Assembly: GCF_044324875.1 (NCBI RefSeq) | Contig: NZ_CP172185.1 | Reading direction: 5' to 3' (one strand) | DNA length: 64,000 bases | Source: Escherichia coli | GTDB lineage: Bacteria; Pseudomonadota; Gammaproteobacteria; Enterobacterales; Enterobacteriaceae | Shown here: positions 1-64,000 of the stretch, piece by piece | How positions within the stretch are numbered: the stretch's first letter is position 1 | Layout: the number at the start of each line of letters is the position of its first letter | The notes under the pieces: generated by a model | Seen by the model: only the letters and a program-made list of their open reading frames with translations | What the model was told of the DNA's origin: nothing | Database searches by the model: none | Translations under genes and position numbers: made by a program

Positions 1-11064: not shown

Positions 11065-11378
11065 AACAGTCAATTGTCTCACTGGCGCAAGTCATTCGTT
11101 CGAAAAATGCCGGACCTTACGAACTGGTTTTAGATATTTTATTTAAAACCAAAGAAAACTATGAGCGAGTTAAATCATCAGGGCAATTAACCCCAGAACT
11201 GATTGCGCGCTTATATCATGTTGAACCTGACTTTATTCATCGTATTGTCTGGTTTGATCCTTCTAACGCAGTAAAAATCGTCATGCCACGAGATATTATC
11301 TCCGGGAATGTAGGTGACAATGATGTCTATGGTGCACAGCAACATGCACCTTTATTAAATATGAGTTTCGATTTGTAA
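11061..11378 (+). CDS. small conserved protein, 105 aa, probable partner of the AtuA-like protein (DUF4387-type by recollection)
   Basis: Start overlaps the stop of the preceding ORF (ATGA), indicating translational coupling. Confidence 0.45.
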   Translation: MKQSIVSLAQVIRSKNAGPYELVLDILFKTKENYERVKSSGQLTPELIARLYHVEPDFIHRIVWFDPSNAVKIVMPRDIISGNVGDNDVYGAQQHAPLLNMSFDL

Positions 11379-11461
11379 AAATCCGAATACTTTTAGCCAA
11401 CTGACATCCCGTCACTTATTGCAGTTCAACACTTCAGCTATTTGTAAGGTTGTAATAGCAG

Positions 11462-11512
11462 GTAGATGCCTGAATCTCTATTCAGACATCTACTTCTCCT
11501 GATTCTGATTTA
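11462..11512 (+). terminator. extended hairpin (14-bp stem, one mismatch) followed by a T-rich tract
   Basis: gtagatgcctgaat-ctct-attcagacatctac followed by ttctcctgattctgattt; sits between the small ORF and the symporter gene. Confidence 0.4.
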
Positions 11513-11538
11513 TCGCCGTGCACCTGATGGAGGAAAAA

Positions 11539-12819
11539 ATGAAGAAAATAAGTTTAACCACGATGATTCTTTTGGCACTGGTACTTGGAATGATTATCGG
11601 CGTAGTGCTCAATAACACTGCTTCACCGGAAACCGCAAAACTCTATGCGCAAGAAATATCGATATTCACGACGATTTTCTTACGACTGATAAAAATGATT
11701 ATCGCTCCGTTAGTGGTCTCTACCCTGGTGGTAGGTATAGCTAAAATGGGCGATGCCAAAGCCCTTGGTCGTATTTTTTCTAAAACACTCTTTTTATTTA
11801 TTTGCGCCTCATTGCTGTCAATTGCCTTAGGCTTGATAACAGTAAATTTCTTCATGCCAGGCACAGGAATTAATTTTGTTGCACACGGAGCCGAAACCAC
11901 CGGAGTGGTCGCGTCAGAACCCTTTACGCTAAAAGTATTTATTTCGCATGCTTTCCCCACCAGCATTGTCGATGCCATGGCGCACAATGAAATTTTGCAA
12001 ATCGTAGTGTTCTCAATTTTCCTCGGCTGTAGCCTGACGGCGATTGGCGAGAAAGGCAGCGCCATCGTTCACGCCTTAGATTCGCTGGCACATGCCATGT
12101 TAAAGCTCACTGGCTACGTCATGCTCTTCGCTCCCCTGACCGTATTCGCCGCTATTTCAGCATTGATTGCTGAACGAGGACTGGCAGTTATGGTGAGCGC
12201 CGGGATCTTTATGGGTGAATTTTATTTCACCATGTTGTTACTTTGGGTGCTGCTTATCGGTCTGGCCATCGTTTATGTCGGCCCCTGCATCAGACGCCTG
12301 ACCCGCGCCCTTTCGGAACCCGCTCTGCTGGCATTTACCACATCCAGTTCTGAAGCGGCTTTTCCGGGAACGCTTGAAAAACTGGAGCAATTTGGCGTTT
12401 CCCCCAAAATTGCCAGCTTTGTCTTACCCATTGGCTACTCATTTAATCTCGTTGGATCAATGGCCTACTGCTCCTTCGCCACAGTTTTCATCGCCCAGGC
12501 CTGCAATATCCATTTATCCATCGGTGAGCAAATCACCATGCTGTTGATCCTGATGTTGACCTCGAAAGGAATGGCTGGCGTACCACGCGCCTCAATGGTG
12601 GTTATCGCCGCCACGCTCAACCAGTTCAATATTCCGGAAGCGGGGCTGATCTTGCTGATGGGCGTTGATCCGTTCCTTGATATGGGGCGTTCCGCGACAA
12701 ACGTCATGAGCAACGCAATGGGCGCTGCGATGGTGAGTCGGTGGGAAGGCGAACATTTCGGCGAGGGTTGTCGGGGTAAAGCATTAAAACCCAATGAATC
12801 GAACGTTGCTCTGCCCTGA
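11539..12819 (+). CDS. dicarboxylate/amino acid:cation symporter (DAACS family, GltP-like); probable glutamate or C4/C5-dicarboxylate carrier
   Basis: Multi-pass hydrophobic protein with DAACS-like sequence; start chosen at the ATG 5 nt after a GGAGG (11529..11533). Confidence 0.75.
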   Translation: MKKISLTTMILLALVLGMIIGVVLNNTASPETAKLYAQEISIFTTIFLRLIKMIIAPLVVSTLVVGIAKMGDAKALGRIFSKTLFLFICASLLSIALGLITVNFFMPGTGINFVAHGAETTGVVASEPFTLKVFISHAFPTSIVDAMAHNEILQIVVFSIFLGCSLTAIGEKGSAIVHALDSLAHAMLKLTGYVMLFAPLTVFAAISALIAERGLAVMVSAGIFMGEFYFTMLLLWVLLIGLAIVYVGPCIRRLTRALSEPALLAFTTSSSEAAFPGTLEKLEQFGVSPKIASFVLPIGYSFNLVGSMAYCSFATVFIAQACNIHLSIGEQITMLLILMLTSKGMAGVPRASMVVIAATLNQFNIPEAGLILLMGVDPFLDMGRSATNVMSNAMGAAMVSRWEGEHFGEGCRGKALKPNESNVALP

Positions 12820-12926
12820 GGGGGATCTTAAGCAATCAGAAGCCAATGACTACGCATTTTTATAAGCCGGATCATGAAGTTAGACGGCAATTAAGTAACA
12901 CTAACGTTTAAGGTGAAAAGTGAAAT

Positions 12927-14579
12927 ATGTCCAAACCATTTATCTGGCAAGAACCGTTTCTACAAAATAAAGACGGTACAGAATATACATTAATTAGCGA
13001 TCAACATATTACAGTAACGGAATTAGACGGCGAAGAAGTGATAAAAATCGCTCCTGAAGCATTAACGCTGCTTGCCCGGCAGGCATTTTATGAAGCCTCT
13101 TTTTTCTTACGTTCCGCTCATTTGCAACAGGTCGCCAGCATTCTTAACGATCCGCAGGCCAGTAGTAATGATAAATACGTTGCGTTGCAGTTATTACGTA
13201 ATGCTGAAGTCTCAGCAAAAGGGGTATTACCCAACTGTCAGGATACCGGCACCGCAACTATTGTTGCCAGTAAAGGGCAACAGATATGGACGGGAGGTAA
13301 CGACGCTGAAGCCTTAAGCAAAGGCATTTACAGTACTTTCCAGGAAAATAATCTGCGCTTTTCACAAAATGCGCCGCTGGATATGTATACCGAAGTCAAT
13401 ACGCAAACCAATCTCCCGGCGCAGATTGATATCAGCGCTGTCGCTGGTAATGAGTACCATTTTCTCTGTGTTAATAAAGGGGGCGGCTCCGCCAATAAAG
13501 CCGCACTTTATCAGGAAACCAAATCCTTATTGCAACCAGAAAAACTGACCGCATTTTTAATCGAAAAAATGAAATCGCTGGGCACCGCTGCCTGCCCGCC
13601 TTACCACATCGCCTTTGTCGTCGGAGGGCTTTCAGCCGATCAAACCTTAAAAGTTGCCAAGCTGGCCTCTACGAAATATTACGACAATTTGCCCACCAGC
13701 GGAAACGAGCAGGGACAAGCATTCCGTGATATTGAGCTGGAAAAAGTGTTGCTCGAGGTCAGTCAGCAATTTGGTATTGGTGCGCAATTTGGGGGTAAAT
13801 ATTTCGCTCATGATATTCGCGTCATTCGTCTGCCGCGTCACGGTGGCTCTTGCCCGATAGCTATGACGCTCTCCTGTTCTGCCGATCGCAATATCAAAGC
13901 AAAAATTAACAAGCACGGTATCTGGCTGGAAAAACTCGAACACAATCCGGGGCAATATATTCCAGCCTCACTGCGGGAAGAAAATCACGCGCAACATGTA
14001 CAACTGGATCTAAACCGTCCGTTGCGTGACGTGATGCAGGATCTCGCCAGATTACCGGTAGGCACCCGCGTGTCGTTAAGTGGTCCCATCGTAGTGGCAC
14101 GCGATATCGCCCACGCCAAAATAAAAGCGCGGCTGGATAACGCCGAACCGATGCCGGATTACCTGAAGCATCATATTGTCTATTACGCTGGCCCGGCGAA
14201 AACACCGGAGAACATGGCCTGCGGTTCACTGGGTCCAACCACGGGCGGTCGAATGGACGGTTATGTCGATACCTTCCAGGCGGCTGGCGGCAGTCTGGTG
14301 ATGTTATCGAAAGGTAACCGCAGCCAGCAGGTCACCGATGCCTGTCACAAACATGGTGGCTTCAATCTGGGTAGTATTGGCGGTGCAGCTGCGTTACTGG
14401 CGCAAGAATATGTCAAAAGTCTGCGTTGCCTGGAATACCCGGAGCTGGGTATGGAAGCGGTGTGGATGATGGAAGTGGAAAATCTGCCCGCATTCATCCT
14501 GGTAGATGATAAAGGCAATAATTTCTTTAGTCAGTTTGAGCAGCAACACCGCTGCGCCAGTTGCCCTGCGGGACATTAA
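12927..14579 (+). CDS. fumD: class I fumarate hydratase family protein (FumA/FumB paralog); probable mesaconase (2-methylfumarate hydratase)
   Basis: 550 aa, collinear high similarity to E. coli FumA (...[11 protein letters not shown]..., ...[13 protein letters not shown]..., ...[13 protein letters not shown]...); location in a methylaspartate-pathway cluster; the fumD name is recalled from E. coli O157:H7 work. Confidence 0.8.
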
Positions 14580-14588
14580 GGAAAATGA

Positions 14589-15191
14589 ATGGAAGCGCGA
14601 ATTTCAACTGAACGGCATGTGCAGCGCCAGCAGAAATTGAAGGAACAGGTCGATACGCGCATCGCGGCGGCGATAGAGAAAAAAGGGATTTTGATTGTTT
14701 TCACCGGCAATGGCAAAGGGAAATCCACTGCCGCGTTTGGTACTGTGACGCGCGCGGTGGGTCATGGCAAAACGGTGGGGGTTGCGCAGTACATCAAGGG
14801 GCAATGGGACAACGGCGAATACAACCTTCTCCAGCCGCTGGGGGTTGAGTTTCATATTATGGGAACCGGTTTTACCTGGGAGACACAGAACCGGCAAGCG
14901 GATATCGACGCGGCGAAAGAGGTCTGGTCGGAAAGCAAACGGATGCTGGCTGACAAGCGTTACGACTTAGTGGTGCTTGATGAGCTGACCTATATGCTGG
15001 CTTACCATTATCTGGATACCGAAGAAGTGATCGCTTCTCTGCAAAACCGCCCGGCACAACAAAGTGTCATTGTCACCGGACGCGGTTGCCACAGTCAGAT
15101 ATTAAAAATGGCGGATACGGTCAGCGAAATCCGCCCCGTCAAACATGCTTTTGATAACGGCATTCAGGCCCAGCCGGGTATCGACTGGTAA
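14589..15191 (+). CDS. cob(I)yrinic acid a,c-diamide / cob(I)alamin adenosyltransferase (BtuR/CobA/CobO family)
   Basis: ...GILIVFTGNGKGKSTAAFG...GHGKTVGVAQYIKG...VVLDELTYM...VIVTGRGC...SEIRPVKHAF... is near-collinear with E. coli BtuR. Confidence 0.85.
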   Translation: MEARISTERHVQRQQKLKEQVDTRIAAAIEKKGILIVFTGNGKGKSTAAFGTVTRAVGHGKTVGVAQYIKGQWDNGEYNLLQPLGVEFHIMGTGFTWETQNRQADIDAAKEVWSESKRMLADKRYDLVVLDELTYMLAYHYLDTEEVIASLQNRPAQQSVIVTGRGCHSQILKMADTVSEIRPVKHAFDNGIQAQPGIDW

Positions 15192-15194
15192 TAA

Positions 15195-15226
15195 CTGCGC
15201 CTGGCATCCCGCCAGGCGCAGGTTTT
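15195..15226. terminator. convergent (bidirectional) intrinsic terminator between the adenosyltransferase gene and the LysR gene
   Basis: ctgcgcctggc-atccc-gccaggcgcag followed by gtttta on the + strand; both stop codons abut the hairpin. Confidence 0.6.
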
Positions 15227-16130
15227 ACATCTCCTGCGGTACAACCGATTTCGCCAGCAACCATTCACGAAATTGCTGCAAGTGCGGTGAGTCAGACTTC
15301 TCTTCCTGCCACGTCATAATAAAACGATTACCGGTACGAATAGGCACATCACAGGGGATCACCATATCGCCACTATCCAAATCATGTTGAATAGCGAAAC
15401 GTGGTAACAGCGCCACGCCGAGATTAGAGCGCACGGCGGCAATCAGCATTGAAAGCAAATCGAAACGTGGTCCGTTGTTGACCAGCGGACTGCTAACGCC
15501 AGATAAGGCAAACCACTCTTCCCAGCCAGTAATACGGGTACTTTGATGCAGAAGTGGTAACTCTGTAAGCAGTTCTGCCACTGACAGTTTTTGATCGGAC
15601 ATTGCAAGCAAACTGCCGCTGCATACCGGCAAAATCTCCTCATCAAAGAGATATTCTACTTCCGCCCAGGGCGCGCAAAAATTTTCGCGCATAATGACAG
15701 CATCGTACTCCCGATTAAGAAAATCGCCGTTATTAGCTAAAGAGTGAATATTAACAATAATATCGGGATGTAACTTTGTGAATTCATGTAAATTTGGGAT
15801 TAACCAGTGGGTACTAAACGTAGGATTCACGGCAAGTTCAATAACCTGAACCGTAGGCTGCCAGGTCATAATGGTATTGGTATCGCGTTCCAGCTTATTT
15901 AATGTTTCTTTTACTATCCCCAGGTAATACTTCCCTGCATCATTAAGAAAAATACGTTTTTTAGAGTGTGAAAATAACGGAGTATGTAAAAATTCCTCCA
16001 GCGCACTCACTTGTCTGAATACTGCACTTTGGGTCAACGCTAACTCCTCTGCCGCTTTGGTATAACTTTCATGACGTGCGACGACCTCAAAAGTCACCAG
16101 CAGCTCCGTTTTAGGTATTTTTCCTCGCAT
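15225..16130 (-). CDS. LysR-family transcriptional regulator
   Basis: N-terminal HTH (...FEVVARHESYTKAAEELALTQSAVFRQVSALEEFL...) and typical about 300-aa length. Confidence 0.85.
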   Translation of the reverse strand: MRGKIPKTELLVTFEVVARHESYTKAAEELALTQSAVFRQVSALEEFLHTPLFSHSKKRIFLNDAGKYYLGIVKETLNKLERDTNTIMTWQPTVQVIELAVNPTFSTHWLIPNLHEFTKLHPDIIVNIHSLANNGDFLNREYDAVIMRENFCAPWAEVEYLFDEEILPVCSGSLLAMSDQKLSVAELLTELPLLHQSTRITGWEEWFALSGVSSPLVNNGPRFDLLSMLIAAVRSNLGVALLPRFAIQHDLDSGDMVIPCDVPIRTGNRFIMTWQEEKSDSPHLQQFREWLLAKSVVPQEM

Positions 16131-16693
16131 AATGCCGTCCCTTAAAAATAGTTTAAACCATCAAAAATACATTACTTATTACGAAGTAATGGTAACCAAA
16201 GCAGCAATAAATAATTTATAAGAATCATGATTGACATTTATAACCCAGTAAGCCTGGCGTGACAAATATCTTAATCAGATAATAATAATCCGAAAAGCAC
16301 AGCGCCTTTCGAATTATCCGGAATCACATTAAGTGAAAATTATTAAATTGATATCATTTATCATATCTGTGGATATTATGATAAACAATCAACAAAGATT
16401 TTATTTTTGATTTATAGCATATCCCTCTAAGAATTTTTGCGATGCTGCAATATCCGGGGTAAAGACCCGATCCTGGCTGACAAATGGCACGACTTGACGA
16501 TAAGCGGTGAACATCGCTTTTGTTGATTTACTTAACGCTACGGTCAAACGCTGGGAAGCCAGTGCATCAGGTAACGATTCGAAATTCGCCGTCGTTCTTA
16601 TTCGTGGCTTGCGGTCGGTTGCGGCAATCCACAGTGGCTGTGGTCATGCAGTCAAGCCAGCGGTCAGATTTCGACCGTGGTTAACATTTAAGG

Positions 16694-16800
16694 CATAAAA
16701 AAGGCCATCATACGATGGCCAACCATGTCGAAACCGACAACCCTTCGCCATTCCTGTAGAGGGAAGCGGCGAGGGCTATTTCTTATTACAGATATTTATT
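16694..16800 (-). ncRNA. sdhX: SdhX (RybD) sRNA derived from the sucD 3' UTR, with its intrinsic terminator
   Basis: Hairpin ggccatcgtatgatggcc followed by a U-run on the minus strand about 75 nt after the sucD stop; SdhX is known to be processed from this 3' end. Exact 5' end not determinable here. Confidence 0.5.
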
Positions 16801-17665
16801 TCAGAACAGTTTTCAGTGCTTCACCGATATCCGCCAGGCTGCGAACGGTTTTCACGCCTGCGGCTTCCAGAGCAGCGAATTTCTCATCCGCAGTCCCTTT
16901 ACCACCGGCAATGATGGCACCCGCGTGGCCCATACGTTTGCCTTTCGGCGCAGTCACACCAGCGATGTAACCCACAACAGGCTTGGTAACGTGCTCTTTG
17001 ATGTACGCAGCCGCTTCTTCTTCAGCGCTACCGCCGATCTCACCGATCATCACGATCGCTTCGGTCTGCGGATCTTTTTCGAACATTTCGAGAATGTCGA
17101 TAAAGTTAGAGCCAGGGATCGGATCGCCGCCGATACCAACACAGGTCGACTGACCGAAACCGTAATCCGTGGTCTGTTTAACCGCTTCATAGGTCAGTGT
17201 ACCGGAACGGGAAACGATACCCACTTTACCCGGTTTGTGAATGTGACCCGGCTGGATACCGATTTTGCATTCACCCGGAGTGATAACGCCTGGGCAGTTC
17301 GGGCCGATCATACGAACGCCAGCTTCGTCCAGTTTCACTTTCACAGTCAGCATATCCAGCGTCGGGATGCCTTCAGTGATGGTGATAATCAGTTTGATGC
17401 CTGCATCGATGGCTTCCAGAATGGAGTCTTTGCAGAACGGTGCTGGTACGTAGATAACAGAAGCGGTAGCGCCAGTAGCAGCAACAGCTTCACGCACGGT
17501 GTTGAACACCGGCAGGCCGAGGTGGGTGGTGCCGCCTTTACCTGGGGTTACGCCGCCAACCATTTTAGTGCCGTATGCAATGGCCTGTTCTGAGTGGAAA
17601 GTCCCCTGGCTACCGGTAAAGCCCTGGCAGATAACCTTGGTGTTTTTATCAATTAAAATGGACAT
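16796..17665 (-). CDS. sucD: succinyl-CoA synthetase alpha subunit
   Basis: 289-aa [42 protein letters not shown]... Confidence 0.95.
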
Positions 17666-18831
17666 TATTTCCCCTCCACTGCGGCAACAACCTGCTGAGC
17701 TGCATCCGTCAGACCTTTTGCTGCAATAATATTCAGGCCGCTGTCAGCCAGTTTCTTCGCGCCGAGTTCGGCGTTGTTACCTTCCAGACGTACCACGACC
17801 GGTACGTTAACACCCACTTCCGCTACCGCGCCGATGATACCGTCAGCGATCAGGTCGCAACGAACGATACCGCCGAAGATGTTAACCAGAACGGCTTTCA
17901 CTTTGTCGTCAGAGAGGATGATTTTGAATGCTTCGGTTACACGTTCTTTGGTTGCGCCGCCGCCAACGTCCAGGAAGTTAGCCGGTTCGCCGCCGTGCAG
18001 TTTAACGATGTCCATCGTACCCATCGCCAGACCTGCGCCGTTAACCATACAACCGATGTTACCGTCCAGCGCAACGTAGTTCAGTTCCCACTGTGCAGCC
18101 TGTGCTTCACGCGGATCTTCCTGTGACTGGTCACGCATTTCGCGCAGATCAGGCTGGCGGAACAGTGCGTTGCCGTCAGCACCCAGTTTGCCGTCGAGGC
18201 AAATCAGATCGCCCTGTTTAGTGATGACCAGCGGGTTGATTTCGATCAGCGCCAGGTCGCGCTCCAGGAAAATGGTCGCCAGGCCCATGAAGATTTTGGT
18301 GAACTGCTGAACCAGTTTACCTTCCAGACCCAGTTTGAACGCCAGCTCGCGTCCCTGATACGGCATCGGGCCAGTCAGCGGATCAAGCGCAACTTTATGG
18401 ATCAGGTGCGGAGTTTCTTCCGCCACTTTTTCGATTTCCACGCCGCCTTCGGTGGAGGCCATAAAGACCACACGACGGGAACTACGGTCAACAACGGCAC
18501 CGAGATACAGCTCTTTAGCGATATCGGTCGCTGCTTCAACCAGAATCTGGTTAACCGGTTGGCCATTGGCATCTGTTTGATACGTTACCAGACGCTTGCC
18601 CAGCCAGTTTTCTGCAAAAGCACGGATGTCTTCTTTGCTGTTTACCACTTTCACACCGCCCGCTTTACCGCGGCCACCAGCGTGAACCTGACATTTCACT
18701 ACCCACGGACCGGCACCGATTTTTGAAGCGGCTTCTTCTGCTTCGCGCGGAGTAGTACAGGCATAACCCACCGGTGCTGGTAAGCCATAGCGGGCAAAAA
18801 GTTGTTTTGCCTGATATTCATGTAAGTTCAT
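17665..18831 (-). CDS. sucC: succinyl-CoA synthetase beta subunit
   Basis: 388-aa [23 protein letters not shown]...; start overlaps sucD. Confidence 0.95.
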
Positions 18832-18924
18832 GTGTTCTGTCCATCCTTCAGTAATCGTTATCTTTTAAACCGTAGACCGACACCCTATCCACGTCGGTCT
18901 ACAGTGCAGGTGAAGCTTAAACTA

Positions 18925-20142
18925 CTACACGTCCAGCAGCAGACGAGTCGGATCTTCCAGCAACTCTTTGATCGTTACCAGGAAGCCCACGGATTCGCGA
19001 CCATCGATCAGACGGTGATCGTAGGACAGCGCCAGGTACATCATCGGCAGGATCTCAACCTGACCATTCACCGCCATCGGACGATCTTTGATAGCGTGCA
19101 TACCCAGAATTGCGCTCTGCGGCGGGTTGATGATCGGCGTAGACATCAGGGAACCGAACACACCACCATTGGTGATGGTGAAGTTACCACCGGTCAGATC
19201 TTCAACCGTCAGCTTGCCGTCACGGCCTTTAACTGCCAGCTCTTTGATTTTCTTCTCGATGTCTGCCATGCCTAGGGTATCGACATCACGCAGTACCGGC
19301 GTCACCAGGCCGCGCGGCGTAGAAACCGCCATGCTGACGTCGAAATAGTTGTGGTAAACCACATCATCGCCGTCGATAGAAGCATTCACTTCCGGGTAAC
19401 GTTTCAGGGCTTCAACCACCGCTTTCACGTAGAAGGACATAAAGCCCAGACGGATGCCGTGGCGTTTTTCAAACGCTTCACCGTACTGCTTACGCAGATC
19501 CATAATCGGCTTCATATTGACTTCGTTGAACGTGGTCAGCATGGCGGTGGAGTTTTTCGCTTCCAGCAGACGCTCTGCCACACGCTTACGCAGGCGAGTC
19601 ATCGGCACACGTTTTTCGCTACGTGCAGCCAGAGCCGGTTGCGCCGCCGGAGCAGCCGCTGCCGGAGCAGACTCTTTCGCCGGGGCTTTCGCCAGATGTT
19701 TTTCCACATCTTCACGAGTCAGACGACCACCCACACCGGTGCCTTTAATGGCGCTGGCGTCGAGGTTGTGTTCAGCCAAGAGTCGGCGGATCGCCGGGCT
19801 TAACGCATCGTTGTTTTGCTCTTCCAGAGACGCCTGCTGGCGTTGCGCCGGAGTGGACGCTTTCTCTTCAGATTTGGCGCTGGTTTCTTTACCCGCGCTG
19901 TTGCCTTCACGCAGGCGACCAAGGATCTGACGAGACGTTACCGTTGTACCTTCATCTTCCAGAACCGCATCCAGAATGCCGTCTGCTGATGCCGGTACTT
20001 CCAGTACCACTTTGTCAGTTTCGATTTCTACCAGCACTTCATCACGTACGACTGCGTCGCCGGGTTTTTTATGCCAGGTTGCGACGGTGGCATCGGCTAC
20101 GGATTCAGGCAGGTCAGGGACCAGAATATCTACGCTACTCAT
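18925..20142 (-). CDS. sucB: 2-oxoglutarate dehydrogenase E2 (dihydrolipoyl transsuccinylase)
   Basis: 405-aa ORF with lipoyl domain ([26 protein letters not shown]...) and C-terminal acyltransferase region. Confidence 0.95.
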
Positions 20143-20156
20143 TGTGTATCCTTTAT

Positions 20157-22958
20157 TTATTCGACGTTCAGCGCGTCATTAACCAGATCTTGTTGCTGTT
20201 TCTGGTGAACGGACATATACCCTACCGCCGGAGAGGCGGAGGCCGGGCGGCCTGCATAACGCAGAGAAGCCCCAAACGGAATCACTTCACGGAAATGATG
20301 CTGGCTGCAGTACCATGCGCCCTGGTTGAGCGGCTCTTCCTGGCACCAGACAAAATCCTTGACGTGAGCAAACTGCTGCAACACTTCCTGCATCGCTTTA
20401 TGCGGGAACGGGTAGAGTTGCTCGATACGCACAATGGCGACATCGTGTTGATTGTTCTTACGACGTTGTTCCAGCAGGTCGTAATAAACCTTACCAGAAC
20501 ACATCACTACGCGCTTCACGCCCTTCGGATCAAGCTCGTCGATTTCACCGATGGCTGGCAGGAAGGTGCCGTTCGCCAGTTCTTCGAGGCTGGATACCGC
20601 CAGCGGATGACGCAGCAGGGATTTCGGCGACATCACGACCAGTGGACGACGCATCCCGCGCAACGCCTGACGACGCAGCATGTGGTAAACCTGTGCCGGG
20701 GTAGACGGTACGCACACCTGCATGTTTTGCTCAGCGCAAAGTTGCAGATAACGTTCCAGACGCGCGGAGGAGTGCTCCGGTCCCTGCCCTTCGTAACCGT
20801 GCGGCAGCAACATCACCAGGCCACACATCCGGCCCCATTTCTGCTCGCCAGAGGAGATGAACTGGTCGATAACCACCTGAGCACCGTTAGCGAAGTCACC
20901 GAACTGTGCTTCCCAGATAGTCAGAGTGCGTGGTTCTGCGGTGGCATAACCGTATTCAAACGCCAGCACTGCTTCTTCAGACAGTACAGAGTCCCAGACA
21001 CGGAACGCGCCCTGGCCGTTATGGATGTGTTGCAGCGGCGTGTAAGTGGAACCGTTAGACTGGTTGTGGATCACCGCGTGGCGGTGGAAGAAGGTACCGC
21101 GACCGGAGTCTTCACCCGACAGGCGAACCGGAATGCCTTCGTCAACCAGCGTGGCGTAAGCGAGGTTTTCCGCGCCGCCCCAGTCGAACAGTTTCTCACC
21201 GGCAGCCATCGCCTGGCGATCGCCATAAATCTTGGCAACGCGAGACTGCATTTCAACTGCTTCCGGCACCGTGCTGATGCGTTTAGCCAGTTCCTGCAGG
21301 CGCTTCATCTCAACTTTGTTCGGGTACTCTTCGTCCCATTCGTGGTTGAGGTACGGTGACCAGGTGAAAGAGTGCATGTTCATCGGACGCCACTCTGCTA
21401 CCACGCAATCGCCAGCATCCAGCGCATCGCGGTACAGGTTAACCATCTCGGTGGCATCTTCCAGCGTCGCGACTTTTTCTTGCTCCAGCTTGTCAGCGTA
21501 GATTTTGCGCGGCGTCGGATGTTTTTTGATTTTCTGATACATCAGCGGCTGGGTTGCGCTCGGCTCGTCGGCTTCGTTATGGCCATGACGGCGGTAGCAC
21601 ACCAGGTCGATGAAGACATCACGTTTAAAGGTGTTACGGAAATCGAGCGCCAGACGGGTCACAAAGGCAACGGCTTCCGGATCATCCGCGTTAACGTGGA
21701 AAATCGGTGCCTGAACCATCTTACCGATATCAGTACAGTACGGCGTCGAACGGGCATCCAGCGGGTTAGAGGTGGTGAAGCCAACCTGGTTGTTGATAAC
21801 GATACGTACCGTACCGCCAACTTCATAGCCACGCGCTTTCGACATGTTCAGGGTTTCCTGAACCACGCCCTGCCCGGTCACTGCGGCGTCACCGTGGATG
21901 GTAATTGGCAGCACTTTGTTGCTGCTCGGCTCATCAAGTCTGTCCAGACGGGCACGAACAGAACCGATAACTACCGGGCTTACAATCTCAAGGTGAGACG
22001 GGTTAAACGCCAGCGCCAGGTGCACCAGGCCGCCATCGGTCTGGAAGTCAGACGAGAAGCCCATGTGGTATTTCACGTCGCCTGTGCCAAGGTGTTCTTT
22101 ATGTTTACCGGCGAACTCGTCGAACAAGTCTTGCGGTTTTTTACCCAGCACGTTCACCAGCACGTTCAGACGACCACGGTGCGCCATCCCGAGAACCACT
22201 TCCCGGGTGCCGCTGTTGCCAGCGTGGCGGATCATCTCTTTAAGCATCGGGATTAACGCGTCACCGCCTTCCAGTGAGAAGCGTTTTGCGCCAGGGAATT
22301 TTGCGCCGAGGTAACGTTCAAGGCCTTCAGCGGCGGTCAGTTCGCTTAAGAAGCGTTTTTTCTCTTCGCTATTGAAAGTCGCGCGACCAGACTCGATACG
22401 CTGTTGGATCCAGCGTTTTTCTTCGGTGCTGGTAATGTGCATATACTCGGCACCAATCGGGCCGCAGTAGGTTTGCTTGAGGGCTTCCAGCAGCTCGCCG
22501 AGTTTCATGGTTTCTTTGCCGCTGGCAAATGAACCGACGTTGAAGGTCTCCTGGAAGTCTGCTTCGGTCAGATCGTGGAAAGACGGATCCAGATCGGCCA
22601 CTTTATCTTGCTGCCACAGTCCCAGCGGATCGAGATTCGCATGCTGGTGACCACGGAAGCGGTATGCGTTAATGAGCTGCAGGACTTTAACCTGCTTCAC
22701 ATTGGTGTCAGGGTCGGAGATCGTTGAAGAGTAACGTGAAGCGTCTTTCGCCAGGCGGCGGAAATATTCACGCGTTTGAGAGTGGAATTGATCCGGTTTG
22801 ACTCCCGTACCAGGTAACTGCTGGAACGTCGAACGCCAGTTAGCGTCAACCGAGTCAGGATCGGTTAAGAAGTCTTCATAGAGCTGTTCTATCCAGCTCT
22901 GGTTTGCGCCAGAGAGGTAAGAAGAGTCCAACCAGGCTTTCAAAGCGCTGTTCTGCAT
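20157..22958 (-). CDS. sucA: 2-oxoglutarate dehydrogenase E1 component
   Basis: 933-aa [34 protein letters not shown]... Confidence 0.95.
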
Positions 22959-23114
22959 CGTGATCCCTTAAGCATCTTTTTTATGCTTACTTCGCCGTGG
23001 ATACTACCACGCACAGTGATGTGCGTGCCGGGGTTCACTTGCGAGCTCTTGTCTACGTAGTGGCTCGCGAAGGAACCTTTAAAAACTGTCTTAGTGTCAG
23101 GGGCAGTTTTTAAA

Positions 23115-23305
23115 GATTTCCTGCATTTCTTTTGTAGGCCGGATAAGGCATTCACGCCACATCCGGCGCTGTTTGCCTGATGCGACGCTTGCGCGTCTTA
23201 TCAGGCCTACGATTTCTGCATTTCTTTTGTAGGCCGGATAAGGCGTTCACGCCGCATCCGGCACTGGTTGCCTGATGCGACGCTTGTGCGTCTTATCAGG
23301 CCTGG
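23115..23305. repeat. BIME (REP pair) unit tandemly duplicated, two copies of about 96 bp, in the sdhB-sucA intergenic region
   Basis: Unit gatttc(c)tgcatttcttttgtaggccggataaggc.ttcacgcc.catccggc...gcctgatgcgacgcttg.gcgtcttatcaggcct occurs twice head-to-tail (23115..23210 and 23211..23305) with a few substitutions. Confidence 0.8.
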
Positions 23306-23307
23306 GT

Positions 23308-24024
23308 TTACGCATTACGCTGCAACAACATCGACTTGATATGGCCGATGGCGCGCGTCGGGTTCAGCCCCTTCGGACATACACTGACGCAGTTCATGAT
23401 GCTGTGACAGCGGAATACACTGAATGCATCGCTCAAACCGTCGAGGCGGCTGTCAGTCTCGGTATCACGGCTATCGATCAGGAAACGATATGCCGCTAAC
23501 AAGCCTGCCGGGCCGATAAACTTATCGGGATTCCACCAGAAAGACGGACAAGAGGTTGAACAACATGCGCAGAGAATACATTCATACAGCCCGTCGAGTT
23601 TTTCGCGCTGCTCTGGCATCTGTAAATGCTCGCGAGCTGGCGGATTTTGTCCATTATTCAACAGGTAAGGCTTAATTTTCTCATATTGCGCATAGAATTG
23701 TCCCATGTCTACCACCAAATCGCGGATCACCGGTAAACCTGGCAGCGGGCGAATCACAATCTTCTTGCCCGGCTGGTTGAGTGCCGAAATCGGGGTAATA
23801 CAGGCCAGACCATTCTTGCCGTTCATGTTCAGACCGTCGGAACCGCACACACCTTCACGGCAGGAACGGCGGAACGACAGGCTGGGATCTTTCTCTTTCA
23901 GCTGGATAAGCGCATCCAGCAGCATCATGTCGCGACCTTCATCCGCTTCCAGGGTGTAATCCTGCATACGCGGAGCATCATCAACATCCGGGTTATAGCG
24001 ATAAATTGAAAACTCGAGTCTCAT
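23308..24024 (-). CDS. sdhB: succinate dehydrogenase iron-sulfur subunit
   Basis: 238-aa ORF MRLEFSIYRYNPDVDDAPRMQDYTLEADEGRDMMLLDALI... Confidence 0.95.
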   Translation of the reverse strand: MRLEFSIYRYNPDVDDAPRMQDYTLEADEGRDMMLLDALIQLKEKDPSLSFRRSCREGVCGSDGLNMNGKNGLACITPISALNQPGKKIVIRPLPGLPVIRDLVVDMGQFYAQYEKIKPYLLNNGQNPPAREHLQMPEQREKLDGLYECILCACCSTSCPSFWWNPDKFIGPAGLLAAYRFLIDSRDTETDSRLDGLSDAFSVFRCHSIMNCVSVCPKGLNPTRAIGHIKSMLLQRNA

Positions 24025-24039
24025 TTTCCTGTCTCCGCA

Positions 24040-25806
24040 TTAGTAAGTACGAATCTTCGGCGGGAATGCCGGGCGCAGTTTCGGTTCCATGTTGACGCTT
24101 CGGCGCGTCATGGATTCCGACTCTGGCAGATACAGGGAGTGGCACAGCCAGTTTTCATCATCACGATCCGGGAAGTCGAAGCGGCTATGCGCGCCACGGC
24201 TTTCGGTACGGAAGTTGGCAGAAACAGCCGTTGCATACGCCGTTTCCATCAGGTTATCCAGTTCCAGGCACTCAACGCGCTGGGTGTTGAACTCGCTGGA
24301 AGTATCATCCAGACGGGCATTTTTCAGACGCTCGCGGATAACTTTCAACTGCTCAAGCCCTTTCGCCATCGCATCACCTTCACGGAAGACCGAGAAGTTA
24401 TGCTGCATACATTCTTGCAGTGCTTTACGGATCGCCACCGGATCTTCACCGTTACGGTTGTTGTTCCAGCGGTTCAGACGATCCAGAGACGCTTCTACAT
24501 CAGACTCGCTGGCATCGCGCAGTGCGCCCTGCTCAGCAATAGACTCTTGCAGATGCAGACCTGCCGCACGACCAAATACTACCAGGTCCAGCAGCGAGTT
24601 GCCGCCCAGACGGTTAGCGCCATGTACCGATACACAAGCGATTTCACCAACGGCAAACAGCCCCGGAACAACCACATCTTCGCCTTTCTCATTCACCGTC
24701 AGCGCCTGACCGGTCACTTTGGTCGGAATACCGCCCATCATGTAGTGACAGGTTGGGATAACCGGAATCGGCTCTTTCACAGGATCAACGTGAGCGAAGG
24801 TACGGGAAAGCTCCAGGATACCCGGCAGACGGGATTCGAGAACTTCTTTACCCAGGTGATCGAGTTTCAGTTTCGCGTGTGGCCCCCACGGACCATCACA
24901 GCCGCGACCTTCACGGATTTCAATCATGATGGAACGCGCCACCACATCACGGCCCGCCAGGTCTTTGGCGTTCGGCGCATAACGCTCCATAAAGCGTTCG
25001 CCATGTTTGTTCAGCAGATAACCGCCTTCACCACGGCAACCTTCGGTGACCAGTACGCCCGCACCGGCAATGCCGGTCGGGTGGAATTGCCACATTTCCA
25101 TATCCTGCACCGGTACGCCTGCGCGGATAGCCATGCCGACGCCGTCGCCAGTGTTAATGTGGGCGTTGGTAGTGGACTGATAAATACGCCCTGCCCCGCC
25201 AGTCGCCAGCACGGTAGCGCGGGCTTTGAAATAAACCACTTCACCAGTTTCGATGCACAGTGCGGTACAACCGACCACCGCGCCATCCTGGTTTTTCACC
25301 AGATCCAGCGCATACCACTCGGAGAAAATGGTGGTGTGGTTTTTCAGGTTCTGCTGATAAAGGGTGTGCAACAGTGCGTGACCGGTACGGTCAGCTGCCG
25401 CCGCAGTACGTGCCGCCTGCTCGCCGCCGAAGTTTTTCGACTGACCGCCAAACGGACGTTGATAGATACGACCATCATCAAGACGCGAGAACGGCAGGCC
25501 CATATGTTCCAGTTCCAGAATCGCTTCCGGCCCGGTTTTACACATATATTCAATCGCGTCCTGGTCACCGATATAGTCCGAACCTTTTACGGTGTCGTAC
25601 ATATGCCATTCCCAGTTATCTTCATGGGTATTACCCAGCGCAACGGTAATGCCGCCTTGCGCAGAAACGGTATGGGAACGGGTCGGGAAGACTTTAGAGA
25701 GCAGCGCACAGGTCTGACCGCTCTGGGAAATTTGCAGCGCCGCGCGCATACCTGCGCCACCGGCACCAATCACAACTGCATCAAATTCTCTGACTGGCAA
25801 TTTCAT
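24040..25806 (-). CDS. sdhA: succinate dehydrogenase flavoprotein subunit
   Basis: ORF with [24 protein letters not shown]...; start placed at MKLPV, overlapping the sdhD stop by 1 nt (TGATG). Confidence 0.95.
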
Positions 25807-26153
25807 CACACACCCCACACCACAACGAATCCATAAATCACGTAAACCACCAGTGCAACGACAATCACCAGTTGCAGCATCAGGCGCAAGGCCAGCGGTT
25901 TAACGTAGTCGGTCAACACCTGCCACATGCCGATCCAGGCATGAATCAAGATAGAAAACAGCGCCAGCAGGGTGAACACTTTGGTGAACGCAGAGGCGAA
26001 GAAACCGATCCAGACTTCATATGTCAGCTCGCCACTGGTAGCGAAAAAACCGACCATATAAATGATGTAGAGCGTCAGGACGATAGCGGTAGCGCGAACG
26101 AGGATGAAATCATGTACGCCATTGCGTCCTAATGCGGAGGCGTTGCTTACCAT
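25806..26153 (-). CDS. sdhD: succinate dehydrogenase membrane anchor subunit
   Basis: 115-aa hydrophobic ORF in the sdhC-D-A-B order. Confidence 0.9.
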
Positions 26154-26536
26154 ACGAGGACTCCTGCGAGAAGTGAAAGCACGACAGTAATAACAAAGGA
26201 GATTTTGGCGGAGCGTTTACCCGCTTCGAATGTTTCTTCCAGATAGCCAAAATCCATCATCATGTGGCGAATACCTACGACGACGTGATACGCCAGAGCG
26301 GTAAGGATGCCCCACATGATAAATTTGACGAAGAAGCTGCCCATGATCGCGGAAGCTTGCTCGAAACCTTCAGGGGAAGAGAGGCTGGTACCCAGAAGCC
26401 ACAGCAGGATGCCCACTGCAACAAAGGTGATCACACCGGAAACGCGATGGAGAATGGACGCTATCGCCGTGACGGGGAACCGGATGGTCTGTAGGTCCAG
26501 ATTAACAGGTCTTTGTTTTTTCACATTTCTTATCAT
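26147..26536 (-). CDS. sdhC: succinate dehydrogenase cytochrome b556 subunit
   Basis: ORF containing [21 protein letters not shown]...; start set at MIRNV (129 aa). Confidence 0.9.
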
Positions 26537-27244
26537 GAATAACGCCCACATGCTGTTCTTATTATTCCCTGGGGACTACGGGCACAGAGGTTAACTTTCT
26601 GTTACCTGGAGACGTCGGGATTTCCTTCCTCCGGTCTGCTTGCGGGTCAGACAGCGTCCTTTCTATAACTGCGCGTCATGCAAAACACTGCTTCCAGATG
26701 CGAAAACGACACGTTACAACGCTGGGTGGCTCGGGATTGCAGGGTGTTCCGGAGACCTGGCGGCAGTATAGGCCGTTCACAAAATCATTACAATTAACCT
26801 ACATATAGTTTGTCGGGTTTTATCCTGAACAGTGATCCAGGTCACGATAACAACATTTATTTAATTTTTAATCATCTAATTTGACAATCATTCAACAAAG
26901 TTGTTACAAACATTACCAGGAAAAGCATATAATGCGTAAAAGTTATGAAGTCGGTATTTCACCTAAGATTAACTTATGTAACAGTGTGGAAGTATTGACC
27001 AATTCATTCGGGACAGTTATTAGTGGTAGACAAGTTTAATAATTCGGATTGCTAAGTACTTGATTCGCCATTTATTCGTCATCAATGGATCCTTTACCTG
27101 CAAGCGCCCAGAGCTCTGTACCCAGGTTTTCCCCTCTTTCACAGAGCGGCGAGCCAAATAACAAACGGGTAAAGCCAGGTTGATGTGCGAAGGCAAATTT
27201 AAGTTCCGGCAGTCTTACGCAATAAGGCGCTAAGGAGACCTTAA

Positions 27245-28528
27245 ATGGCTGATACAAAAGCAAAACTCACCCTCAACGGGGACACAGCTGTTGAACTGGA
27301 TGTGCTGAAAGGCACGCTGGGTCAAGATGTTATTGATATCCGTACTCTCGGTTCAAAAGGTGTGTTCACCTTTGACCCTGGCTTCACTTCAACCGCATCC
27401 TGCGAATCTAAAATTACTTTTATTGATGGTGATGAAGGTATTTTGCTGCACCGCGGTTTCCCGATCGATCAGCTGGCGACCGATTCTAACTACCTGGAAG
27501 TTTGTTACATCCTGCTGAATGGTGAAAAACCGACTCAGGAACAGTATGACGAATTTAAAACTACGGTGACCCGTCATACCATGATCCACGAACAGATTAC
27601 CCGTCTGTTCCATGCTTTCCGTCGCGACTCGCATCCAATGGCAGTCATGTGTGGTATTACCGGCGCGCTGGCGGCGTTCTATCACGACTCGCTGGATGTT
27701 AACAATCCTCGTCATCGTGAAATTGCCGCGTTCCGCCTGCTGTCGAAAATGCCGACCATGGCCGCGATGTGTTACAAGTATTCCATTGGTCAGCCATTTG
27801 TTTACCCGCGCAACGATCTCTCCTATGCCGGTAACTTCCTGAATATGATGTTCTCCACGCCGTGCGAACCGTATGAAGTTAATCCGATTCTGGAACGTGC
27901 TATGGACCGTATTTTGATCCTGCACGCTGACCATGAACAGAACGCCTCCACCTCCACCGTGCGTACCGCTGGCTCTTCGGGGGCGAACCCGTTTGCCTGT
28001 ATCGCAGCAGGTATTGCTTCACTGTGGGGACCTGCGCACGGTGGTGCTAACGAAGCGGCGCTGAAAATGCTGGAAGAAATCAGCTCCGTTAAACACATTC
28101 CGGAATTTGTTCGTCGTGCGAAAGACAAAAATGACTCTTTCCGCCTGATGGGCTTCGGGCACCGCGTGTACAAAAATTACGACCCGCGCGCCACCGTAAT
28201 GCGTGAAACCTGCCATGAAGTGCTGAAAGAGCTGGGTACCAAAGATGACCTGCTGGAAGTGGCTATGGAGCTGGAAAACATCGCGCTGAACGACCCGTAC
28301 TTTATCGAGAAGAAACTCTACCCGAACGTCGATTTCTACTCTGGTATCATCCTGAAAGCGATGGGTATTCCGTCTTCCATGTTCACCGTCATTTTCGCAA
28401 TGGCACGTACCGTTGGCTGGATCGCCCACTGGAGCGAAATGCACAGTGACGGTATGAAGATTGCCCGTCCGCGTCAACTGTATACAGGATATGAAAAACG
28501 CGACTTTAAAAGCGACATTAAGCGTTAA
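27245..28528 (+). CDS. gltA: citrate synthase
   Basis: 427-aa [43 protein letters not shown]...; divergent from sdhC across a long regulatory region. Confidence 0.95.
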
Positions 28529-28554
28529 TGGTTGATTGCTAAGCCGTTTACTTT

Positions 28555-28590
28555 CCGGACCCGCCTTTAATAGAGCGGGTTCTTTTTTAT
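28555..28590 (+). terminator. intrinsic terminator downstream of gltA
   Basis: ggacccgc...gcgggttc hairpin followed by TTTTTT. Confidence 0.55.
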
Positions 28591-28917
28591 ATGGCTGAAC
28601 ATAATAAATTGTAAAAATTAAACCAGATGCAAATACCCATTAATAAGGTGAAAAAATGTGACAAGTCACATACTGAGCAGAATGATAAGTTTATTTTTAT
28701 ACTTTCCTGCCGGTAGCATTTTTAACCCAATGAAAATTATGCATATCCATCCCACCCCATCTTTCATCTCATTAAACAATAAATTTATGCACTCAATTAT
28801 TCCATTCTTTATATAACAAGCTTTTTAATATTGTTAAATAAAACCAAATACATTCAACTGTCAGTTAATATATTCTTGCCTCGCAACACTCTATCTCATT
28901 ATTTAAAGGACTCAGCT

Positions 28918-29484
28918 ATGTTTAAAGGACAAAAAACATTGGCCGCACTGGCCGTATCTCTGCTGTTCACTGCACCTGTTTATGCGGCTGATGAAGGATC
29001 CGGTGAAATTCACTTTAAAGGTGAAGTTATTGAAGCACCGTGTGAAATACATCAGGATGATATTGATAAAGAGGTTGAACTCGGTCAGGTGACCACCAGC
29101 CACATTAATCAGTCGCATCACAGCGATGCCGTTGCTGTCGACCTGCGCTTAGTCAACTGCGATCTGGAAAACTCCAACAACGGTTCCGGCGGCAAGATTT
29201 CTAAAGTTGCAGTCACCTTTGACAGCTCAGCGAAAACCACCGGCGCAGATCCGATTCTCAACAACACCAGCACGGGTGAAGCGACCGGTGTCGGCGTGCG
29301 TTTAATGAATAAAGATCAAAGCAATATCGTTTTAGGCACCGCTACTCCAGATATCGACCTGGCACCAACCTCCAGCGAACAAACGTTAAATTTCTTTGCG
29401 TGGATGGAACAAATTGATCAGGCTACGCCCGTAACACCAGGCGCAGTTACGGCGAATGCAACCTACGTGCTGGATTATAAATAA
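28918..29484 (+). CDS. ybgD: fimbrial major subunit (chaperone-usher fimbriae)
   Basis: MFKGQKTLAALAVSLLFTAPVYA signal peptide; about 188 aa; RBS AAGGA upstream of the chosen ATG; first gene of the subunit-usher-chaperone-adhesin set. Confidence 0.85.
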   Translation: MFKGQKTLAALAVSLLFTAPVYAADEGSGEIHFKGEVIEAPCEIHQDDIDKEVELGQVTTSHINQSHHSDAVAVDLRLVNCDLENSNNGSGGKISKVAVTFDSSAKTTGADPILNNTSTGEATGVGVRLMNKDQSNIVLGTATPDIDLAPTSSEQTLNFFAWMEQIDQATPVTPGAVTANATYVLDYK

Positions 29485-29534
29485 GTATCACTTTGGCGGC
29501 GCTATCGCCGCCTTTCTTCAAATATTTATCAGGT

Positions 29535-31994
29535 ATGGACACCGTGAATATTTATCGACTCTCTTTTATATCCTGCCTGGTCATGGCGATACCTTCCGCA
29601 TTGGCGGTCGAATTCAACCTGAATGTCCTCGATAAATCGATGCGAGATCGCATTGATATTTCATTATTAAAGGAAAAAGGAGTCATTGCTCCCGGTGAAT
29701 ATTTTGTTAGCGTTGCGGTGAATAACAACCAAATCAGTAATGGGCAAAAAATCAACTGGCAAAAAAAGGGTGACAAAACCATTCCATGCATCAATGATTC
29801 ACTGGTCGATAAATTTGGTTTAAAACCAGATATCCGTCAGTCCTTGCCACAGATAGATCGGTGTATTGATTTCAGTTCCCGACCTGAAATGCTCTTCAAT
29901 TTCGATCAAGCCAATCAGCAACTGAATATTAGTATTCCGCAAGCCTGGCTGGCGTGGCACTCAGAAAACTGGGCTCCCCCCTCTACATGGAAAGAAGGTG
30001 TTGCCGGTGTCCTGATGGATTACAACTTGTTTGCCAGCAGCTACCGCCCACAGGACGGCAGCAGCAGCACTAATCTGAATGCCTACGGTACCGCCGGAAT
30101 TAACGCCGGGGCATGGCGCTTACGCAGTGATTACCAGCTTAATAAGACCGATAGCGAAGATAACCATGACCAGTCAGGCGGAATATCGCGCACCTATCTT
30201 TTTCGTCCATTACCGCAATTAGGCTCTAAGTTAACCCTCGGCGAAACCGATTTCAGTTCCAATATTTTCGACGGCTTTTCTTATACCGGCGCGGCACTGG
30301 CAAGTGACGATCGGATGTTACCGTGGGAGCTACGCGGCTACGCCCCACAAATCAGCGGCATTGCACAAACCAACGCCACCGTCACCGTGAGTCACTCAGG
30401 GCGAGTTATTTACCAGAAAAAAGTCCCACCAGGTCCGTTTATCATTGATGACCTTAATCAGTCCGTCCAGGGTACGTTGGATGTCAAAGTGACGGAAGAA
30501 GATGGTCGGGTGAACAATTTCCAGGTTTCGGCAGCATCGACTCCTTTCCTGACTCGCCAGGGACAGGTTCGCTATAAATTGGCCGCGGGTCAGCCACGGC
30601 CCTCCATGTCACATCAAACTGAAAATGAAACCTTTTTTAGCAATGAAGTTTCCTGGGGGATGCTGTCAAATACCTCGCTGTACGGCGGCCTGCTGATTTC
30701 GGGTGACGACTACCATTCTGCCGCAATGGGTATCGGGCAAAATATGCTCTGGCTTGGTGCATTGTCGTTTGATGTCACCTGGGCCAGTAGTCAGTTTGAT
30801 ACTCAGCAGGACGAGCGGGGCTTAAGTTACCGCTTTAATTACAGCAAACAAGTGGATGCCACTAACAGCACGATTTCGCTCGCCGCTTATCGCTTCTCAG
30901 ATCGTCATTTTCACAGCTACGCCAACTATCTGGATCACAAATACAACGACAACGATGCGCAGGACGAAAAACAGACGATCAGCTTATCCGTGGGGCAACC
31001 GATTACCCCACTGAACTTCAATCTGTACGCCAACCTGCTGCATCAAACCTGGTGGAATGCAGACGCCTCCACGACCGCCAACATCACGGCGGGTTTTAAT
31101 GTTGATATTGGTAACTGGAGAGATATCTCGATCTCGACGTCATTCAATACAACCCATTACGAAGATAAAGATCGCGACAATCAGATTTACCTGTCGATTT
31201 CGCTCCCCTTCGGTAACGGGGGGCGGGTCGGTTATGACATGCAAAACAGTAATCACAGCACCACGCACCGCATGTCGTGGAATGATACGTTAGATGAACG
31301 TAATAGCTGGGGCATGTCTACCGGACTGCAATCCGACCGTCCGGATAATGGAGCCCAGGTGAGCGGTAACTATCAGCACCTGAGTTCAGCGGGTGAGTGG
31401 GATATTTCTGGTACCTATGCCGCCAATGATTACAGTTCCGTCAGCAGCAGCTGGAGCGGTTCTTTCACGGCAACTCAATATGGTGCGGCGTTCCATCGTC
31501 GCAGCTCCACCAATGAACCACGCCTGATGGTCAGCACCGATGGCGTGGCAGATATTCCGGTTCAGGGCAATCTCGACTACACCAACCATTTTGGCATTGC
31601 GGTGGTGCCGTTGATTTCCAGTTATCAGCCTTCCACCGTGGCGGTGAACATGAATGATTTACCCGACGGCGTAACAGTGGCAGATAACGTTATCAAAGAA
31701 ACGTGGATTGAAGGCGCGATAGGTTACAAATCACTGGCTTCCCGTTCCGGTAAAGACGTTAACGTCATCATTCGCAACGCCAGCGGTCAGTTCCCTCCCC
31801 TCGGAGCGGATATCCGCCAGGAGGATAGCGGCATTAGCGTGGGGATGGTTGGCGAGGAAGGACACGCCTGGTTAAGCGGAGTCGCTGAAAATCAACAATT
31901 TACCGTGGTCTGGGGTGATAGTCAGCATTGCTCGCTCTATCTTCCTGAACATATGGAAAACACCGCAAATCGACTGATTTTACCTTGTCATTAA
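29535..31994 (+). CDS. ybgQ: fimbrial outer-membrane usher protein
   Basis: About 820-aa protein with signal peptide; usher position and size. Confidence 0.85.
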   Translation: MDTVNIYRLSFISCLVMAIPSALAVEFNLNVLDKSMRDRIDISLLKEKGVIAPGEYFVSVAVNNNQISNGQKINWQKKGDKTIPCINDSLVDKFGLKPDIRQSLPQIDRCIDFSSRPEMLFNFDQANQQLNISIPQAWLAWHSENWAPPSTWKEGVAGVLMDYNLFASSYRPQDGSSSTNLNAYGTAGINAGAWRLRSDYQLNKTDSEDNHDQSGGISRTYLFRPLPQLGSKLTLGETDFSSNIFDGFSYTGAALASDDRMLPWELRGYAPQISGIAQTNATVTVSHSGRVIYQKKVPPGPFIIDDLNQSVQGTLDVKVTEEDGRVNNFQVSAASTPFLTRQGQVRYKLAAGQPRPSMSHQTENETFFSNEVSWGMLSNTSLYGGLLISGDDYHSAAMGIGQNMLWLGALSFDVTWASSQFDTQQDERGLSYRFNYSKQVDATNSTISLAAYRFSDRHFHSYANYLDHKYNDNDAQDEKQTISLSVGQPITPLNFNLYANLLHQTWWNADASTTANITAGFNVDIGNWRDISISTSFNTTHYEDKDRDNQIYLSISLPFGNGGRVGYDMQNSNHSTTHRMSWNDTLDERNSWGMSTGLQSDRPDNGAQVSGNYQHLSSAGEWDISGTYAANDYSSVSSSWSGSFTATQYGAAFHRRSSTNEPRLMVSTDGVADIPVQGNLDYTNHFGIAVVPLISSYQPSTVAVNMNDLPDGVTVADNVIKETWIEGAIGYKSLASRSGKDVNVIIRNASGQFPPLGADIRQEDSGISVGMVGEEGHAWLSGVAENQQFTVVWGDSQHCSLYLPEHMENTANRLILPCH

Positions 31995-32008
31995 TTAAGG
32001 AAATGAAA

Positions 32009-32740
32009 ATGACATTTATGAAAGGACTACCCCTTTTGTTGTTGGTTGCCAGTCTGTGCAGCCACGCTGCACTACAACCCGATCGCACTCGTATTGTGTT
32101 TAACGCTAATGATAAAGCTACCAGTCTGCGCGTGGATAATCGTAGCGATAAACTCCCCTACCTCGCTTATTCCTGGCTCGAAAATGAAAAAGGGGAGAAA
32201 AGCGACGATCTTCTGGTCGCCCTGCCACCGATACAACGTCTGGAACCGAAAGCAACAACGCAGGTACGGATAGTAAAGCAAGCCTCGACCACAAAATTAC
32301 CGGGCGATCGCGAAACGCTATTTTTCTACAATATGCGTGAAATTCCTCCCTCCCCAGAAAAAAACAGCGGCCATGCCGTTCTGCAGGTCGCCATCCAGAG
32401 TCGTATCAAGGTGTTCTGGAGACCGTCTGCGTTACGCAAGAAAGCAGGAGAAAAAGTCGAGCTACAGTTACAAGTCAGCCAGCAGGGCAATCAACTTAAC
32501 TTAAAAAACCCGACCGGCTATTACCTGACAATCGCCTACCTGGGACGAAATGAGCAAGGTATTCTCCCGGGCTTCAAAACCGTGATGGTTGCGCCTTTTA
32601 GTACGGTCAACACAAACACCGGAAGTTATAGCGGCAGGCAGTTTTATCTCGGTTATATGGATGATTACGGCGCGTTACGCATGACGACGCTCAACTGCAG
32701 CGGACAATGCCGTTTACAAGCAGTGGAGGCGAAGAAATGA
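32009..32740 (+). CDS. ybgP: fimbrial periplasmic chaperone
   Basis: About 243 aa with signal peptide ([20 protein letters not shown]); start chosen by RBS spacing, exact start uncertain. Confidence 0.8.
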
Positions 32741-33798
32741 GTACTGGCAAAGGATTGTTGCTCGTCATCTGTCTGGTATTTCTGCCATTGAAGTCTGCGC
32801 TAGCGCTGAACTGCTATTTTGGTACTTCCGGCGGAACGGTAGAAAAATCGGAAGCAATTCAACCCTTTGCTGTGCCAGGTAATGCCAAACCCGGCGATAA
32901 GATCTGGGAATCTGACGATATTAAAATTCCCGTCTATTGTGACAACAATACCAACGGCAACTTTGAAAGCGAACATGTCTACGCATGGGTAAACCCCTAC
33001 CCGGGGGTACAGGATCGTTATTATCAACTCGGCGTGACATACAATGGTGTCGATTACGATGCCAGTCTGGGGAAAAGCCGCATCGACACCAACCAGTGTA
33101 TCGACAGTAAGAACATTAACATTTATACCCCTGAGCAGATTATCGCGATGGGCTGGCAGAACAAAATATGCTCGGGTGACCCCGCTAATATTCACATGTC
33201 GCGAACCTTTCTCGCTCGTATGCGGTTATACGTTAAGATTCGCAAAATGCCGCCGCATGATTATCAAAGTACGCTTAGCGACTATATCGTCGTGCAATTT
33301 GACGGTGCCGGTAGCGTTAACGAAGACCCTACCGCCCAAAACCTGAAATATCATATTACTGGTCTGGAAAACATTCGCGTGCTGGATTGCAGCGTCAATT
33401 TTTCCATTTCACCGGAAACACAGGTGATTGATTTTGGTAAATTTAATTTGCTGGATATTCGTCGCCACACAATGTCGAAAACATTCAGTATTAAGACGAC
33501 AAAATCACAAAATGACCAATGCACCGACGGATTTAAAGTCAGTTCCTCCTTTTATACCGAAGAAACGTTGGTTGAAGAAGATAAAGCACTGCTGATTGGT
33601 AATGGTCTGAAGCTACGTTTGCTGGATGAAAACGCCTCGCCTTATACCTTCAATAAATATGCTGAATACGCCGATTTCACCAGCGATATGCTGATCTACG
33701 AAAAAACCTATACGGCTGAACTTTCGTCCATTCCAGGTACCCCCATCGAGGCTGGCCCCTTCGATACAGTGGTGCTTTTTAAGATTAACTATAACTGA
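32737..33798 (+). CDS. ybgO: fimbrial adhesin-like tip protein
   Basis: 353 aa with signal peptide ([23 protein letters not shown]); start overlaps the ybgP stop. Confidence 0.8.
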
Positions 33799-33949
33799 TT
33801 TGCCATGATGCCCTTTGCAGCCGGAAAGGGCATCTCTTTCAGAAAATTGCTGATTTTCCCCTTTTCCTTGATTGCTGTTATTTTTTCCTGGCCCGGCTTT
33901 CTTTATGCTGTATCGATACACCAAAGAAAAAATAATGAGGGAACGAAGG

Positions 33950-34996
33950 ATGCCAGTTTTGCAGTGGGGAATGTTATGTGTGCTCTCACTTCTCCTTTCT
34001 ATTGGTTTCCTCGCGGTTCATCTCCCGGCGGCGCTATTACTTGGGCCGATGATCGCCGGGATCATCTTTAGTATGCGCGGAATTACTCTGCAACTTCCCC
34101 GCTCTGCTTTTCTCGCCGCCCAGGCCATTCTTGGCTGCATGATTGCGCAAAACCTCACTGGTTCGATTCTCACCACGCTGGCCGTCAACTGGCCGATCGT
34201 GCTTACAATTTTACTGGTGACGCTGCTTTCCAGCGCCATTGTTGGGTGGCTACTGGTGCGCTATAGCTCATTACCTGGAAATACCGGTGCCTGGGGTTCT
34301 TCTCCTGGCGGCGCGGCGGCAATGGTCGCTATGGCGCAAGATTACGGCGCAGATATTCGCCTGGTGGCGTTTATGCAATATCTGCGAGTGCTGTTCGTCG
34401 CGGGGGCCGCTGTTCTGGTCACCCGCATGATGCTGGGTGATAACGCTGAAGCGGTTAACCAGCAAATCGTCTGGTTCCCTTCAGTGAGCATTAATCTCCT
34501 GCTTACGATTTTGCTCGCAGTCGTTGCCGGTACAGTGGGATGCTTGCTACGTCTTCCTTCCGGCACGATGCTCATCCCGATGCTGGCGGGCGCAGTGCTC
34601 CAGTCTGGTCAGCTCATCACCATCGAACTACCGGAATGGCTGCTTGCGATGGCGTATATGGCAATTGGTTGGCGGATTGGTCTTGGTTTCGATAAACAAA
34701 TATTACTGCGGGCATTGCGCCCGCTGCCACAAATCCTGCTGTCGATTTTTGCTCTGCTGGCTATTTGTGCGGGTATGGCGTGGGGACTGACCCGATTTAT
34801 GCACATTGATTTTATGACTGCCTACCTCGCCACCAGCCCCGGCGGGCTTGATACCGTGGCGGTCATCGCCGCAGGGAGCAATGCCGATATGGCGCTTATT
34901 ATGGCGATGCAAACCCTGCGCCTGTTCAGTATTTTGCTGACGGGGCCAGCCATTGCGCGGTTTATTTCAACCTATGCGCCGAAACGGTCGGCCTAG
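33950..34996 (+). CDS. abrB: AbrB-family membrane protein (putative regulator of aidB expression / transporter-like)
   Basis: [38 protein letters not shown]...; multi-pass hydrophobic; 348 aa when started at MPVLQWG. Confidence 0.85.
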
Positions 34997-35784
34997 TGCT
35001 GGCAGCCCGGACACCAGTAAAACGGGCGCGAGGACAGCGTGGTTTTCTCAATGATGCTGCCACAGCGTTCACACGGTTCGCCATCACGATGAAAAACCTT
35101 AAAGCGAAACAACGCCCCATGATGTTTATTCTCATCCACCTGCCCCCGCGTAGCGTAAGAAAGTCGAGGAATATCCAGTAACGCGTCTGCGAGTGCATCC
35201 AGTTGCGCCGCACTGAGATCTTTCGCTTTATGATTGCCGGTTAACCCCACCTGCCAGAGGATCTCCACCCGCAAATAATTACCAAGTCCTGCCAGAAACG
35301 CCTGATCGAGCAGTAATCCAGCAAACTGACGGTTACGAAAGCGCGGCGACAATAATCGTTCCTTTACCACCTCTGGCGTCAGATTCGGATCCAGCACATC
35401 TGGACCAACGCGTTGTAAAAACGGATGCGTGGTCAGTTGTTCCGGGGTCAACATCTCAATATCCGAGGCGCTATAAAGCAGAATGGTTTTGTCAGCCGTT
35501 TGCAGTTTTACCCGCAATACTCGCGTGGTCTGCGGCTCTTCGCCGGTTTCAACCACGCGCCAGACGCCGTAAAGCTGATTATGGCTGTAGAGCGTTAAGT
35601 CGTTGGAAAAATGAGTTAACAACGCCTTACCACGCGTTTCCACATGGGTAACGTGTTGACCGATAAGTCGTGATTGATAAGATTTTAACTGCGGGAAGGC
35701 AAACCAGACATCAGTTAGTGGTTTGCCTTTGATCGCCGCCTCCAGGTTATCCGCTGCACGGCGGATCTCCGGGCCTTCAGGCAT
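34993..35784 (-). CDS. nei: endonuclease VIII (DNA glycosylase/AP lyase)
   Basis: [33 protein letters not shown]... with catalytic Pro2/Glu3 and C-terminal zinc finger (CERCGS...CPGCQ). Confidence 0.95.
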
Positions 35785-35819
35785 GGTGATATCCTTTTTT
35801 CATTCTTTATTAAGCGGGG

Positions 35820-36554
35820 TTATGCTGCGACAACAATCCCCTTTTCGGCAAATGTAGAGCGTAGTCGGCGGGCGAACGCCAGTGCGTGCTCGCCATCGCC
35901 ATGCAGGCAGACCGTTTGCGCCGTGACCGTTGCCCATTCGCCGGTGATGCTTTTGACTCTGCCGTGTTGCACCATCTCCAACGTTTGCGCCAGCGCCTGT
36001 TCTTCGTTTTCAATCAACGCGCCTGGCTGGCTTCGCGGCACCAGCGAACCGTCTGCCTGATAACCGCGATCGGCAAACACTTCCTCGCGCGTTGTCAGGC
36101 CATATTGCTTGCCTGCACGAATCAGCTCGCTTCCTGCCAGCCCGACGAGAATCAATACCGGATCGCAAGCGTATACCGCTCTGGCGATGGCGTCTGCCAG
36201 TTGTGCCTCTTTCGCCGCCTGGTTGTATAACATGCCGTGCGGTTTGACATGACACATTACGCCGCCTTGCGCACGGGTAATCGCTGCCAGCGCGCCAATT
36301 TGATACAGCGTCTGGGCGTAAACGGTTTCTGGCGGCAGCTGCATGGCGCTGCGACCAAAATTTTCCCTGTCGGGAAAACTCGGGTGAGCGCCAATCGCGA
36401 CACCATTTTTTATTGCTTCACGCACGCAAGCCTGCATGGTTTGCGCATTGCCTGCATGAAATCCACAGGCAATATTGGCAGAGGAAACCAGCGTTAATAG
36501 CTCTGCGTCGCTGGCGCAGCCTTCGCCCAGATCGGCGTTCAGATCAATTTTCAT
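35820..36554 (-). CDS. pxpA: 5-oxoprolinase subunit A (LamB/YcsF family)
   Basis: [36 protein letters not shown]...; 244 aa. Confidence 0.9.
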
Positions 36555-37476
36555 TGTGCAGCCGCCACGCTAATTGTTCGAAATAACGTTGCTGATCTTG
36601 CCGTGCTTTCAGTGCCTCTTCCAGTGAACACTGGACAAAATGAATCGGCTGACCGAGCGGAATTTGCGCCAGATGGTACATATCAGCCTCAATGATACAG
36701 GCAATACGCGGATAACCACCCGTGGTCTGTGCGTCGTTCATTAACACAATGGGCTGCCCGTTATGCGGCACCTGCACCACACCCGGTAACAAACCGTGAG
36801 ATAACAGTTCGCGATCGGTGGTGCGTTTTAAAATTTGCCCCTGTAAGCGATAGCCCATTCGGTTACTTTGCGAGCTAAGCTGCCAGGGCGAACGCCAGAA
36901 TGCATCCTGCGAGGCGCGATCGAACTCATGATATTCCGGCCCCGGCAAGGCGCGAATGCGGTTGCCCCACAGCAACTGTTTAACGCCCTGCGCTTCCATA
37001 AAATCACGCTTCGATTTGCCCATCGGAAGTCGGTCACCATCCTTCAGTAAACGGCCTTCCAGCCCGCCAATCCCCACTTTGAGATCGGTGCTGCATGACC
37101 CCATTACCGGCGGAACATCAATACCACCCGCGACCGCCAGATAACTGCGCATCCCGTGCTGCGGGCGTTTAAGCGTTAAACGCTGGCCTGCTTTCATCGG
37201 CAATCGCCAGCCAGTCCAGACGGCATTATCATCCAGCCGCGCTTCGCAACCTGCCCCCGTCAGGGCAAACCACCCATCAGTTTCGAACTCTACCGTTAAC
37301 TGACCGAGCGTGATCTCCAGCGCGGGGGCATTGGCGTCATTACCCACCAGCAGGTTAGCAATGCGTAACGCAGGCATATCCAGTGCGCCGCAGTGGCTGA
37401 TACCCGACTGGCGAAAACCGTGACGACCGCCATCCTGCACAGTGGTATACATGCCCGCACGAATAATCTTCAGCAT
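36544..37476 (-). CDS. pxpC: 5-oxoprolinase subunit C (allophanate hydrolase subunit 2-like)
   Basis: 310-aa ORF between pxpB and pxpA with overlapping start/stop; K-12 ybgK position. Confidence 0.85.
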
Positions 37477-38126
37477 ACTCCCTCCTTCTGCGGTACAAAG
37501 CGCACGCTGTCTCCCGGACGTAATAAGATGGGTTCGTCACGCGCCGGATCAAACAGGCTGAGTGAGGTATGACCAATCAACTGCCAGCCCCCCGGCGTTG
37601 CCAGCGGATAAACACCAGTCTGCGGCCCGCCGATCCCGACAGAACCTGCCGGAACGAGCAAGCGCGGTTCAGCGCGACGTGGCGTGTGTAGTTGTTCCGG
37701 CAAACTCCCGAGATACGGGAAGCCCGGTTGAAAACCTAAAAACCAGACCACGTATTCCACGGAGGAGTGCAATTCAACAACCTGTTTTTCGCTCAACCCA
37801 CAATGCGCCGCGACCACCGCCAAATCCGGTCCGCCTGCGCCACCGTAAACCACCGGAATTTCAATAAAACGAGACTCCGGCTCCAGCGCCTCACTCTCCT
37901 CCCACCAGCGTTGCAAACGCTCTATGGCATCCAGTGCCAGCGACTCAGGATTACGTAAAATCACCGTGATATTGTTCATGCCGGGAATGGCTTCAACCAC
38001 ATTCGGCATATCCACCAGACGCTGCGCCAGTCGCCAGATCCGTTTCTGGCTAGCCAGCGTCACCGGCGGTTCCAGCTCCAGCACTACCGCCGTTTCACCT
38101 ATCAGATAACAACGCGCTCGTTGCAC
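37470..38126 (-). CDS. pxpB: 5-oxoprolinase subunit B (allophanate hydrolase subunit 1-like)
   Basis: 218-aa ORF; K-12 ybgJ position and length. Confidence 0.85.
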
Positions 38127-38148
38127 TTTCGATCCCTCTGATTATTCG

Positions 38149-38892
38149 TTATGCAGGATTAGGAATATCAATAAAGGTCACATCAAGATCGGTATTTTCA
38201 TTCAGCCACTCGCTCAATGCGCGAATACCACCGCGTTCAGTGGCATGGTGACCCGCAGCATAAAAATGCAATCCCTGCTCGCGGGCTGAATGAATGGTCT
38301 GTTCTGAAACTTCGCCAGTAATAAAAGCATCCACGCCAAAACGCGCGGCGCTATCGATAAAACTTTGCCCGCCGCCCGTGCACCAGGCAACGCGCTGGAC
38401 CACCTCAGGTCCGGTATCGCCACACCATAACGGCTTACGTCCCAGACGCGCTTCAATCCAGGAGGCTAGTTCCAGTCCCGGCACAGGCATGGTCAGTTCG
38501 CCCCACGGCACCAACGGCTCAATTTCGCCCATGACCGTGATCCCCAGTAACGCCGCCAGCTGTGCGTTATTGCCCAGCTCAGGATGTGCGTCAAGCGGCA
38601 AATGCCAGCCATACAGGTTGATATCATTTGCCAGCAACGTTTTTAAACGGTTACGCTTCATTCCGCGAATGACCGGAGATTCGCCTTTCCAGAAGTAGCC
38701 ATGATGCACAATGACCGCATCCGCGCCCAGACGCACTGCCTCATCGAGCAAAGCCTGGCTGGCAGTGACACCGGTAACAATTTTTTGCACCGTCTCTTTG
38801 CCTTCCACCTGCAAACCATTCGGCGCGTAATCACTAATCGCCGCGCTGTTCAGTTTTTCGTTAATCAGTTGTTCCAGTTCGGTGTTTTTCAT
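38149..38892 (-). CDS. ybgI: Nif3-family metal-binding protein (GTP cyclohydrolase 1 type 2 homolog)
   Basis: 247-aa ORF MKNTELEQLINEKLNSAAISDYAPNGLQVEGKETVQKIVTGVTAS... Confidence 0.9.
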   Translation of the reverse strand: MKNTELEQLINEKLNSAAISDYAPNGLQVEGKETVQKIVTGVTASQALLDEAVRLGADAVIVHHGYFWKGESPVIRGMKRNRLKTLLANDINLYGWHLPLDAHPELGNNAQLAALLGITVMGEIEPLVPWGELTMPVPGLELASWIEARLGRKPLWCGDTGPEVVQRVAWCTGGGQSFIDSAARFGVDAFITGEVSEQTIHSAREQGLHFYAAGHHATERGGIRALSEWLNENTDLDVTFIDIPNPA

Positions 38893-38979
38893 CTTCGCGC
38901 CTTCCGTATTCTGATAGCTACACCGTTAACATAGCGTTACCTCGCCTGTTCGTCGATAGCCAATCTTTTGACATATTAA

Positions 38980-40644
<1,665 letters not shown>

Positions 40645-40685
40645 CAGGCCAGCACCATGCCTGATAAAACGCTCGCTGCGTTTTA

Positions 40686-42104
40686 TCAGGCTCCTTTCCT
40701 CGCTTCTTCGTACGCTGCCAGCGTTCGCAGCCTTGCCTCTTTATGATCAACTATCGGTTGCGGATAATCCAGCGTCACACCTGATTTATCTGCCCACTTC
40801 CACGGCTCATGCACCACTTTCCCTGGCACATCGCGCAGTTCCGGTAGCCACTGGCGGATAAACTCGCCTTCGCGGTCAAATTTCTCGCCCTGGGTTGTCG
40901 GGTTAAAAATACGAAAATACGGCGCTGCATCGGTTCCGGTTGAAGCGGCCCACTGCCAGCCACCGTTATTAGCTGCCAAATCACCATCAATCAGCTGCGA
41001 CATGAAATATCGCTCGCCTTCGCGCCAGTCGATCAACAAATCTTTCACCAGAAAACTGGCTGTAATCATCCGTAGCCTGTTATGCATCCAGCCAGTGCTG
41101 TTAAGCTGACGCATGGCAGCATCGACAATCGGGTATCCCGTTTTGCCTTCCTGCCAGGCCTGTAAATGTGCGGGATTGCTCTGCCACTGCACACGATCCG
41201 TCCAGGCAATAAACGGACAATGTTTACACAACGAGGGGTAATACGTCATCAGATGACGGTAGAACTCGCGCCAGATCAGCTCACTAAGCCAGACACTACC
41301 GGCCCCACCGTCCAGCGCCTGCGGCTGTTCCGCCAACAAGCGATGCAAACACTGGCGAGGCGATAACCCGCCCGTTGCCAGGCTGGCGGACAAACGACTG
41401 GTGCCTTCCACTGCCGGAAAATCTCGTTGTTGCTCATATTCTCCGGCACCGTTCTGGCAAAACTGGCGTAATTGCGCAATCGCAGCTTTTTCTTCCACCG
41501 GGAAATGCGCAGTATCGAAAGGCTGACGAGGATAATTCAGCGTAATGGATGGCGCGGGAGCTATCGATCCGCTACTACGTACTTTTGGCGCAGCGACGCA
41601 CTCCGGCATCCCTTCTCGCAGCCGTTTCAGCCAGGCGTTTTTAAATGGCGTAAAAACTTTGTACATCTCATGATTGCCAGTCATCACCGCCCCCGGCGGC
41701 AGGATCACGCTGTCATCAAATCCTTCACACACCACGTTACGCAGCGTTCTCTCAACCTGCACATCCCGCGCCCGCTCATTCACCTCATACTGATAGTTAT
41801 AAAAAAGATGAGTAACGCGGTTTTCCGCGCACACCTGATTAACTGTTTCGACACTGGCGGCAAAGTCATCCACTTCACGGAACAATAAAGGAATACCTTT
41901 TTCTGCCAGTGCTGTTTGTAGCCCGTTCAGTTGCGCATTGATAAATTCAGCCTGACGCGGCGACATATTATGCGCTGCCCACTGGCGCGGTGTGGCTATA
42001 TACAGCGCCAGCACGCGTGCAGACGAATTGCGGCAGGCGGCAGCCAGTGCGAGATTATCGTGCAGACGTAAATCCTGGCGAAACCAGACCAGATGGGTAG
42101 TCAT
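40686..42104 (-). CDS. phr: deoxyribodipyrimidine photolyase
   Basis: MTTHLVWFRQDLRLHDNLALAAACRNSSARVLALYIATP...; start set at MTTHL, overlapping the ybgA stop (ATGA). Confidence 0.93.
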   Translation of the reverse strand: MTTHLVWFRQDLRLHDNLALAAACRNSSARVLALYIATPRQWAAHNMSPRQAEFINAQLNGLQTALAEKGIPLLFREVDDFAASVETVNQVCAENRVTHLFYNYQYEVNERARDVQVERTLRNVVCEGFDDSVILPPGAVMTGNHEMYKVFTPFKNAWLKRLREGMPECVAAPKVRSSGSIAPAPSITLNYPRQPFDTAHFPVEEKAAIAQLRQFCQNGAGEYEQQRDFPAVEGTSRLSASLATGGLSPRQCLHRLLAEQPQALDGGAGSVWLSELIWREFYRHLMTYYPSLCKHCPFIAWTDRVQWQSNPAHLQAWQEGKTGYPIVDAAMRQLNSTGWMHNRLRMITASFLVKDLLIDWREGERYFMSQLIDGDLAANNGGWQWAASTGTDAAPYFRIFNPTTQGEKFDREGEFIRQWLPELRDVPGKVVHEPWKWADKSGVTLDYPQPIVDHKEARLRTLAAYEEARKGA

Positions 42105-42610
42105 AAAACTCCTGCATGGCGCAAGTGAATAATACGCGGCCAAAGTTCGAAATAACGCTGCCCTGAAAGCCAGGCGTCAGGATAAAGCGCCATATAGTGT
42201 TTGATACGCATCAGCGGCGCAAGAAGCGGTTGCTCGCCACGGCGATAACTGTCGATAAGCGCCGCCAGCTGCTGGCGTTCTGTGGAATCAATATGTGGGC
42301 GAAAATATCCCTGAACGTGCATCAAAACGTTAGTATGATCACGCCGGTTGGCAGGGTGAGAAAGCAAAACAATTACGCGTTGGCGGTACTGGTTGTAATA
42401 GTCATCCAGATTTTGCCACCGGTGAATATCTGCCACGAACGGGCCAAGTTTGCGGTACTCGGGCTGGGAATGGGCCAGAAAGACGAGTTTATAGCGGCTG
42501 TGATAATCGTTGAGTGCCCCGCGCGTTAAGCCATGTTCTTTCAGTCGATGTAACTCGTGGAGAGCGAAGATACGGATTAGGGTGCTTTCATCAAATCGTT
42601 GCTGATTCAT
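42101..42610 (-). CDS. ybgA: DUF1722-family protein, cotranscribed with phr
   Basis: 169-aa ORF directly upstream of and overlapping phr, as in K-12. Confidence 0.85.
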   Translation of the reverse strand: MNQQRFDESTLIRIFALHELHRLKEHGLTRGALNDYHSRYKLVFLAHSQPEYRKLGPFVADIHRWQNLDDYYNQYRQRVIVLLSHPANRRDHTNVLMHVQGYFRPHIDSTERQQLAALIDSYRRGEQPLLAPLMRIKHYMALYPDAWLSGQRYFELWPRIIHLRHAGVL

Positions 42611-42694
42611 TACTGCTCCTGAACGGTTTACAGGAGTAAGTGTAGACGGCAGTATTGAAAAAACGAAACGAATAAATGAGATCGGTAAAGAAAT

Positions 42695-43102
42695 TCAATA
42701 ACTCATAATAAATTTCATGGTGGCGATAAATAGTTTCTTTTCTTCATCACTCATGGTAGAAGCGTTTAACATGTTGCCATAAAATTTACTGATGATATTT
42801 TTTAATTGCAGCAAATGCAAAGGAGAAAAATAGTCACTCCCGATGAGATTACTCAATACCAGCAATAATTCTCCATTATATAAATAACCTACCATAAGAT
42901 TAATCTCTATCATCTCAATTGCTTTTTGTACAGCAAGCGCTGGTAAGATATTCTGACGAAGCATTTTGGCAATATCATTTTCATCCAGTTCATCCGGTGT
43001 TTTATCCAATAAAGAGTTATACCAGTTTATTAAACCACTTTTGAAAGCGAATGAATCATATTGCAGGTGATAAATCTGTTTTAGGGTTTCTTTATTTTTC
43101 AT
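42695..43102 (-). CDS. hypothetical small protein, 135 aa, low-GC
   Basis: ORF in an AT-rich block; 12-bp gap from the upstream 94-aa ORF; no recognisable family. Confidence 0.45.
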   Translation of the reverse strand: MKNKETLKQIYHLQYDSFAFKSGLINWYNSLLDKTPDELDENDIAKMLRQNILPALAVQKAIEMIEINLMVGYLYNGELLLVLSNLIGSDYFSPLHLLQLKNIISKFYGNMLNASTMSDEEKKLFIATMKFIMSY

Positions 43103-43114
43103 TTTATAATGTCT

Positions 43115-43399
43115 TTATTTGCTATGATTTTTCTGATTTAATTCTATATCATTTAAAGCATTTTCAAGCCAATCATCCATGTTCTTAATTTTAGCCCGCT
43201 CATACAAATCATGCACAACATCTTCATAACGCCGTCCATCATTGACCATACAATTAGCTGTATGAGGCAGAACATGTATAAAATCAGACAATATAAAACA
43301 AGCCTTTGCATTTCCAGAGTTAGCTGCAGTTCTGATATCAATCAAGCCTCTGGCAATTAATTTAAGAATAACACTAACATCTTGCATTTTAATTTCCAT
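43115..43399 (-). CDS. hypothetical small protein, 94 aa, low-GC
   Basis: ORF in an AT-rich block, tandem with its neighbours. Confidence 0.4.
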   Translation of the reverse strand: MEIKMQDVSVILKLIARGLIDIRTAANSGNAKACFILSDFIHVLPHTANCMVNDGRRYEDVVHDLYERAKIKNMDDWLENALNDIELNQKNHSK

Positions 43400-43481
43400 A
43401 TCATCCAGTTAAATTTTAGTCGTAAATCGTCTATCTAAAAAAGATGAAATTAACATTTATAAATTTATTACAATATAAAAA

Positions 43482-43835
43482 TCAAAAATATACATCATCA
43501 GCTTCTACTGAAAACTCCATGGCTCCTAAGGCACCTAAATCAATACTAAATATGGTATCACTTTCCTTAGCACTCCCAACATAGATAAAATAGCCTAAAT
43601 CCCCATCCTGACCTATCAAAAAATAGTCAGGCTCCACTCGTTGAATATCATATGTTTCATTTCTTTCAATAAGATCAGAATAGTTATACAGATATAATAT
43701 TTCATGCTTCTTATTAGTTATTTCATAGGCCTCACTATCTTTAATTTCTTCTATTAAGAAACGTTTATACACTGGAGGAAATTTGATTGACATGTCAAAT
43801 TCAATTTTATTTATATATTCTATGATTTTATTCAT
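43482..43835 (-). CDS. hypothetical small protein, 117 aa; possible SUKH/Smi1-Knr4-like immunity protein
   Basis: FPPVYKRFLIEEI... near the N-terminus and ...FLIGQDGDLGYFIYVG... later resemble SUKH-family motifs by eye; low-GC. Needs a profile search. Confidence 0.4.
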   Translation of the reverse strand: MNKIIEYINKIEFDMSIKFPPVYKRFLIEEIKDSEAYEITNKKHEILYLYNYSDLIERNETYDIQRVEPDYFLIGQDGDLGYFIYVGSAKESDTIFSIDLGALGAMEFSVEADDVYF

Positions 43836-44074
43836 GTTAAGAATACCTGAGCGGTTAATTATCGGTTATTGTGATGAATATATATTCGCTTTTAATTTTC
43901 AATAACTCATCACGGAAATACATATTGCTTTGTAGGCAAGCGCTAATAATACTTTATGAACCTGACTTCCGCCAGATATTCAACCTAAATATTCATGACG
44001 CAGTAATGTTTTAGAAAGCCACTAACTGCCCAGATAGTGCATCATCTACTACATTGGCGATTATACTCTAAATA

Positions 44075-44272
44075 ATTCAAGTTGCAGGAAGGCGACAAGC
44101 GAGTGACAAATTCGTCAGGAACGAATTTGCCCAGTCGCAGGCTGACCTTCGGTGAGAGACATGGATGTCTCTCATTAATCCCCAGGAGCTTACATAAGTA
44201 AGTGACTGGGGTGAACGAACGCAGTCGCAGCACATGCAACTTGAAGTATGACGAGTATATAAAAAACCCCTG
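44075..44272. repeat. ERIC (IRU) element, long form
   Basis: Contains ...aatccccaggagcttacataagtaagtgactggggtgaacg..., the central inverted repeat from which the standard ERIC1R/ERIC2 primers derive, flanked by further hairpins (gagagacatggatgtctctc, caaattcgtcaggaacgaatttg). Confidence 0.75.
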
Positions 44273-44302
44273 ATTCCAGTTCCTTGTGCTGCGATCCTAA
44301 CC

Positions 44303-44337
44303 AAAAAAAAACCGCCAGCGTTTCCGCTGGCGGTTTT
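44303..44337. terminator. bidirectional intrinsic terminator downstream of ybfA
   Basis: A9-ccgccagcg-tttc-cgctggcgg-TTTT: perfect 9-bp stem flanked by A-run and T-run. Confidence 0.7.
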
Positions 44338-44359
44338 CAATGTATTCAGAACTCAGCAA

Positions 44360-44566
44360 TCAGTAAAAATCACCGGTTGCCTTTTCGGCCTGATCCATCC
44401 AAACCGGTTTATCGCTGGTTTTCGACCAGACGCGATGCAGATAGCTGTAAAAGCGGGCGCGGTCTTTCCAGAAAAGCATGAAAGGCAGCGCCAGAACGCC
44501 CACTGCAACCGCATAAGTACGGCGTAAAAAGATAAGCCATGCAGGATATTCTCTGTAGAGTTCCAT
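44360..44566 (-). CDS. ybfA: DUF2517-family small protein
   Basis: 68-aa [71 protein letters not shown]; K-12 position next to kdpF. Confidence 0.85.
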
Positions 44567-44775
44567 ACTTTTCTCCCCCTTTTGTATCTACCCGGTGAAT
44601 GGCACCGGAAAAATGAATTCGTTTATCTGATGAAAATAGTACCGCCTTTTGTGTAATTTTACTACTCATCCGACCACTTATTTTTGCTTATTGATGGTTT
44701 ATTTACATTCACCGTGTAATTAAGTTACACAAAGGTTAAATTAATACTAAACATTAGTTAAATCATGGCTTTTGC

Positions 44776-44800
44776 CATTTTTATACTTTTTTTACACCCC
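44776..44800 (+). promoter_or_regulatory. KdpE response-regulator binding site of the kdpFABC promoter
   Basis: catttttatactttttttacaccccgcc about 80-100 bp upstream of the kdpF start matches the remembered KdpE box. Confidence 0.6.
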
Positions 44801-44878
44801 GCCCGCAGATTTTTGCGAAATCTTTGCAGCCAGAATTCTACCCTTCCGGTATCACTTTTAGGCCACTGGAGGTGCACT

Positions 44879-44968
44879 GTGAGTGCAGGCGTGATAGCCG
44901 GCGTGTTGCTGGTGTTTTTATTACTGGGTTATCTGGTTTATGCCCTGATCAATGCGGAGGCGTTCTGA
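44879..44968 (+). CDS. kdpF: K+-transporting ATPase small subunit F
   Basis: Translates (V/M)[28 protein letters not shown]; GGAGG 6 nt upstream; apparent GTG start; stop overlaps the kdpA ATG. Confidence 0.8.
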
Positions 44969-46641
44969 TGGCTGCGCAAGGGTTCTTACTGATCGCCACG
45001 TTTTTACTGGTGTTAATGGTGCTGGCACGTCCTTTAGGCAGCGGGCTGGCGCGGCTGATTAATGACATACCTCTTCCCGGTACAGCGGGCGTTGAACGTA
45101 TACTCTTTCGTTTACCTGGCGTCTCTGACCATGAGATGAACTGGAAGCAGTATCTCTGTGCCATTCTCGGCCTGAACATGCTGGGGCTGGCGGTGCTGTT
45201 TTTTATGTTGCTCGGTCAGCACTATCTGCCGCTTAATCCACAGCAGTTGCCGGGGCTGTCGTGGGATCTGGCGCTGAATACTGCCGTCAGCTTTGTCACC
45301 AATACCAACTGGCAATCTTACAGCGGTGAAACTACGTTGAGCTATTTCAGCCAGATGGCTGGCTTAACGGTGCAAAACTTTCTTTCTGCCGCCAGCGGGA
45401 TTGCGGTGATTTTTGCCCTCATCCGTGCGTTTACCCGCCAGAGCATGAGCACACTCGGGAATGCCTGGGTCGATCTGCTACGCATCACGTTATGGGTGCT
45501 AGTCCCTGTGGCGTTGTTGATCGCACTGTTTTTTATTCAACAAGGTGCGCTGCAAAACTTTCTGCCCTATCAGGCGGTGAATACCGTTGAAGGAGCGAAA
45601 CAGCTGTTACCAATGGGTCCGGTGGCTTCTCAGGAAGCGATCAAGATGCTCGGCACTAACGGCGGTGGCTTCTTTAATGCCAACTCGTCGCATCCGTTTG
45701 AAAACCCAACCGCACTGACCAACTTCGTGCAAATGCTGGCGATCTTCTTGATCCCAACAGCGCTGTGCTTTGCCTTTGGTGAAGTGGCGGGCGATCGTCG
45801 TCAGGGGCGCATGTTGCTGTGGGCGATGTCAGTGATTTTTGTCATCTGCGCAGGCGTGGTGATGTGGGCAGAAGTTCAGGGTAATCCTCATCTGCTGGCG
45901 CTGGGCGCGGACAGCAGCATCAATATGGAAGGTAAAGAGAGCCGTTTCGGCGTGCTGGTCAGTAGCCTGTTTGCGGTCGTGACTACGGCGGCTTCCTGCG
46001 GCGCGGTGATTGCGATGCATGATTCGTTTACCGCCCCCGGTGGCATGGTGCCGATGTGGCTGATGCAAATTGGTGAAGTGGTATTCGGCGGTGTCGGTTC
46101 TGGTCTTTACGGCATGATGCTGTTTGTCCTGCTGGCGGTGTTTATTGCCGGGCTGATGATTGGTCGTACACCGGAATATCTGGGTAAAAAAATCGACGTA
46201 CGCGAGATGAAACTGACCGCACTGGCGATTCTGGTCACCCCGACGCTGGTGCTGATGGGCGCGGCGCTGGCGATGATGACCGACGCCGGACGTAGCGCCA
46301 TGCTCAACCCGGGCCCGCATGGTTTTAGCGAAGTGCTGTACGCCGTGTCATCCGCCGCTAACAACAACGGCAGCGCCTTTGCCGGATTAAGCGCCAACTC
46401 CCCATTCTGGAACTGTTTGCTGGCGTTCTGCATGTTTGTTGGTCGCTTCGGGGTGATTATTCCGGTGATGGCAATTGCTGGTTCGCTGGTGAGTAAAAAG
46501 AGCCAACCCGCCAGCTCCGGCACACTGCCTACGCACGGCCCGCTGTTTGTTGGCCTGTTAATCGGCACCGTGTTGCTGGTTGGCGCACTGACCTTTATCC
46601 CTGCCCTGGCGCTTGGTCCGGTGGCGGAATATCTCTCCTGA
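44968..46641 (+). CDS. kdpA: K+-transporting ATPase subunit A
   Basis: [36 protein letters not shown]...; 557 aa from the chosen start. Confidence 0.95.
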
Positions 46642-46663
46642 TGATATTGAGTGAGCACTGAAT

Positions 46664-48712
46664 ATGAGTCGTAAACAACTGGCGCTATTCGAACCAACAC
46701 TTGTCGTTCAGGCGCTGAAAGAAGCGGTGAAAAAATTAAACCCGCAGGCGCAATGGCGCAATCCGGTGATGTTTATCGTCTGGATCGGCAGTCTGCTGAC
46801 CACCTTTATTAGCATCGCAATGGCAAGCGGTGCGATGCCTGGCAATGTGCTGTTTAGCGCGGCAATCAGCGGCTGGCTGTGGGTCACCGTACTGTTCGCT
46901 AATTTCGCCGAGGCGCTGGCAGAAGGCCGCAGTAAAGCGCAGGCCAACAGTCTGAAAGGGGTGAAAAAAACTGCCTTTGCCCGCAAGCTGCGTGAGCCGA
47001 AATATGGCGCTGCGGCGGACAAAGTTCCCGCCGATCAACTGCGTAAAGGCGATATCGTACTGGTAGAAGCTGGCGATATTATCCCCTGCGATGGTGAAGT
47101 CATTGAAGGGGGTGCATCGGTCGATGAAAGCGCCATCACCGGGGAATCGGCACCGGTGATCCGTGAATCCGGCGGCGATTTTGCCTCCGTCACTGGCGGC
47201 ACGCGTATTCTTTCTGACTGGCTGGTGATTGAGTGCAGCGTTAACCCCGGCGAGACATTTCTGGATCGGATGATCGCGATGGTGGAAGGTGCGCAGCGAC
47301 GTAAAACGCCGAACGAGATTGCCCTGACCATCCTGCTGATTGCCCTGACTATCGTCTTTTTACTGGCAACCGCCACGCTGTGGCCGTTTTCCGCGTGGGG
47401 CGGTAATGCAGTCAGTGTAACGGTACTGGTGGCGCTGCTGGTCTGTCTGATCCCAACCACTATTGGCGGCCTGTTGTCAGCGATCGGCGTCGCCGGGATG
47501 AGTCGGATGCTGGGCGCGAATGTGATTGCCACCAGCGGACGTGCAGTTGAAGCGGCAGGTGACGTTGACGTTCTGCTACTGGATAAAACCGGCACCATCA
47601 CACTCGGTAACCGTCAGGCGTCGGAGTTTATCCCCGCGCAGGGCGTGGATGAAAAAATGCTGGCTGACGCCGCACAACTGGCTTCGCTGGCTGATGAAAC
47701 GCCGGAAGGCCGCAGTATTGTGATCCTCGCCAAGCAGCGTTTTAACCTGCGCGAGCGCGATGTGCAGTCGCTCCATGCCACCTTTGTACCGTTTACTGCG
47801 CAAAGCCGGATGAGCGGGATCAACATCGACAACCGCATGATCCGTAAAGGTTCTGTCGATGCCATTCGCCGCCATGTTGAGGCTAATGGTGGTCACTTCC
47901 CAGCCGATGTTGATCAAAAAGTCGATCAGGTTGCGCGTCAGGGAGCCACGCCGCTTGTAGTAGTAGAAGGCTCCCATGTGCTTGGCGTTATTGCGCTGAA
48001 AGATATCGTCAAAGGCGGTATTAAAGAGCGCTTCGCGCAGTTGCGTAAAATGGGCATTAAAACGGTGATGATTACCGGTGATAACCGTCTGACTGCCGCC
48101 GCGATAGCTGCGGAAGCGGGTGTCGATGATTTTCTCGCCGAAGCGACACCGGAGGCCAAGCTGGCATTGATTCGTCAGTATCAGGCGGAAGGCCGTTTGG
48201 TGGCGATGACCGGCGATGGCACCAACGATGCTCCGGCGCTGGCGCAGGCAGATGTCGCGGTGGCGATGAACTCTGGTACTCAGGCGGCGAAAGAAGCGGG
48301 CAATATGGTGGATCTCGACTCTAACCCGACCAAGTTGATCGAGGTGGTGCATATTGGCAAACAGATGCTGATGACCCGTGGCTCGCTGACCACCTTCAGC
48401 ATTGCCAACGATGTGGCGAAATACTTCGCCATTATTCCGGCGGCGTTCGCGGCAACGTATCCGCAGTTAAATGCGCTGAACATCATGCGCCTGCATTCGC
48501 CCGACTCCGCCATTCTCAGTGCGGTCATTTTCAACGCCTTGATTATCGTCTTTTTGATTCCCCTGGCGTTAAAAGGCGTGAGTTATAAACCGTTTACCGC
48601 TTCTGCCATGTTGCGCCGTAACTTATGGATTTACGGTCTGGGTGGGCTGCTGGTGCCGTTTATTGGTATCAAAGTCATTGATTTACTGCTGACCGTTTGC
48701 GGTCTGGTGTGA
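46664..48712 (+). CDS. kdpB: K+-transporting ATPase subunit B (P-type ATPase)
   Basis: 682-aa ORF with DKTGT phosphorylation motif ([13 protein letters not shown]) and [11 protein letters not shown] motif. Confidence 0.95.
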
Positions 48713-48720
48713 GGTTTACC

Positions 48721-49293
48721 ATGAGTGGATTACGTCCGGCATTATCAACATTTATCTTTCTGTTATTGATTACTGGCGGCGTTTACCCGCTGCTGACCAC
48801 CGCGCTGGGGCAATGGTGGTTTCCCTGGCAGGCCAACGGTTCGTTGATTCGTGAAGGTGATACGGTGCGCGGTTCAGCATTAATCGGGCAGAATTTTACC
48901 GGCAACGGCTATTTTCATGGTCGCCCGTCGGCAACGGCAGAAATACCCTATAATCCACAGGCTTCTGGCGGGAGCAATCTGGCGGTCAGTAACCCTGAGC
49001 TGGATAAACTAATAGCCGCACGCGTTGCTGCATTACGGGCCGCTAACCCGGATGTCAGCGCGAACGTTCCGGTTGAACTGGTGACGGCATCGGCAAGCGG
49101 ACTGGACAATAACATCACCCCGCAAGCGGCAGCCTGGCAGATCCCACGCGTGGCGAAAGCGCGTAATCTCAGCGTTGAACAGCTCACGCAACTGATCGCA
49201 AAATACAGCCAACAACCGCTGGTGAAATATATCGGCCAGCCGGTCGTCAACATTGTCGAACTCAATCTGGCGCTGGATAAACTTGATGAATAA
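48721..49293 (+). CDS. kdpC: K+-transporting ATPase subunit C
   Basis: [40 protein letters not shown]...; 190 aa. Confidence 0.92.
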
Positions 49294-51970
49294 CGAACCC
49301 TTACGTCCCGACCCCGATCGTCTGCTGGAACAAACTGCCGCGCCGCATCGGGGGAAGCTGAAAGTTTTCTTCGGTGCCTGTGCGGGCGTCGGAAAGACCT
49401 GGGCGATGCTGGCAGAAGCCCAGCGACTGCGGGCGCAAGGGCTGGATATTGTGGTTGGCGTGGTTGAAACCCACGGGCGGAAAGATACCGCCGCAATGCT
49501 GGAAGGGCTGGCTGTTCTGCCGCCCAAACGCCAGGCGTACCGTGGGCGGCATATCAGCGAGTTTGATCTCGATGCCGCCCTCGCCCGCCGTCCGGCGCTG
49601 ATCTTAATGGACGAACTGGCGCACAGTAATGCGCCAGGTTCTCGTCATCCTAAACGCTGGCAGGACATCGAAGAGCTGCTGGAAGCTGGCATTGATGTTT
49701 TCACAACCGTCAACGTTCAGCATCTGGAAAGTCTGAATGATGTGGTCAGCGGCGTCACCGGAATTCAGGTACGGGAAACCGTGCCCGATCCTTTTTTCGA
49801 TGCCGCCGACGACGTGGTGCTGGTGGACTTGCCCCCGGACGATCTGCGTCAACGGCTGAAAGAAGGTAAAGTCTATATTGCCGGGCAGGCGGAACGCGCC
49901 ATTGAACATTTTTTTCGTAAAGGTAATCTGATCGCCCTGCGCGAACTGGCACTGCGCCGTACTGCCGATCGCGTTGATGAGCAAATGCGCGCCTGGCGGG
50001 GGCATCCTGGCGAAGAGAAAGTCTGGCACACGCGCGACGCGATCCTTTTATGCATCGGGCATAACACCGGCAGCGAAAAACTGGTCCGCGCGGCGGCGCG
50101 GCTGGCGTCACGGCTGGGTAGCGTCTGGCACGCTGTGTATGTTGAAACCCCTACCCTGCACCGCTTACCGGAGAAAAAACGTCGGGCAATTCTCAGCGCC
50201 TTACGTCTGGCACAGGAGCTGGGCGCAGAGACGGCAACACTTTCTGATCCAGCGGAAGAGAAAGCGGTAGTGCGTTATGCCCGTGAACATAATCTCGGCA
50301 AGATTATTCTCGGTCGCCCGGCCTCGCGCCGCTGGTGGCGTCGGGAAACGTTTGCTGACCGACTGGCGCGAATCGCCCCCGATCTCGATCAGGTGCTGGT
50401 CGCGCTTGATGAACCACCCGCCCGCACGATAAACAACGCGCCGGATAGCCGCTCTTTTAAAGACAAGTGGCGGGTACAGATTCAGGGATGCGTGGTTGCC
50501 GCCGCGTTATGCGCCGTTATCACCTTAATTGCCATGCAGTGGCTGATGGCGTTTGATGCCGCCAACCTGGTGATGCTGTATCTGCTTGGCGTGGTGGTGG
50601 TGGCACTATTTTATGGACGCTGGCCTTCGGTGGTTGCCACCGTTATTAATGTGGTGAGTTTCGATCTCTTTTTTATCGCCCCACGCGGCACGCTCGCCGT
50701 CTCTGATGTGCAATATCTGTTGACCTTCACGGTGATGTTAACCGTCGGGCTGGTGATCGGGAACCTTACTGCTGGCGTGCGTTATCAGGCGCGGGTAGCC
50801 CGTTACCGCGAACAACGTACACGGCACTTATATGAAATGTCGAAAGCTCTGGCGGTGGGCCGCAGTCTGCAGGACATCGCCGCCACCAGCGAACAATTTA
50901 TTGCCTCCACGTTTCATGCCCGCAGTCAGGTGCTGTTACCCGATGACAACGGTAAATTGCAGCCGTTAACACATCCGCAAGGAATGACGCCGTGGGACGA
51001 TGCCATCGCGCAGTGGAGTTTTGATAAAGGCCTGCCTGCGGGCGCGGGCACCGACACGTTACCCGGTGTACCGTACCAGATTTTGCCGCTAAAAAGCGGC
51101 GAGAAAACCTACGGGCTGGTGGTGGTGGAACCGGGGAATCTGCGCCAGTTGATGATCCCGGAACAGCAACGCCTGCTGGAGACGTTTACGCTGTTAGTCG
51201 CCAATGCCCTTGAGCGGCTGACACTGACCGCCAGCGAAGAACAGGCGCGGATGGCAAGCGAACGAGAACAGATCCGCAACGCCCTGCTGGCGGCGCTTTC
51301 GCATGATTTACGCACTCCGCTTACGGTGCTGTTCGGTCAGGCAGAAATCTTAACGCTCGATCTGGCAAGCGAAGGATCGCCTCACGCCCGCCAGGCCAGC
51401 GAGATTCGCCAGCATGTGCTGAACACGACCCGACTGGTGAATAATCTACTGGATATGGCGCGAATTCAGTCCGGCGGCTTTAATTTGAAGAAAGAGTGGT
51501 TAACGCTGGAAGAAGTGGTCGGCAGCGCGCTGCAAATGCTGGAACCGGGTTTATCGTCGCCCATCAATCTTTCTCTGCCAGAACCGCTGACCTTAATCCA
51601 CGTTGACGGGCCGCTCTTTGAACGGGTGCTGATTAATCTGCTGGAGAACGCGGTGAAATACGCGGGGGCGCAGGCCGAAATTGGTATCGATGCCCACGTT
51701 GAGGGCGAGAAGCTACAACTGGATGTCTGGGATAACGGCCCCGGTCTTCCGCCAGGCCAGGAGCAGACGATATTTGATAAGTTTGCTCGCGGGAATAAAG
51801 AGTCGGCGGTACCGGGTGTCGGGCTTGGGCTGGCAATTTGTCGGGCGATTGTGGATGTACACGGCGGCACCATTACCGCGTTCAACCGACCGGAAGGTGG
51901 TGCCTGTTTTCGTGTTACACTTCCCCAGCAAACTGCCCCTGAACTTGAAGAATTTCATGAGGATATGTGA
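49286..51970 (+). CDS. kdpD: sensor histidine kinase KdpD
   Basis: [42 protein letters not shown]...; 894 aa; overlaps the kdpC end. Confidence 0.95.
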
Positions 51971-52644
51971 CAAACGTTCTGATTGTTGAAGATGAACAGG
52001 CTATTCGTCGCTTTCTGCGCACGGCGCTGGAGGGCGACGGTATGCGCGTCTTTGAGGCCGAAACGCTGCAACGCGGCTTGCTGGAAGCGGCAACCCGTAA
52101 GCCAGATTTGATTATTCTCGATCTCGGCCTGCCCGATGGTGATGGGATTGAGTTTATCCGCGACCTGCGCCAGTGGAGCGCGGTGCCGGTGATTGTGCTT
52201 TCCGCACGTAGCGAAGAGAGCGATAAAATCGCCGCGCTGGATGCCGGAGCGGATGATTACCTGAGTAAGCCATTTGGTATTGGCGAATTGCAGGCCCGTC
52301 TGCGCGTCGCTTTACGCCGCCACTCCGCCACCACCGCGCCCGATCCGCTGGTGAAATTTTCCGATGTTACCGTCGATTTAGCGGCTCGTGTGATCCATCG
52401 CGGTGACGAAGAGGTGCATCTCACCCCGATTGAGTTCCGCCTGCTGGCGGTGCTACTTAACAATGCCGGAAAAGTACTCACCCAGCGCCAGTTACTCAAT
52501 CAGGTGTGGGGACCAAACGCGGTCGAACACAGCCACTATTTGCGTATTTATATGGGGCATCTGCGACAAAAACTGGAACAGGATCCCGCCCGCCCACGCC
52601 ATTTCATTACTGAAACCGGTATTGGGTATCGGTTTATGCTTTAG
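51967..52644 (+). CDS. kdpE: response regulator KdpE (OmpR family)
   Basis: 225-aa ORF with receiver (VLIVEDEQAIRRFL...DLGLPDGDG) and winged-helix domains; overlaps the kdpD stop. Confidence 0.95.
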   Translation: MTNVLIVEDEQAIRRFLRTALEGDGMRVFEAETLQRGLLEAATRKPDLIILDLGLPDGDGIEFIRDLRQWSAVPVIVLSARSEESDKIAALDAGADDYLSKPFGIGELQARLRVALRRHSATTAPDPLVKFSDVTVDLAARVIHRGDEEVHLTPIEFRLLAVLLNNAGKVLTQRQLLNQVWGPNAVEHSHYLRIYMGHLRQKLEQDPARPRHFITETGIGYRFML

Positions 52645-52654
52645 GGTCTGAATT

Positions 52655-52736
<82 letters not shown>

Positions 52737-52755
52737 GGCACTCATCGCGATATGT

Positions 52756-53250
52756 TTAATGCGTATTTATCTGTTTCAACTCTTGCTGGCATTTTTCTGA
52801 CTGGCAGCGTCGCAACTCGATAATCCCGACATGCATCATCGAGCCAAAAAATCCGCTTTCGCTGACATAATCCTCATTAACAATCGGTCGAGTGCCAGGC
52901 TTGCCCTGGCAAACCCGCATAAAAAATGAGGTGTAGCACTGCCAGCCACGATTTAAACTGCTCTTTTCTTGTGGTGACATATCGTGAAGATAAGTAAGTT
53001 CTTTTTCGTTCCCGCCTGACAACTGCCAGCGGCGGGTATTATCAGGTAAGTTATCGCCACGGCAATTTGTCTTACACCGGGAAGGCGCAATATTTACCGC
53101 AATGCTACCCGTTAATCCTCTGGTTTTATCTTTAGGGGTCAGTAACCAGTCACCAGCTAATGATGATTGTTCAGGTTGGGCGCATGCTGTCAGCAGTAGT
53201 GTGGCGGTAATTAATGCCACTCTGACGACCAGACTCCTTTTGGTCTTCAT
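52756..53250 (-). CDS. ybfP: lipoprotein YbfP
   Basis: MKTKRSLVVRVALITATLLLTAC lipobox signal; 164 aa from the chosen start. Confidence 0.8.
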   Translation of the reverse strand: MKTKRSLVVRVALITATLLLTACAQPEQSSLAGDWLLTPKDKTRGLTGSIAVNIAPSRCKTNCRGDNLPDNTRRWQLSGGNEKELTYLHDMSPQEKSSLNRGWQCYTSFFMRVCQGKPGTRPIVNEDYVSESGFFGSMMHVGIIELRRCQSEKCQQELKQINTH

Positions 53251-53300
53251 TTTGAATTCCCTTGAGCTATTCAGTTTGTTGGCAAAGTGCTCGTTGTTCA

Positions 53301-53400
53301 TGCCGGATGCAGCGTGAACGCCTTATCCGGCCTACAAAATAGCGCAAATTCAATATATTGCACCATCTTCCCAGGCCTGATAAGCGTAGCGCATCAGGCA
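53301..53400. repeat. REP pair (BIME) between ybfP and pgm
   Basis: tgccggatgcagcgtgaacgccttatccggcctac ... caggcctgataagcgtagcgcatcaggca; nearly identical to the copy at 60721..60820. Confidence 0.85.
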
Positions 53401-53454
53401 GTCATAAGTAAAAAAGGGCGATCTTCCGACCGCCCTTTTTCTTATTTAATGTGT

Positions 53455-55095
53455 TTACGCGTTTTTCAGAACTTCGCTAACAATCTCAACCGCTTCTTTC
53501 TCGATCTGCTTGCGATGCTCTTCACCGAGGAAGCTTTCGCAATAAATCTTGTACGCGTCTTCCGTGCCTGACGGACGCGCGGCGAACCAGCCGTTGTCAG
53601 TCATCACTTTCAGACCGCCGATAGAAGCACCGTTGCCCGGTGCCGCCGTCAGGCGCGCGGTGATCGGGTCGCCTGCCAGGGTGCTGGCGCTCACCATTTC
53701 CGGAGACAGCTTAGACAACGCCGCTTTTTGTGCGGAAGTCGCAGCTGCCTGCAAACGGTTGTAGCTCGGCGCACCAAAGCGTTTTGCCAGTTCGTTGTAG
53801 TGTTCCTGCGGGTTCTTACCGGTGACAGCGGTGATTTCCGCCGCCAGCAGACACATGATGATGCCGTCTTTGTCGGTGGACCACGGCGTGCCGTCGAAAC
53901 GCAGGAAGGAAGCCCCTGCGCTCTCTTCGCCGCCAAAGCCGAAGCTGCCGTCGAACAGACCATCAACAAACCATTTGAAACCTACCGGGACTTCTACCAG
54001 CTTACGGCCCAAGTCATTGACCACACGGTCGATCATCGCAGATGAAACCAGCGTTTTACCGACAGCAACATCTTTGCCCCACTGCGGACGATGCTGGAAC
54101 AGGTAGTTGATCGCCACCGCCAGGTAGTGGTTCGGATTCATCAAACCTGCCGGAGTGACGATACCGTGACGGTCATAATCCGGGTCGTTAGCAAACGCCA
54201 GATCGAACTTATCACGCAGTGCCAGCAGGCCCGCCATCGCACACTCGGAGGAGCAGTCCATACGGATCGCACCGTCTTTATCGAGGTGCATAAAGCGGAA
54301 GGTTTGATCGACCTGATCGTTAACGATGGTCAGGTTGAGGTTGTAATACTCGCCAATGCGCTTCCAGTATTCGATACCGGAACCGCCCAACGGATCAACG
54401 CCCAGCGTCAGGCCCGCTTTCTGAATCGCCGCCATATCAACGATATCGGCCAGCCCTTCCACGAACGGCTGCACCAGATCCTGCTCTTTCACATGACCGG
54501 ATGCCATCGCTTCGTCGAGGGAGATACGCTTCACGCCTTTCAGGCCATCGGCCATCAGTGCGTTGGCCCTGTCTTCCACCACTTTGGTGACGTTGGTATC
54601 AGCCGGGCCACCATTTGGCGGATTGTACTTGATACCACCATCTTCCGGCGGGTTATGGGACGGTGTAATCACGATACCGTCTGCCAGCGGGCCACCTTTT
54701 TTATTGTGAACCAGGATGGCATTGGAAACGGCAGGCGTCGGAGTGAAGCCATTGTTTTCCTGCACAATAACATCTACGCCGTTCGCTGCCAGCACTTCCA
54801 GTACGGAAATGAACGCAGGCTCGGACAGAGCGTGAGTATCTTTACCCACATAGCAAGGGCCAGTGATGCCGTTTTTCGCACGTTCTTCAGCAATTGCCTG
54901 AGCGATCGCCAGAATGTGCGGCTCGTTAAAGCTGTGGCGCGCTGCACTGCCACGGTGACCGGAAGTACCGAATTTCACCGCGTGCTCCGCATTCCCTGCT
55001 TCTGGTTTCAGTACATAATATTGCGCCGTCAGTTGGGCGACGTTAATCAAATCACTCTGTTGTGCAGGTTGGCCTGCACGATTGTGGATTGCCAT
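53455..55095 (-). CDS. pgm: phosphoglucomutase
   Basis: [32 protein letters not shown]...GTSGHRGSA...; 546 aa from the MAIHN start. Confidence 0.95.
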
Positions 55096-55120
55096 TGCTT
55101 TGTCCTTTGTCTGCAACGTT

Positions 55121-55666
55121 TTAGATAGTTCCGCAAACCTTCTCAATCAATTCCGCCGGGAATTGCATCGACTGCATGATGTGTTCGATCATGCTGCATT
55201 TACGGCCGGTGTTGGTGTTGGTGATCACCCAATACGGCGTGCCTGGCACATGTTTCGGCTTGGTCTGATTACCATTTTTCAGCAGCGTTTGTTCATCTGC
55301 CGCAAAGTAAACGCGTGTACGACCGTGCAACGATTCCGTTGCTTCGGCAAACGCCTGGGCGTCAAGAGAATATAGTGTAGACAACAGCAGCATAAAGCGA
55401 TTGACCGCTCGCTTTTGCTCTGCGTATTCATCCGAAAGCAGAAGTTCACGCATTGCGCGAACCTTGTCTTTAATCGTTTTGACCGGCTTCGCTTCGACGA
55501 TAGCAGGTGACGCAACGCGAACCTCTTTCGTCACCGGAGCAGCAGGCTGTGATGCGGCGGAAAATTTCAACATACGCCGTAAAATGTCGGATGCGCTCTC
55601 GCCGATATGCTTAGTGTGGCTGGCAATATAGCTGTAGAGTTCATCATCAACTTCAATCGTTTTCAT
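55121..55666 (-). CDS. seqA: replication-initiation negative regulator SeqA
   Basis: [35 protein letters not shown]...; 181 aa from the MKTIEV start. Confidence 0.93.
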
Positions 55667-55850
55667 CTTAATCCAGTGCAGTGTCTTAGCTGAATACAAG
55701 TCGCCAGGAGTATATGAATAAATCCCGGCAGCGGATAGCGTCAAGCCTGGCTTGCAGAAAAACTCGGAATAAACCTTATTTGTTGCAGCCCTGTGGCACA
55801 ATGGTCAACATAATACCCTAACCCGACAACGCGAAAAAAAGAACTTTGCC

Positions 55851-56615
55851 ATGAAATTGAATATCCGCGCGCAAACTGCACAAAACCAGCACAATAATTC
55901 TCCCATCGTTCTTGTCCATGGTCTGTTTGGTAGCCTAGACAACCTTGGCGTACTGGCTCGCGATCTGGTAAACGATCACAATATCATCCAGGTTGATATG
56001 CGTAACCACGGTCTTTCACCGAGAGATCCGGTAATGAATTACCCGGCGATGGCCCAGGATCTTGTTGATACCCTGGATGCACTGCAGATCGACAAAGCAA
56101 CATTTATCGGTCACTCCATGGGCGGTAAAGCGGTAATGGCACTTACTGCACTGGCCCCCGATCGGATTGACAAGCTGGTGGCAATTGATATTGCTCCGGT
56201 CGATTATCACGTTCGCCGGCATGATGAGATTTTCGCGGCCATCAACGCAGTCAGTGAATCGGACGCACAAACTCGCCAGCAAGCAGCGGCAATAATGCGC
56301 CAGCATCTTAATGAAGAAGGGGTGATTCAGTTTCTGCTGAAATCTTTTGTTGACGGGGAGTGGCGCTTTAACGTGCCGGTATTGTGGGAACAGTATCCGC
56401 ATATTGTGGGTTGGGAGAAAATCCCGGCATGGGATCACCCTGCCCTTTTTATCCCAGGCGGCAATTCTCCGTATGTTAGCGAGCAGTATCGTGATGATTT
56501 ACTGGCGCAATTTCCACAGGCGCGGGCACATGTGATTGCAGGCGCGGGTCACTGGGTCCATGCTGAAAAACCGGATGCGGTATTACGCGCTATCCGTCGC
56601 TATCTCAATGATTAA
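55851..56615 (+). CDS. ybfF: alpha/beta-hydrolase esterase YbfF
   Basis: 254-aa ORF with GHSMGG nucleophile elbow (FIGHSMGGKAVM). Confidence 0.9.
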   Translation: MKLNIRAQTAQNQHNNSPIVLVHGLFGSLDNLGVLARDLVNDHNIIQVDMRNHGLSPRDPVMNYPAMAQDLVDTLDALQIDKATFIGHSMGGKAVMALTALAPDRIDKLVAIDIAPVDYHVRRHDEIFAAINAVSESDAQTRQQAAAIMRQHLNEEGVIQFLLKSFVDGEWRFNVPVLWEQYPHIVGWEKIPAWDHPALFIPGGNSPYVSEQYRDDLLAQFPQARAHVIAGAGHWVHAEKPDAVLRAIRRYLND

Positions 56616-56754
56616 CGCAACTGATTAAAAACCCAGCGTCCGCGTCGCTTTCCGCGCGCGGGCGTTGGCGTGACTCATCGCGCTGATGTATTATGGCGCG
56701 CTATCCATCCGGGCAGAGGCCTGGCTGATTGTTTCCCCCGAAGTCACCAAGATC

Positions 56755-57048
56755 ATGGCCAAAGAACAAACGGACCGTACGACATTAGATCTGTTCGCGC
56801 ACGAGCGTCGACCGGGACGACCGAAAACTAATCCGCTTTCGCGCGATGAACAGCTGCGTATTAATAAACGCAACCAGCTAAAACGCGACAAAGTACGTGG
56901 CCTTAAGCGTGTCGAACTGAAGCTGAACGCGGAAGCTGTCGAGGCGCTGAACGAGCTGGCGGAGTCGCGCAATATGAGCCGTAGCGAACTGATCGAAGAG
57001 ATGTTAATGCAGCAACTGGCGGCGCTGCGTAGTCAGGGCATCGTTTAA
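56755..57048 (+). CDS. ybfE: small protein YbfE (reported as LexA-regulated)
   Basis: [40 protein letters not shown]...; 97 aa; K-12 position between ybfF and fldA. Confidence 0.75.
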
Positions 57049-57187
57049 ATTTCCACTTTCATTTAGCACAGTGTGCAGTCCTGCTCGTTTGCTGATTCCG
57101 CAAGACTGCCTGTTCTGCTATGATTGCCTTTATCCGTGGGCAATTTTCCACCCCCATTTCAATAAGTTTCAAGAGGTTATTTCACTC

Positions 57188-57718
57188 ATGGCTATCACTG
57201 GCATCTTTTTCGGCAGCGACACCGGTAATACCGAAAATATCGCAAAAATGATTCAAAAACAGCTTGGTAAAGACGTTGCCGATGTCCATGACATTGCAAA
57301 AAGCAGCAAAGAAGATCTGGAAGCATATGACATTCTGCTGCTGGGCATCCCAACCTGGTATTACGGCGAAGCGCAGTGTGACTGGGATGACTTCTTCCCG
57401 ACTCTCGAAGAGATTGATTTCAATGGCAAACTGGTTGCGCTGTTTGGTTGTGGTGACCAGGAAGATTACGCTGAATACTTCTGTGACGCATTGGGCACCA
57501 TCCGCGACATCATTGAACCGCGCGGTGCAACCATCGTTGGTCACTGGCCAACCGCGGGCTACCACTTCGAAGCGTCAAAAGGTCTGGCTGATGATGACCA
57601 CTTTGTCGGTCTGGCTATCGACGAAGACCGTCAGCCGGAACTGACCGCTGAACGTGTAGAAAAATGGGTTAAACAGATTTCTGAAGAGTTGCATCTCGAC
57701 GAAATTCTCAATGCCTGA
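57188..57718 (+). CDS. fldA: flavodoxin 1
   Basis: [48 protein letters not shown]...; 176 aa. Confidence 0.95.
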
Positions 57719-57922
57719 TGTGATGCGGCGTAGACTCATGTCTACGCCGTATTAATAGATAATGCCAATCAAAATAATTGCTACAAATTTGTAACTTTTG
57801 CTGTTGTACCTGTACAATGTCCCAGTGTTCAAGTGGCCTTGCCGTTGTAAATGTAAGCAGTGCCACGTTTTTATTAACAATATTTGCCAGGGACTTGTGG
57901 TTTTCATTTAGGCGTGGCAATT

Positions 57923-57941
57923 CTATAATGATACGCATTAT
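57923..57941 (+). promoter_or_regulatory. Fur box in the fur/uof promoter (autoregulation)
   Basis: tataATGATAcgcATTATC closely matches the GATAATGATAATCATTATC consensus and overlaps the uof start. Confidence 0.6.
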
Positions 57942-58014
57942 CTCAAGAGCAAATTCTGTCACTTCTCCTAATGAAGTGAACCGCTTAGTAACAGGACAGA
58001 TTCCGCATGACTGA
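57928..58014 (+). CDS. uof: uof, upstream ORF translationally coupled to fur
   Basis: ATG at 57928 gives MIRIISRANSVTSPNEVNRLVTGQIPHD (28 aa), with stop TGA overlapping the fur ATG. Confidence 0.8.
   Translation: MIRIISRANSVTSPNEVNRLVTGQIPHD

Positions 58015-64000: not shown

Follow-up and report, generated by a model that had tools for sequence, protein, structure and literature searches.

Stable stem-loops in the gaps between cistrons are known from several bacterial operons. REP/BIME stem-loops act as intercistronic stabilisers of mRNA, for example between malE and malF in Escherichia coli, and intercistronic decay-barrier hairpins have been described in the Rhodobacter capsulatus puf operon and in the processed papBA mRNA of E. 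coli, where half-lives were measured and transcript ends mapped. ERIC elements, which are about 127 bp long and occur in many copies, have been reported to modulate the stability of flanking mRNA segments. Here we describe a hairpin from a 64,000-nt window of E. coli DNA (the whole stretch analysed, to which all coordinates refer), which lies between the enzyme genes of a glutamate-fermentation operon and the transporter gene that follows them. The hairpin is undescribed, and it resembles these known intercistronic barrier elements.

The likenesses and differences are specific to each system. As in the REP/BIME case, a stable stem-loop without a U-tract lies in an untranslated gap within an operon, 3′ of the cistrons expected to be the more abundant, and both kinds of element are expected to block 3′-to-5′ exonucleases and so to set unequal levels of the two segments. 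The hairpin differs in occurring at a single place per genome (1123 genomes), in lacking the REP consensus, and in being orthologously conserved with compensatory changes, whereas REP sequences have spread as a repeat family. The puf and papBA hairpins are, like this one, unique and locus-specific elements between cistrons; they give segmental stability and a fixed product stoichiometry, and by analogy we propose the same role here, although the operon is unrelated (B12-dependent glutamate fermentation plus a transporter). With ERIC elements it shares a hairpin-forming sequence transcribed within operons, and ERIC-like copies even occur in the same intergenic region, in Klebsiella oxytoca and in one strain of Citrobacter amalonaticus. 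It is, however, a unique element of 36 nt, and it has decayed in the C. amalonaticus strain that carries a downstream ERIC-like insertion. This loss indicates that the hairpin is dispensable at least sometimes.

The region of the window that concerns us is filled by an accessory island of E. coli, flanked by cydA and sucD in annotated genomes and carried by 1124 of 5426 complete E. coli genomes (about one-fifth), O157:H7 included. The gene cluster was described by Kronen and Berg (2015; PMC4682846), and its product is the B12-dependent methylaspartate route of glutamate fermentation. The gene order is glmS-glmL-glmE-mal-atuA-DUF4387, followed across the gap by symporter-fumD-cobO, all on the plus strand. 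The enzyme block comprises glmS (5085/5149–5597), glmL (5597–6985), glmE (7004–8449), the methylaspartate ammonia-lyase gene mal (8449–9690), an AtuA-like gene (9694–11064) and, as its last member, a DUF4387 gene (11061–11378; Z0890 in EDL933; Pfam PF14330, E = 2.6e-39, in agreement with the RefSeq annotation at the orthologous locus); these genes overlap or are separated by no more than 18 nt. The downstream block is headed by a GltP-like dicarboxylate/amino acid:cation symporter gene (11539–12819; Z0888; Pfam PF00375, E = 2.2e-102, and by annotation), and continues with the mesaconase/fumarase gene fumD (12927–14579) and with cobO (14589–15191), the last gene.

The gap from 11379 to 11538 (160 nt between co-oriented genes) is the only long untranslated stretch of the operon, and the only strong terminator lies downstream of cobO: a GC-rich 11-bp hairpin followed by GTTTTAC (15195–15221), which was the best match of our terminator scan and scored +2.9 on a d'Aubenton-Carafa-type index. 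We infer from this layout that both gene blocks belong to one transcription unit. At the end of the island stands a convergent LysR-type regulator gene (15225–16130, minus strand). A Pfam scan of the two orphan open reading frames upstream of glmS, in which an RNA-binding regulator was sought, gave no match.

Within the gap, the arms at 11462–11475 (GTAGATGCCTGAAT) and 11480–11493 (ATTCAGACATCTAC) are 93% complementary and enclose a 4-nt loop, CTCT, at 11476–11479. The sequence-only reading had described a 14-bp stem with one mismatch, and the mismatch is indeed there, at C11469·A11486; the spacing of the hairpin to the small open reading frame and to the symporter ribosome-binding site also proved correct, with the DUF4387 stop 83 nt before the stem and the Shine–Dalgarno sequence GGAGG at 11529–11533, upstream of the symporter ATG at 11539–11541 (the RefSeq start of the orthologue). 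In RNAfold predictions the stem is lengthened by G11461·U11494 and A11460-U11495 to a 16-bp duplex spanning 11460–11495, and the ribosome-binding site lies outside it. The folding-energy calculation that the sequence-only reading had proposed gave −16.5 kcal/mol for a 40-nt segment of the window allele (z = −4.75), a stability reached by none of 200 shuffled sequences. For the 91-nt context around the hairpin z was just −1.5; the signal is thus that of the hairpin itself and not of a larger fold. The 64-kb window has three loci with a stem of 14 bp and at most one mismatch, where Markov-shuffled sequence would be expected to yield 0.17. The stem of the E. coli hairpin has a G+C content of 43%. 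On its 5′ side lies a C-rich, G-poor sequence specific to Escherichia by alignment and composition (11379–11459), and on its 3′ side a pyrimidine-rich single-stranded spacer, CTCCTGATTCTGATTTATCGCCGTGCACCTGAT (11496–11528), with no canonical U-tract.

The hairpin is a single-copy element by every measure used. Searches with a 60-nt segment by BLAST against the 5426 genomes located it in 1123 E. coli genomes, with a median of one place in each; in the window, a pattern search allowing up to three mismatches returned one match and the covariance model a single full match (42.4 bits, E = 1.4e-7), and a dispersed repeat family was rejected on these grounds. No Rfam 15 family was matched at or near its gathering score in the intergenic region of E. 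coli, and none in those of Citrobacter, Klebsiella and Yersinia. Among overlapping hits in E. coli, FourU on the minus strand scored highest, at 19.3 bits (E = 0.7), where the gathering score is 60. In RefSeq no annotated feature underlies the hairpin. Small open reading frames over it (11466–11615 on the plus strand, 11490–11618 on the minus strand) were rejected as coding sequences, since arms and loop vary in length among orthologues, as was an ATG-started frame in the Citrobacter intergenic region, whose ATG is not conserved and in which arm and loop lengths likewise vary.

Within E. coli, variation in the hairpin largely respects its pairing. Allele counts were taken as exact matches of the 60-nt segment among the 1124 E. 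coli records. A perfect Watson–Crick stem is found in 610 of them; A11484G, which leaves a U·G wobble, in 316; A11466G, which leaves a G·U wobble, in 96; and the U·G wobble together with a TTTT loop in 31. The mismatch-forming T11491C (A·C) accounts for 17 records and other alleles for 54. At least 94% of the records thus retain every pair as plus-strand RNA, both common polymorphisms (A11484G and A11466G) preserve G·U pairing, and alleles that keep a wobble number 443 against 17 for the A·C allele. The allele of the window, with C11469·A11486, is present in none of the 1124 records, so that the single mismatch in the sequence-only reading, although real, is private to the window. Where the window has A11486, six E. 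coli orthologues and the closest contig have G, and their stem is perfect. For the consensus E. coli stem the folding energy is −23.7 kcal/mol (z = −7.29), the window allele being weaker by about 7 kcal/mol. In E. albertii the pair corresponding to A11464-U11491 of E. coli is a compensated G-C, of which the 17-record allele has the 3′ half only. In one strain, an IS1 has been inserted or deleted beside the palindrome.

We compared the locus across 80 DUF4387 loci, collected from species-representative genomes with a DUF4387 protein profile. The symporter gene lies directly downstream of DUF4387 in all Enterobacterales loci except those of two Escherichia species. The gap measures about 160–170 nt in Citrobacter, Klebsiella, Enterobacter, Lelliottia, Pluralibacter, Raoultella, Buttiauxella and Salmonella enterica subsp. 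arizonae and diarizonae, and in these genera a long hairpin occupies the equivalent place, 39–47 nt upstream of the symporter ATG; an Aeromonas sp. also has the orthologous hairpin in register. Across 33 intergenic regions from at least eight genera, the alignment places the E. coli hairpin in register with its orthologues while the arm sequences differ (GGCGTGCGTCTGAGC...GCTCAGGCGCACGCC is one divergent example). Between E. coli and Citrobacter at least seven paired positions differ with complementarity kept, and the duplex reaches 17 bp in Citrobacter against 16 bp in E. coli. Only the core CCTGA/TCAGG, the best-conserved part of the stem, is shared, and the loop is variable in both length and sequence. 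An intermediate is found in Escherichia sp. MOD1-EC7003, which combines a Citrobacter-like arm and CCCTAC with an E. coli-like CTGATTTATCGC. Invariant in the 33 intergenic regions are ATGGAG and the ATG of the symporter start region.

These differences covary. In an independent MAFFT alignment, 13 of the 15 pairs have changed on both sides. Paired cells make up 93.3%, whereas sliding the arms relative to each other leaves 26–51%; the covariation score was reached by none of 500 shuffles, and RNAalifold predicted the same helix unguided. A covariance-model alignment of 42 distinct sequences, to which E. albertii, K. oxytoca, Aeromonas and three metagenomic contigs had been added, gave 94.2% paired cells (22–48% when slid), again with 13 of 15 pairs changed on both sides, and 83 double-changed cells. 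Several pair columns hold three or four distinct pair types, so the changes do not descend from one inherited event. Covariation of this strength shows that selection acts on the stem as an RNA structure of the coding strand, and from these sequence comparisons we conclude that the hairpin is a working RNA structure in the operon mRNA, kept by compensating mutations across several genera of gut bacteria. Because arms and loop are free to vary, and because E. coli keeps the hairpin without the flanks found in other genera, a structural role is favoured over sequence-specific recognition.

Stem-loops that follow DUF4387 are not limited to this orthologous set. In E. fergusonii a 12-bp hairpin (CCTGACGTTAAG..CTTAACGTCAGG) begins 9 nt past the DUF4387 stop; in Yersinia CGGTGCAT..ATGCACCG precedes T runs that reach six in length; in Morganella the stem reaches 17 bp, with arms that differ in two species; and Pseudescherichia and Yokenella each have a hairpin of their own. 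E. marmotae, E. whittamii and Escherichia sp. E1V33, in which the symporter is missing and fumD comes next, carry AAATGTACCTG..CAGGTACATTT (−15.6 kcal/mol, z = −5.6). The covariance model recognised none of these post-DUF4387 hairpins of other lineages. Outside the Enterobacterales, DUF4387 abuts the next gene or, in some Betaproteobacteria, ends in a textbook terminator. The recurrence of an enterobacterial stem-loop after DUF4387, whatever gene lies downstream, ties its role more to the 3′ side of the upstream transcript than to the symporter.

Several other explanations of the hairpin have to be weighed. The species consensus is a perfect inverted repeat of 14 + 14 bp, which could be a DNA palindrome, either an operator bound by a dimeric factor (the LysR-type regulator encoded at 15225–16130 on the minus strand, at the end of the island, would be one candidate) or a site of recombination or cruciform formation, in keeping with the IS1 event beside it. 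Yet the half-sites differ between genera while their complementarity is conserved, and no promoter is predicted beside the palindrome. The changes also differ by strand: read as plus-strand RNA, the alignment across genera holds 51 G·U cells against 14 A·C cells, so that changes of the G·U type, which break the symmetry of the DNA, are common (51 cells, and 443 records within E. coli) and those of the A·C type scarce (14 cells and 17 records). Changes that keep G·U pairs should cost a DNA palindrome or a minus-strand RNA as much as the other kind, or more; the excess thus points to plus-strand RNA, and to the operon mRNA as the selected object. Given this strand asymmetry and the lack of half-site conservation, we rejected the operator palindrome, and consider a DNA-level role most improbable.

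If the mRNA is what selection sees, the hairpin might still be a leaky Rho-independent terminator or attenuator at which fractional termination lowers transcription of the transporter block. Like intrinsic terminators it is a stem-loop of the coding strand, with a stable stem, a 4-nt loop and, in Escherichia, a pyrimidine-rich stretch after it (opening with UU, and with 13 T in 33 nt), at a site suited to a drop in transcription; the T runs after the non-homologous hairpin of Yersinia and the canonical terminators after DUF4387 in some Betaproteobacteria also lend this reading some support. Intrinsic terminators, however, have a contiguous U-tract, which is absent here, and their stems are typically shorter than the 14–17 bp of this hairpin and less rich in A+U at the base. 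The tail, TTCTCCTGATTCTGATTT, has its T's interrupted by C and G, and our terminator scan (at least five T in 8 nt, starting 0–2 nt after the stem) did not call the hairpin. In the tail TTCTCCTG the first two U can form closing pairs with AG of the stem base, so that CUCCUGAU is left over; beyond these pairs, TCTCCTGA has three T in 8 nt. In the 30 non-Escherichia orthologues the stem is still selected, and the tail is ACCCTACAC or GCCCTACAC, with one to three T (mostly one) in the first 8 nt, so the T-rich tail is restricted to Escherichia. On the same index, for which the cobO terminator at 15195–15221 (+2.9) served as the positive control, all 33 orthologues scored between −22 and −65, the window allele −43 and the E. 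coli consensus −23. A stem kept while the U-tract varies indicates that selection maintains the stem and not the tract. The hairpin is not a canonical intrinsic terminator, and a leaky one we regard as unlikely. Of the T-rich tail noted in the sequence-only reading, a pyrimidine-rich 3′ flank thus remains, although it fails the U-tract rule and is not conserved outside Escherichia; and of the partial terminator that it supposed to set the ratio of enzyme to transporter transcripts, the location holds up and the idea of a separator is plausible, while termination itself looks weak, with a negative index in 33 of 33.

In other genera more than the hairpin is conserved, which raises the question of whether it is one helix in a 5′ UTR of the symporter gene that acts as a cis-regulatory leader, be it riboswitch-like, protein-binding or sRNA-responsive, and controls translation or premature termination of symporter-fumD-cobO, with an internal promoter perhaps supplying the transcript. 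Outside Escherichia, conservation over the whole gap of about 165 nt is 0.76 (Citrobacter, Klebsiella, Enterobacter, Salmonella, Buttiauxella, Aeromonas), against 0.63–0.67 at third codon positions of the flanking genes. An upstream helix, H1 (loop GCTGTATCAC), covaries in these genera, with double-sided changes at 6 of 9 pairs, and there are nearly invariant unpaired blocks: GCTGTATCAC, the linker TTCATGCGGTTGGTCACAACAGG, ACCCTACAC and ACCAGCCTTTATCCGATGGAG. GGTTGGT and ACCARCC are 95% complementary and pair in the minimum-free-energy fold of the Aeromonas intergenic region, the stretch that separates H1 from the hairpin (H2) includes a −10-like hexamer (GATAAT, CATAAT or AATTAT), and the region has no Rfam family. 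The fixed distance of 39–47 nt between hairpin and ATG outside Escherichia, together with the conserved flanks, hints at a more specific regulation. Against a leader stands the E. coli gap itself, which is about 44% identical to that of the other genera and shares with it the hairpin, the spacing and the ribosome-binding site only: its 5′ part stands in place of H1 and the conserved linker, and its 3′ flank has diverged too. The long-range helices GGTTGGT/ACCARCC and TTCAT/ATGAA (the latter at the start codon) were rejected, being 95% paired but without any double-sided change and no better than shuffles. The ribosome-binding site lies outside the hairpin, promoter prediction gave no sigma-70-like site on the plus strand of either the E. 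coli or the Citrobacter intergenic region, and hairpins follow DUF4387 also in lineages without the symporter. A metagenome scan for the linker motif ATGCGGTTGGTCAYMAC returned 120 matches, of which three were real, all in the DUF4387–symporter context, so the scan gave no evidence of the motif in another genomic setting. We judge a symporter leader to be rather unlikely. That the gap in Citrobacter, Klebsiella, Enterobacter, Salmonella arizonae/diarizonae, Buttiauxella and an Aeromonas is an undescribed cis-regulatory RNA of about 165 nt, metabolite-sensing or protein-binding, possibly closed by a helix GGUUGGU/ACCAGCC, with the Escherichia hairpin as its degenerate remnant, seems to us quite unlikely. 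A processing site, the alternative offered in the sequence-only reading, would fit the observations made here. The hairpin could be such a site for RNase III, whose cleavage of the 16-bp duplex would split the mRNA into halves that decay independently. The long, near-perfect duplex (16 bp in E. coli and as many as 17 in Citrobacter), the selection on pairing over sequence and the core CCUGA/UCAGG, which is the best-conserved part of the stem, would suit such a site. Efficient substrates of RNase III in E. coli, however, usually extend over about two helical turns (about 20 bp), and against these the duplex falls short; we think cleavage here very unlikely.

We therefore return to a decay barrier, and propose tentatively, at somewhat less than an even chance, that the hairpin is a structure-only intercistronic mRNA barrier which uncouples the level of the enzymes from that of the transporter. 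A stable stem-loop in the gap between cistrons and selection on pairing rather than on sequence are what such a barrier would show, and both are found here. The operon mRNA would be cut, or its synthesis ended by Rho, in the unprotected gap or further downstream, and 3′-to-5′ exonucleases would then trim the transcript back to the base of the stem; with trimming halted there, the enzyme-coding segment would outlive and outnumber the transporter-coding segment. Both this mechanism and its effect on transcript ratios are inferred. In a possible mirror-image arrangement, the hairpin would instead shield the 5′ end of a processed downstream segment. As to Rho, the E. coli gap has 18 C and 7 G at 11380–11439, and its 3′ flank at 11494–11526 has 13 T, 10 C, 6 G and 4 A; outside Escherichia the 3′ flank has 11–16 C and 0–4 G in about 27–35 nt. 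Judged by sequence, a Rho-loading region in E. coli has only moderate support, a point against the proposal. Further points against a barrier are the weakening of the stem by about 7 kcal/mol in the window allele, the loss of the hairpin in one C. amalonaticus strain, and the hint of more specific regulation outside Escherichia.

Published expression data bear on the gap only lightly. In EDL933, the genes Z0886–Z0895 were near silent across 11 conditions, at 0–3 RPKM (Landstorfer et al., 2014; PMC4048457 supplement), with the exception of Z0890, the DUF4387 gene, which reached 18 and 12 RPKM in two conditions while its neighbours Z0891 and Z0888 stayed at 0–1 (PMC4048457). The levels of Z0890 and Z0888 agree with a transcript boundary in the gap, a weak hint that rests on very few reads because the operon is nearly silent. 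Searches of the literature by locus tag, and of papers on EHEC transcription start sites and Term-seq, found no mapping of transcript ends for the locus, and the supplements of PMC10469882 hold no entry for it by name or sequence.

The locus also carries a more general lesson for the annotation of such elements: readings of the type 'hairpin plus T-rich tail' need to be checked against orthologues, since at this locus conservation extends to the stem but not to the tail. For experiment, the hairpin offers a small and precise target of 32–36 nt for mutational tests, and natural alleles with a perfect stem, with wobble variants and with a mismatch are already at hand. The glutamate-fermentation island is present in O157:H7 and in many opportunistic enterobacteria. 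If the wider intergenic RNA of the other genera were a sensor, it would represent a new class of regulatory RNA tied to amino-acid fermentation in gut pathogens. In the operon as a whole, the selected stem at the single untranslated gap marks the point at which the expression of enzymes and transporter is likely uncoupled.

Of 1124 E. coli records, not one has the A at window position 11486, which is the source of the mismatch in the conserved hairpin between the DUF4387 and symporter genes; this A is also absent from a near-identical contig, L008 (JAIJJM010000101.1). It is either a mutation private to the window strain or a sequencing error, and it costs the hairpin about 7 kcal/mol of stability. 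L008 and the window encode the same DUF4387 and symporter proteins (100% identity); this contig, labelled as part of a Collinsella sp. metagenome-assembled genome, almost certainly belongs to E. coli and was mis-binned.

The same gap of loci L012-L043 holds a second hairpin, H1 (loop GCTGTATCAC), 5' of the conserved one; in it, columns 47-55 of alignment A3 (33 intergenic regions) pair with columns 71-79. Six of its nine pairs covary among the non-Escherichia genera. H1 has been lost from E. coli; a possible homologue of it is the hairpin CGGTGCAT..ATGCACCG of Yersinia. ERIC-like repeat elements interrupt the same gap in C. amalonaticus S646 (L018, about 3450-3590), where the conserved hairpin is now degenerate (z -0.3), and in K. 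oxytoca (L030, about 3320-3520). In E. coli strain 100416 (L007, 3249-4000), IS1 stands in place of the DUF4387 gene and the hairpin's 5' arm; in the ETEC strains ETEC4077 and ETEC4079 it lies within the DUF4387 gene.

Other inverted repeats occur in the window. A 12-bp repeat, TGGTTTTAGATA TTT TATTTAAAACCA, falls within the DUF4387 coding sequence (11125-11151), and further long hairpins are found at 40659-40691, 44307-44338, 53411-53440 and 58467-58496; one of these, GCCTGATAAAACGC..GCGTTTTATCAGGC, resembles a REP element and is perfectly palindromic, and several are terminator-like, with an A-run and a T-run.

Among the EDL933 genes Z0885-Z0895, the whole glutamate-fermentation cluster was transcriptionally silent under the 11 conditions tested, and within it Z0890, the DUF4387 gene, alone gave small peaks of 18 and 12 RPKM, while the LysR-type regulator Z0885 reached 113 RPKM in the reference condition (PMC4048457 supplement file 3). 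In E. coli CFSAN018748 the annotation gives this regulator gene (L001, 13226-14130) as a pseudogene with a frameshift. Upstream of glmS, two orphan ORFs of 314 and 140 aa (3153-4097 and 4178-4600), neither with a Pfam match, precede about 550 bp of AT-rich sequence (4600-5148), which may be the operon's regulatory region.

The symporter gene is missing altogether from E. marmotae, E. whittamii and Escherichia sp. E1V33 (L010, L011, L210, L211), in which DUF4387 is followed, after about 280 nt, by fumD; the genus Escherichia is therefore polymorphic for the presence of the symporter. Both versions, with and without the symporter, carry their own hairpin after DUF4387. Beyond this genus, Aeromonas sp. 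MdU4 (L213/L214) has an Enterobacter-type gap, complete with H1, the conserved linker and the hairpin, a resemblance which indicates that the cluster moved horizontally along with its non-coding region.

Follow-up and report, generated by a model that had tools for sequence, protein, structure and literature searches.

FumD, a class I fumarase with mesaconase activity, within the methylaspartate-pathway island of an Escherichia coli chromosome

In the 64,000-nt stretch of Escherichia coli DNA analysed here (the window), positions 12927..14579 (+) very probably encode FumD, the third class I ([4Fe-4S]) fumarase, found in a minority of E. coli strains; it would serve as the mesaconase at the third step of the methylaspartate route. 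This is not a discovery: the gene and the kinetics of its product have been known since 2015, as have its distribution and clustering; in that year ECs0757 was cloned, purified anoxically and named FumD by Kronen and Berg (PLoS One 2015; PMC4682846), and later literature accepts FumD as the third class I fumarase (PMC10602362). What remains of value is a clean-up of the FumD and CmlAB annotations, together with the question of when E. coli uses the route and which role it plays in the gut and in pathogens.

An ORF check of the window found the fumD reading frame intact from ATG to TAA, exactly at 12927..14579, with 550 residues. The protein is identical to ECs_0757 of E. coli O157:H7 Sakai at 541 of 550 positions (98%), without gaps and in syntenic location; length, C-terminus, gene order and an island between cydA and sucD are features that it shares with the published ECs0757 / ECATCC700728_0849. 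On the NCBIfam equivalog model NF011921 it scores 1279.6 bits (cut-off 1060), whereas it fails both the FumA model NF011919 (924 vs a cut-off of 1105) and the FumB model NF011920 (920 vs 1094). Two Pfam domains lie in the single chain and together span residues 50-536: Fumerase (PF05681) at residues 50-325 (E 1e-73) and Fumerase_C (PF05683) at 331-536 (E 6e-78). With these two domains, the cysteines and the catalytic residues, FumD has the make-up of a single-chain FumA-type class I (Fe-S) fumarate hydratase. A two-subunit enzyme of the MesAB kind is not what we see, as fumD is one 550-aa ORF and beta-subunit-type models cover only residues 363-540, with scores below their cut-offs. The initial annotation had described a full-length class I (Fe-S) fumarase collinear with FumA, which agrees with the end-to-end alignment at 68% identity and with both Pfam domains; it had also named FumD as a sequence to compare with, but the gene itself went unrecognised as fumD. 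Of 5426 complete E. coli genomes, 1121 carry fumD at an identity of at least 95%, labelled "class I fumarate hydratase"; RefSeq gives no more than this label, and the Sakai record says "fumA". The 2015 paper put the frequency of the gene at 26.5% among E. coli and at 90.6% among O157:H7 strains (PMC4682846).

For residue mapping we used the closest solved relative, Leishmania major FH-2 (5L2R, E 4e-211), with ligand identities and residue roles taken from bioRxiv 10.1101/2022.09.03.506457. The alignment, which holds one constant offset, places C104, C223 and C317 of FumD on the cluster ligands Cys133, Cys252 and Cys346 of the L. major enzyme, and D106 and H305 on its catalytic acid pair Asp135/His334. 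T438, T439 and R442 correspond to Thr467, Thr468 and Arg471, and the substrate-binding residues Gln134, Arg173, Gly216, Arg421 and Lys491 are Q105, R144, G187, R392 and K462 in FumD. The three ligand cysteines and ten active-site residues are invariant across FumA, FumB and FumD. FumD thus shares the chemistry of the class I fumarases, and it is the substrate preference that differs.

Aligned end to end, FumD is 68% identical to K-12 FumA and 67% to FumB, with one 1-residue gap near the N-terminus and a short difference in length at the C-terminus. FumA and FumB are 90% identical to each other (dN 0.067), while dN from fumD is 0.24 to fumA and spans 0.24-0.26 over fumA and fumB. FumD consequently falls outside the FumA/FumB paralog pair, which is defined by a mutual identity of ~90% and by the FumA/FumB cut-off. 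Judged by these distances, fumD is no recent fumA copy, so that the recent duplication considered in the initial annotation is not borne out. The remark made there that the C-terminus is unlike that of FumA holds true as well: FumA ends in IQLTQCTRCVK and FumB in IVNKQCANCTK, both differing from the last 14 residues of FumD (letters not shown), which is two residues longer overall. A CxxC pair (C543 and C546 in FumD) is common to all three tails, and the CxxCPAG-type tail is retained in FumD orthologs from other genera. Compared with its Buttiauxella ortholog, fumD has a pN of 0.08 and a pS of 0.76, which indicates purifying selection.

The kinetics published for the Sakai protein bear directly on function (PMC4682846). 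With mesaconate, FumD had a Vmax of 292 U/mg, a Km of 0.15 mM and a kcat/Km of 2x10^6 M-1 s-1; with fumarate, the values were 671 U/mg, 0.9 mM and 7.5x10^5 M-1 s-1. (S)-Citramalate was dehydrated with a kcat/Km of 1.1x10^5, and the enzyme was fully active only when handled anoxically. We infer that these kinetics carry over to the window allele from the 98%-identical protein that was tested. A lack of activity on mesaconate, which the initial annotation had allowed for, is hence not what the literature reports, and the use of mesaconate proposed there is upheld; "dedicated", the word chosen there for the mesaconase, goes too far, because mesaconate is preferred by only ~2.7-fold and the higher of the two Vmax values is that on fumarate. 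FumD is a promiscuous enzyme and not an exclusive mesaconase. Its paralogs FumA and FumB resemble it in the two-domain single chain, the three Cys ligands, the catalytic residues, the CxxC pair and the ability to hydrate mesaconate; they differ from it in overall sequence, in the C-terminal tail, in having NCBIfam models that FumD does not pass and in a reversed substrate preference.

Similar activities are known from other bacteria. Burkholderia xenovorans has a class I fumarase/mesaconase and Methylotuvimicrobium alcaliphilum has FumI; like FumD, both are single-chain Fe-S hydratases, for which mesaconate is a substrate equal or superior to fumarate (PMC4682846; PMC10602362). Unlike fumD, their genes have no linkage to glutamate mutase; this comparison draws on the published descriptions of the two enzymes. 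Both belong to a distant branch, FumI having 507 aa and ~25% identity to FumA/FumB (PMC10602362). The clostridial MesAB has the same pathway role as FumD and is likewise clustered with glutamate mutase and methylaspartase, but it consists of alpha and beta subunits, belongs to a tartrate-dehydratase-related branch and is of independent origin (PMC4682846). The next step differs as well, being catalysed by a CitDEF-type citramalate lyase in clostridia, while the island in the window carries an unrelated AtuA/DUF4387 pair.

The gene is part of a 14-kb island (2724..16692) between cydA and sucD/SdhX that is absent from K-12. In a blastn comparison, K-12 homology ends at 2723 and restarts at 16693, and K-12 has mngR-mngA-mngB at this site. 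The right edge of the island lies 2 nt away from the region homologous to the SdhX sRNA (16695-16795, minus strand), which is kept at 98.6% identity. The order of genes is glmS-glmL-glmE-mal-cmlA-cmlB-transporter-fumD-cobO, followed by a convergent LysR gene. Upstream of fumD and on the same strand are glmS for the B12-binding subunit S of glutamate (methylaspartate) mutase (5148..5597; NF002612 and TIGR01501 above cut-offs, in line with the RefSeq annotation), glmL (mutL) for the reactivating accessory protein of this mutase (5597..6985; NF040745, 507 bits with a cut-off of 475), glmE for its catalytic subunit E (7004..8449; TIGR01503, 863 bits) and mal for the mesaconate-producing methylaspartate ammonia-lyase (8449..9690; TIGR01502, 544 bits); all four exceed the curated cut-offs of their models. 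The position downstream of methylaspartase and a symporter noted in the initial annotation is thus correct: a DAACS-family dicarboxylate/amino acid:cation symporter is encoded at 11539..12819 (+). This transporter scores similarly on the DctA (312 bits) and GltP (302 bits) models and passes neither curated cut-off, so that the substrate entering the island pathway is not assignable. cobO (14589..15191, +), encoding cob(I)yrinic acid a,c-diamide adenosyltransferase (TIGR00708 and NF004637 above cut-offs), starts 9 nt past the fumD stop codon and would provide adenosyl-B12 for glutamate mutase. The clustering of fumD with glutamate mutase and methylaspartase was described already in PMC4682846.

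Between mal and the transporter gene there are two overlapping ORFs on the plus strand, encoding an AtuA-family protein (9694..11064) and a DUF4387 protein (11061..11378). Both match over their full length: the former is identical to chain A of PDB 9ERQ at 417 of 456 positions (91.4%), and the latter matches chain B (E 5e-57). The depositors of PDB 9ERQ/9EVF named chain A "Citramalate lyase, subunit A (cmlA)" and chain B "subunit B (cmlB)", and the ORFs appear as their CmlA and CmlB orthologs. The function is also stated in a preprint that used the Raoultella enzyme (bioRxiv 10.64898/2026.01.16.699985); our literature search found no primary CmlAB publication, only the PDB molecule names and this one preprint. 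Both genes are mislabelled in the Sakai record, as "3-methylaspartate ammonia-lyase" and "acyl-CoA synthetase", and RefSeq lists them as AtuA-family and DUF4387 proteins. In the 2015 study, the DUF1446 gene of the cluster had no function assigned, and citrate lyase, isocitrate lyase and methylisocitrate lyase failed to cleave (S)-citramalate (PMC4682846). The putative CmlAB assignment is an addition to that picture, in which the fate of (S)-citramalate stood open. By gene order, cmlAB is a citramalate-consuming candidate pair upstream of fumD, with the symporter gene in between; if the assignment is correct, the pair would be a dedicated consumer of the FumD product, which strengthens the mesaconase role.

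According to this proposal, glutamate would be converted to (2S,3S)-3-methylaspartate by the B12-dependent GlmSE, which GlmL would reactivate and for which CobO would make the adenosylcobalamin, and Mal would then release NH3 from methylaspartate to give mesaconate. FumD, a homodimeric hydro-lyase sensitive to oxygen, would hydrate the double bond of mesaconate, yielding (S)-citramalate and keeping a strong fumarase activity, and CmlAB would finally cleave (S)-citramalate to pyruvate and acetate. Given the depositors' names and the one use in a preprint, the island seems to hold genes for all steps by which glutamate would become pyruvate, acetate and ammonia; we infer glutamate breakdown as the physiological direction. 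The role of FumD in vivo is putative, as cluster expression was unseen in the laboratory (PMC4682846). Should the PDB names hold, about one fifth of E. coli genomes would possess a B12-dependent pathway, complete and self-contained, that turns glutamate into pyruvate and acetate.

Counts from consensus promoter and terminator scans of the island were not above those of shuffled controls, with one hairpin after cobO as the sole standout. This terminator-like structure (15195..15221; a consensus match with an 11-bp stem including 9 GC pairs) is stronger than any other of its kind in the island and lies between cobO and the convergent LysR-family regulator gene (15225..16130, minus strand), whose product resembles GcvA-type regulators below their cut-off. 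It is the probable end of the operon. Gene spacing and the lack of a strong terminator suggest that fumD is co-transcribed with the genes upstream. At Rfam gathering thresholds applied to the whole window, no cobalamin riboswitch or other regulatory RNA was found in the island. The same search gave two tandem naRNA4 copies (RF02564, REP-derived; 77.6 and 86.8 bits) at 23137-23302 (+), between sucA and sdhB. At the left end of the island there are two low-GC hypothetical ORFs on the plus strand (3153-4097 and 4178-4600), of 314 aa and 140 aa, which correspond to ECs_0767 and ECs_0766. For the 314-aa ORF, which has 38% GC, there was no NCBIfam, PADLOC or significant Pfam match; for the 140-aa ORF there was none in PADLOC, the one database scanned.

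A homolog search revealed 550-aa FumD orthologs with 80-87% identity in Citrobacter, Enterobacter, Buttiauxella, Klebsiella, Salmonella (salamae, diarizonae) and E. fergusonii. Proteins of the Pseudescherichia group have 552 aa and are 75-77% identical to FumD, and relatives from Hafnia, Yersinia and Providencia have 548-550 aa and ~70% identity. Linkage to the pathway is not confined to E. coli, contrary to a possibility that the initial annotation had raised, but recurs in Buttiauxella, Pseudescherichia and Hafnia. In Buttiauxella, the whole cluster together with a glutaminase gene is located at an unrelated chromosomal site, whereas in Pseudescherichia it occupies the site known from the window, flanked by cydA and sucD, there without cobO. 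Since the linkage of fumD to the cluster persists at the Buttiauxella site, adjacency to sucD is not the conserved feature. In Hafnia, the 70% relative is encoded beside LysR and CobO genes, ~6 kb from glmS-mutL-glmE, and a LysR gene adjoins fumD in all three genera. For the Providencia relative (69% identity), there were no glutamate-mutase neighbours within 10 kb. The Hafnia relative just described is a class I fumarase encoded on a Hafnia alvei metagenome scaffold (L009, 1-12254) and is 70% identical to both FumD and FumA; cobalamin biosynthesis genes lie between its gene neighbourhood and glmS-mutL-glmE, and the protein has a FumA-like C-terminus, yet N103, N183, G307 and G440 as in FumD.

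The FumD clade has 25 fixed positions that differ from the residue shared by FumA and FumB. Among them N183, G307, G440 and S461 are found beside catalytic residues: A183N precedes the KGGGS loop, A307G follows His305, A440G follows the Thr438-Thr439 catalytic base and A461S precedes Lys462. At all four positions (FumD numbering) L. major FH, FumA and FumB have Ala, so the FumD states are derived. That these four substitutions shift this branch of the class I fumarases toward the methyl-substituted substrate is a tentative idea which we regard as rather doubtful; according to it, the two Ala-to-Gly changes (A307G, A440G) would create space for the methyl group, and the rare A314T allele of the window strain might retune the enzyme further. 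In the literature examined, we found no structural basis of mesaconase specificity. The Hafnia/Yersinia/Providencia group also has N183, G307 and G440, even in the Providencia protein whose gene lacks the linkage, and only S461 and the C-terminal tail are specific to FumD. We considered N103, N183, G307 and G440 as markers of cluster-linked mesaconases and rejected them, since the Providencia relative has these residues without glutamate-mutase neighbours. They are thus clade markers and at most candidate determinants of specificity.

Two other views of the role of FumD have to be weighed. It could mainly be a spare fumarase isozyme for the TCA cycle or fumarate respiration, its action on mesaconate reflecting a promiscuity general to class I enzymes. 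FumA and FumB hydrate mesaconate too (with 4% and 19%, respectively, of their efficiency on fumarate; PMC4682846), the Vmax of FumD is higher on fumarate than on mesaconate, the island directly adjoins the sdh-suc TCA-cycle operon, and the Providencia relative has most of the substitutions flanking the active site in the setting without glutamate-mutase neighbours just described. Yet the kcat/Km of FumD is ~9-fold below that of FumA on fumarate and ~8-fold above it on mesaconate (PMC4682846), and fumD travels with glmSLE-mal-cmlAB even at the other chromosomal site in Buttiauxella, which makes a spare fumarase a very improbable reading. The second view accepts the pathway but not glutamate as its substrate: the island would use imported C5-dicarboxylates (mesaconate, citramalate or methylaspartate), for example mesaconate from host itaconate, and FumD may run in reverse. 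In this variant, citramalate would be converted via mesaconate and methylaspartate to glutamate. All steps are reversible, including the dehydration of (S)-citramalate by FumD; the transporter scores equally on DctA (C4-dicarboxylate) and GltP (glutamate), below both cut-offs; and in published tests glutamate neither supported nor stimulated anaerobic growth, nor did it induce the cluster (PMC4682846). On the other hand, the equipment of the island is that of the classical catabolic methylaspartate pathway: the B12-dependent mutase comes with a reactivase and an adenosyltransferase of its own, and a lyase forming pyruvate and acetate acts after it. In addition, the glutaminase in the clusters of some relatives (Buttiauxella; PMC4682846 Fig 5) points to a supply of glutamine or glutamate. 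We therefore consider the use of imported C5-dicarboxylates unlikely, and prefer FumD as mesaconase of glutamate breakdown.

A further doubt concerns the enzyme of this particular strain. Nine residues differ between the window and Sakai proteins (window to Sakai: P76Q, N175D, V243I, V278A, T314A, N405S, A406G, D411E and V447I), and fumD differs from that of the closest complete genome by a single nucleotide, G940A at window position 13866, leading to A314T. Residue 314 is three before the cluster ligand C317, and the change might weaken cluster binding or catalysis and thereby impair the enzyme. This position is otherwise Ala or Gly throughout, with Ala in 68 of 68 FumD cluster representatives, in L. 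major FH and in 32 of 32 Hafnia/Providencia-type sequences, while FumA and FumB have Gly; the change is, moreover, the only one that separates fumD from the gene of the closest complete genome. The reading frame is intact, though, Thr is a small residue, and the exact 61-mer with the Thr codon is present in 16 of the ~1120 fumD-positive complete E. coli genomes, and these 16 come from different hosts. T314 is a real minority allele and not a sequencing error, and its recurrence in 16 genomes means that the allele is inherited and persistent. Impairment of FumD in the window strain seems a remote prospect on these grounds.

Six metagenome-derived sequences (P0074, P0076, P0081, P0084, P0085 and P0087) were set aside because FumA-type and FumD-type signatures or C-termini are mixed in them; P0085, for example, combines 85% identity to FumA with the tail of FumD. 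Chimeric assembly of the two paralogs is the probable cause. Carriage of E. coli fumD on plasmids was likewise rejected, the 4.9-Mb and 0.73-Mb "plasmid" records being mislabelled chromosomes or fragments; apart from these, the plasmid matches were limited to FumA in Pantoea and a copy with 77% identity on a Salmonella plasmid of 416 kb.

Outside the island, two further regions of the window attracted our attention. At 42649-44355, a segment of ~1.7 kb has three small minus-strand ORFs (42695-43102, 43115-43399 and 43482-43835), which may be orphan immunity-type genes; in VCSW7, the closest genome, this site is occupied by SymE, a gene of the barstar family and an Rhs gene of 4.6 kb. The region from the ybg fimbrial genes to dtpD (28906-40691) is 88.5% identical to O157:H7 Sakai, with flanks at ~98%, and 97.5% identical to VCSW7, which suggests a divergent recombination tract.

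Follow-up and report, generated by a model that had tools for sequence, protein, structure and literature searches.

Flavodoxin is the reductant for Salmonella CobA, the ATP:co(I)rrinoid adenosyltransferase that corresponds to BtuR of Escherichia coli. Other adenosyltransferases are encoded together with the enzymes that use their product. PduO in the pdu system and EutT in the eut system are each encoded with an adenosylcobalamin-dependent enzyme and a reactivation factor, and act beside CobA (PMC7242693). The cobA gene considered here is likewise operon-encoded with a B12 enzyme, in addition to a housekeeping copy. It differs in that the PduO and EutT protein families are unrelated to its product, and in that the surrounding glm cluster is without microcompartment genes.

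The gene cluster itself has been described. Kronen & Berg (2015, PLoS One, PMC4682846) characterized its FumD enzyme and put the frequency of the cluster at 26.5% in E. coli and at 90.6% in O157:H7 strains. Figure 5 of that paper carries the labels 'CobA, cob(I)alamin adenosyltransferase' and 'LTTR', and the legend lists GltP, FumD, CobA and LTTR. In O157:H7 strain ATCC 700728, methylaspartase activity was undetected and there was no glutamate-dependent anaerobic growth, with or without cobalamins (PMC4682846), so that the cluster may be silent under laboratory conditions. Clostridial operons of the type mutS/glmS-mutL/glmL-mutE/glmE-mal share with it the core order glmS-glmL-glmE-mal (PMC4682846). 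According to the same authors, genes for citramalate lyase and a split mesaconase belong to the clostridial clusters, for which an adenosyltransferase is not listed. The enterobacterial cluster, in contrast, adds atuA-DUF4387, a transporter, a single-chain FumD, CobA and a LysR regulator.

The CobA drawn in the O157:H7 cluster (PMC4682846) is the same gene as the one analysed here. Full-text searches pairing 'adenosyltransferase' with the cluster returned only Kronen & Berg 2015, once, in a figure legend, and the searchable literature yielded no biochemical or genetic test of this CobA. As the gene is annotated in RefSeq (as cobO) and the cluster was drawn in 2015, gene and cluster are already on record and novelty is low. 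What is added here is a count of the paralogue in E. coli, its deep and separate clade, its strict linkage to the cluster and an analysis of selection. The gene very probably encodes a functional, pathway-dedicated adenosyltransferase, predicted to be co-transcribed as the last gene of a glutamate mutase/methylaspartase/mesaconase operon.

The adenosyltransferase gene and its operon

The DNA analysed (the window) is a 64-kb stretch of E. coli chromosome, the part of interest lying between cydAB and sucABCD. The cobA gene occupies positions 14589..15191 on the + strand. Its ORF has an ATG start, 200 codons and an intact reading frame. The start lies 9 bp past the fumD stop, and a Shine-Dalgarno sequence, AAGGA, is placed 6 nt 5′ of it, overlapping the fumD stop codon. 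In E. coli strain 7/2 the DNA is 100% identical, and the RefSeq annotation there gives a cobO gene with these same boundaries. The order fumD-cobO-LysR-sucD recurs in O157:H7 strain SS52, whose cobO shows 99.2% DNA identity to the window.

Family assignment was made from curated profiles and an alignment to a known structure. The protein scores 296 bits against NCBIfam PRK05986 (cut-off 185) and 246.6 bits against TIGR00708 cobA (cut-off 167.75). It matches Pfam PF02572 at 6e-64 over model positions 1–172 of 172, and its Pfam matches are PF02572 and PF12557 only. Both NCBIfam values are whole-protein scores above the curated cut-offs of the CobA/CobO/BtuR family. Residues 6–200 align without gaps to residues 2–196 of Salmonella CobA (PDB 1g5r; 3.4e-88). 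The initial annotation had called the product a BtuR/CobA-type adenosyltransferase, and the NCBIfam, Pfam and 1g5r alignments bear this out: the ORF is clearly assignable, by sequence, to the CobA/BtuR/CobO-type ATP:co(I)rrinoid adenosyltransferases.

The expected active-site features are in place. The ATP-binding P-loop, for which the family pattern is GNGKGK[TS]T, reads G40-N-G-K-G-K-S-T47. All 49 aligned sequences agree at G40-N-G-K-G-K45 and at T47; position 46 is Ser in the cluster-linked clade and Thr or Ser in the housekeeping clade. Phe91 and Trp93 of Salmonella CobA, counted here among the catalytic hallmarks, are treated in 2012 work as cited in PMC5282855. Their equivalents, F95 and W97, are kept in 134 of 134 sequences of the cluster-linked type and in 67 of 67 of the housekeeping type. 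The 49-sequence alignment, taken over both paralogue clades, has 79 fully conserved positions, among them the P-loop, F95/W97, D131-E132 and R165 in window numbering. The equivalent of Salmonella R9, R13 in the window, is conserved as well.

Upstream genes are arranged in the order glmS-glmL-glmE-mal-atuA-DUF4387-transporter-fumD-cobA, all on the + strand. Curated profiles identify glmS (5148–5597) as the B12-binding subunit of glutamate (methylaspartate) mutase, glmL (5597–6985) as its accessory, reactivase-like protein and glmE (7004–8449) as its catalytic subunit. The DxHxxG motif of GlmS is present as GADCHAVG. These are followed by methylaspartate ammonia-lyase (mal, 8449–9690; TIGR01502, 543.9 bits against a cut-off of 286), by genes for an AtuA-family protein of 456 aa (9694–11064) and a DUF4387 protein of 105 aa (11061–11378), both conserved in the cluster, and by a dicarboxylate/amino acid:cation symporter of GltP/DctA-like type (11539..12819), whose profile matches lie below equivalog cut-offs. 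The gene preceding cobA is fumD (12927..14579), encoding a class I fumarate hydratase/mesaconase of 550 aa recognized by profile and by comparison with PMC4682846. GlmS, GlmL, GlmE, methylaspartate ammonia-lyase and the FumD-type fumarase each score above their curated NCBIfam cut-offs, so that the earlier report of a B12-dependent mutase alongside cobA holds. Beyond cobA, the convergent gene (15225..16130, − strand) encodes a LysR-family regulator of 301 aa, with a sub-threshold best match to the GcvA subfamily. This convergent gene adjoins cobA in all clusters examined.

The AtuA-family and DUF4387 ORFs overlap by 4 bp and are 84–91% identical in all enterobacterial glm clusters examined. 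The AtuA-family gene of the cluster is often mis-annotated as methylaspartate ammonia-lyase (Kronen & Berg, PMC4682846). An Rfam scan of the whole 64-kb window gave no cobalamin riboswitch. Its sole matches were a tandem pair of naRNA4 elements (RF02564; 23137–23207 and 23232–23302, at 77.6 and 86.8 bits against a gathering score of 59.5), immediately beyond the point where sucA begins (its 5′ end).

The hairpin between cobA and the LysR gene

A perfect, G+C-rich hairpin of 11 bp (15195..15221) occupies the 33 bp that separate the convergent stops of cobA and the LysR gene; it was examined on both strands by pairing, folding and a terminator scan. Its sequence, CTGCGCCTGGC-ATCCC-GCCAGGCGCAG, forms 11 perfect pairs, nine of them G-C, around a 5-nt loop, and is unique within the window. 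The cobA TAA (15189–15191) is backed by another TAA in frame. The hairpin begins 4 nt past the first of these and finishes 4 nt short of the LysR stop codon (15225–15227). Folding energies are −28.3 kcal/mol (z −4.5) on the + strand and −27.4 kcal/mol (z −3.7) on the − strand. In a scan of positions 4000–17000 the hairpin was the top-ranked terminator-like site.

The two directions are unequal. On the + strand the hairpin is followed by GTTTTAC (RNA GUUUUAC) and is called by the terminator scanner; its function as a terminator for cobA is well supported. On the − strand the tail is only TTATTACC (RNA UUAUUACC) and the scanner makes no call, so that termination of the LysR gene by the same element is plausible but weaker. 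The initial annotation had the cobA stop abutting a hairpin that also terminates the convergent gene: the first part stands, with a spacing of 4 nt, while the second is reduced to plausibility by the poor U-tract. In other genera the hairpin sequence is not conserved, and the gap there has its own hairpins or REP-like repeats. The hairpin is thus a local solution and not a conserved element.

The variable segment

In comparison with K-12, the cluster is part of a variable segment (2724..16688) that replaces mngR-mngA-mngB and extends from the region upstream of cydA to sdhX/sucD. The term 'island', used for it in the initial annotation and kept below as a convenient label, applies loosely. The segment is variable in E. 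coli, where cobA is present in 1121 of 5426 complete genomes. Mobility signatures were looked for as tRNA genes, phage-like genes and composition, and did not appear: positions 1–20000 contain no tRNA genes, the two ORFs at the edge have no PHROG or NCBIfam match, and the GC content of the operon, 0.46–0.56, is like that of its flanks, with only the edges (about 2000–5000 and 15500–16500) AT-rich. The glm cluster also adjoins sucD in Citrobacter, Salmonella and K. michiganensis.

The edge ORFs (3153–4097, 314 aa; 4178–4600, 140 aa) lie at the left edge, have a GC content of 0.34–0.39 and are hypothetical in RefSeq. At the right boundary, a match to the K-12 small RNA sdhX (16689–16795), directly downstream of sucD, is retained, the block of K-12 homology being 98.8% identical. 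At least three architectures of the sucD-cydA interval occur in E. coli. K-12 has mngR-mngA-mngB only. Strain 7/2 has the glm cluster together with rtcB-mngB-mngA-mngR between the LysR gene and sucD. In the window and in O157:H7 the glm cluster stands alone, and 666 bp separate its LysR gene from sucD. The intervals compared include 21561–29130 and 2656–8586 of the extracted loci L001 and L008, besides 2724–16688 of the window. Strain 7/2 matches the window only as far as 16148, 18 bp upstream of the LysR start codon, so that the two architectures with a cluster differ in the region of the LysR promoter.

A second adenosyltransferase gene in addition to btuR

Island CobA and the housekeeping BtuR are collinear but well separated in sequence. 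Against BtuR of E. coli BL21, 131 of 196 residues are identical (67%) with no gaps; against BtuR of strain 7/2 the count is 130 of 196 (66%). The island protein has four additional N-terminal residues. The initial annotation had described the ORF as near-collinear with BtuR, which is accurate, the identity of 66–67% running gap-free over 196 residues, and had proposed a comparison with the chromosomal btuR of the same genome; in strain 7/2 that identity is 66%.

Copy number was assessed across 5426 complete E. coli genomes. By megablast, island cobA is found in 1121 of them, about a fifth. A sensitive blastn search for btuR-like genes finds at least one in 5422 genomes, with 6546 places in 5425 records. 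This amounts to one additional btuR-like place for essentially each of the 1121 island carriers, and the carriers listed show two places. Strain 7/2 has both genes annotated, island cobA at 797833–798435 and yciK-btuR at 1445218–1445808. Both paralogues also occur together in nine other species in a scan of one genome per species. Four of the 5426 genomes are without a btuR-like sequence, and one plasmid record bears island cobA and glmE at megablast level.

Location and sequence grouping separate the two genes. The housekeeping gene forms yciK-btuR near rluB and sohB; island cobA lies between fumD and the LysR gene near sucD. Island CobA is 66–68% identical to housekeeping copies and falls in a separate clade, while E. 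coli BtuR is 85–90% identical to the copies of Salmonella, Citrobacter, Enterobacter and Klebsiella and 80% identical to that of Yersinia. The initial annotation had reasoned that a sole btuR copy would indicate a relocated housekeeping gene; carriers have a second place, and strain 7/2 annotates both genes. Island cobA is a true paralogue, not a moved housekeeping gene. This statement rests on close relatives, namely strain 7/2 and the collection count, the genome of the window itself lying outside the collection (best match 99.2% over 25 kb).

A cluster-linked lineage across genera

The nearest proteins in a collection of 5.8 billion are 200 aa long, 82–87% identical, and come from Citrobacter, Enterobacter, Salmonella and relatives. 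The cobA genes of C. koseri, S. enterica and E. cloacae stand directly 3′ of the cluster's fumarase gene and are followed by the convergent LysR gene. The one-genome-per-species scan gave 80 loci, 13 with 80–85% identity and 67 with 65–71%. Adding the three loci just named to the 13 yields 16 other-species loci with an at least 80% identical copy, from Citrobacter spp., Salmonella, Enterobacter, Lelliottia, Buttiauxella, K. michiganensis and a Raoultella MAG. The full cluster, glmL-glmE-mal-atuA-DUF4387-SDF-fumD-cobA with convergent LysR, is present in all 16. Copies linked to the cluster are 80–87% identical and hold the same position in Citrobacter, Salmonella, Enterobacter, Klebsiella, Lelliottia and Buttiauxella, which with Escherichia makes seven genera. 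Where the copy is only 65–71% identical, in 67 loci, the flanks fetched contain no glm or mal genes.

The clusters vary in their accessory genes. A glutaminase gene lies between the transporter gene and fumD in the Salmonella (positions 7244–8245 of locus L006) and Enterobacter (7255–8256 of L007) clusters and is absent from those of E. coli and C. koseri. In Salmonella, the stretch from the LysR gene to sucD additionally holds a TP_methylase gene and one for a PocR-type regulator. One of the 67 less similar loci, that of Morganella morganii (NZ_CP066129.1; 6573–12515 of locus L066), has the partial arrangement SDF transporter-fumD-cobA with LysR. An extra ORF separates cobA from LysR there, and glm or mal genes were not found within 10 kb upstream. 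The Morganella CobA, 196 aa and 68% identical, branches deeply and belongs to neither the island clade nor the main housekeeping clade.

Identity to island CobA is bimodal, with 134 sequences at 80–100%, 67 at 60–71.4% and a gap between. Neighbour-joining recovers the island type as a single clade (bootstrap 100/100), which branches outside the whole housekeeping range, running from Escherichia to Yersinia, Pectobacterium and Hafnia. Between E. coli and Salmonella the housekeeping protein shows 89% identity and the island protein 84%. The deep, separate clade and these orthologue identities place the duplication, or acquisition from outside, before these genera diverged. A recent origin by duplication of E. 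coli btuR was considered and rejected, given the 66% identity, a pN of 0.23 and the position of the island clade outside all Enterobacterales housekeeping sequences. Comparing dS of the cluster genes with that of sucCD was uninformative on vertical versus horizontal history, cluster dS being saturated and sucCD codon-biased.

Island cobA is under strong purifying selection. Its pN is 0.094–0.121 and its pS 0.72–0.74, for a dN/dS of about 0.03–0.04, similar to glmE and mal. Within E. coli, glmE is found in 1121 genomes and island cobA in 1121 (at least 80% coverage each). The link of island cobA to glutamate mutase is strong but circumstantial.

Residues specific to the cluster-linked lineage

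Against the background of conserved catalytic features, the island lineage has its own substitutions. Its likeness to Salmonella CobA and E. coli BtuR (PDB 1g5r and 4hut) is that of members of one Pfam and NCBIfam family, aligned gap-free over 195–196 residues at 66–68% identity, with the P-loop and the equivalents of F91/W93 and R9 conserved. It departs from them in its place at the end of a glm-mal-fumD operon and not in yciK-btuR, in forming a distinct clade, in the four-residue N-terminal extension, in the change of P-loop T42 to Ser, and in four to six fixed or near-fixed substitutions. In the 49-sequence set, the island clade is fixed for D74, Y78, G92, E115, L137 and H140, none of which occurs in a housekeeping-type sequence. 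In the 201-sequence set only D74 and Y78 are strictly fixed, the other four being near-fixed.

The clearest single difference concerns the site of Salmonella R165, which is Ser169 in the window protein. It is Arg in 67 of 67 housekeeping-type sequences and never Arg in 134 of 134 island-type sequences, where it is mostly Ser, Ala or Thr. The neighbouring residue changes from Asp/Glu in the housekeeping type to Gln/Leu in the island type. The absence of this Arg in the island lineage is a small new point.

R9 and R165 of Salmonella CobA are reportedly the residues at which flavodoxin docks. On that basis, cluster-linked CobA could be a diverged, specialized adenosyltransferase that has given up one flavodoxin-docking Arg for an altered partner, either a reductant other than flavodoxin or a direct hand-off of the product to GlmS/GlmL. 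Direct delivery has a parallel in the human adenosyltransferase, which hands adenosylcobalamin directly to methylmalonyl-CoA mutase. The uniform loss of Arg, the changed neighbour and the four to six further positions are consistent with such specialization. The conserved equivalent of R9 (R13) speaks against it. A change of partner is put forward as a tentative and rather unlikely extension.

Proposed role in cofactor supply

Island cobA combines the features of a dedicated adenosyltransferase gene: it stands in the operon of an adenosylcobalamin-dependent enzyme, and the same genomes hold a housekeeping copy. From these we infer catalytic activity, co-transcription and glutamate mutase as the client. 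In the proposed sequence of events, (i) cobalamin imported by E. coli would be reduced to cob(I)alamin. (ii) Island CobA would then move the 5′-deoxyadenosyl group of ATP onto the cobalt, giving adenosylcobalamin. (iii) This cofactor would load GlmS, the B12-binding subunit of glutamate mutase. (iv) After inactivation of the mutase, island CobA and the accessory protein GlmL may together re-adenosylate the cofactor that is released.

The housekeeping BtuR of the same genomes could in principle supply adenosylcobalamin. Island CobA might accordingly be an active but redundant passenger that hitch-hikes in the cluster while BtuR does the real work, as the presence of BtuR in all carriers and the undetected expression of the cluster in O157:H7 would allow. 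Such redundancy is improbable. The position directly after fumD is invariant in the 16 other-species loci and in 1121 E. coli genomes, the low dN/dS matches that of glmE and mal, and the clade is monophyletic and deep-branching; this combination points to long-term selection on the linked cobA itself. That the gene is merely the single housekeeping btuR in a new place, as collinearity and common family membership might suggest, is almost certainly wrong in view of the two places in each carrier, the two genes annotated in strain 7/2, and an identity of 66–67% to E. coli BtuR against 80–87% to cluster-linked copies of other genera.

With island CobA as a dedicated enzyme, the enterobacterial methylaspartate-pathway cluster would be self-contained for cofactor activation, encoding the mutase, the accessory protein GlmL and an adenosyltransferase. 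The relevance of this is modest. It would bear on the heterologous expression of glutamate mutase, and on why O157:H7 and gut Enterobacteriaceae keep the cluster.

Follow-up and report, generated by a model that had tools for sequence, protein, structure and literature searches.

The deletional bias of bacterial genomes leaves behind pseudogene remnants and deletion scars. The hut operons of enterobacteria and pseudomonads comprise hutH, hutU, hutI, and hutG, and to our knowledge Escherichia coli is usually regarded as an organism without hut. In E. coli K-12, the chromosomal slot between sucD and cydA is occupied by mngR-mngA-mngB. On the sucD side of this slot lies the small RNA SdhX (RybD), which derives from the sucD 3′ UTR and for which Miyakoshi et al. 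(2019, PMC6393394) gave the seed UUCGACAUGGU (core CGACAU).

Here we describe the 665-bp interval between a LysR-family gene and sucD (positions 16131–16795) in a 64,000-nucleotide stretch of E. coli DNA, hereafter the window, and compare it with a population set of 5,426 complete E. coli genomes. The interval is 100% identical to the corresponding sequence of strain WP4-S18-ESBL-07. We conclude with high confidence that it is a composite, in which a spacer associated with a hut operon is followed by a deletion scar of a lyase gene and rtcB and then by SdhX. The segment at 16401–16698 is an ordinary pseudogene remnant and deletion scar next to a known small RNA, not a new kind of element. A search of the literature on the sucD-cydA locus and on hut in E. 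coli yielded no description of this scar, which is previously unremarked.

Layout of the interval between LysR and sucD

The features of the interval are listed in Table 1, together with the blocks that match the hut-bearing strain ECONIH1. The GC content is 0.276 at 16140–16440 and 0.51 at 16440–16690, compared to 0.507 in the whole window; when the boundaries are drawn by homology, the GC-poor part (16131–16400) has 29% GC and the GC-normal part (16401–16698) has 47%. The division into an AT-rich and a GC-normal half, proposed in a preliminary description of this DNA, is thus borne out. The same is true of its statements that there is no convincing open reading frame (the ORF listing contains none longer than 63 aa within 16131–16795) and that the interval ends at the sucD/SdhX terminator, which lies on the minus strand at 16720–16703 and consists of GGCCATCGTATGATGGCC followed by TTTTTT.

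Table 1. Coordinates of the features in and around the interval, and of the blocks shared with ECONIH1 (locus L006; AR_0372 is locus L012). Positions are those of the window unless a locus is named.
Feature	Coordinates	Strand	Details
LysR-family gene	15225–16130	minus	Pfam HTH_1 and LysR_substrate
LysR leader with Shine-Dalgarno-like GGGA	16131–16143	minus	three-way comparison of window, ECONIH1, and AR_0372
AT-rich spacer	16144–16400	minus	27.6% GC; 87% identical to and collinear with L006 14014–14270
hutH-like (HAL/PAL/TAL family) ammonia-lyase tail	16401–16538	minus	last 45 codons and stop (16401–16403); blastn 86% to L006 14271–14408
Internal lyase fragment	16534–16594	minus	61 bp; codons ~377–397 of 556; blastn L006 14752–14812, 87%, E = 2e-13
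Internal RtcB-family fragment	16598–16654	plus	57 bp; codons ~376–394 of 465; blastn L006 23906–23962, 91%; L012 9001–9057, 93%
RtcB-family 3′ end	16657–16698	plus	last 13 codons and TAA stop (16696–16698); 96–98% identity to L003 and L006
Junction of variable region and conserved core	16689–16694		rtcB end ...GTTTAAGG joined to CATAAAAAAGGCC; microhomology TAAG
SdhX (RybD), sRNA from the sucD 3′ UTR	16695–16795	minus	seed UUCGACAUGGU 16722–16732; stem 16703–16720; U-run 16697–16702
sucD	16796–17665	minus	borders the interval opposite LysR
Shared block: LysR 5′ end, spacer, lyase tail	16001–16538		L006 13871–14408, 89% (blastn)
Shared block: lyase codons ~377–397	16534–16594		L006 14752–14812, 87%
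Shared block: rtcB codons ~376–394	16598–16654		L006 23906–23962, 91%
Shared block: rtcB tail, SdhX, sucD	16657–16900		L006 24138–24381, 97.5%

SdhX, which makes up the last 101 bp of the interval, shares 95–97% identity with its counterparts in K-12-type and other E. coli genomes; the last 101–107 bp of the interval have a megablast match in 5,416 of the 5,426 genomes. An Rfam scan of 14000–19000 at E ≤ 1 gave no match, SdhX included, and the identification was therefore made from the seed and sequence, the terminator, the position, and the 95–97% identity. Judged by these features of its sequence, SdhX is intact. The stop codon of the rtcB remnant overlaps the A-run complementary to the SdhX U-run.

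The preliminary description had further suggested that the GC-normal half could be a relic of the gene present here in other strains (mngR in K-12) and would mark the insertion breakpoint. More broadly, it might stem from mngR or other K-12 DNA at the point where a K-12-like chromosome received the island. In 3,884 of the 5,426 genomes mngR is present and convergent with sucD, and the few bases that follow its stop codon in those genomes (CATAAAAAAGG) are retained in the window from 16694 on, as would be expected under this proposal. However, the best tblastn match of MngR to 16001–16900 has E = 0.51, and in the megablast search of 16131–16795 against the population set the K-12-type match begins at 16689, at the stop codon of the convergent mngR. 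Blastn likewise gave homology to K-12-type genomes from 16689 on only. Since the K-12 match starts at 16689 and the translated search with MngR is empty, the GC-normal half is not K-12 DNA. Fragments of a lyase gene and of rtcB account for all of 16401–16698. This lack of similarity refutes the mngR hypothesis, to which we attach practically no probability, and the junction of core and variable DNA lies not at 16440 but at ~16689–16694, against the SdhX terminator. The more general idea that the segment is a relic of a gene found at this site in other strains has held up, with the lyase gene and rtcB of 145 genomes in place of mngR.

Remnants of a hut/rtcB block

A sensitive blastn search with 16131–16660 aligned 88% of this segment, with an identity of ~87%, to genomes such as ECONIH1, where the match consists of two pieces spread over 812 bp that lie under a gene annotated as “HAL/PAL/TAL family ammonia-lyase.” The intact gene encodes 556 aa and belongs to Pfam Lyase_aromatic (PF00221, E = 4e-123). 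The translation of the lyase tail in the window, ALSKSTKAMFTAYRQVVPFVSQDRVFTPDIAASQKFLEGYAINQK followed by a stop, agrees with the ECONIH1 protein at 40 of 45 residues and differs at 5. The tail is fused in frame to the internal lyase fragment, so that the joined sequence reads TANFESLPDALASQRLTVA followed by LSKSTK, with a loss of 348 bp (116 codons) between the two and an AA(C/T)GC microhomology at the junction. About 66 of the 556 codons are left, the N-terminal 376 codons are gone, and no complete reading frame exists. Database fragments of 37–64 aa from E. coli and Shigella dysenteriae match the lyase tail, and some of them are named histidine ammonia-lyase.

The plus-strand part of the scar comes from rtcB. 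By tblastn, YSWLAVGCGNPQWLWSCS (16599–16652) corresponds to RtcB residues 376–393 with E = 8e-13, the local alignment extending to 16667 and residue 398, and genome-wide the matches of this fragment fall exclusively in genes annotated as RtcB family protein. The translation of the rtcB tail, PAVRFRPWLTFKA followed by a stop, equals that of the intact protein (tblastn E = 1e-6), whose gene is assigned to Pfam PF01139 with E = 1e-95. A third class of genomes, represented by LD67-1, has a match that starts at 16657, under the 3′ end of a gene annotated as RtcB family protein.

The arrangement from which these fragments derive is preserved in ECONIH1. There, cydA is followed by two hypothetical genes, glmS-glmL-glmE, methylaspartate ammonia-lyase, an AtuA-family gene, DUF4387, a symporter, fumarase, and cobO, and beyond cobO by LysR (minus strand), a 270-bp spacer, the lyase gene (minus), hutG, hutI, hutD, a permease gene, hutU (minus), a 769-bp spacer, rtcB (plus), SdhX, and sucD. 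The gene order in LD67-1 is the same, and Pfam assignments of the intact genes include Lyase_aromatic, urocanase, and RtcB. The four shared blocks in Table 1 are collinear and have the same orientation in the window and in ECONIH1, with the 298 bp at 16401–16698 corresponding to 9,909 bp of ECONIH1. Three segments, of ~348, ~9,093, and ~175 bp, are absent from the window. The largest, at 16594/16598, removed the rest of the lyase gene, hutG, hutI, hutD, the permease gene, hutU, the spacer, and the first approximately three quarters of rtcB; the 175-bp loss, at 16654/16657, has a CCAGCG repeat at its junction. These end points and sizes are approximate because the reference is 13% diverged and no intact copy of the scar haplotype was found. 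At two junctions there are “fillers” of 2–3 bp, for which the deletion model does not account.

The presence of internal and terminal fragments of two genes in their native order and orientation indicates that the change was a deletion and not an insertion. The opposite polarity, with the scar type being ancestral and the hut operon being inserted later to produce the full type, could draw on the behavior of the hut block as a replaceable unit, given that genomes of the type represented by AR_0372 have LysR and rtcB without hut and with an unrelated spacer. This history is effectively refuted, as no insertion could turn such fragments, which in the window are also joined in frame, back into complete genes; moreover, both other island types have an intact rtcB. 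We see next to no chance that it is correct.

Nor does the scar appear to be kept for a function of its own, although a few observations could be read that way. An 84-aa minus-strand “hypothetical protein” is annotated in strain EC1, a 63-aa plus-strand ORF extends over 16507–16698, PGAP calls a coding sequence here in some genomes, the two lyase fragments are fused in frame, and the sequence is present in 835 genomes. Against this, the ORFs are the old lyase and rtcB reading frames, the minus-strand ORF that is open in some strains spans only 48 aa in the window, the Rfam scan gave no match here either, and a scar in E. whittamii retains other fragments. A functional small protein or RNA in the GC-normal half is thus very improbable in our estimate. 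The degree of fragmentation suggests that the scar at 16401–16698 is most likely inert.

The junction with the conserved core was compared side by side in the window, ECONIH1, K-12, LF82, E. whittamii, and AR_0372. The rtcB gene ends in ...GTTTAAGGGGTAA in the AR_0372 type and in ...GTTTAAGG joined to CATAAAAAAGGCC in the ECONIH1 and window types. In K-12-type genomes CATAAAAAAGGCC comes after the mngR stop codon, and in the AR_0372 type GATAAG followed directly by CATAAAAAAGGCC spans the mngR stop region. The continuation of the rtcB end into post-mngR sequence places the true boundary between core and variable DNA at ~16689–16694, against the SdhX terminator. The junction of rtcB and SdhX itself looks like an older deletion of mngRAB at the TAAG microhomology.

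Taken together, these comparisons lead us to propose the following history. In the ancestor, the methylaspartate (glutamate-fermentation) island would have been accompanied by LysR, the hut operon, and rtcB, the last of these lying right next to the SdhX terminator as a result of the earlier loss of mngRAB at TAAG. The hut half would then have been lost, ~9.6 kb in at least three deletions, leaving a lineage with the methylaspartate half only. The microhomologies visible at two of the junctions may have mediated the deletions.

Locus types and the divergent scar haplotype

Five configurations of the sucD-cydA slot were distinguished. The K-12 type (A) has mngR-mngA-mngB. The AR_0372 type (B; ~155 genomes by subtraction) has, starting from sucD, mngRAB, rtcB, a 590-bp spacer, a divergent LysR, and the methylaspartate island. 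The ECONIH1 type (C) has the full LysR-hut-rtcB-SdhX-sucD arrangement, with an intact hut block between LysR and sucD in 145 of the 5,426 genomes, and the window represents the same arrangement with the scar (type D). LF82 has only a gene for a TPR protein (type E). The whole 665-bp interval is found at ≥95% identity in 835 of the 5,426 genomes by megablast, O157:H7 included.

In the methylaspartate island of the window itself (~5000–16130; L001 5023–18000) the genes of the methylaspartate route look complete, comprising the glmS/L/E mutase, methylaspartate ammonia-lyase, the AtuA-family and DUF4387 genes, a class I fumarase-like hydratase, the symporter, and cobO. On the other side of the locus, the spacer between sucB (odhB) and sucC measures 93 bp in the window (18832–18924), 274 bp in MC4100 (L002 8143–8416), and 261 bp in LF82 (L004 10138–10398). 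An indel of ~170–180 bp is thus polymorphic inside the suc operon and may correspond to a REP-type element.

The window and ECONIH1 differ by 1–2% across the island and the suc genes and by 14% in 16201–16600, as measured by a gapped identity profile. Over this divergent stretch ECONIH1, EC17GD31, and LD67-1 are identical to each other, and across the spacer and the lyase fragments none of the 145 hut-bearing genomes reaches 90% identity to the window (~87% in the five listed). Among the substitutions in relic codons, 25 of 35 are at third positions (p = 5e-6 by the binomial test), and there are no stops or frameshifts inside the relic fragments. The third-position bias and the lack of stops indicate that the hut/rtcB allele of the scar diverged while it was still coding. 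With E. whittamii as a third sequence, most of the change is assigned to the window branch, where the lyase tail has changed at 16 sites (10 at third positions and 6 at positions 1–2), and the spacer has changed at 21 sites compared to 8 and 8 on the other two branches.

An alternative is that the 13–14% divergence of 16144–16654 reflects neutral decay after the deletion and not a separate haplotype that existed before it. The relics are noncoding and neutral evolution is expected of them, 6 of the 16 changes on the window branch are at codon positions 1–2, 5 of the 45 residues of the lyase tail have changed, and an intact copy of the scar haplotype was not found in the searches made. However, the third-position bias is also seen on the window branch alone, the fragments are free of internal stops and frameshifts, and the start of the divergent tract coincides, to within a few bases, with the edge of the hut-associated spacer. 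In addition, the scar copies are ≥99% alike in most of the 835 genomes, which indicates little change since the deletion. We therefore consider decay an unlikely source of the divergence as a whole, while some decay after the deletion may have contributed. The scar would thus descend from a hut/rtcB haplotype ~13% diverged from the known intact E. coli alleles.

No intact parent of this haplotype turned up in the E. coli population set of 5,426. When a single genome from each species was scanned with degenerate codons, only the E. whittamii scar and a contig labeled Citrobacter that is identical to ECONIH1 were recovered, and a protein search with the 45-aa lyase tail returned only short fragments, this search not being exhaustive, as it also missed the known ECONIH1 protein. 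The contig in question, from the metagenome-assembled genome “Citrobacter sp.” HRGM_Genome_0066 (DXKH01000067.1, L010), matches ECONIH1 at 100% identity along 2,906 bp spanning LysR, the spacer, and the lyase gene and is probably a mis-binned E. coli contig. In strain SBF22 (L008 1371–1908), a genome of the scar type, the 5′ end of LysR is identical to that of the hut-bearing haplotype, the spacer is intermediate (92–93% identical to each haplotype), and the lyase relic is 98.6% like that of the window. This combination identifies SBF22 as a recombinant with a breakpoint inside the AT-rich spacer.

Loss of the block is not confined to the window lineage. E. whittamii Sa2BVA5 (NZ_JACSQI010000018.1, L011 1–1100) has an independent scar of the hut/rtcB block beside SdhX and sucD with other cut points; what survives is 315 bp from the 3′ end of the lyase gene, a hutU piece of 133 bp, part of the hutU-rtcB spacer, and the final 115 bp of rtcB. 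This allele shares 95% identity with ECONIH1 but only 87% with the window. In LD67-1 (L007 1779–3448) the hutH-like lyase is annotated as two coding sequences of 198 bp and 1,473 bp, which suggests a frameshift and a hut block that is decaying where it is still present. The E. whittamii scar and the split lyase of LD67-1 together indicate that the hut/rtcB half is repeatedly being lost.

The region upstream of LysR also differs between the island types. The 13 bp of the LysR leader are the only upstream part common to all island configurations: in the comparison of the window, ECONIH1, and AR_0372 homology ends ~13 bp upstream of the LysR ATG, while the LysR gene is 98–99% identical between the AR_0372 type and the ECONIH1 and window types. 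The segment 16131–16400 is homologous to the 270-bp spacer that extends from the stop codon of the hutH-like lyase to the LysR start in hut-bearing genomes, and 16144–16400 bears no relation to the 590-bp spacer between LysR and rtcB in AR_0372-type genomes. Because homology stops so close to the ATG, the AT-rich half travels with the hut block and is not the sole possible upstream region of LysR. In the scar type it is now the only one, and it presumably carries the LysR promoter. What supports the earlier designation of this segment as promoter-like is its AT-richness; a scan for sigma-70 consensus sites found two, the number expected by chance (2.0 from shuffled sequences), both on the plus strand and none on the minus strand.

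A palindrome, CATTACTT-N6-AAGTAATG, is located at 16170–16191 in the AT-rich spacer and is a candidate LysR operator (autoregulatory site); its arms are conserved between the window and ECONIH1 despite the 13% divergence, and it is absent upstream of the AR_0372-type LysR. Two further elements were discarded. The inverted repeat at 16357–16385, considered as a hut terminator or a LysR box, has arms that are not kept in ECONIH1 and was treated as a chance occurrence in AT-rich DNA, and an apparent plus-strand terminator at 16502–16519 falls within the lyase fragment and is not preserved in ECONIH1.

A divergent neighbor across a spacer is the classical arrangement of LysR-type regulators and their targets. 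In AR_0372 (L012 6382–9274) and in L013, LysR and an intact rtcB are divergent across the AT-rich 590-bp spacer, with mngB-mngA-mngR between rtcB and sucD. On the basis of this arrangement, rtcB might be the original target of LysR. In the scar type, the sdh-suc operon lies upstream of LysR at a distance of 565 bp and in the same orientation, with the SdhX terminator alone between them. The sdh-suc operon is highly expressed, and read-through from it into LysR is conceivable. It is tempting to speculate that LysR has been rewired, its native 590-bp upstream region having been swapped for hut-associated DNA before the 9.6-kb deletion, so that the regulator next to the glutamate-fermentation island became coupled to transcription of the TCA cycle through read-through of the SdhX terminator or through the AT-rich spacer. 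A related speculation is that the scar haplotype goes back to a hut block that entered the LysR-rtcB slot a second time, independently of the first, which would make the slot a recurrent site of cassette exchange. We give these ideas little credence at present.

These results correct the map of the sucD-cydA slot, a common variable locus of E. coli. The methylaspartate island was formerly accompanied by rtcB and by a hut operon leading from histidine to glutamate, and ~85% of the island carriers without mngRAB have lost the hut half, O157:H7 among them (835 genomes with the scar compared to 145 with the intact block). The junctions at 16534–16538, 16594/16598, and 16654/16657 provide a simple PCR or sequence marker for this loss. 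The full island joined to hut would feed histidine into glutamate fermentation, and we accordingly predict a difference in phenotype, with histidine catabolism supplying this pathway in the 145 full genomes as opposed to the scar type.

Comparison with known systems

The locus occupies the same chromosomal slot as mngR-mngA-mngB of K-12, where mngR converges on sucD and ends, with its stop codon, right at the SdhX terminator, but the window keeps nothing of mngR except the few bases after its stop codon. SdhX agrees with the description in PMC6393394 in its position directly after the sucD stop codon, in its seed, and in its Rho-independent terminator. It differs from K-12 in its surroundings, with the rtcB tail beyond the terminator in place of mngR.

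The intact block resembles known hut operons in that it encodes a Lyase_aromatic enzyme and a urocanase by Pfam, as well as an imidazolonepropionase and a formimidoylglutamase by RefSeq annotation. Unlike in those operons, the 556-aa lyase is mostly named “HAL/PAL/TAL family” by PGAP and not hutH, histidine being its putative substrate, and the block additionally has HutD and a permease, whereas hutC is not annotated. Of all this, the window keeps just the 66 lyase codons.

As a deletion scar, the locus follows a known pattern: fragments of formerly adjacent genes remain in order after several deletions, there are short sequence matches at two of the junctions, and the result is fixed in a large clade. 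It differs from known scars in that its haplotype is ~13% diverged from all intact alleles found, and in that E. whittamii has lost this block in a separate event.

Follow-up and report, generated by a model that had tools for sequence, protein, structure and literature searches.

In BIME-1 elements, one Y and one Z1 REP flank a long L linker that contains an IHF site. BIME-2 elements, by the published definition, are composed of Y and Z2 palindromic units (REPs) in alternating orientation, the head-to-head pair being joined by a short S linker and iterated in tandem, with 2 to 12 REPs in all and a tail-to-tail linker of type s, l or r, and polymorphism of the copy number between strains is documented (PMC3333891, PMC1187871). 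The REP-associated transposase TnpA-REP recombines BIMEs in vitro (PMC3333891), and IS1397 is an insertion sequence specific for BIMEs. On RNA, REP hairpins withstand 3'-to-5' exonucleases and define the 3' ends of transcripts at steady state, and a gene is reported to be translated less when a REP lies less than 16 nt from its stop codon (Liang et al. 2015, as summarised elsewhere). On DNA, BIME-2 elements are enriched in gyrase cleavage sites with a preference for Y REPs, only a subset of these elements being cleaved, and the BIME-2 of the sucB-sucC spacer of K-12 is among the strongest gyrase cleavage sites in vivo (Sutormin et al. 2019). The six-unit BIME-2 REP325 has given rise to the Rfam family RF02564 (naRNA4), the model of which is its 77-nt Y-linker-Z2 unit.

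For the sdh-suc operon of K-12, RNase III sites within the sdhB-sucA spacer have been described, and RNA-seq has revealed an internal terminator with partial readthrough and a secondary promoter that balances it. RNase III sites, internal terminator and Psuc were all described on the K-12 allele of the spacer. The locus has long been known for its REPs, the kind of element is already known, and a copy-number polymorphism of BIME-2 at this position is unsurprising. A published census of the spacer alleles was not found in a literature search.

Structure and classification of the repeat array

The sdh-suc operon lies on the minus strand of the window, by which we refer to the whole 64-kb stretch of E. 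coli DNA that was analysed. Within it, a spacer of 349 nt (22959-23307) separates the upstream gene sdhB (23308-24024, minus strand, an ORF of 238 aa) from the downstream gene sucA (20157-22958, minus strand, 933 aa). Both ORFs were identified by matching to annotated genomes, in 5,092 of which, all from E. coli, the matching genes bear the names sdhB and sucA; the region as such was matched in 5,425 of 5,426 E. coli genomes. The original prediction had proposed a head-to-tail duplication of a unit of about 96 bp between the two genes. Tandem Repeats Finder (23115-23303, period 95, 2.0 copies, 93% matches, score 336) and a repeat search (23118-23208 versus 23213-23303, 93% identity over 91 nt at a spacing of 95) both returned such a tandem repeat, the length of the unit being 95 rather than about 96. 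The two copies are nearly identical (85/91 positions) and, as had been predicted, each is a convergent REP pair with a linker, a Y and a Z2 REP lying inverted to each other. We also looked at whether the homology might be limited to the REP cores, which would have spoken against a duplication of the whole unit. It is not, as it runs past the cores through both kinds of linker.

The array extends from 23116 to 23305 on the minus strand and consists of two head-to-tail units of 95 nt, which in the direction of sdh-suc transcription are a proximal unit U1 (23211-23305) and a distal unit U2 (23116-23210). In each unit, a 7-nt linker joins a Z2 REP to an inverted Y REP and a linker of 18 nt comes last, Z2 preceding Y on the transcript. 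The array starts 2 nt past the sdhB stop codon, inside the sdhCDAB-sucABCD transcription unit, and the first hairpin stem begins 6 nt after the TAA. Read 3' of this codon on the minus strand, the trinucleotide ACC is followed by the first Z2 REP (23270-23305), with a degenerate head that reads CCAG in place of GTAG, by AACCAGT (23263-23269), a short S-type linker of 7 nt that connects the REPs head to head, and by the inverted first Y REP (23229-23262). The tail-to-tail linker of 18 nt, AAAAGAAATGCAGAAATC (23211-23228), forms the junction to the second unit, in which a Z2 REP with intact GTAG (23175-23210), the 7-nt linker AAACAGC (23168-23174) and the second Y REP (23134-23167) follow in the same order. 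The head-to-head linkers of the two units are the same except at 2 positions. The REP motifs were located as GTAGGCCGGATAAG at 23134 and 23229 on the plus strand and as GTAGGCCTGATAAG (23197-23210) and CCAGGCCTGATAAG (23292-23305) on the minus strand. The 18-nt linker recurs after the second unit, and its terminal remnant AAAAGAAATG (23124-23133, minus strand) marks the end of the polymorphic segment. It is succeeded by a conserved AT-rich stem-loop, CAGGAAATCTTTAAAAACTG...CAGTTTTTAAAGGTTCC (23072-23123, minus strand), and by the sucA leader. This stem-loop occurs in every allele of the spacer, those devoid of a BIME included; past the array, the invariant sequence begins with it.

Both units exceed the gathering score of 59.5 of the Rfam family RF02564 on the plus strand, with 86.8 and 77.6 bits, and these matches (23137-23207 and 23232-23302) are the only Rfam matches in the 64-kb window. 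As Y and Z2 REPs alternate in orientation, the RF02564 score is passed and the published definition is matched, the sdhB-sucA array is a canonical BIME-2 with two units and four REPs. In particular, its units contain Y and Z2, not Z1; REPs and inverted REPs alternate, with the head-to-head pairs on a short linker of 7 nt; the two-REP motif is iterated in tandem as two units of 95 nt; and, as described below, the number of units at this locus varies between strains, in one of which IS1397 has inserted into a REP loop. A BIME-1 was ruled out by the presence of Z2 in the units and by the 7-nt linkers, which compare with L linkers of 34-35 nt in the BIME-1 elements of the window.

Elsewhere in the window, two BIME-1 elements (approximately 53302-53398 and 60720-60815) consist of a Y REP, a 34-35-nt L linker with CAATATATTG and a Z1 REP and belong to the IHF-binding type. 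A separate BIME fragment at approximately 52655-52740 contains a Y and a Z2 REP tail-to-tail on a 10-nt linker, ACATCGTCCC. The three other BIMEs of the window match a unit of the array over a single REP core only (35-37 of 38-39 nt), and the Z1 REPs of the two BIME-1 elements, like that of the K-12 allele, are visibly shorter than Z2.

Alleles of the spacer and age of the array

To obtain a census of the alleles, diagnostic probes were counted over 5,426 complete E. coli genomes. The K-12 type with three REPs was the commonest allele (2,257 genomes), 1,761 genomes had no BIME and a small GC hairpin instead, and the tandem junction, indicative of at least two units, was present in 1,376; by difference, 32 genomes carried other forms. 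The copy number thus varies between strains, as had been predicted, and the occurrence of the tandem junction in 1,376 complete genomes excludes in practice that the two units are an artefact of assembly. The 59-nt probe for this junction was matched at ≥99% identity in 290 genomes, which corresponds to the ATC form of the junction found in the window, and at 95-99% in 1,094 genomes, with ACC at the junction in every such array that was read.

Spacers of six lengths were read. The allele of 200 nt has no REP and the small GC hairpin GCCGGGGAAATCCCCCGGC, and that of 300 nt, the K-12 type, comprises a Z2-S-Y unit, a different linker of 12 nt and a short Z1 REP. Two units are present both in the spacer of 349 nt, as in the window, and in one of 360 nt with a sucA leader longer by 11 nt; spacers of 455 nt contain three units, and spacers of 550 nt, in two further strains, contain four. 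Arrays of two, three and four units were read directly, and the period was exactly 95 nt in each. An independent systematic sample of 60 genomes, retrieved with a query covering only the flanks, contained 25 alleles of the K-12 type, 19 without BIME, 12 with two units, 2 with three units, 1 with four units and 1 interrupted allele. The proportions were the same as in the probe census, and the intergenic spans fit two, three and four units. The division of the tandem alleles into these three lengths rests on this sample and is supported by a mean of 2.3 matches to the junction probe per genome; the maximum of six matches in one genome suggests that longer arrays exist.

The alleles are distributed unevenly over two types of flank. 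All 12 sampled genomes with divergent (B2-type) flanks carry two to four units, and 44 of the 47 with the other type have the BIME-less or the three-REP form. Two units on K-12-like flanks, the combination of the window, are a minority form of approximately 5%. Three unrelated architectures share nearly identical flanks (99.8-100% identity over 619 nt). In strain 20A24 (positions 560-759 of the retrieved locus), 35 nt with the GC hairpin stand in place of the whole BIME; the BIME-less allele is a replacement and no simple deletion. The interrupted allele, in strain SK0832 (positions 3160-4955 of the retrieved locus), is a two-unit array whose first Z2 REP carries IS1397 in its loop, and sdhB and sucA are thereby split by approximately 1.4 kb.

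The sucA leader occurs in two haplotypes, which differ at 23041-23068 and 23008-23027. In the first of its hairpins, the stem is either GCGAGC/GCTCGC or GCGGAC/GTCCGC, a double compensatory change, and the loops are unrelated; in the second, the loop is 11 nt longer in B2 strains and in E. albertii. These haplotypes suggest a conserved RNA structure.

Unit-by-unit comparison was informative with respect to the age of the array. The U1 unit of the window differs at 1-2 positions from units that are proximal or internal in the arrays of other strains and at 8 from its own U2, and U2 differs at 1 position from the terminal unit in each of the other E. coli arrays. As each unit is closer to its positional counterparts elsewhere than to its partner, the duplication is old, with a proximal and a terminal type of unit conserved across lineages, and expansions of the array copy the proximal type. 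A scan of genome contigs with a degenerate pattern for the sdhB C-terminus returned 8 loci, among which only E. albertii was informative and no Salmonella or E. fergusonii locus was present. At this site, the E. albertii type strain NBRC 107761 carries four units of 95 nt that are connected by the same junctions, together with a sucA leader of the B2 type. Judged by these sequences, the array would either be older than the split of E. coli and E. albertii or have crossed the species boundary.

Most likely, the length shifts in exact steps of 95 nt because units undergo unequal exchange or slip during replication, or because TnpA-REP acts on them. With regard to the origin of the duplication, the 3' end of sdhB, GTAATGCGTAAACC (23305-23318, minus strand), is similar to the linker between the units, in register with the start of the REP. 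The two agree at 11 of 14 positions in B2-type arrays (chance approximately 4e-5) and at 10 of 14 here, and the junction has the appearance of a hybrid between the copy in the right flank and that in the left. Possibly, a short direct repeat at the sdhB 3' end seeded the duplication by exchange.

A second spacer of the operon varies as well. Between sucB and sucC, the window has 93 nt (18832-18924) with a small hairpin, GTAGACCGAC...GTCGGTCTAC; the corresponding spacer measures 274 nt in K-12, where it holds a BIME-2 of two units, and approximately 365 nt in other strains. The spans of the sdhB-sucA and sucB-sucC spacers were found in the combinations 349+93, 349+274, 300+93, 300+274, 300+365, 360+93, 200+93, 200+274 and 200+365 nt. 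A compensation between the BIME-2 elements of the two spacers was rejected, as all combinations of alleles occur and point to independent assortment.

RNA folding and possible roles of the array

The RNA of the spacer is predicted to fold far better than shuffled sequences (z = -8.6). Each REP hairpin has a predicted energy of approximately -20 to -22 kcal/mol; in the order of transcription the values are -21.1 for the first Z2, -21.3 for the first Y, -21.9 for the second Z2 and -19.7 for the second Y REP. For each Z2-Y pair, two hairpins of approximately 13 bp and a single extended duplex of approximately 30 bp were predicted to lie within 2 kcal/mol of each other. A stable hairpin directly follows sdhB in every allele, the BIME-less one included. 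A scan for intrinsic terminators between 22800 and 23500 returned none, and the REPs are followed by ACAAAAGAAAUG without a U-tract. Because of the empty scan and the absence of a U-tract after the hairpins, direct intrinsic termination at the array is unlikely. A scan with a promoter consensus gave no promoter-like site on either strand of the region, and the internal suc promoter that the original prediction placed in this spacer rests on the literature on K-12. The effect on mRNA stability or readthrough that was also put forward is plausible in view of what has been published on REPs in general.

Based on these results, we consider it highly probable that the locus is a canonical and old BIME-2 array that changes in length in steps of 95 nt and is dispensable, its most likely role being that of an RNA barrier or attenuator, as expected from its family, with likely gyrase sites. 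On mRNA that reads through the spacer, the four hairpins of approximately -20 kcal/mol would, by analogy with other members of the family, block 3'-to-5' exonucleases. In this way they would give the sdhCDAB portion of the transcript a stable 3' end after endonucleolytic cleavage or termination further downstream, and they may partly attenuate transcription into sucA. The extended Z2-Y duplex of approximately 30 bp would have the size that is cut by RNase III and is a possible substrate of this enzyme. At the level of DNA, the Y REPs are likely gyrase sites. A role of the array in protection of the mRNA or in attenuation is likely. The element itself is dispensable: since 1,761 of 5,426 genomes (32%) have no REP at this position, any role is either dispensable or supplied by the GC hairpin that replaces the array.

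The same variability lends weight to a view that does without function, in which the array is a selectively neutral repeat that persists and changes in length only by slippage, unequal crossing-over and TnpA-REP, with no appreciable influence on the expression of sdh and suc. Besides the third of genomes devoid of the array, it would account for the three unrelated architectures on near-identical flanks, for the spread of copy numbers (2 to 4) among B2 strains that are close relatives, and for the nearby sucB-sucC BIME-2, which varies as freely and independently. However, every allele retains a stable hairpin right after sdhB, the K-12 data show processing and partial termination in the spacer, and REPs in general measurably affect the stability of upstream mRNA. 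We therefore regard neutrality as possible but as less probable than not.

A further proposal goes beyond the barrier and attenuator role favoured above. The number of units after sdhB could constitute a heritable, stepwise and lineage-linked setting of the ratio of sdh to suc expression, the link to lineages being suggested by the distribution of two to four units (12/12 on B2-type flanks) and of the BIME-less or three-REP forms (44/47 on other flanks). Such a setting would act via exonuclease protection, RNase III cleavage of the Z2-Y duplex, attenuation and stalling of ribosomes 6 nt past the stop codon. We consider this rather unlikely.

Equally doubtful is that the array acts mainly at the level of DNA, either as a strong, transcription-independent gyrase site or as a cruciform or HU contact that would organise the topology of a highly transcribed operon. 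The known cleavage of BIME-2 elements with its preference for Y REPs, the strong cleavage of the equivalent two-unit sucB-sucC element in K-12 and the implication of Y-Z2 units in HU-dependent contacts would agree with such a function. Against it, cleavage is limited to a subset of BIME-2 elements, a third of the strains lack the array, and the BIME-2 in this spacer does not compensate for a missing one between sucB and sucC, all combinations being found.

The Rfam matches could also be read as two naRNA4-like sRNA genes on the plus strand, antisense to the operon, that act together with HU, given that both units lie above the gathering score on this strand. The RF02564 model is, however, a plain Y-linker-Z2 unit of a BIME-2, so that any such unit will match it. 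Furthermore, neither strand has a promoter-like site in the scan, and the only established transcription is that of the minus (mRNA) strand, on which the units score 53.7 and 45.1, below the threshold of 59.5. We concluded that the matches are family-level matches and no evidence for sRNA genes, the existence of which is highly improbable; automatic annotation with the naRNA4 model would report two antisense sRNA genes where there are merely BIME-2 units. That the duplication is recent and confined to this strain or lineage, as the 93% identity of the copies might suggest, is more improbable still and was rejected by the comparison of units with other lineages: the differences between the copies are common, position by position, to the arrays of B2 strains, and in E. 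albertii this site is occupied by the array as well, with the same junction.

As an example of BIME-2 length polymorphism inside an operon of central metabolism, the locus is clean and well populated, with BIME-less, three-REP, two-, three- and four-unit alleles. Its significance beyond annotation is small; the natural allelic series could show the effect of the number of REPs on stability of the upstream mRNA, readthrough and translation.

Comparison with described BIME elements

The three-REP allele of K-12 (300 nt) is located at the same site and shares with the window the first Z2-S-Y unit, the downstream AT-rich hairpin and the sucA leader. It differs in having three REPs in place of four, the third being a short Z1 REP after a different linker, so that it is an 'atypical BIME' and no BIME-2 array. 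The sucB-sucC BIME-2 of K-12 resembles the array in consisting of two Y-Z2 units within the same operon, but it occupies another spacer, has another tail-to-tail linker and is absent from the window. REP325/naRNA4 (RF02564), located between yjdM and yjdN, has units of the same composition (Y, short linker, Z2; 77 nt). There are, however, six units in REP325 and two here, and the strand that matches the model is here antisense to the only known transcript. With the BIME-2 family of Gilson, Bachellier and Hofnung, as summarised by Ton-Hoang et al. 2012 (PMC3333891) and Chiapello et al. 2005 (PMC1187871), the array has in common the alternation of Y and Z2, the short linker and the tandem iteration, as well as the extragenic position 3' of a gene, the copy number that varies between strains and the targeting by IS1397. 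There is no substantial difference from this family; the first Z2 REP here has the head CCAG in place of GTAG.

Follow-up and report, generated by a model that had tools for sequence, protein, structure and literature searches.

A probable polyimmunity locus of three small genes at the ybfA-ybgA Rhs hot spot of Escherichia coli

What does an E. coli chromosome hold between ybfA and ybgA when the Rhs element known from K-12 is not there? In K-12 the order at this site is ybfA-rhsC-ybfB-ybfO-ybfC-ybfQ-ybfL-ybfD-ybgA, so that rhsC and its downstream genes do lie between the two flanking genes, as a preliminary description of the locus had stated. In the 64-kb window (the whole stretch of DNA that was analysed), the same interval contains three small co-oriented ORFs and an ERIC element. 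The preliminary description proposed that the ORFs might form an orphan immunity-gene cassette, and based this on one product; our analysis supports the proposal and extends it to all three. The block is, in our judgement, quite probably a small heterogeneous polyimmunity locus, that is, a toxin-less tandem of three unrelated immunity genes in an Rhs hot spot.

The variable island, composed of the ERIC element and the cassette, is about 1.66 kb long (window positions ~42647-44306) and lies between the terminator of ybfA (44360-44566, minus strand) and ybgA (42101-42610, minus strand). Its two break points, 42647 and 44306, are the same in three alignments: to an empty site, to K-12, and to another Rhs island. 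On the left, the hot spot is bounded by the predicted intrinsic terminator of ybfA (44307..44338, minus strand), which a terminator scan found as a stem of 14 pairs with a T run after it, and which is kept in all locus types. The right border is a conserved leader before ybgA (42611..42646, minus strand; CGTCTACACTTACTCCTGTAAACCGTTCAGGAGCAGTA), which in a cross-strain alignment shows little or no change between the window, K-12, strain CEC15, and strains with an empty site; upstream of ybgA, conservation among the locus types is limited to these 36-37 bp. The block is AT-rich, as described before, with a G+C content of 31.2% for the island and 30-33% for the three ORFs compared with 50.7% for the whole window. 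All three ORFs are on the minus strand, with gaps of 82 bp between orfA and orfB and 12 bp between orfB and orfC, and no recombinase is found between ybfA and ybgA in the window.

The ERIC element is a long-form copy of about 198 bp (44062..44259, without assigned strand), with inverted-repeat arms at 44062-44086 and 44235-44259. The ERIC2 primer site is matched with one mismatch and ERIC1R with two, where no match would be expected by chance, and copies of the stretch number a median of seven per E. coli genome. It thus has the marks of an ERIC repeat: an imperfect palindrome, the conserved central core, and many copies per enterobacterial genome. An Rfam scan of the region returned sub-threshold matches only, and the match to V_AS5 falls on the ERIC element. 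A variant of the island with about 92% identity is found without ERIC. At the junction of the ERIC element and the rest of the island, our own scan predicts a candidate sigma-70 promoter of the cassette (44060..44087, minus strand), composed of CTGCAA, a 16-nt spacer, and TATAAT; the same TATAAT hexamer stands at the left edge of the ERIC-less variant, and a stricter promoter scan found no promoter at 44060..44087. The candidate is a modest one, the Shine-Dalgarno sequences of the cassette ORFs are weak, and H-NS typically targets DNA of such low G+C (31%) for silencing.

The first ORF, orfA (43482..43835, minus strand), encodes the 117-aa product in which SUKH/Smi1-Knr4-like features had been noticed, and the profile searches bear this out: Pfam SMI1_KNR4 matches with E = 2.3e-4, SUKH_5 and SUKH_6 match more weakly, the Smi1/Knr4-family protein of PDB entry 3D5P matches with E = 6.6e-6, and PF09346 matches are precomputed for orfA homologues. 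Going by these matches, orfA is a member of the SUKH/SMI1-KNR4 immunity superfamily, as a SUKH-1 homologue. In E. marmotae and Cronobacter its relatives consist of a single domain and are 117-120 aa long, and two of them (P0075 and P0076) are encoded 20 bp 3' of T6SS VgrG-DcrB-PAAR-Rhs proteins that end in Tox-SHH.

At the other end of the tandem, orfC (42695..43102, minus strand) encodes 135 aa and carries the RefSeq name “contact-dependent growth inhibition system immunity protein”. Residues 10-85 match the Pfam family CdiI_3 (PF18616) with E = 5.9e-17, and residues 22-114, a stretch of ~93 residues, match chain C of PDB entry 5J5V, the CdiI protein of UPEC 536, with E = 1.7e-5; identity to CdiI-EC536 is low, at roughly 25% of aligned positions when counted by eye. 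The structure in 5J5V is that of the complex CysK:CdiA-CT:CdiI from E. coli 536, in which CdiI covers the tRNA-binding face of the CysK-activated tRNase (PMC11724271). Judged by profile and structural homologue, orfC is a member of the CdiI_3 (CdiI-EC536) family. No cdiA or rhs tRNase gene precedes it, its upstream neighbor being orfB at a distance of 12 bp, and all close orfC homologues are found at this same toxin-less site.

The middle gene is the least familiar of the three in terms of annotation. As the longest ORF, orfB (43115..43399, minus strand) encodes 94 aa, but RefSeq and the alignment of homologues place its start probably at the second ATG (43387), which gives 90 aa; the three product lengths described earlier (117, 94, and 135 aa) otherwise hold. 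Neither Pfam nor NCBIfam has a family for orfB, and 40 of its relatives have no Pfam family either (NCBIfam also lacks a family for orfA and orfC), which leaves orfB as the one of the three cassette families outside the Pfam Imm families. A full HMMER search found 59 distant relatives. The family shares the core L.R.LLDIR.A ... D..H..P ... W, and across 40 sequences R23 and W77 are invariant, with I22, D39, H42, and P45 nearly so. An AF2 model of orfB (pLDDT 94.5) has five helices.

It is the neighborhoods of the orfB relatives that point to a function. Related loci were sought with a hand-made degenerate DNA motif, which yielded eight, and relatives were found directly 3' of genes encoding an Rhs core and one common C-terminal domain, a pairing seen at loci L013, L016, L017, L020, L021, L035, and L036 and in the fused protein P0141. 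The proteins encoded upstream carry Pfam RHS or a PxxxxDPxGL-type boundary. Their C-terminal domain is unannotated and has a DGNxR motif, and its domain model resembles ParB/sulfiredoxin folds. In ~100 E. coli genomes, a paralogue 54% identical to orfB (WP_000786991.1) is separated by 1 bp from the Hcp-VgrG-linked Rhs gene that precedes it; the Rhs protein with this domain in E. coli AMSHJX01 is WP_000508713.1. The remaining contexts inspected were orphan or on short contigs; among the latter, the short metagenome contigs of P0110, P0112, and P0113 showed no clear toxin. The neighborhoods support the placing of orfB in an unannotated family that is encoded immediately after Rhs toxins whose C-terminal domain has a putative ParB fold. 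For each of the three genes, then, either membership in an immunity family or the toxin linkage of relatives has been established.

The cassette itself has no toxin beside it. The window contains no PxxxxDPxGL Rhs motif and its longest ORF has 933 aa, so that neither an Rhs core nor a CdiA is present there (the preliminary description had noted the lack of an Rhs core in the block between ybgA and ybfA); cdiA, cdiB, and rhs genes are all missing from the 64 kb. That description allowed for an intact toxin gene having been overlooked, and none was found in the window by motif, ORF length, or tblastn, the last of which gave nothing below E = 0.1 with the SHH, ParB-like, and E. albertii toxin-like proteins as queries. 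Elsewhere, no DNA like the E. marmotae SHH domain was found among 5,426 complete E. coli genomes, and the E. coli genomes with the cassette and those with the Rhs-ParB module form essentially disjoint sets. In strain 118UI, the one cassette-bearing genome inspected in this respect (cassette 100% identical), the T6SS locus at yafV is without Rhs.

A comparison of the locus across strains finds the cassette in 170 of the 5,426 complete E. coli genomes (~3%), invariably at the ybfA-ybgA site. The site otherwise holds rhsC, another Rhs island, or nothing: a K-12-type ybfA-rhsC junction is present in ~68% of genomes, strain CEC15 has a different DcrB-Rhs island, and many lineages are empty. Such a distribution, with the cassette in so few genomes and so many lineages having an empty site, means that any benefit must be conditional. 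Two other species have the cassette as well, E. fergusonii in full and E. albertii in part, and again the position is always between ybfA and ybgA. None of the three ORFs is broken in the three E. coli alleles or in E. fergusonii, and orfC, kept beside ybgA in both of the other species, is intact in E. albertii too. The cassette takes three forms, one with the three genes, one with one extra module, and one in E. albertii with no more than orfC and a 155-aa gene in common. In an E. coli variant and in the E. fergusonii-type island, a 46-aa toxin tail and an IS630 fragment lie beside a further immunity-like gene, and in the E. albertii island a 240-aa toxin-like gene, whose product has no Pfam, NCBIfam, or PDB match, likewise lies beside a further immunity-like gene. 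That the sister islands still have such a fragment or gene beside a single additional immunity-like gene suggests an arrival of modules as toxin/immunity pairs, from which the toxin part is later lost.

The same observations give some standing to the best surviving alternative, in which the ORFs are a decaying relic: immunity genes that stayed behind when the toxin parts of an Rhs or CDI element were deleted, now silent, drifting, and functionless. The site is an Rhs hot spot, the sister islands retain toxin pieces, and the DNA is AT-rich, weakly equipped for translation, and present in a small minority of genomes. The substitution pattern argues against it. Synonymous divergence in the cassette (dS 0.13-0.24) is similar to that of its core flanks (0.10-0.14 for ybgA and ybfA, 0.24-0.32 for phr), and across this divergence the ORFs are intact in every lineage examined. 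The dN/dS ratio is well under 1, at 0.03-0.5 for the cassette overall: 0.03-0.05 for orfA, and 0.25-0.48 for orfB and 0.22-0.52 for orfC, both of the latter figures having few substitutions behind them. These ratios show the cassette genes to be under purifying selection, and hence maintained. The layout also speaks against decay, since the short intergenic gaps without any remnant of an Rhs core or toxin domain are those of a tidied array and not of rubble. In addition, since the toxin classes to which the three immunity families are tied differ, the loss of a single toxin could not account for all three. We therefore consider the relic explanation unlikely. In origin, which is a separate matter, the locus may have been immunity genes only from the start or may be a remnant after the loss of an Rhs toxin.

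Much less probable is a role in cis, with the ORFs as the upstream part of a ybgA-phr operon, supplying a promoter, read-through, or pathway-related small proteins, and with the likeness to immunity proteins being incidental. The ORFs do have the orientation of ybgA-phr, and the terminator scan predicts no intrinsic terminator between orfC and ybgA; the co-transcription with ybgA-phr that the preliminary description raised as its other option may occur. Moreover, as the conserved DNA before ybgA is so short, any ybgA promoter would have to lie in the variable DNA, or transcription would have to read through. Nevertheless, ybgA-phr is intact in empty-site and rhsC strains, so the cassette is not required for it, and the immunity assignments are backed for all three genes by evidence from profiles, structural homologues, or gene neighborhoods. 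An equally improbable proposal, that the ORFs are antitoxin-like or anti-phage defence parts or regulators unconnected with interbacterial toxins, could appeal to small AT-rich genes in a variable island, like many defence islands, and to the varied contexts of SUKH domains (PMC3482391), but the PADLOC models gave nothing convincing for any of the three proteins (the sole hit, to orfC, had E = 0.0074 and no matched stretch), the island has no partner toxin gene, and the neighborhoods of the relatives point specifically to Rhs/T6SS and CDI toxins.

Under the polyimmunity reading, each product would be cytoplasmic and would bind and block one class of nuclease-type toxin domain. The attackers would be non-kin Escherichia or other Enterobacteriaceae that inject such domains. 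The orfA product may block a T6SS-delivered Tox-SHH (HNH-type) Rhs C-terminal domain and the orfB product a T6SS-delivered Rhs C-terminal domain of putative ParB/sulfiredoxin fold, while that of orfC may block a tRNase like CdiA-CT-EC536, a domain of the Ntox28 type, by masking its substrate-binding face in the manner of CdiI-EC536. If the products do block injected toxin domains, the host would be protected from toxins not of its own making. We infer that the genes are expressed, that neutralisation takes place, and which toxin alleles might be covered. On the last of these, immunity proteins are mostly allele-specific, and the toxin-linked relatives share only 54-70% identity with orfA and orfB.

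A bolder version of this reading, to which we assign about an even chance, concerns orfB and the history of the cassette. In it, orfB would represent an unrecognised immunity family of ~85 aa and five helices with no Pfam or NCBIfam model, whose partner is the unannotated ParB/sulfiredoxin-fold domain of a T6SS-linked Rhs, one of which is found in ~100 complete E. coli genomes. The cassette would then be an old, genus-wide, selectively kept shield that gathers immunities to one effector, the Escherichia T6SS Rhs protein encoded at yafV-ivy-fadE, in its alternative C-terminal alleles, the SHH allele being that of E. marmotae and the ParB-fold allele that of E. coli.

Orphan immunity genes are thought to shape the coexistence of strains in the gut, and in E. 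coli few have been identified. The ybfA-ybgA locus offers a compact test case, with three genes, a defined site, and natural alleles that are empty, Rhs-bearing, or immunity-only. Candidate attackers also exist in nature: Rhs-Tox-SHH in E. marmotae and Cronobacter, and Rhs with the putative ParB fold in E. coli. A role is proposed for two genes that RefSeq names “hypothetical protein”, and an unannotated protein family is tied to an unannotated Rhs toxin domain, making both candidates for the family databases. No current view is overturned by this. Full-text literature searches, covering the RefSeq accessions of the proteins and Rhs effectors of ParB-like type, returned no paper on the cassette locus or the orfB family; the type of locus is already known, and such a cluster is not known to have been described at this site or in this species.

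The closest known counterparts are the heterogeneous polyimmunity loci (Zhang, de Souza, Anantharaman, Iyer & Aravind 2012, Biol Direct 7:18; PMC3482391), for which pre-emptive protection against non-kin toxins has been proposed, and which are tandem, co-oriented, and tightly spaced, with unrelated folds, strain-variable content, and no adjacent toxin. The cassette resembles them in its tandem, co-oriented genes of unrelated families (SUKH plus others), in being toxin-less, and in a content that varies between strains and species. It differs from the “extended” polyimmunity loci, which have four or more genes and often an adjacent recombinase, in having three genes and no recombinase, and from polyimmunity loci in general in its fixed core-genome site, where it alternates with Rhs elements and an empty site.

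Like the orphan rhs-CT/immunity and cdiA-CT/cdiI modules (Poole et al. 2011, PMC3150448; Koskiniemi et al. 2014, PMC3967940), the cassette keeps immunity genes without a full-length toxin, and it shares the ybfA-ybgA locus with the orphan modules that accompany rhsC in K-12. In the classical modules, each immunity gene is preceded by a piece of rhs or cdiA with the toxin domain, downstream of the full-length toxin. The cassette, in contrast, has neither a core nor a toxin-domain fragment, and a single fragment is found only in the E. fergusonii-type and E. albertii versions.

Gene by gene, orfC is like CdiI of UPEC 536 in matching both the CdiI_3 profile and the solved protein, and unlike it in its low identity and in having no cdiBA operon nearby. 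Similarly, orfA is 69-70% identical over its full length to the SUKH immunity proteins of PAAR-Rhs-Tox-SHH in E. marmotae and Cronobacter; each of those genes closely follows its toxin, within a VgrG-DcrB-Rhs locus, whereas orfA lacks a partner of this kind. Finally, the acquired interbacterial defence (AID) clusters of gut Bacteroidales, which Ross and colleagues reportedly described in Nature in 2019, are said to give protection from the T6SS effectors of competitors through orphan immunity genes in arrays, and to be carried, sometimes at considerable length, on mobile elements with recombinases. Unlike these, the ybfA-ybgA cassette is short, lies at a fixed position on the chromosome, and is common to several Escherichia species.

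The cassette between ybfA and ybgA is most simply read as a small heterogeneous polyimmunity locus. Within the order dtpD (plus strand), phr and ybgA (minus), variable block, ybfA (minus) and kdpFAB (plus), it consists of three minus-strand genes whose lengths and shared orientation are as the preliminary description gave them: orfA (43482–43835, 117 aa), orfB (43115–43399, 94 aa as the longest ORF) and orfC (42695–43102, 135 aa), with intergenic gaps of 82 and 12 bp. For orfB, RefSeq and the alignment of homologues favour the ATG at 43387, giving 90 aa. The block is indeed AT-rich, with 31% G+C against 51% for the window, and the ERIC element reported beside it (198 bp, 44062–44259, between the ybfA terminator at 44307–44338 and orfA) is recognisable by its inverted-repeat arms and by the two classical primer sites. 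In K-12, rhsC and its downstream genes occupy, as had been proposed, precisely the place of the cassette, and the window, said to lack an Rhs core, contains no Rhs boundary motif and no ORF longer than 933 aa.

Aligning the window with K-12, three empty-site strains and one strain with a different Rhs island gave the same two break points in all variants: on the ybfA side immediately past the terminator's T run, and on the ybgA side immediately before CGTCTACACTTACT, 36–37 bp upstream of the ybgA start codon, with the island in the window extending over ~42647–44306. The candidate cassette promoter has a perfect TATAAT at 44060–44065, at the ERIC/island junction. In an ERIC-less variant this hexamer also stands at the edge, there directly after the ybfA terminator, so ERIC appears to have entered immediately upstream of a −10 box conserved at the island's edge. 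AT-rich DNA of this kind is often H-NS-silenced. No terminator is predicted between orfC and ybgA, and therefore read-through from the cassette into ybgA-phr is possible. The cassette could thereby act in cis for ybgA-phr, possibly as a side effect, but such a role is unnecessary, since the operon is kept in strains without the cassette. Across empty-site, rhsC, other-Rhs and cassette alleles, just 36–37 bp upstream of ybgA (42611–42646) are conserved, and so the ybgA-phr (photolyase) operon must have its promoter within the resident island or rely on transcripts running in from ybfA or that island; how strongly photolyase is expressed may vary with the locus type. On the other side of the operon, the dtpD-phr spacer (40645–40685) measures 41 bp both in the window and in strain 118UI, against ~149 bp in K-12 and the lineage of the 92%-identical variant, a difference that is probably the presence or absence of a REP element; a weak naRNA4/REP-like Rfam match (E = 0.28) overlaps the site.

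Turning to the polyimmunity reading, the SUKH/Smi1-Knr4-like features first noticed in orfA are borne out by Pfam SMI1_KNR4 (SUKH-1; 2.3e-4), with SUKH_5 and SUKH_6 weaker, and by the Smi1/Knr4-family protein 3D5P in the PDB (6.6e-6). Proteins 69–70% identical to orfA, found by homologue search in Cronobacter and E. marmotae, are encoded 20 bp 3′ of a PAAR-Rhs protein ending in Tox-SHH, inside VgrG-DcrB-Rhs clusters; other strains of Cronobacter have this gene orphaned behind an Rhs whose C-terminus differs. The immunity family matched by orfC is CdiI_3 (PF18616, 5.9e-17), and phmmer against PDB sequences returned 5J5V chain C, “Immunity protein CdiI” (1.7e-5, residues 22–114). This structure is the CysK:CdiA-CT:CdiI complex of uropathogenic E. 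coli 536, in which CdiI masks the tRNA-binding face of the CysK-activated anticodon-loop tRNase (PMC11724271). orfC and this CdiI are homologous, but their identity is low and the homology gives no cognate toxin allele.

orfB matches nothing in Pfam or NCBIfam. Its close relatives occur only in E. coli and E. fergusonii, and a full HMMER search of 1.84 billion representative proteins added 59 distant ones, of 80–110 aa, or ~175 aa when tandemly duplicated, with the common core L.R.LLDIR.A...D..H..P...W and a Pfam domain in 0 of 40. The AF2 model is a five-helix bundle (pLDDT 94.5), with which fold searches were uninformative. When one genome per species was scanned with a degenerate DNA motif, eight loci emerged, and in four the orfB-like gene lies directly 3′ of one with a common ~90-aa C-terminal domain (...NP.N.DPIKINT.TGKVVDGNSR.YELQRRA.DP.SSITPDT...), a pairing repeated in one metagenome contig and one fused protein (P0141). 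The upstream protein carries Pfam RHS in Hahella; the domain begins directly past a ...DPLGL boundary in the metagenome contig and comes after a Hint-like segment in Dictyobacter. Many distant relatives (P0117, P0118, P0124, P0130, P0132 and others) are tandem domain duplications of 170–185 aa, by their sequences “polyimmunity proteins” of this unannotated family. On short metagenome contigs (L010:1–497; L012:217–1810), relatives adjoin small genes typical of immunity arrays; the neighbours include a gene for a CPCC-type cysteine-rich protein, with a 4-bp overlap between its stop and the orfB-like start, and one for a DUF6985 protein.

The same pairing exists within E. coli. Sensitive blastn of the cassette against complete genomes found an orfB paralogue (54% protein identity) in ~100 further genomes, 1 bp downstream of the gene for a 1,497-aa “RHS element core protein” that neighbours Hcp and VgrG in the T6SS locus at yafV-ivy-fadE, where the E. 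marmotae Rhs-Tox-SHH/orfA-like pair also lies. The C-terminus of this Rhs is the same ParB-like domain, 63% identical to that of Hahella. In AMSHJX01 (L035:6986–11738) and PapM-36-2 (L036:6986–11737), the Hcp-VgrG-linked Rhs has an unannotated, predicted ParB/sulfiredoxin-fold end followed by an 85-aa immunity gene; loss of the stop codon in PapM-36-2 has left toxin and immunity annotated as a single 1,584-aa protein, and P0141 is a similar fusion of toxin tail and immunity.

In the window, and as far as DNA-level comparison of complete E. coli genomes shows, the cassette is an orphan with respect to these toxins. The preliminary description had allowed for an overlooked toxin gene; with the SHH, ParB-like and E. 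albertii toxin-like proteins as queries, tblastn across the entire window gave nothing better than E = 0.1. The 170 cassette genomes and the ~100 with the Rhs-ParB module are essentially disjoint (270 records for 271 places), and E. marmotae SHH-domain DNA was undetectable at the DNA level in 5,426 complete E. coli genomes. Strain 118UI carries a cassette identical to that of the window, and the genes at its yafV T6SS locus (L037:16819–29081) are non-Rhs: VgrG is a truncated pseudogene, a DUF4123 adaptor is accompanied by two hypothetical genes that probably form a non-Rhs effector set with it, and there are copies of ISAs1, one of them split by a group II intron.

Comparison across strains reveals cassette, rhsC, other-Rhs and empty states at one site. 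The cassette is present in 170 of the 5,426 genomes, always single-copy, chromosomal and at ybfA-ybgA, with at least 99% identity in 156 and ~92% in 14; a K-12-type ybfA-rhsC junction occurs in ~68%, and other strains have an empty site or a different DcrB-Rhs-SymE island. In two hospital-wastewater isolates (NZ_CP146564.1, NZ_CP146571.1), IS1 splits an otherwise identical block (42611–44359). The three-gene layout recurs in a third E. coli allele. The 92% form is without ERIC, and its orfB is interrupted at the 3′ end by an ~800-bp insertion carrying, besides an IS630 fragment, a 155-aa gene and the glycine-rich 46-aa tail of a toxin; the same four-gene form occurs in genomes with proteins labelled E. 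fergusonii. The order in E. albertii is ybfA, a 147-aa gene, a 240-aa toxin-like gene, the 155-aa gene, orfC and ybgA. There the 240-aa gene stands alone, followed by the 155-aa gene (L005:8767–9489, 9492–9959), and its product has a glycine-zipper-like hydrophobic C-terminus (...AGAVAGGAMAGLMCGPGAPVCVLIGGFVGGALAAWEMGRLWN); the E. fergusonii-type island (L002:12975–13115, 12505–12972; L003:13063–13182) holds only its last 46 codons and the 155-aa gene beside the IS630 fragment. Searches of Pfam, NCBIfam and PDB sequences gave no match for either protein, and the two look like a membrane-active toxin/immunity pair caught decaying.

That the cassette is a silent relic is less probable, given its conservation pattern. 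Pairwise Nei-Gojobori estimates, from small counts, give dN/dS of 0.03–0.05 for orfA (dS 0.23 between the 92% form and the other two alleles, 0 between window and third allele), 0.25–0.48 for orfB (dS 0.13–0.21 and 0.04, respectively) and 0.22–0.52 for orfC (dS 0.13–0.24 among the three alleles); against the window, the flanking ybgA and ybfA have 0.05–0.20 (dS 0.10–0.14) and phr 0.10 (dS 0.24–0.32). Despite the small counts, the cassette genes have remained intact and constrained while diverging alongside their core-genome surroundings. Nothing supports a role in defence or as a toxin-antitoxin system.

As a polyimmunity locus, the cassette would comprise three unrelated immunity proteins retained without toxins and blunting nuclease-type toxins of competitors, orfA and orfB acting against those from T6SS-Rhs and orfC against those from CDI or Rhs systems. 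Sister islands retain a toxin tail or toxin-like gene, which suggests that such arrays form when modules of toxin and immunity arrive at the hot spot and subsequently shed the toxin portion. The literature searched holds no description of the ybfA-ybgA cassette, no link of the orfB family to a ParB-fold Rhs toxin and no account of immunity-only, Rhs and empty states alternating at one E. coli site; in most genomes, two of the three cassette genes are annotated by RefSeq as “hypothetical”. As kinds, orphan immunity genes and polyimmunity loci are already known, and it is to the latter, as described by Zhang et al. (2012), that we would assign the cassette.

Follow-up and report, generated by a model that had tools for sequence, protein, structure and literature searches.

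Does kdpF of Escherichia coli begin with GTG and, if so, is this a peculiarity of one strain or the ordinary start of the gene? The question is raised by a 29-codon reading frame lying directly 5' of kdpA in a 64,000-nucleotide stretch of E. coli DNA (the window; all positions below refer to it). The explanation that we favour, and in which as a whole we have high confidence, is that kdpF is an ordinary first cistron of the kdpFABC operon, with GTG as its native and ancestral start.

Identity of the kdpF reading frame

The 29-residue peptide scored 74.3 bits against the NCBIfam KdpF equivalog NF011332 (cutoff 56), 31.5 bits against TIGR02115 (cutoff 26.85) and 27.8 bits against Pfam PF09604 (cutoff 21.2). 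At 28 of 29 residues it is identical to KdpF as resolved in KdpFABC structures (6HRA, 5MRW and others; chains 6hra_D and 5mrw_D), the sole mismatch being Ala7 here and Thr7 in the PDB chains. Because the NF011332 score exceeds its cutoff and 28/29 residues match the structurally resolved subunit, the open reading frame is, judged by its sequence, a genuine KdpF and not a chance frame, and the original prediction had named it correctly. Read from the sequence, the peptide has an unbroken hydrophobic core, fitting a protein of the single-helix type of ~25-30 residues. KdpF of K-12 is a physical subunit of KdpFABC, seen in structures 6HRA and 5MRW, and stabilises the complex (Gassel et al. 1999, cited by PMC12648545); from the 28/29 identity we infer that the KdpF encoded here would likewise be a stabilising subunit.

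The gene is the first cistron of kdpFABC, located directly 5' of kdpA and overlapping it. The gene order ybfA, kdpF, kdpA, kdpB, kdpC, kdpD, kdpE is that annotated in strain A10, which is the closest of the complete E. coli genomes (98.3% identity over 12 kb). The features of the locus are collected in Table 1.

Table 1. Features of the kdpF locus and their positions in the window.
Feature	Position	Strand	Remark
KdpE-binding half-sites S1 TTTATA (44780-44785) and S2 TTTACA (44791-44796)	44780..44796	+	same as K-12
Inferred kdpFABC 5' UTR, ~32 nt	44847..44878	+	placed by published half-site numbering
Shine-Dalgarno (SD) GGAGGTG of kdpF	44868..44874	+	7-base complement of the 16S rRNA 3' end
GTG initiation codon of kdpF	44879..44881	+	same in K-12, 5,397/5,426 E. 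coli genomes and 72/74 Enterobacterales
kdpF CDS	44879..44968	+	GTG start, 29 codons, TGA stop at 44966-44968
SD GGAGG of kdpA	44956..44960	+	within kdpF codons 26-28
TGATG, kdpF stop / kdpA start, one-base overlap	44966..44970	+	typical translational-coupling arrangement

The GTG codon and its Shine-Dalgarno sequence

The original prediction placed a GTG start six nucleotides after a GGAGG, with no usable ATG at the N-terminus, and on each of these points it is borne out. The reference CDS in RefSeq begins at the homologous codon, and the same codon is found in 72/74 species (see below). GGAGG occupies positions 44868-44872, forming the first five bases of the SD sequence GGAGGTG, and is separated from the GTG by the six bases TGCACT (44873-44878); the full SD ends 4 nt before the GTG. 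No in-frame ATG was found on reading the kdpF ORF through its 29 codons and none occurs in the inferred 5' UTR (~44847-44878), while the ATG at 44765 falls outside the transcript. The codon thus shows the attributes of a bona fide GTG start, namely an SD at a suitable distance, no upstream alternative in the inferred transcript and a position conserved across orthologues.

GTG is read by the initiator tRNA as formyl-methionine, and the KdpF peptide would still begin with methionine. Approximately 14% of E. coli genes have a GTG start (bioRxiv 10.1101/063800), and there is a general pattern for a sub-optimal start codon to be accompanied by a strengthened SD (PMC5622118). At kdpF, the perfect 7-base SD would drive initiation, offsetting the weaker GTG codon. 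In the collection of papers searched, no explicit mention of which codon starts kdpF in E. coli was found, nor any initiation-site profiling or N-terminal mapping of the gene product.

Conservation of the start across Enterobacterales

A degenerate DNA pattern for an 11-residue KdpF peptide was scanned against one genome per GTDB species, yielding 77 loci. By title these were nearly all from Enterobacterales (Citrobacter, Salmonella, Enterobacter, Kosakonia, Pluralibacter, Siccibacter, Phytobacter, Erwinia, Pantoea, Mixta, Izhakiella and others), and 74 of them had enough flanking sequence for analysis. Such a scan recovers only those kdpF genes that keep the 11-residue peptide, and the sample is consequently limited to close relatives.

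The codon 48 bases 5' of the pattern match was GTG in 72/74 species and ATG in the other two, Enterobacter cloacae DSM 26481 and Izhakiella capsodis. The seven SD positions (-11 to -5) were each conserved in 72 to 74 of the 74. The four bases of the spacer that follow it were variable, with all four bases represented at -4 and a composition of C34/T31/G7/A2 at -2. Upstream of -12 conservation was poor, entropy being mostly 1.2 to 2.0 bits. From +4 onwards, variability was concentrated at third codon positions, such that codon periodicity starts directly after the GTG. In several species (e.g. L005 and L008 of the set), the GTG is the sole ATG, GTG or TTG able to open the frame. Together, the conservation of GTG and SD on either side of a variable spacer, the onset of codon periodicity and the occurrence of species with a single candidate show, at the level of comparative sequence, that GTG is the actual start of kdpF and is ancestral to the order.

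Is GTG retained to set KdpF output?

The strongest of the competing explanations accepts the GTG as the start and adds that selection has kept it: a weak codon paired with a perfect SD would set the output of KdpF relative to KdpA, B and C, or would make initiation sensitive to conditions such as K+ limitation. We consider this unlikely, although it draws on several features of the alignment. G occupies +1 in 72/74 species while spacer positions -4 and -2 vary freely, and it is better kept than purines at typical synonymous sites (+42, G55/A19; +48, G62/A12; +30, G66/A8); in the same 74-species alignment, all four bases occur at +84. However, the most codon-biased synonymous sites are as well conserved as the start (+69, G72/A2; +33, G74), so +1 is not exceptional, and the 74 species are phylogenetically related, with the counts ignoring their kinship. 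The conservation of +1 therefore hints at selection for GTG, unconvincingly.

Evidence from other sources is similarly divided. The prevailing trend in prokaryotes favours the replacement of GUG by AUG (PMC5622118), and long retention of GUG runs counter to it. In reporters, GUG initiates at 10-100% of the level of AUG (bioRxiv 10.1101/063800), so that the choice of codon can change output. Against this, ATG is evidently viable at kdpF, having arisen at least twice (in E. cloacae DSM 26481 and I. capsodis), and the KdpFABC complex is 1:1:1:1, with no unusual stoichiometry in need of explanation. A more specific form of the proposal, that the sub-optimal GTG and 7-base SD have been selected as a pair across Enterobacterales and might set KdpF against the coupled kdpA or sense the state of K+ starvation, strikes us as improbable.

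Two precedents bear on the question. The start codon of infC is the sensor of the IF3 autoregulatory loop; to our knowledge, no autoregulatory start-codon loop is known or indicated for kdpF. Like kdpF, infC has retained a non-AUG start over evolutionary time, in its case a confirmed AUU (bioRxiv 10.1101/063800), whereas the GTG of kdpF is a common canonical alternative, used by ~14% of E. coli genes, and is not rare. The second precedent is the kdpF of Mycobacterium smegmatis (re-annotated from MSMEG_5391), which resembles the gene in the window in being a small ORF that overlaps the start of kdpA and begins with GTG, a start verified there by in-frame and frame-shifted lacZ fusions (PMC5401905). 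The mycobacterial gene differs in its ~120 nt 5' UTR, its distant lineage, its peptide sequence and its SigF-type promoter. The GTG that the two genes share may be a coincidence, given that GTG starts are common in high-GC genomes.

Promoter, leader and alternative start sites

A second alternative holds that the annotated GTG is a convention and that the true initiation site of kdpF is another codon, be it an in-frame GTG or TTG further downstream or the ATG at 44765. The frame does offer such codons: in-frame GTG/TTG triplets occur at 44891, 44903, 44906 and 44912 (codons 5, 9, 10 and 12), and no in-frame stop intervenes between the ATG at 44765 and the GTG. Across species, the GTG (48 bases upstream of the scan-pattern match) and its SD are conserved; the downstream candidates are not, and were rejected as kdpF starts for that reason. 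KdpF residues 2-8, moreover, are kept at the protein level with synonymous variation, and the PDB chains of KdpF begin MSAGV, an N-terminus that argues against a start elsewhere.

The upstream ATG is addressed by the promoter. S1 and S2 are AT-rich 6-bp direct repeats lying 5 bp apart upstream of the core promoter, as in a KdpE-activated promoter; the half-sites of the kdpFABC promoter were defined in PMC3264566 and a KdpE footprint of -72 to -50 has been reported (Sugiura et al. 1992, as cited in PMC3264566). Numbered from the transcription start, the half-sites occupy -67 to -62 and -56 to -51 (bioRxiv 10.1101/256826). From the numbering of both half-sites, which derives from a promoter derivative, we infer a transcription start near 44847, give or take a few bases. 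With +1 at this position, the leader is ~32 nt long and the ATG at 44765 lies ~80 bases upstream of the transcript. This ATG is 5' of the KdpE sites, and the stretch from there to the SD is poorly conserved. For these reasons the 67-residue ORF that it opens, whose ATG precedes the inferred transcription start as well as the KdpE sites, was rejected as a longer KdpF. Initiation of kdpF at any site other than the GTG at 44879 is, in our estimation, very improbable.

The 67-residue frame (44765-44968) is an artefact of the frame being open: upstream of kdpF it traverses both the core promoter and the sites bound by KdpE. A consensus promoter scan of 44560-45000 gave no sigma-70 match, an absence that fits an activator-dependent promoter.

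RNA structure around the start was also considered. The fold of 84 nt of leader and early coding sequence was no more stable than that of shuffled sequence (z = -0.86), and Rfam gave no RNA family near kdpF. A possible 6-bp hairpin, UGCACU-GUG-AGUGCA (44873-44887), would hold the kdpF GUG in its triloop. It is present in Escherichia and Citrobacter; double changes at two pairs (-3:+6, AT to GC; -4:+7, CG to TA) maintain a shortened stem in the Erwinia group, and in Enterobacter and Kosakonia the stem contains a G-G or A-G mismatch. The hairpin was not accepted as a functional element, the complete stem occurring in only 20/74 species.

kdpF in K-12 and other E. coli genomes

The original prediction had tentatively supposed an ATG start for kdpF in K-12, from which the window would differ. 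The supposition proved mistaken. The CDS aligns base for base with the RefSeq kdpF CDS of K-12 (L001:780-869), and K-12 MG1655 and two other strains are identical to the window from 44717 through the SD, the spacer, the GTG and the first six codons. The RefSeq CDS (WP_001272653.1) starts at the homologous GTG, with L001:780 corresponding to window position 44879. As in the window, the K-12 gene lies between ybfA and kdpA, with the same promoter, SD, spacer and GTG, 29 codons and the TGATG overlap; it differs from the window by the T7A substitution (GCC here and ACC in K-12, at 44897-44899) and by one synonymous change in codon 9. The Ala7 form is itself catalogued in RefSeq (WP_001365534.1); in strains 2012C-4221 and A10 its annotated CDS likewise begins at this GTG.

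Among 5,426 complete E. coli genomes, the locus is present in 5,423. These genomes were searched by megablast with the 30-mer CTGGAGGTGCACTGTGAGTGCAGGCGTGAT, which spans the SD, the GTG and codons 2-6. The GTG is at the centre of the 30-mer, so the 28-base megablast word must span it. The GTG version aligned over 28-30 bases without mismatch in 5,397 of the 5,426 genomes. The 30-mer carrying ATG had no megablast match in the same collection, and no complete E. coli genome showed 99% identity to a 40-mer with ATG in a sensitive-mode search. The 26 genomes that have the locus and differ somewhere in the 30-mer leave it conceivable that a handful combine ATG with a second nearby change.

An ATG-to-GTG change specific to this strain, weakening KdpF synthesis relative to K-12, drew its support from that tentative supposition and from the presence of other differences from K-12 within kdpF (T7A and the synonymous codon 9), and it can be dismissed with near certainty: K-12 itself has GTG, by alignment and RefSeq annotation alike, the GTG context is unmismatched in 5,397/5,426 genomes and the ATG version is found in none, and GTG is the start in 72/74 Enterobacterales species. 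That K-12 and other strains share the GTG is the very finding that the original prediction had named as telling against a difference. The kdpF GTG is an already known reference annotation with nothing strain-specific about it.

The kdpF-kdpA junction

The kdpA ATG at 44968 opens an ORF of 557 codons (44968-46641). RefSeq coordinates for K-12 agree with the one-base overlap, kdpF running from 780 to 869 and kdpA starting at 869. Across the 74 species, the overlap reads TGATG in 71 and TAATG in 3. The overlap, together with the location of the kdpA SD inside the end of kdpF, makes it probable that the two genes are translated in a coupled way: ribosomes ending kdpF would re-initiate at the kdpA ATG, which overlaps the stop, or would be aided in initiating there.

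Within kdpF codons 26-28, GCG and GAG showed no variation at their synonymous positions in any of the 74 species, though the search pattern left these free to vary. Because of this invariance, the comparison indicates that selection acts on a kdpA ribosome-binding site embedded in kdpF.

Surroundings of kdpF in the window

In K-12, an RhsC element adjoins ybfA; it is absent from the window between ybfA and ybgA/phrB (~42695-43835, by alignment to A10, L081:3696-4836). By the same alignment, this interval instead contains three small genes, two of them hypothetical and one annotated as a contact-dependent growth inhibition immunity protein. In some 2,000 complete genomes, a match at a single place covers 80% or more of the 12-kb query, as would be expected if they had the same RhsC-less arrangement.

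The best identity to positions 40000-52000 among the 5,426 complete E. coli genomes was only 98.3% over the 12 kb. A 2.4-kb segment (44301-46700) was ~97% identical to K-12 and ~95% identical to cryptic-clade representatives. By these identities, the lineage from which the window derives, of E. coli or Shigella, appears not to be closely represented among the 5,426 genomes.

Elsewhere in the window, two tandem matches to the Rfam family naRNA4 (RF02564) were found at 23137-23207 and 23232-23302 (77.6 and 86.8 bits); no other Rfam match in the window reached gathering score, and a search for tRNA genes found none.

Discussion

The GTG of kdpF is no strain difference and calls for no new mechanism; as a finding in its own right it matters very little. 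Its use lies in the documentation of four elements, the GTG, the SD GGAGGTG, the embedded kdpA SD and the TGATG overlap, as conserved across the order. On a small scale, the gene neatly illustrates the pairing of a weak start codon with a strong SD, and its 3' end would serve as an example of selection on synonymous sites for the ribosome-binding site of the downstream gene.
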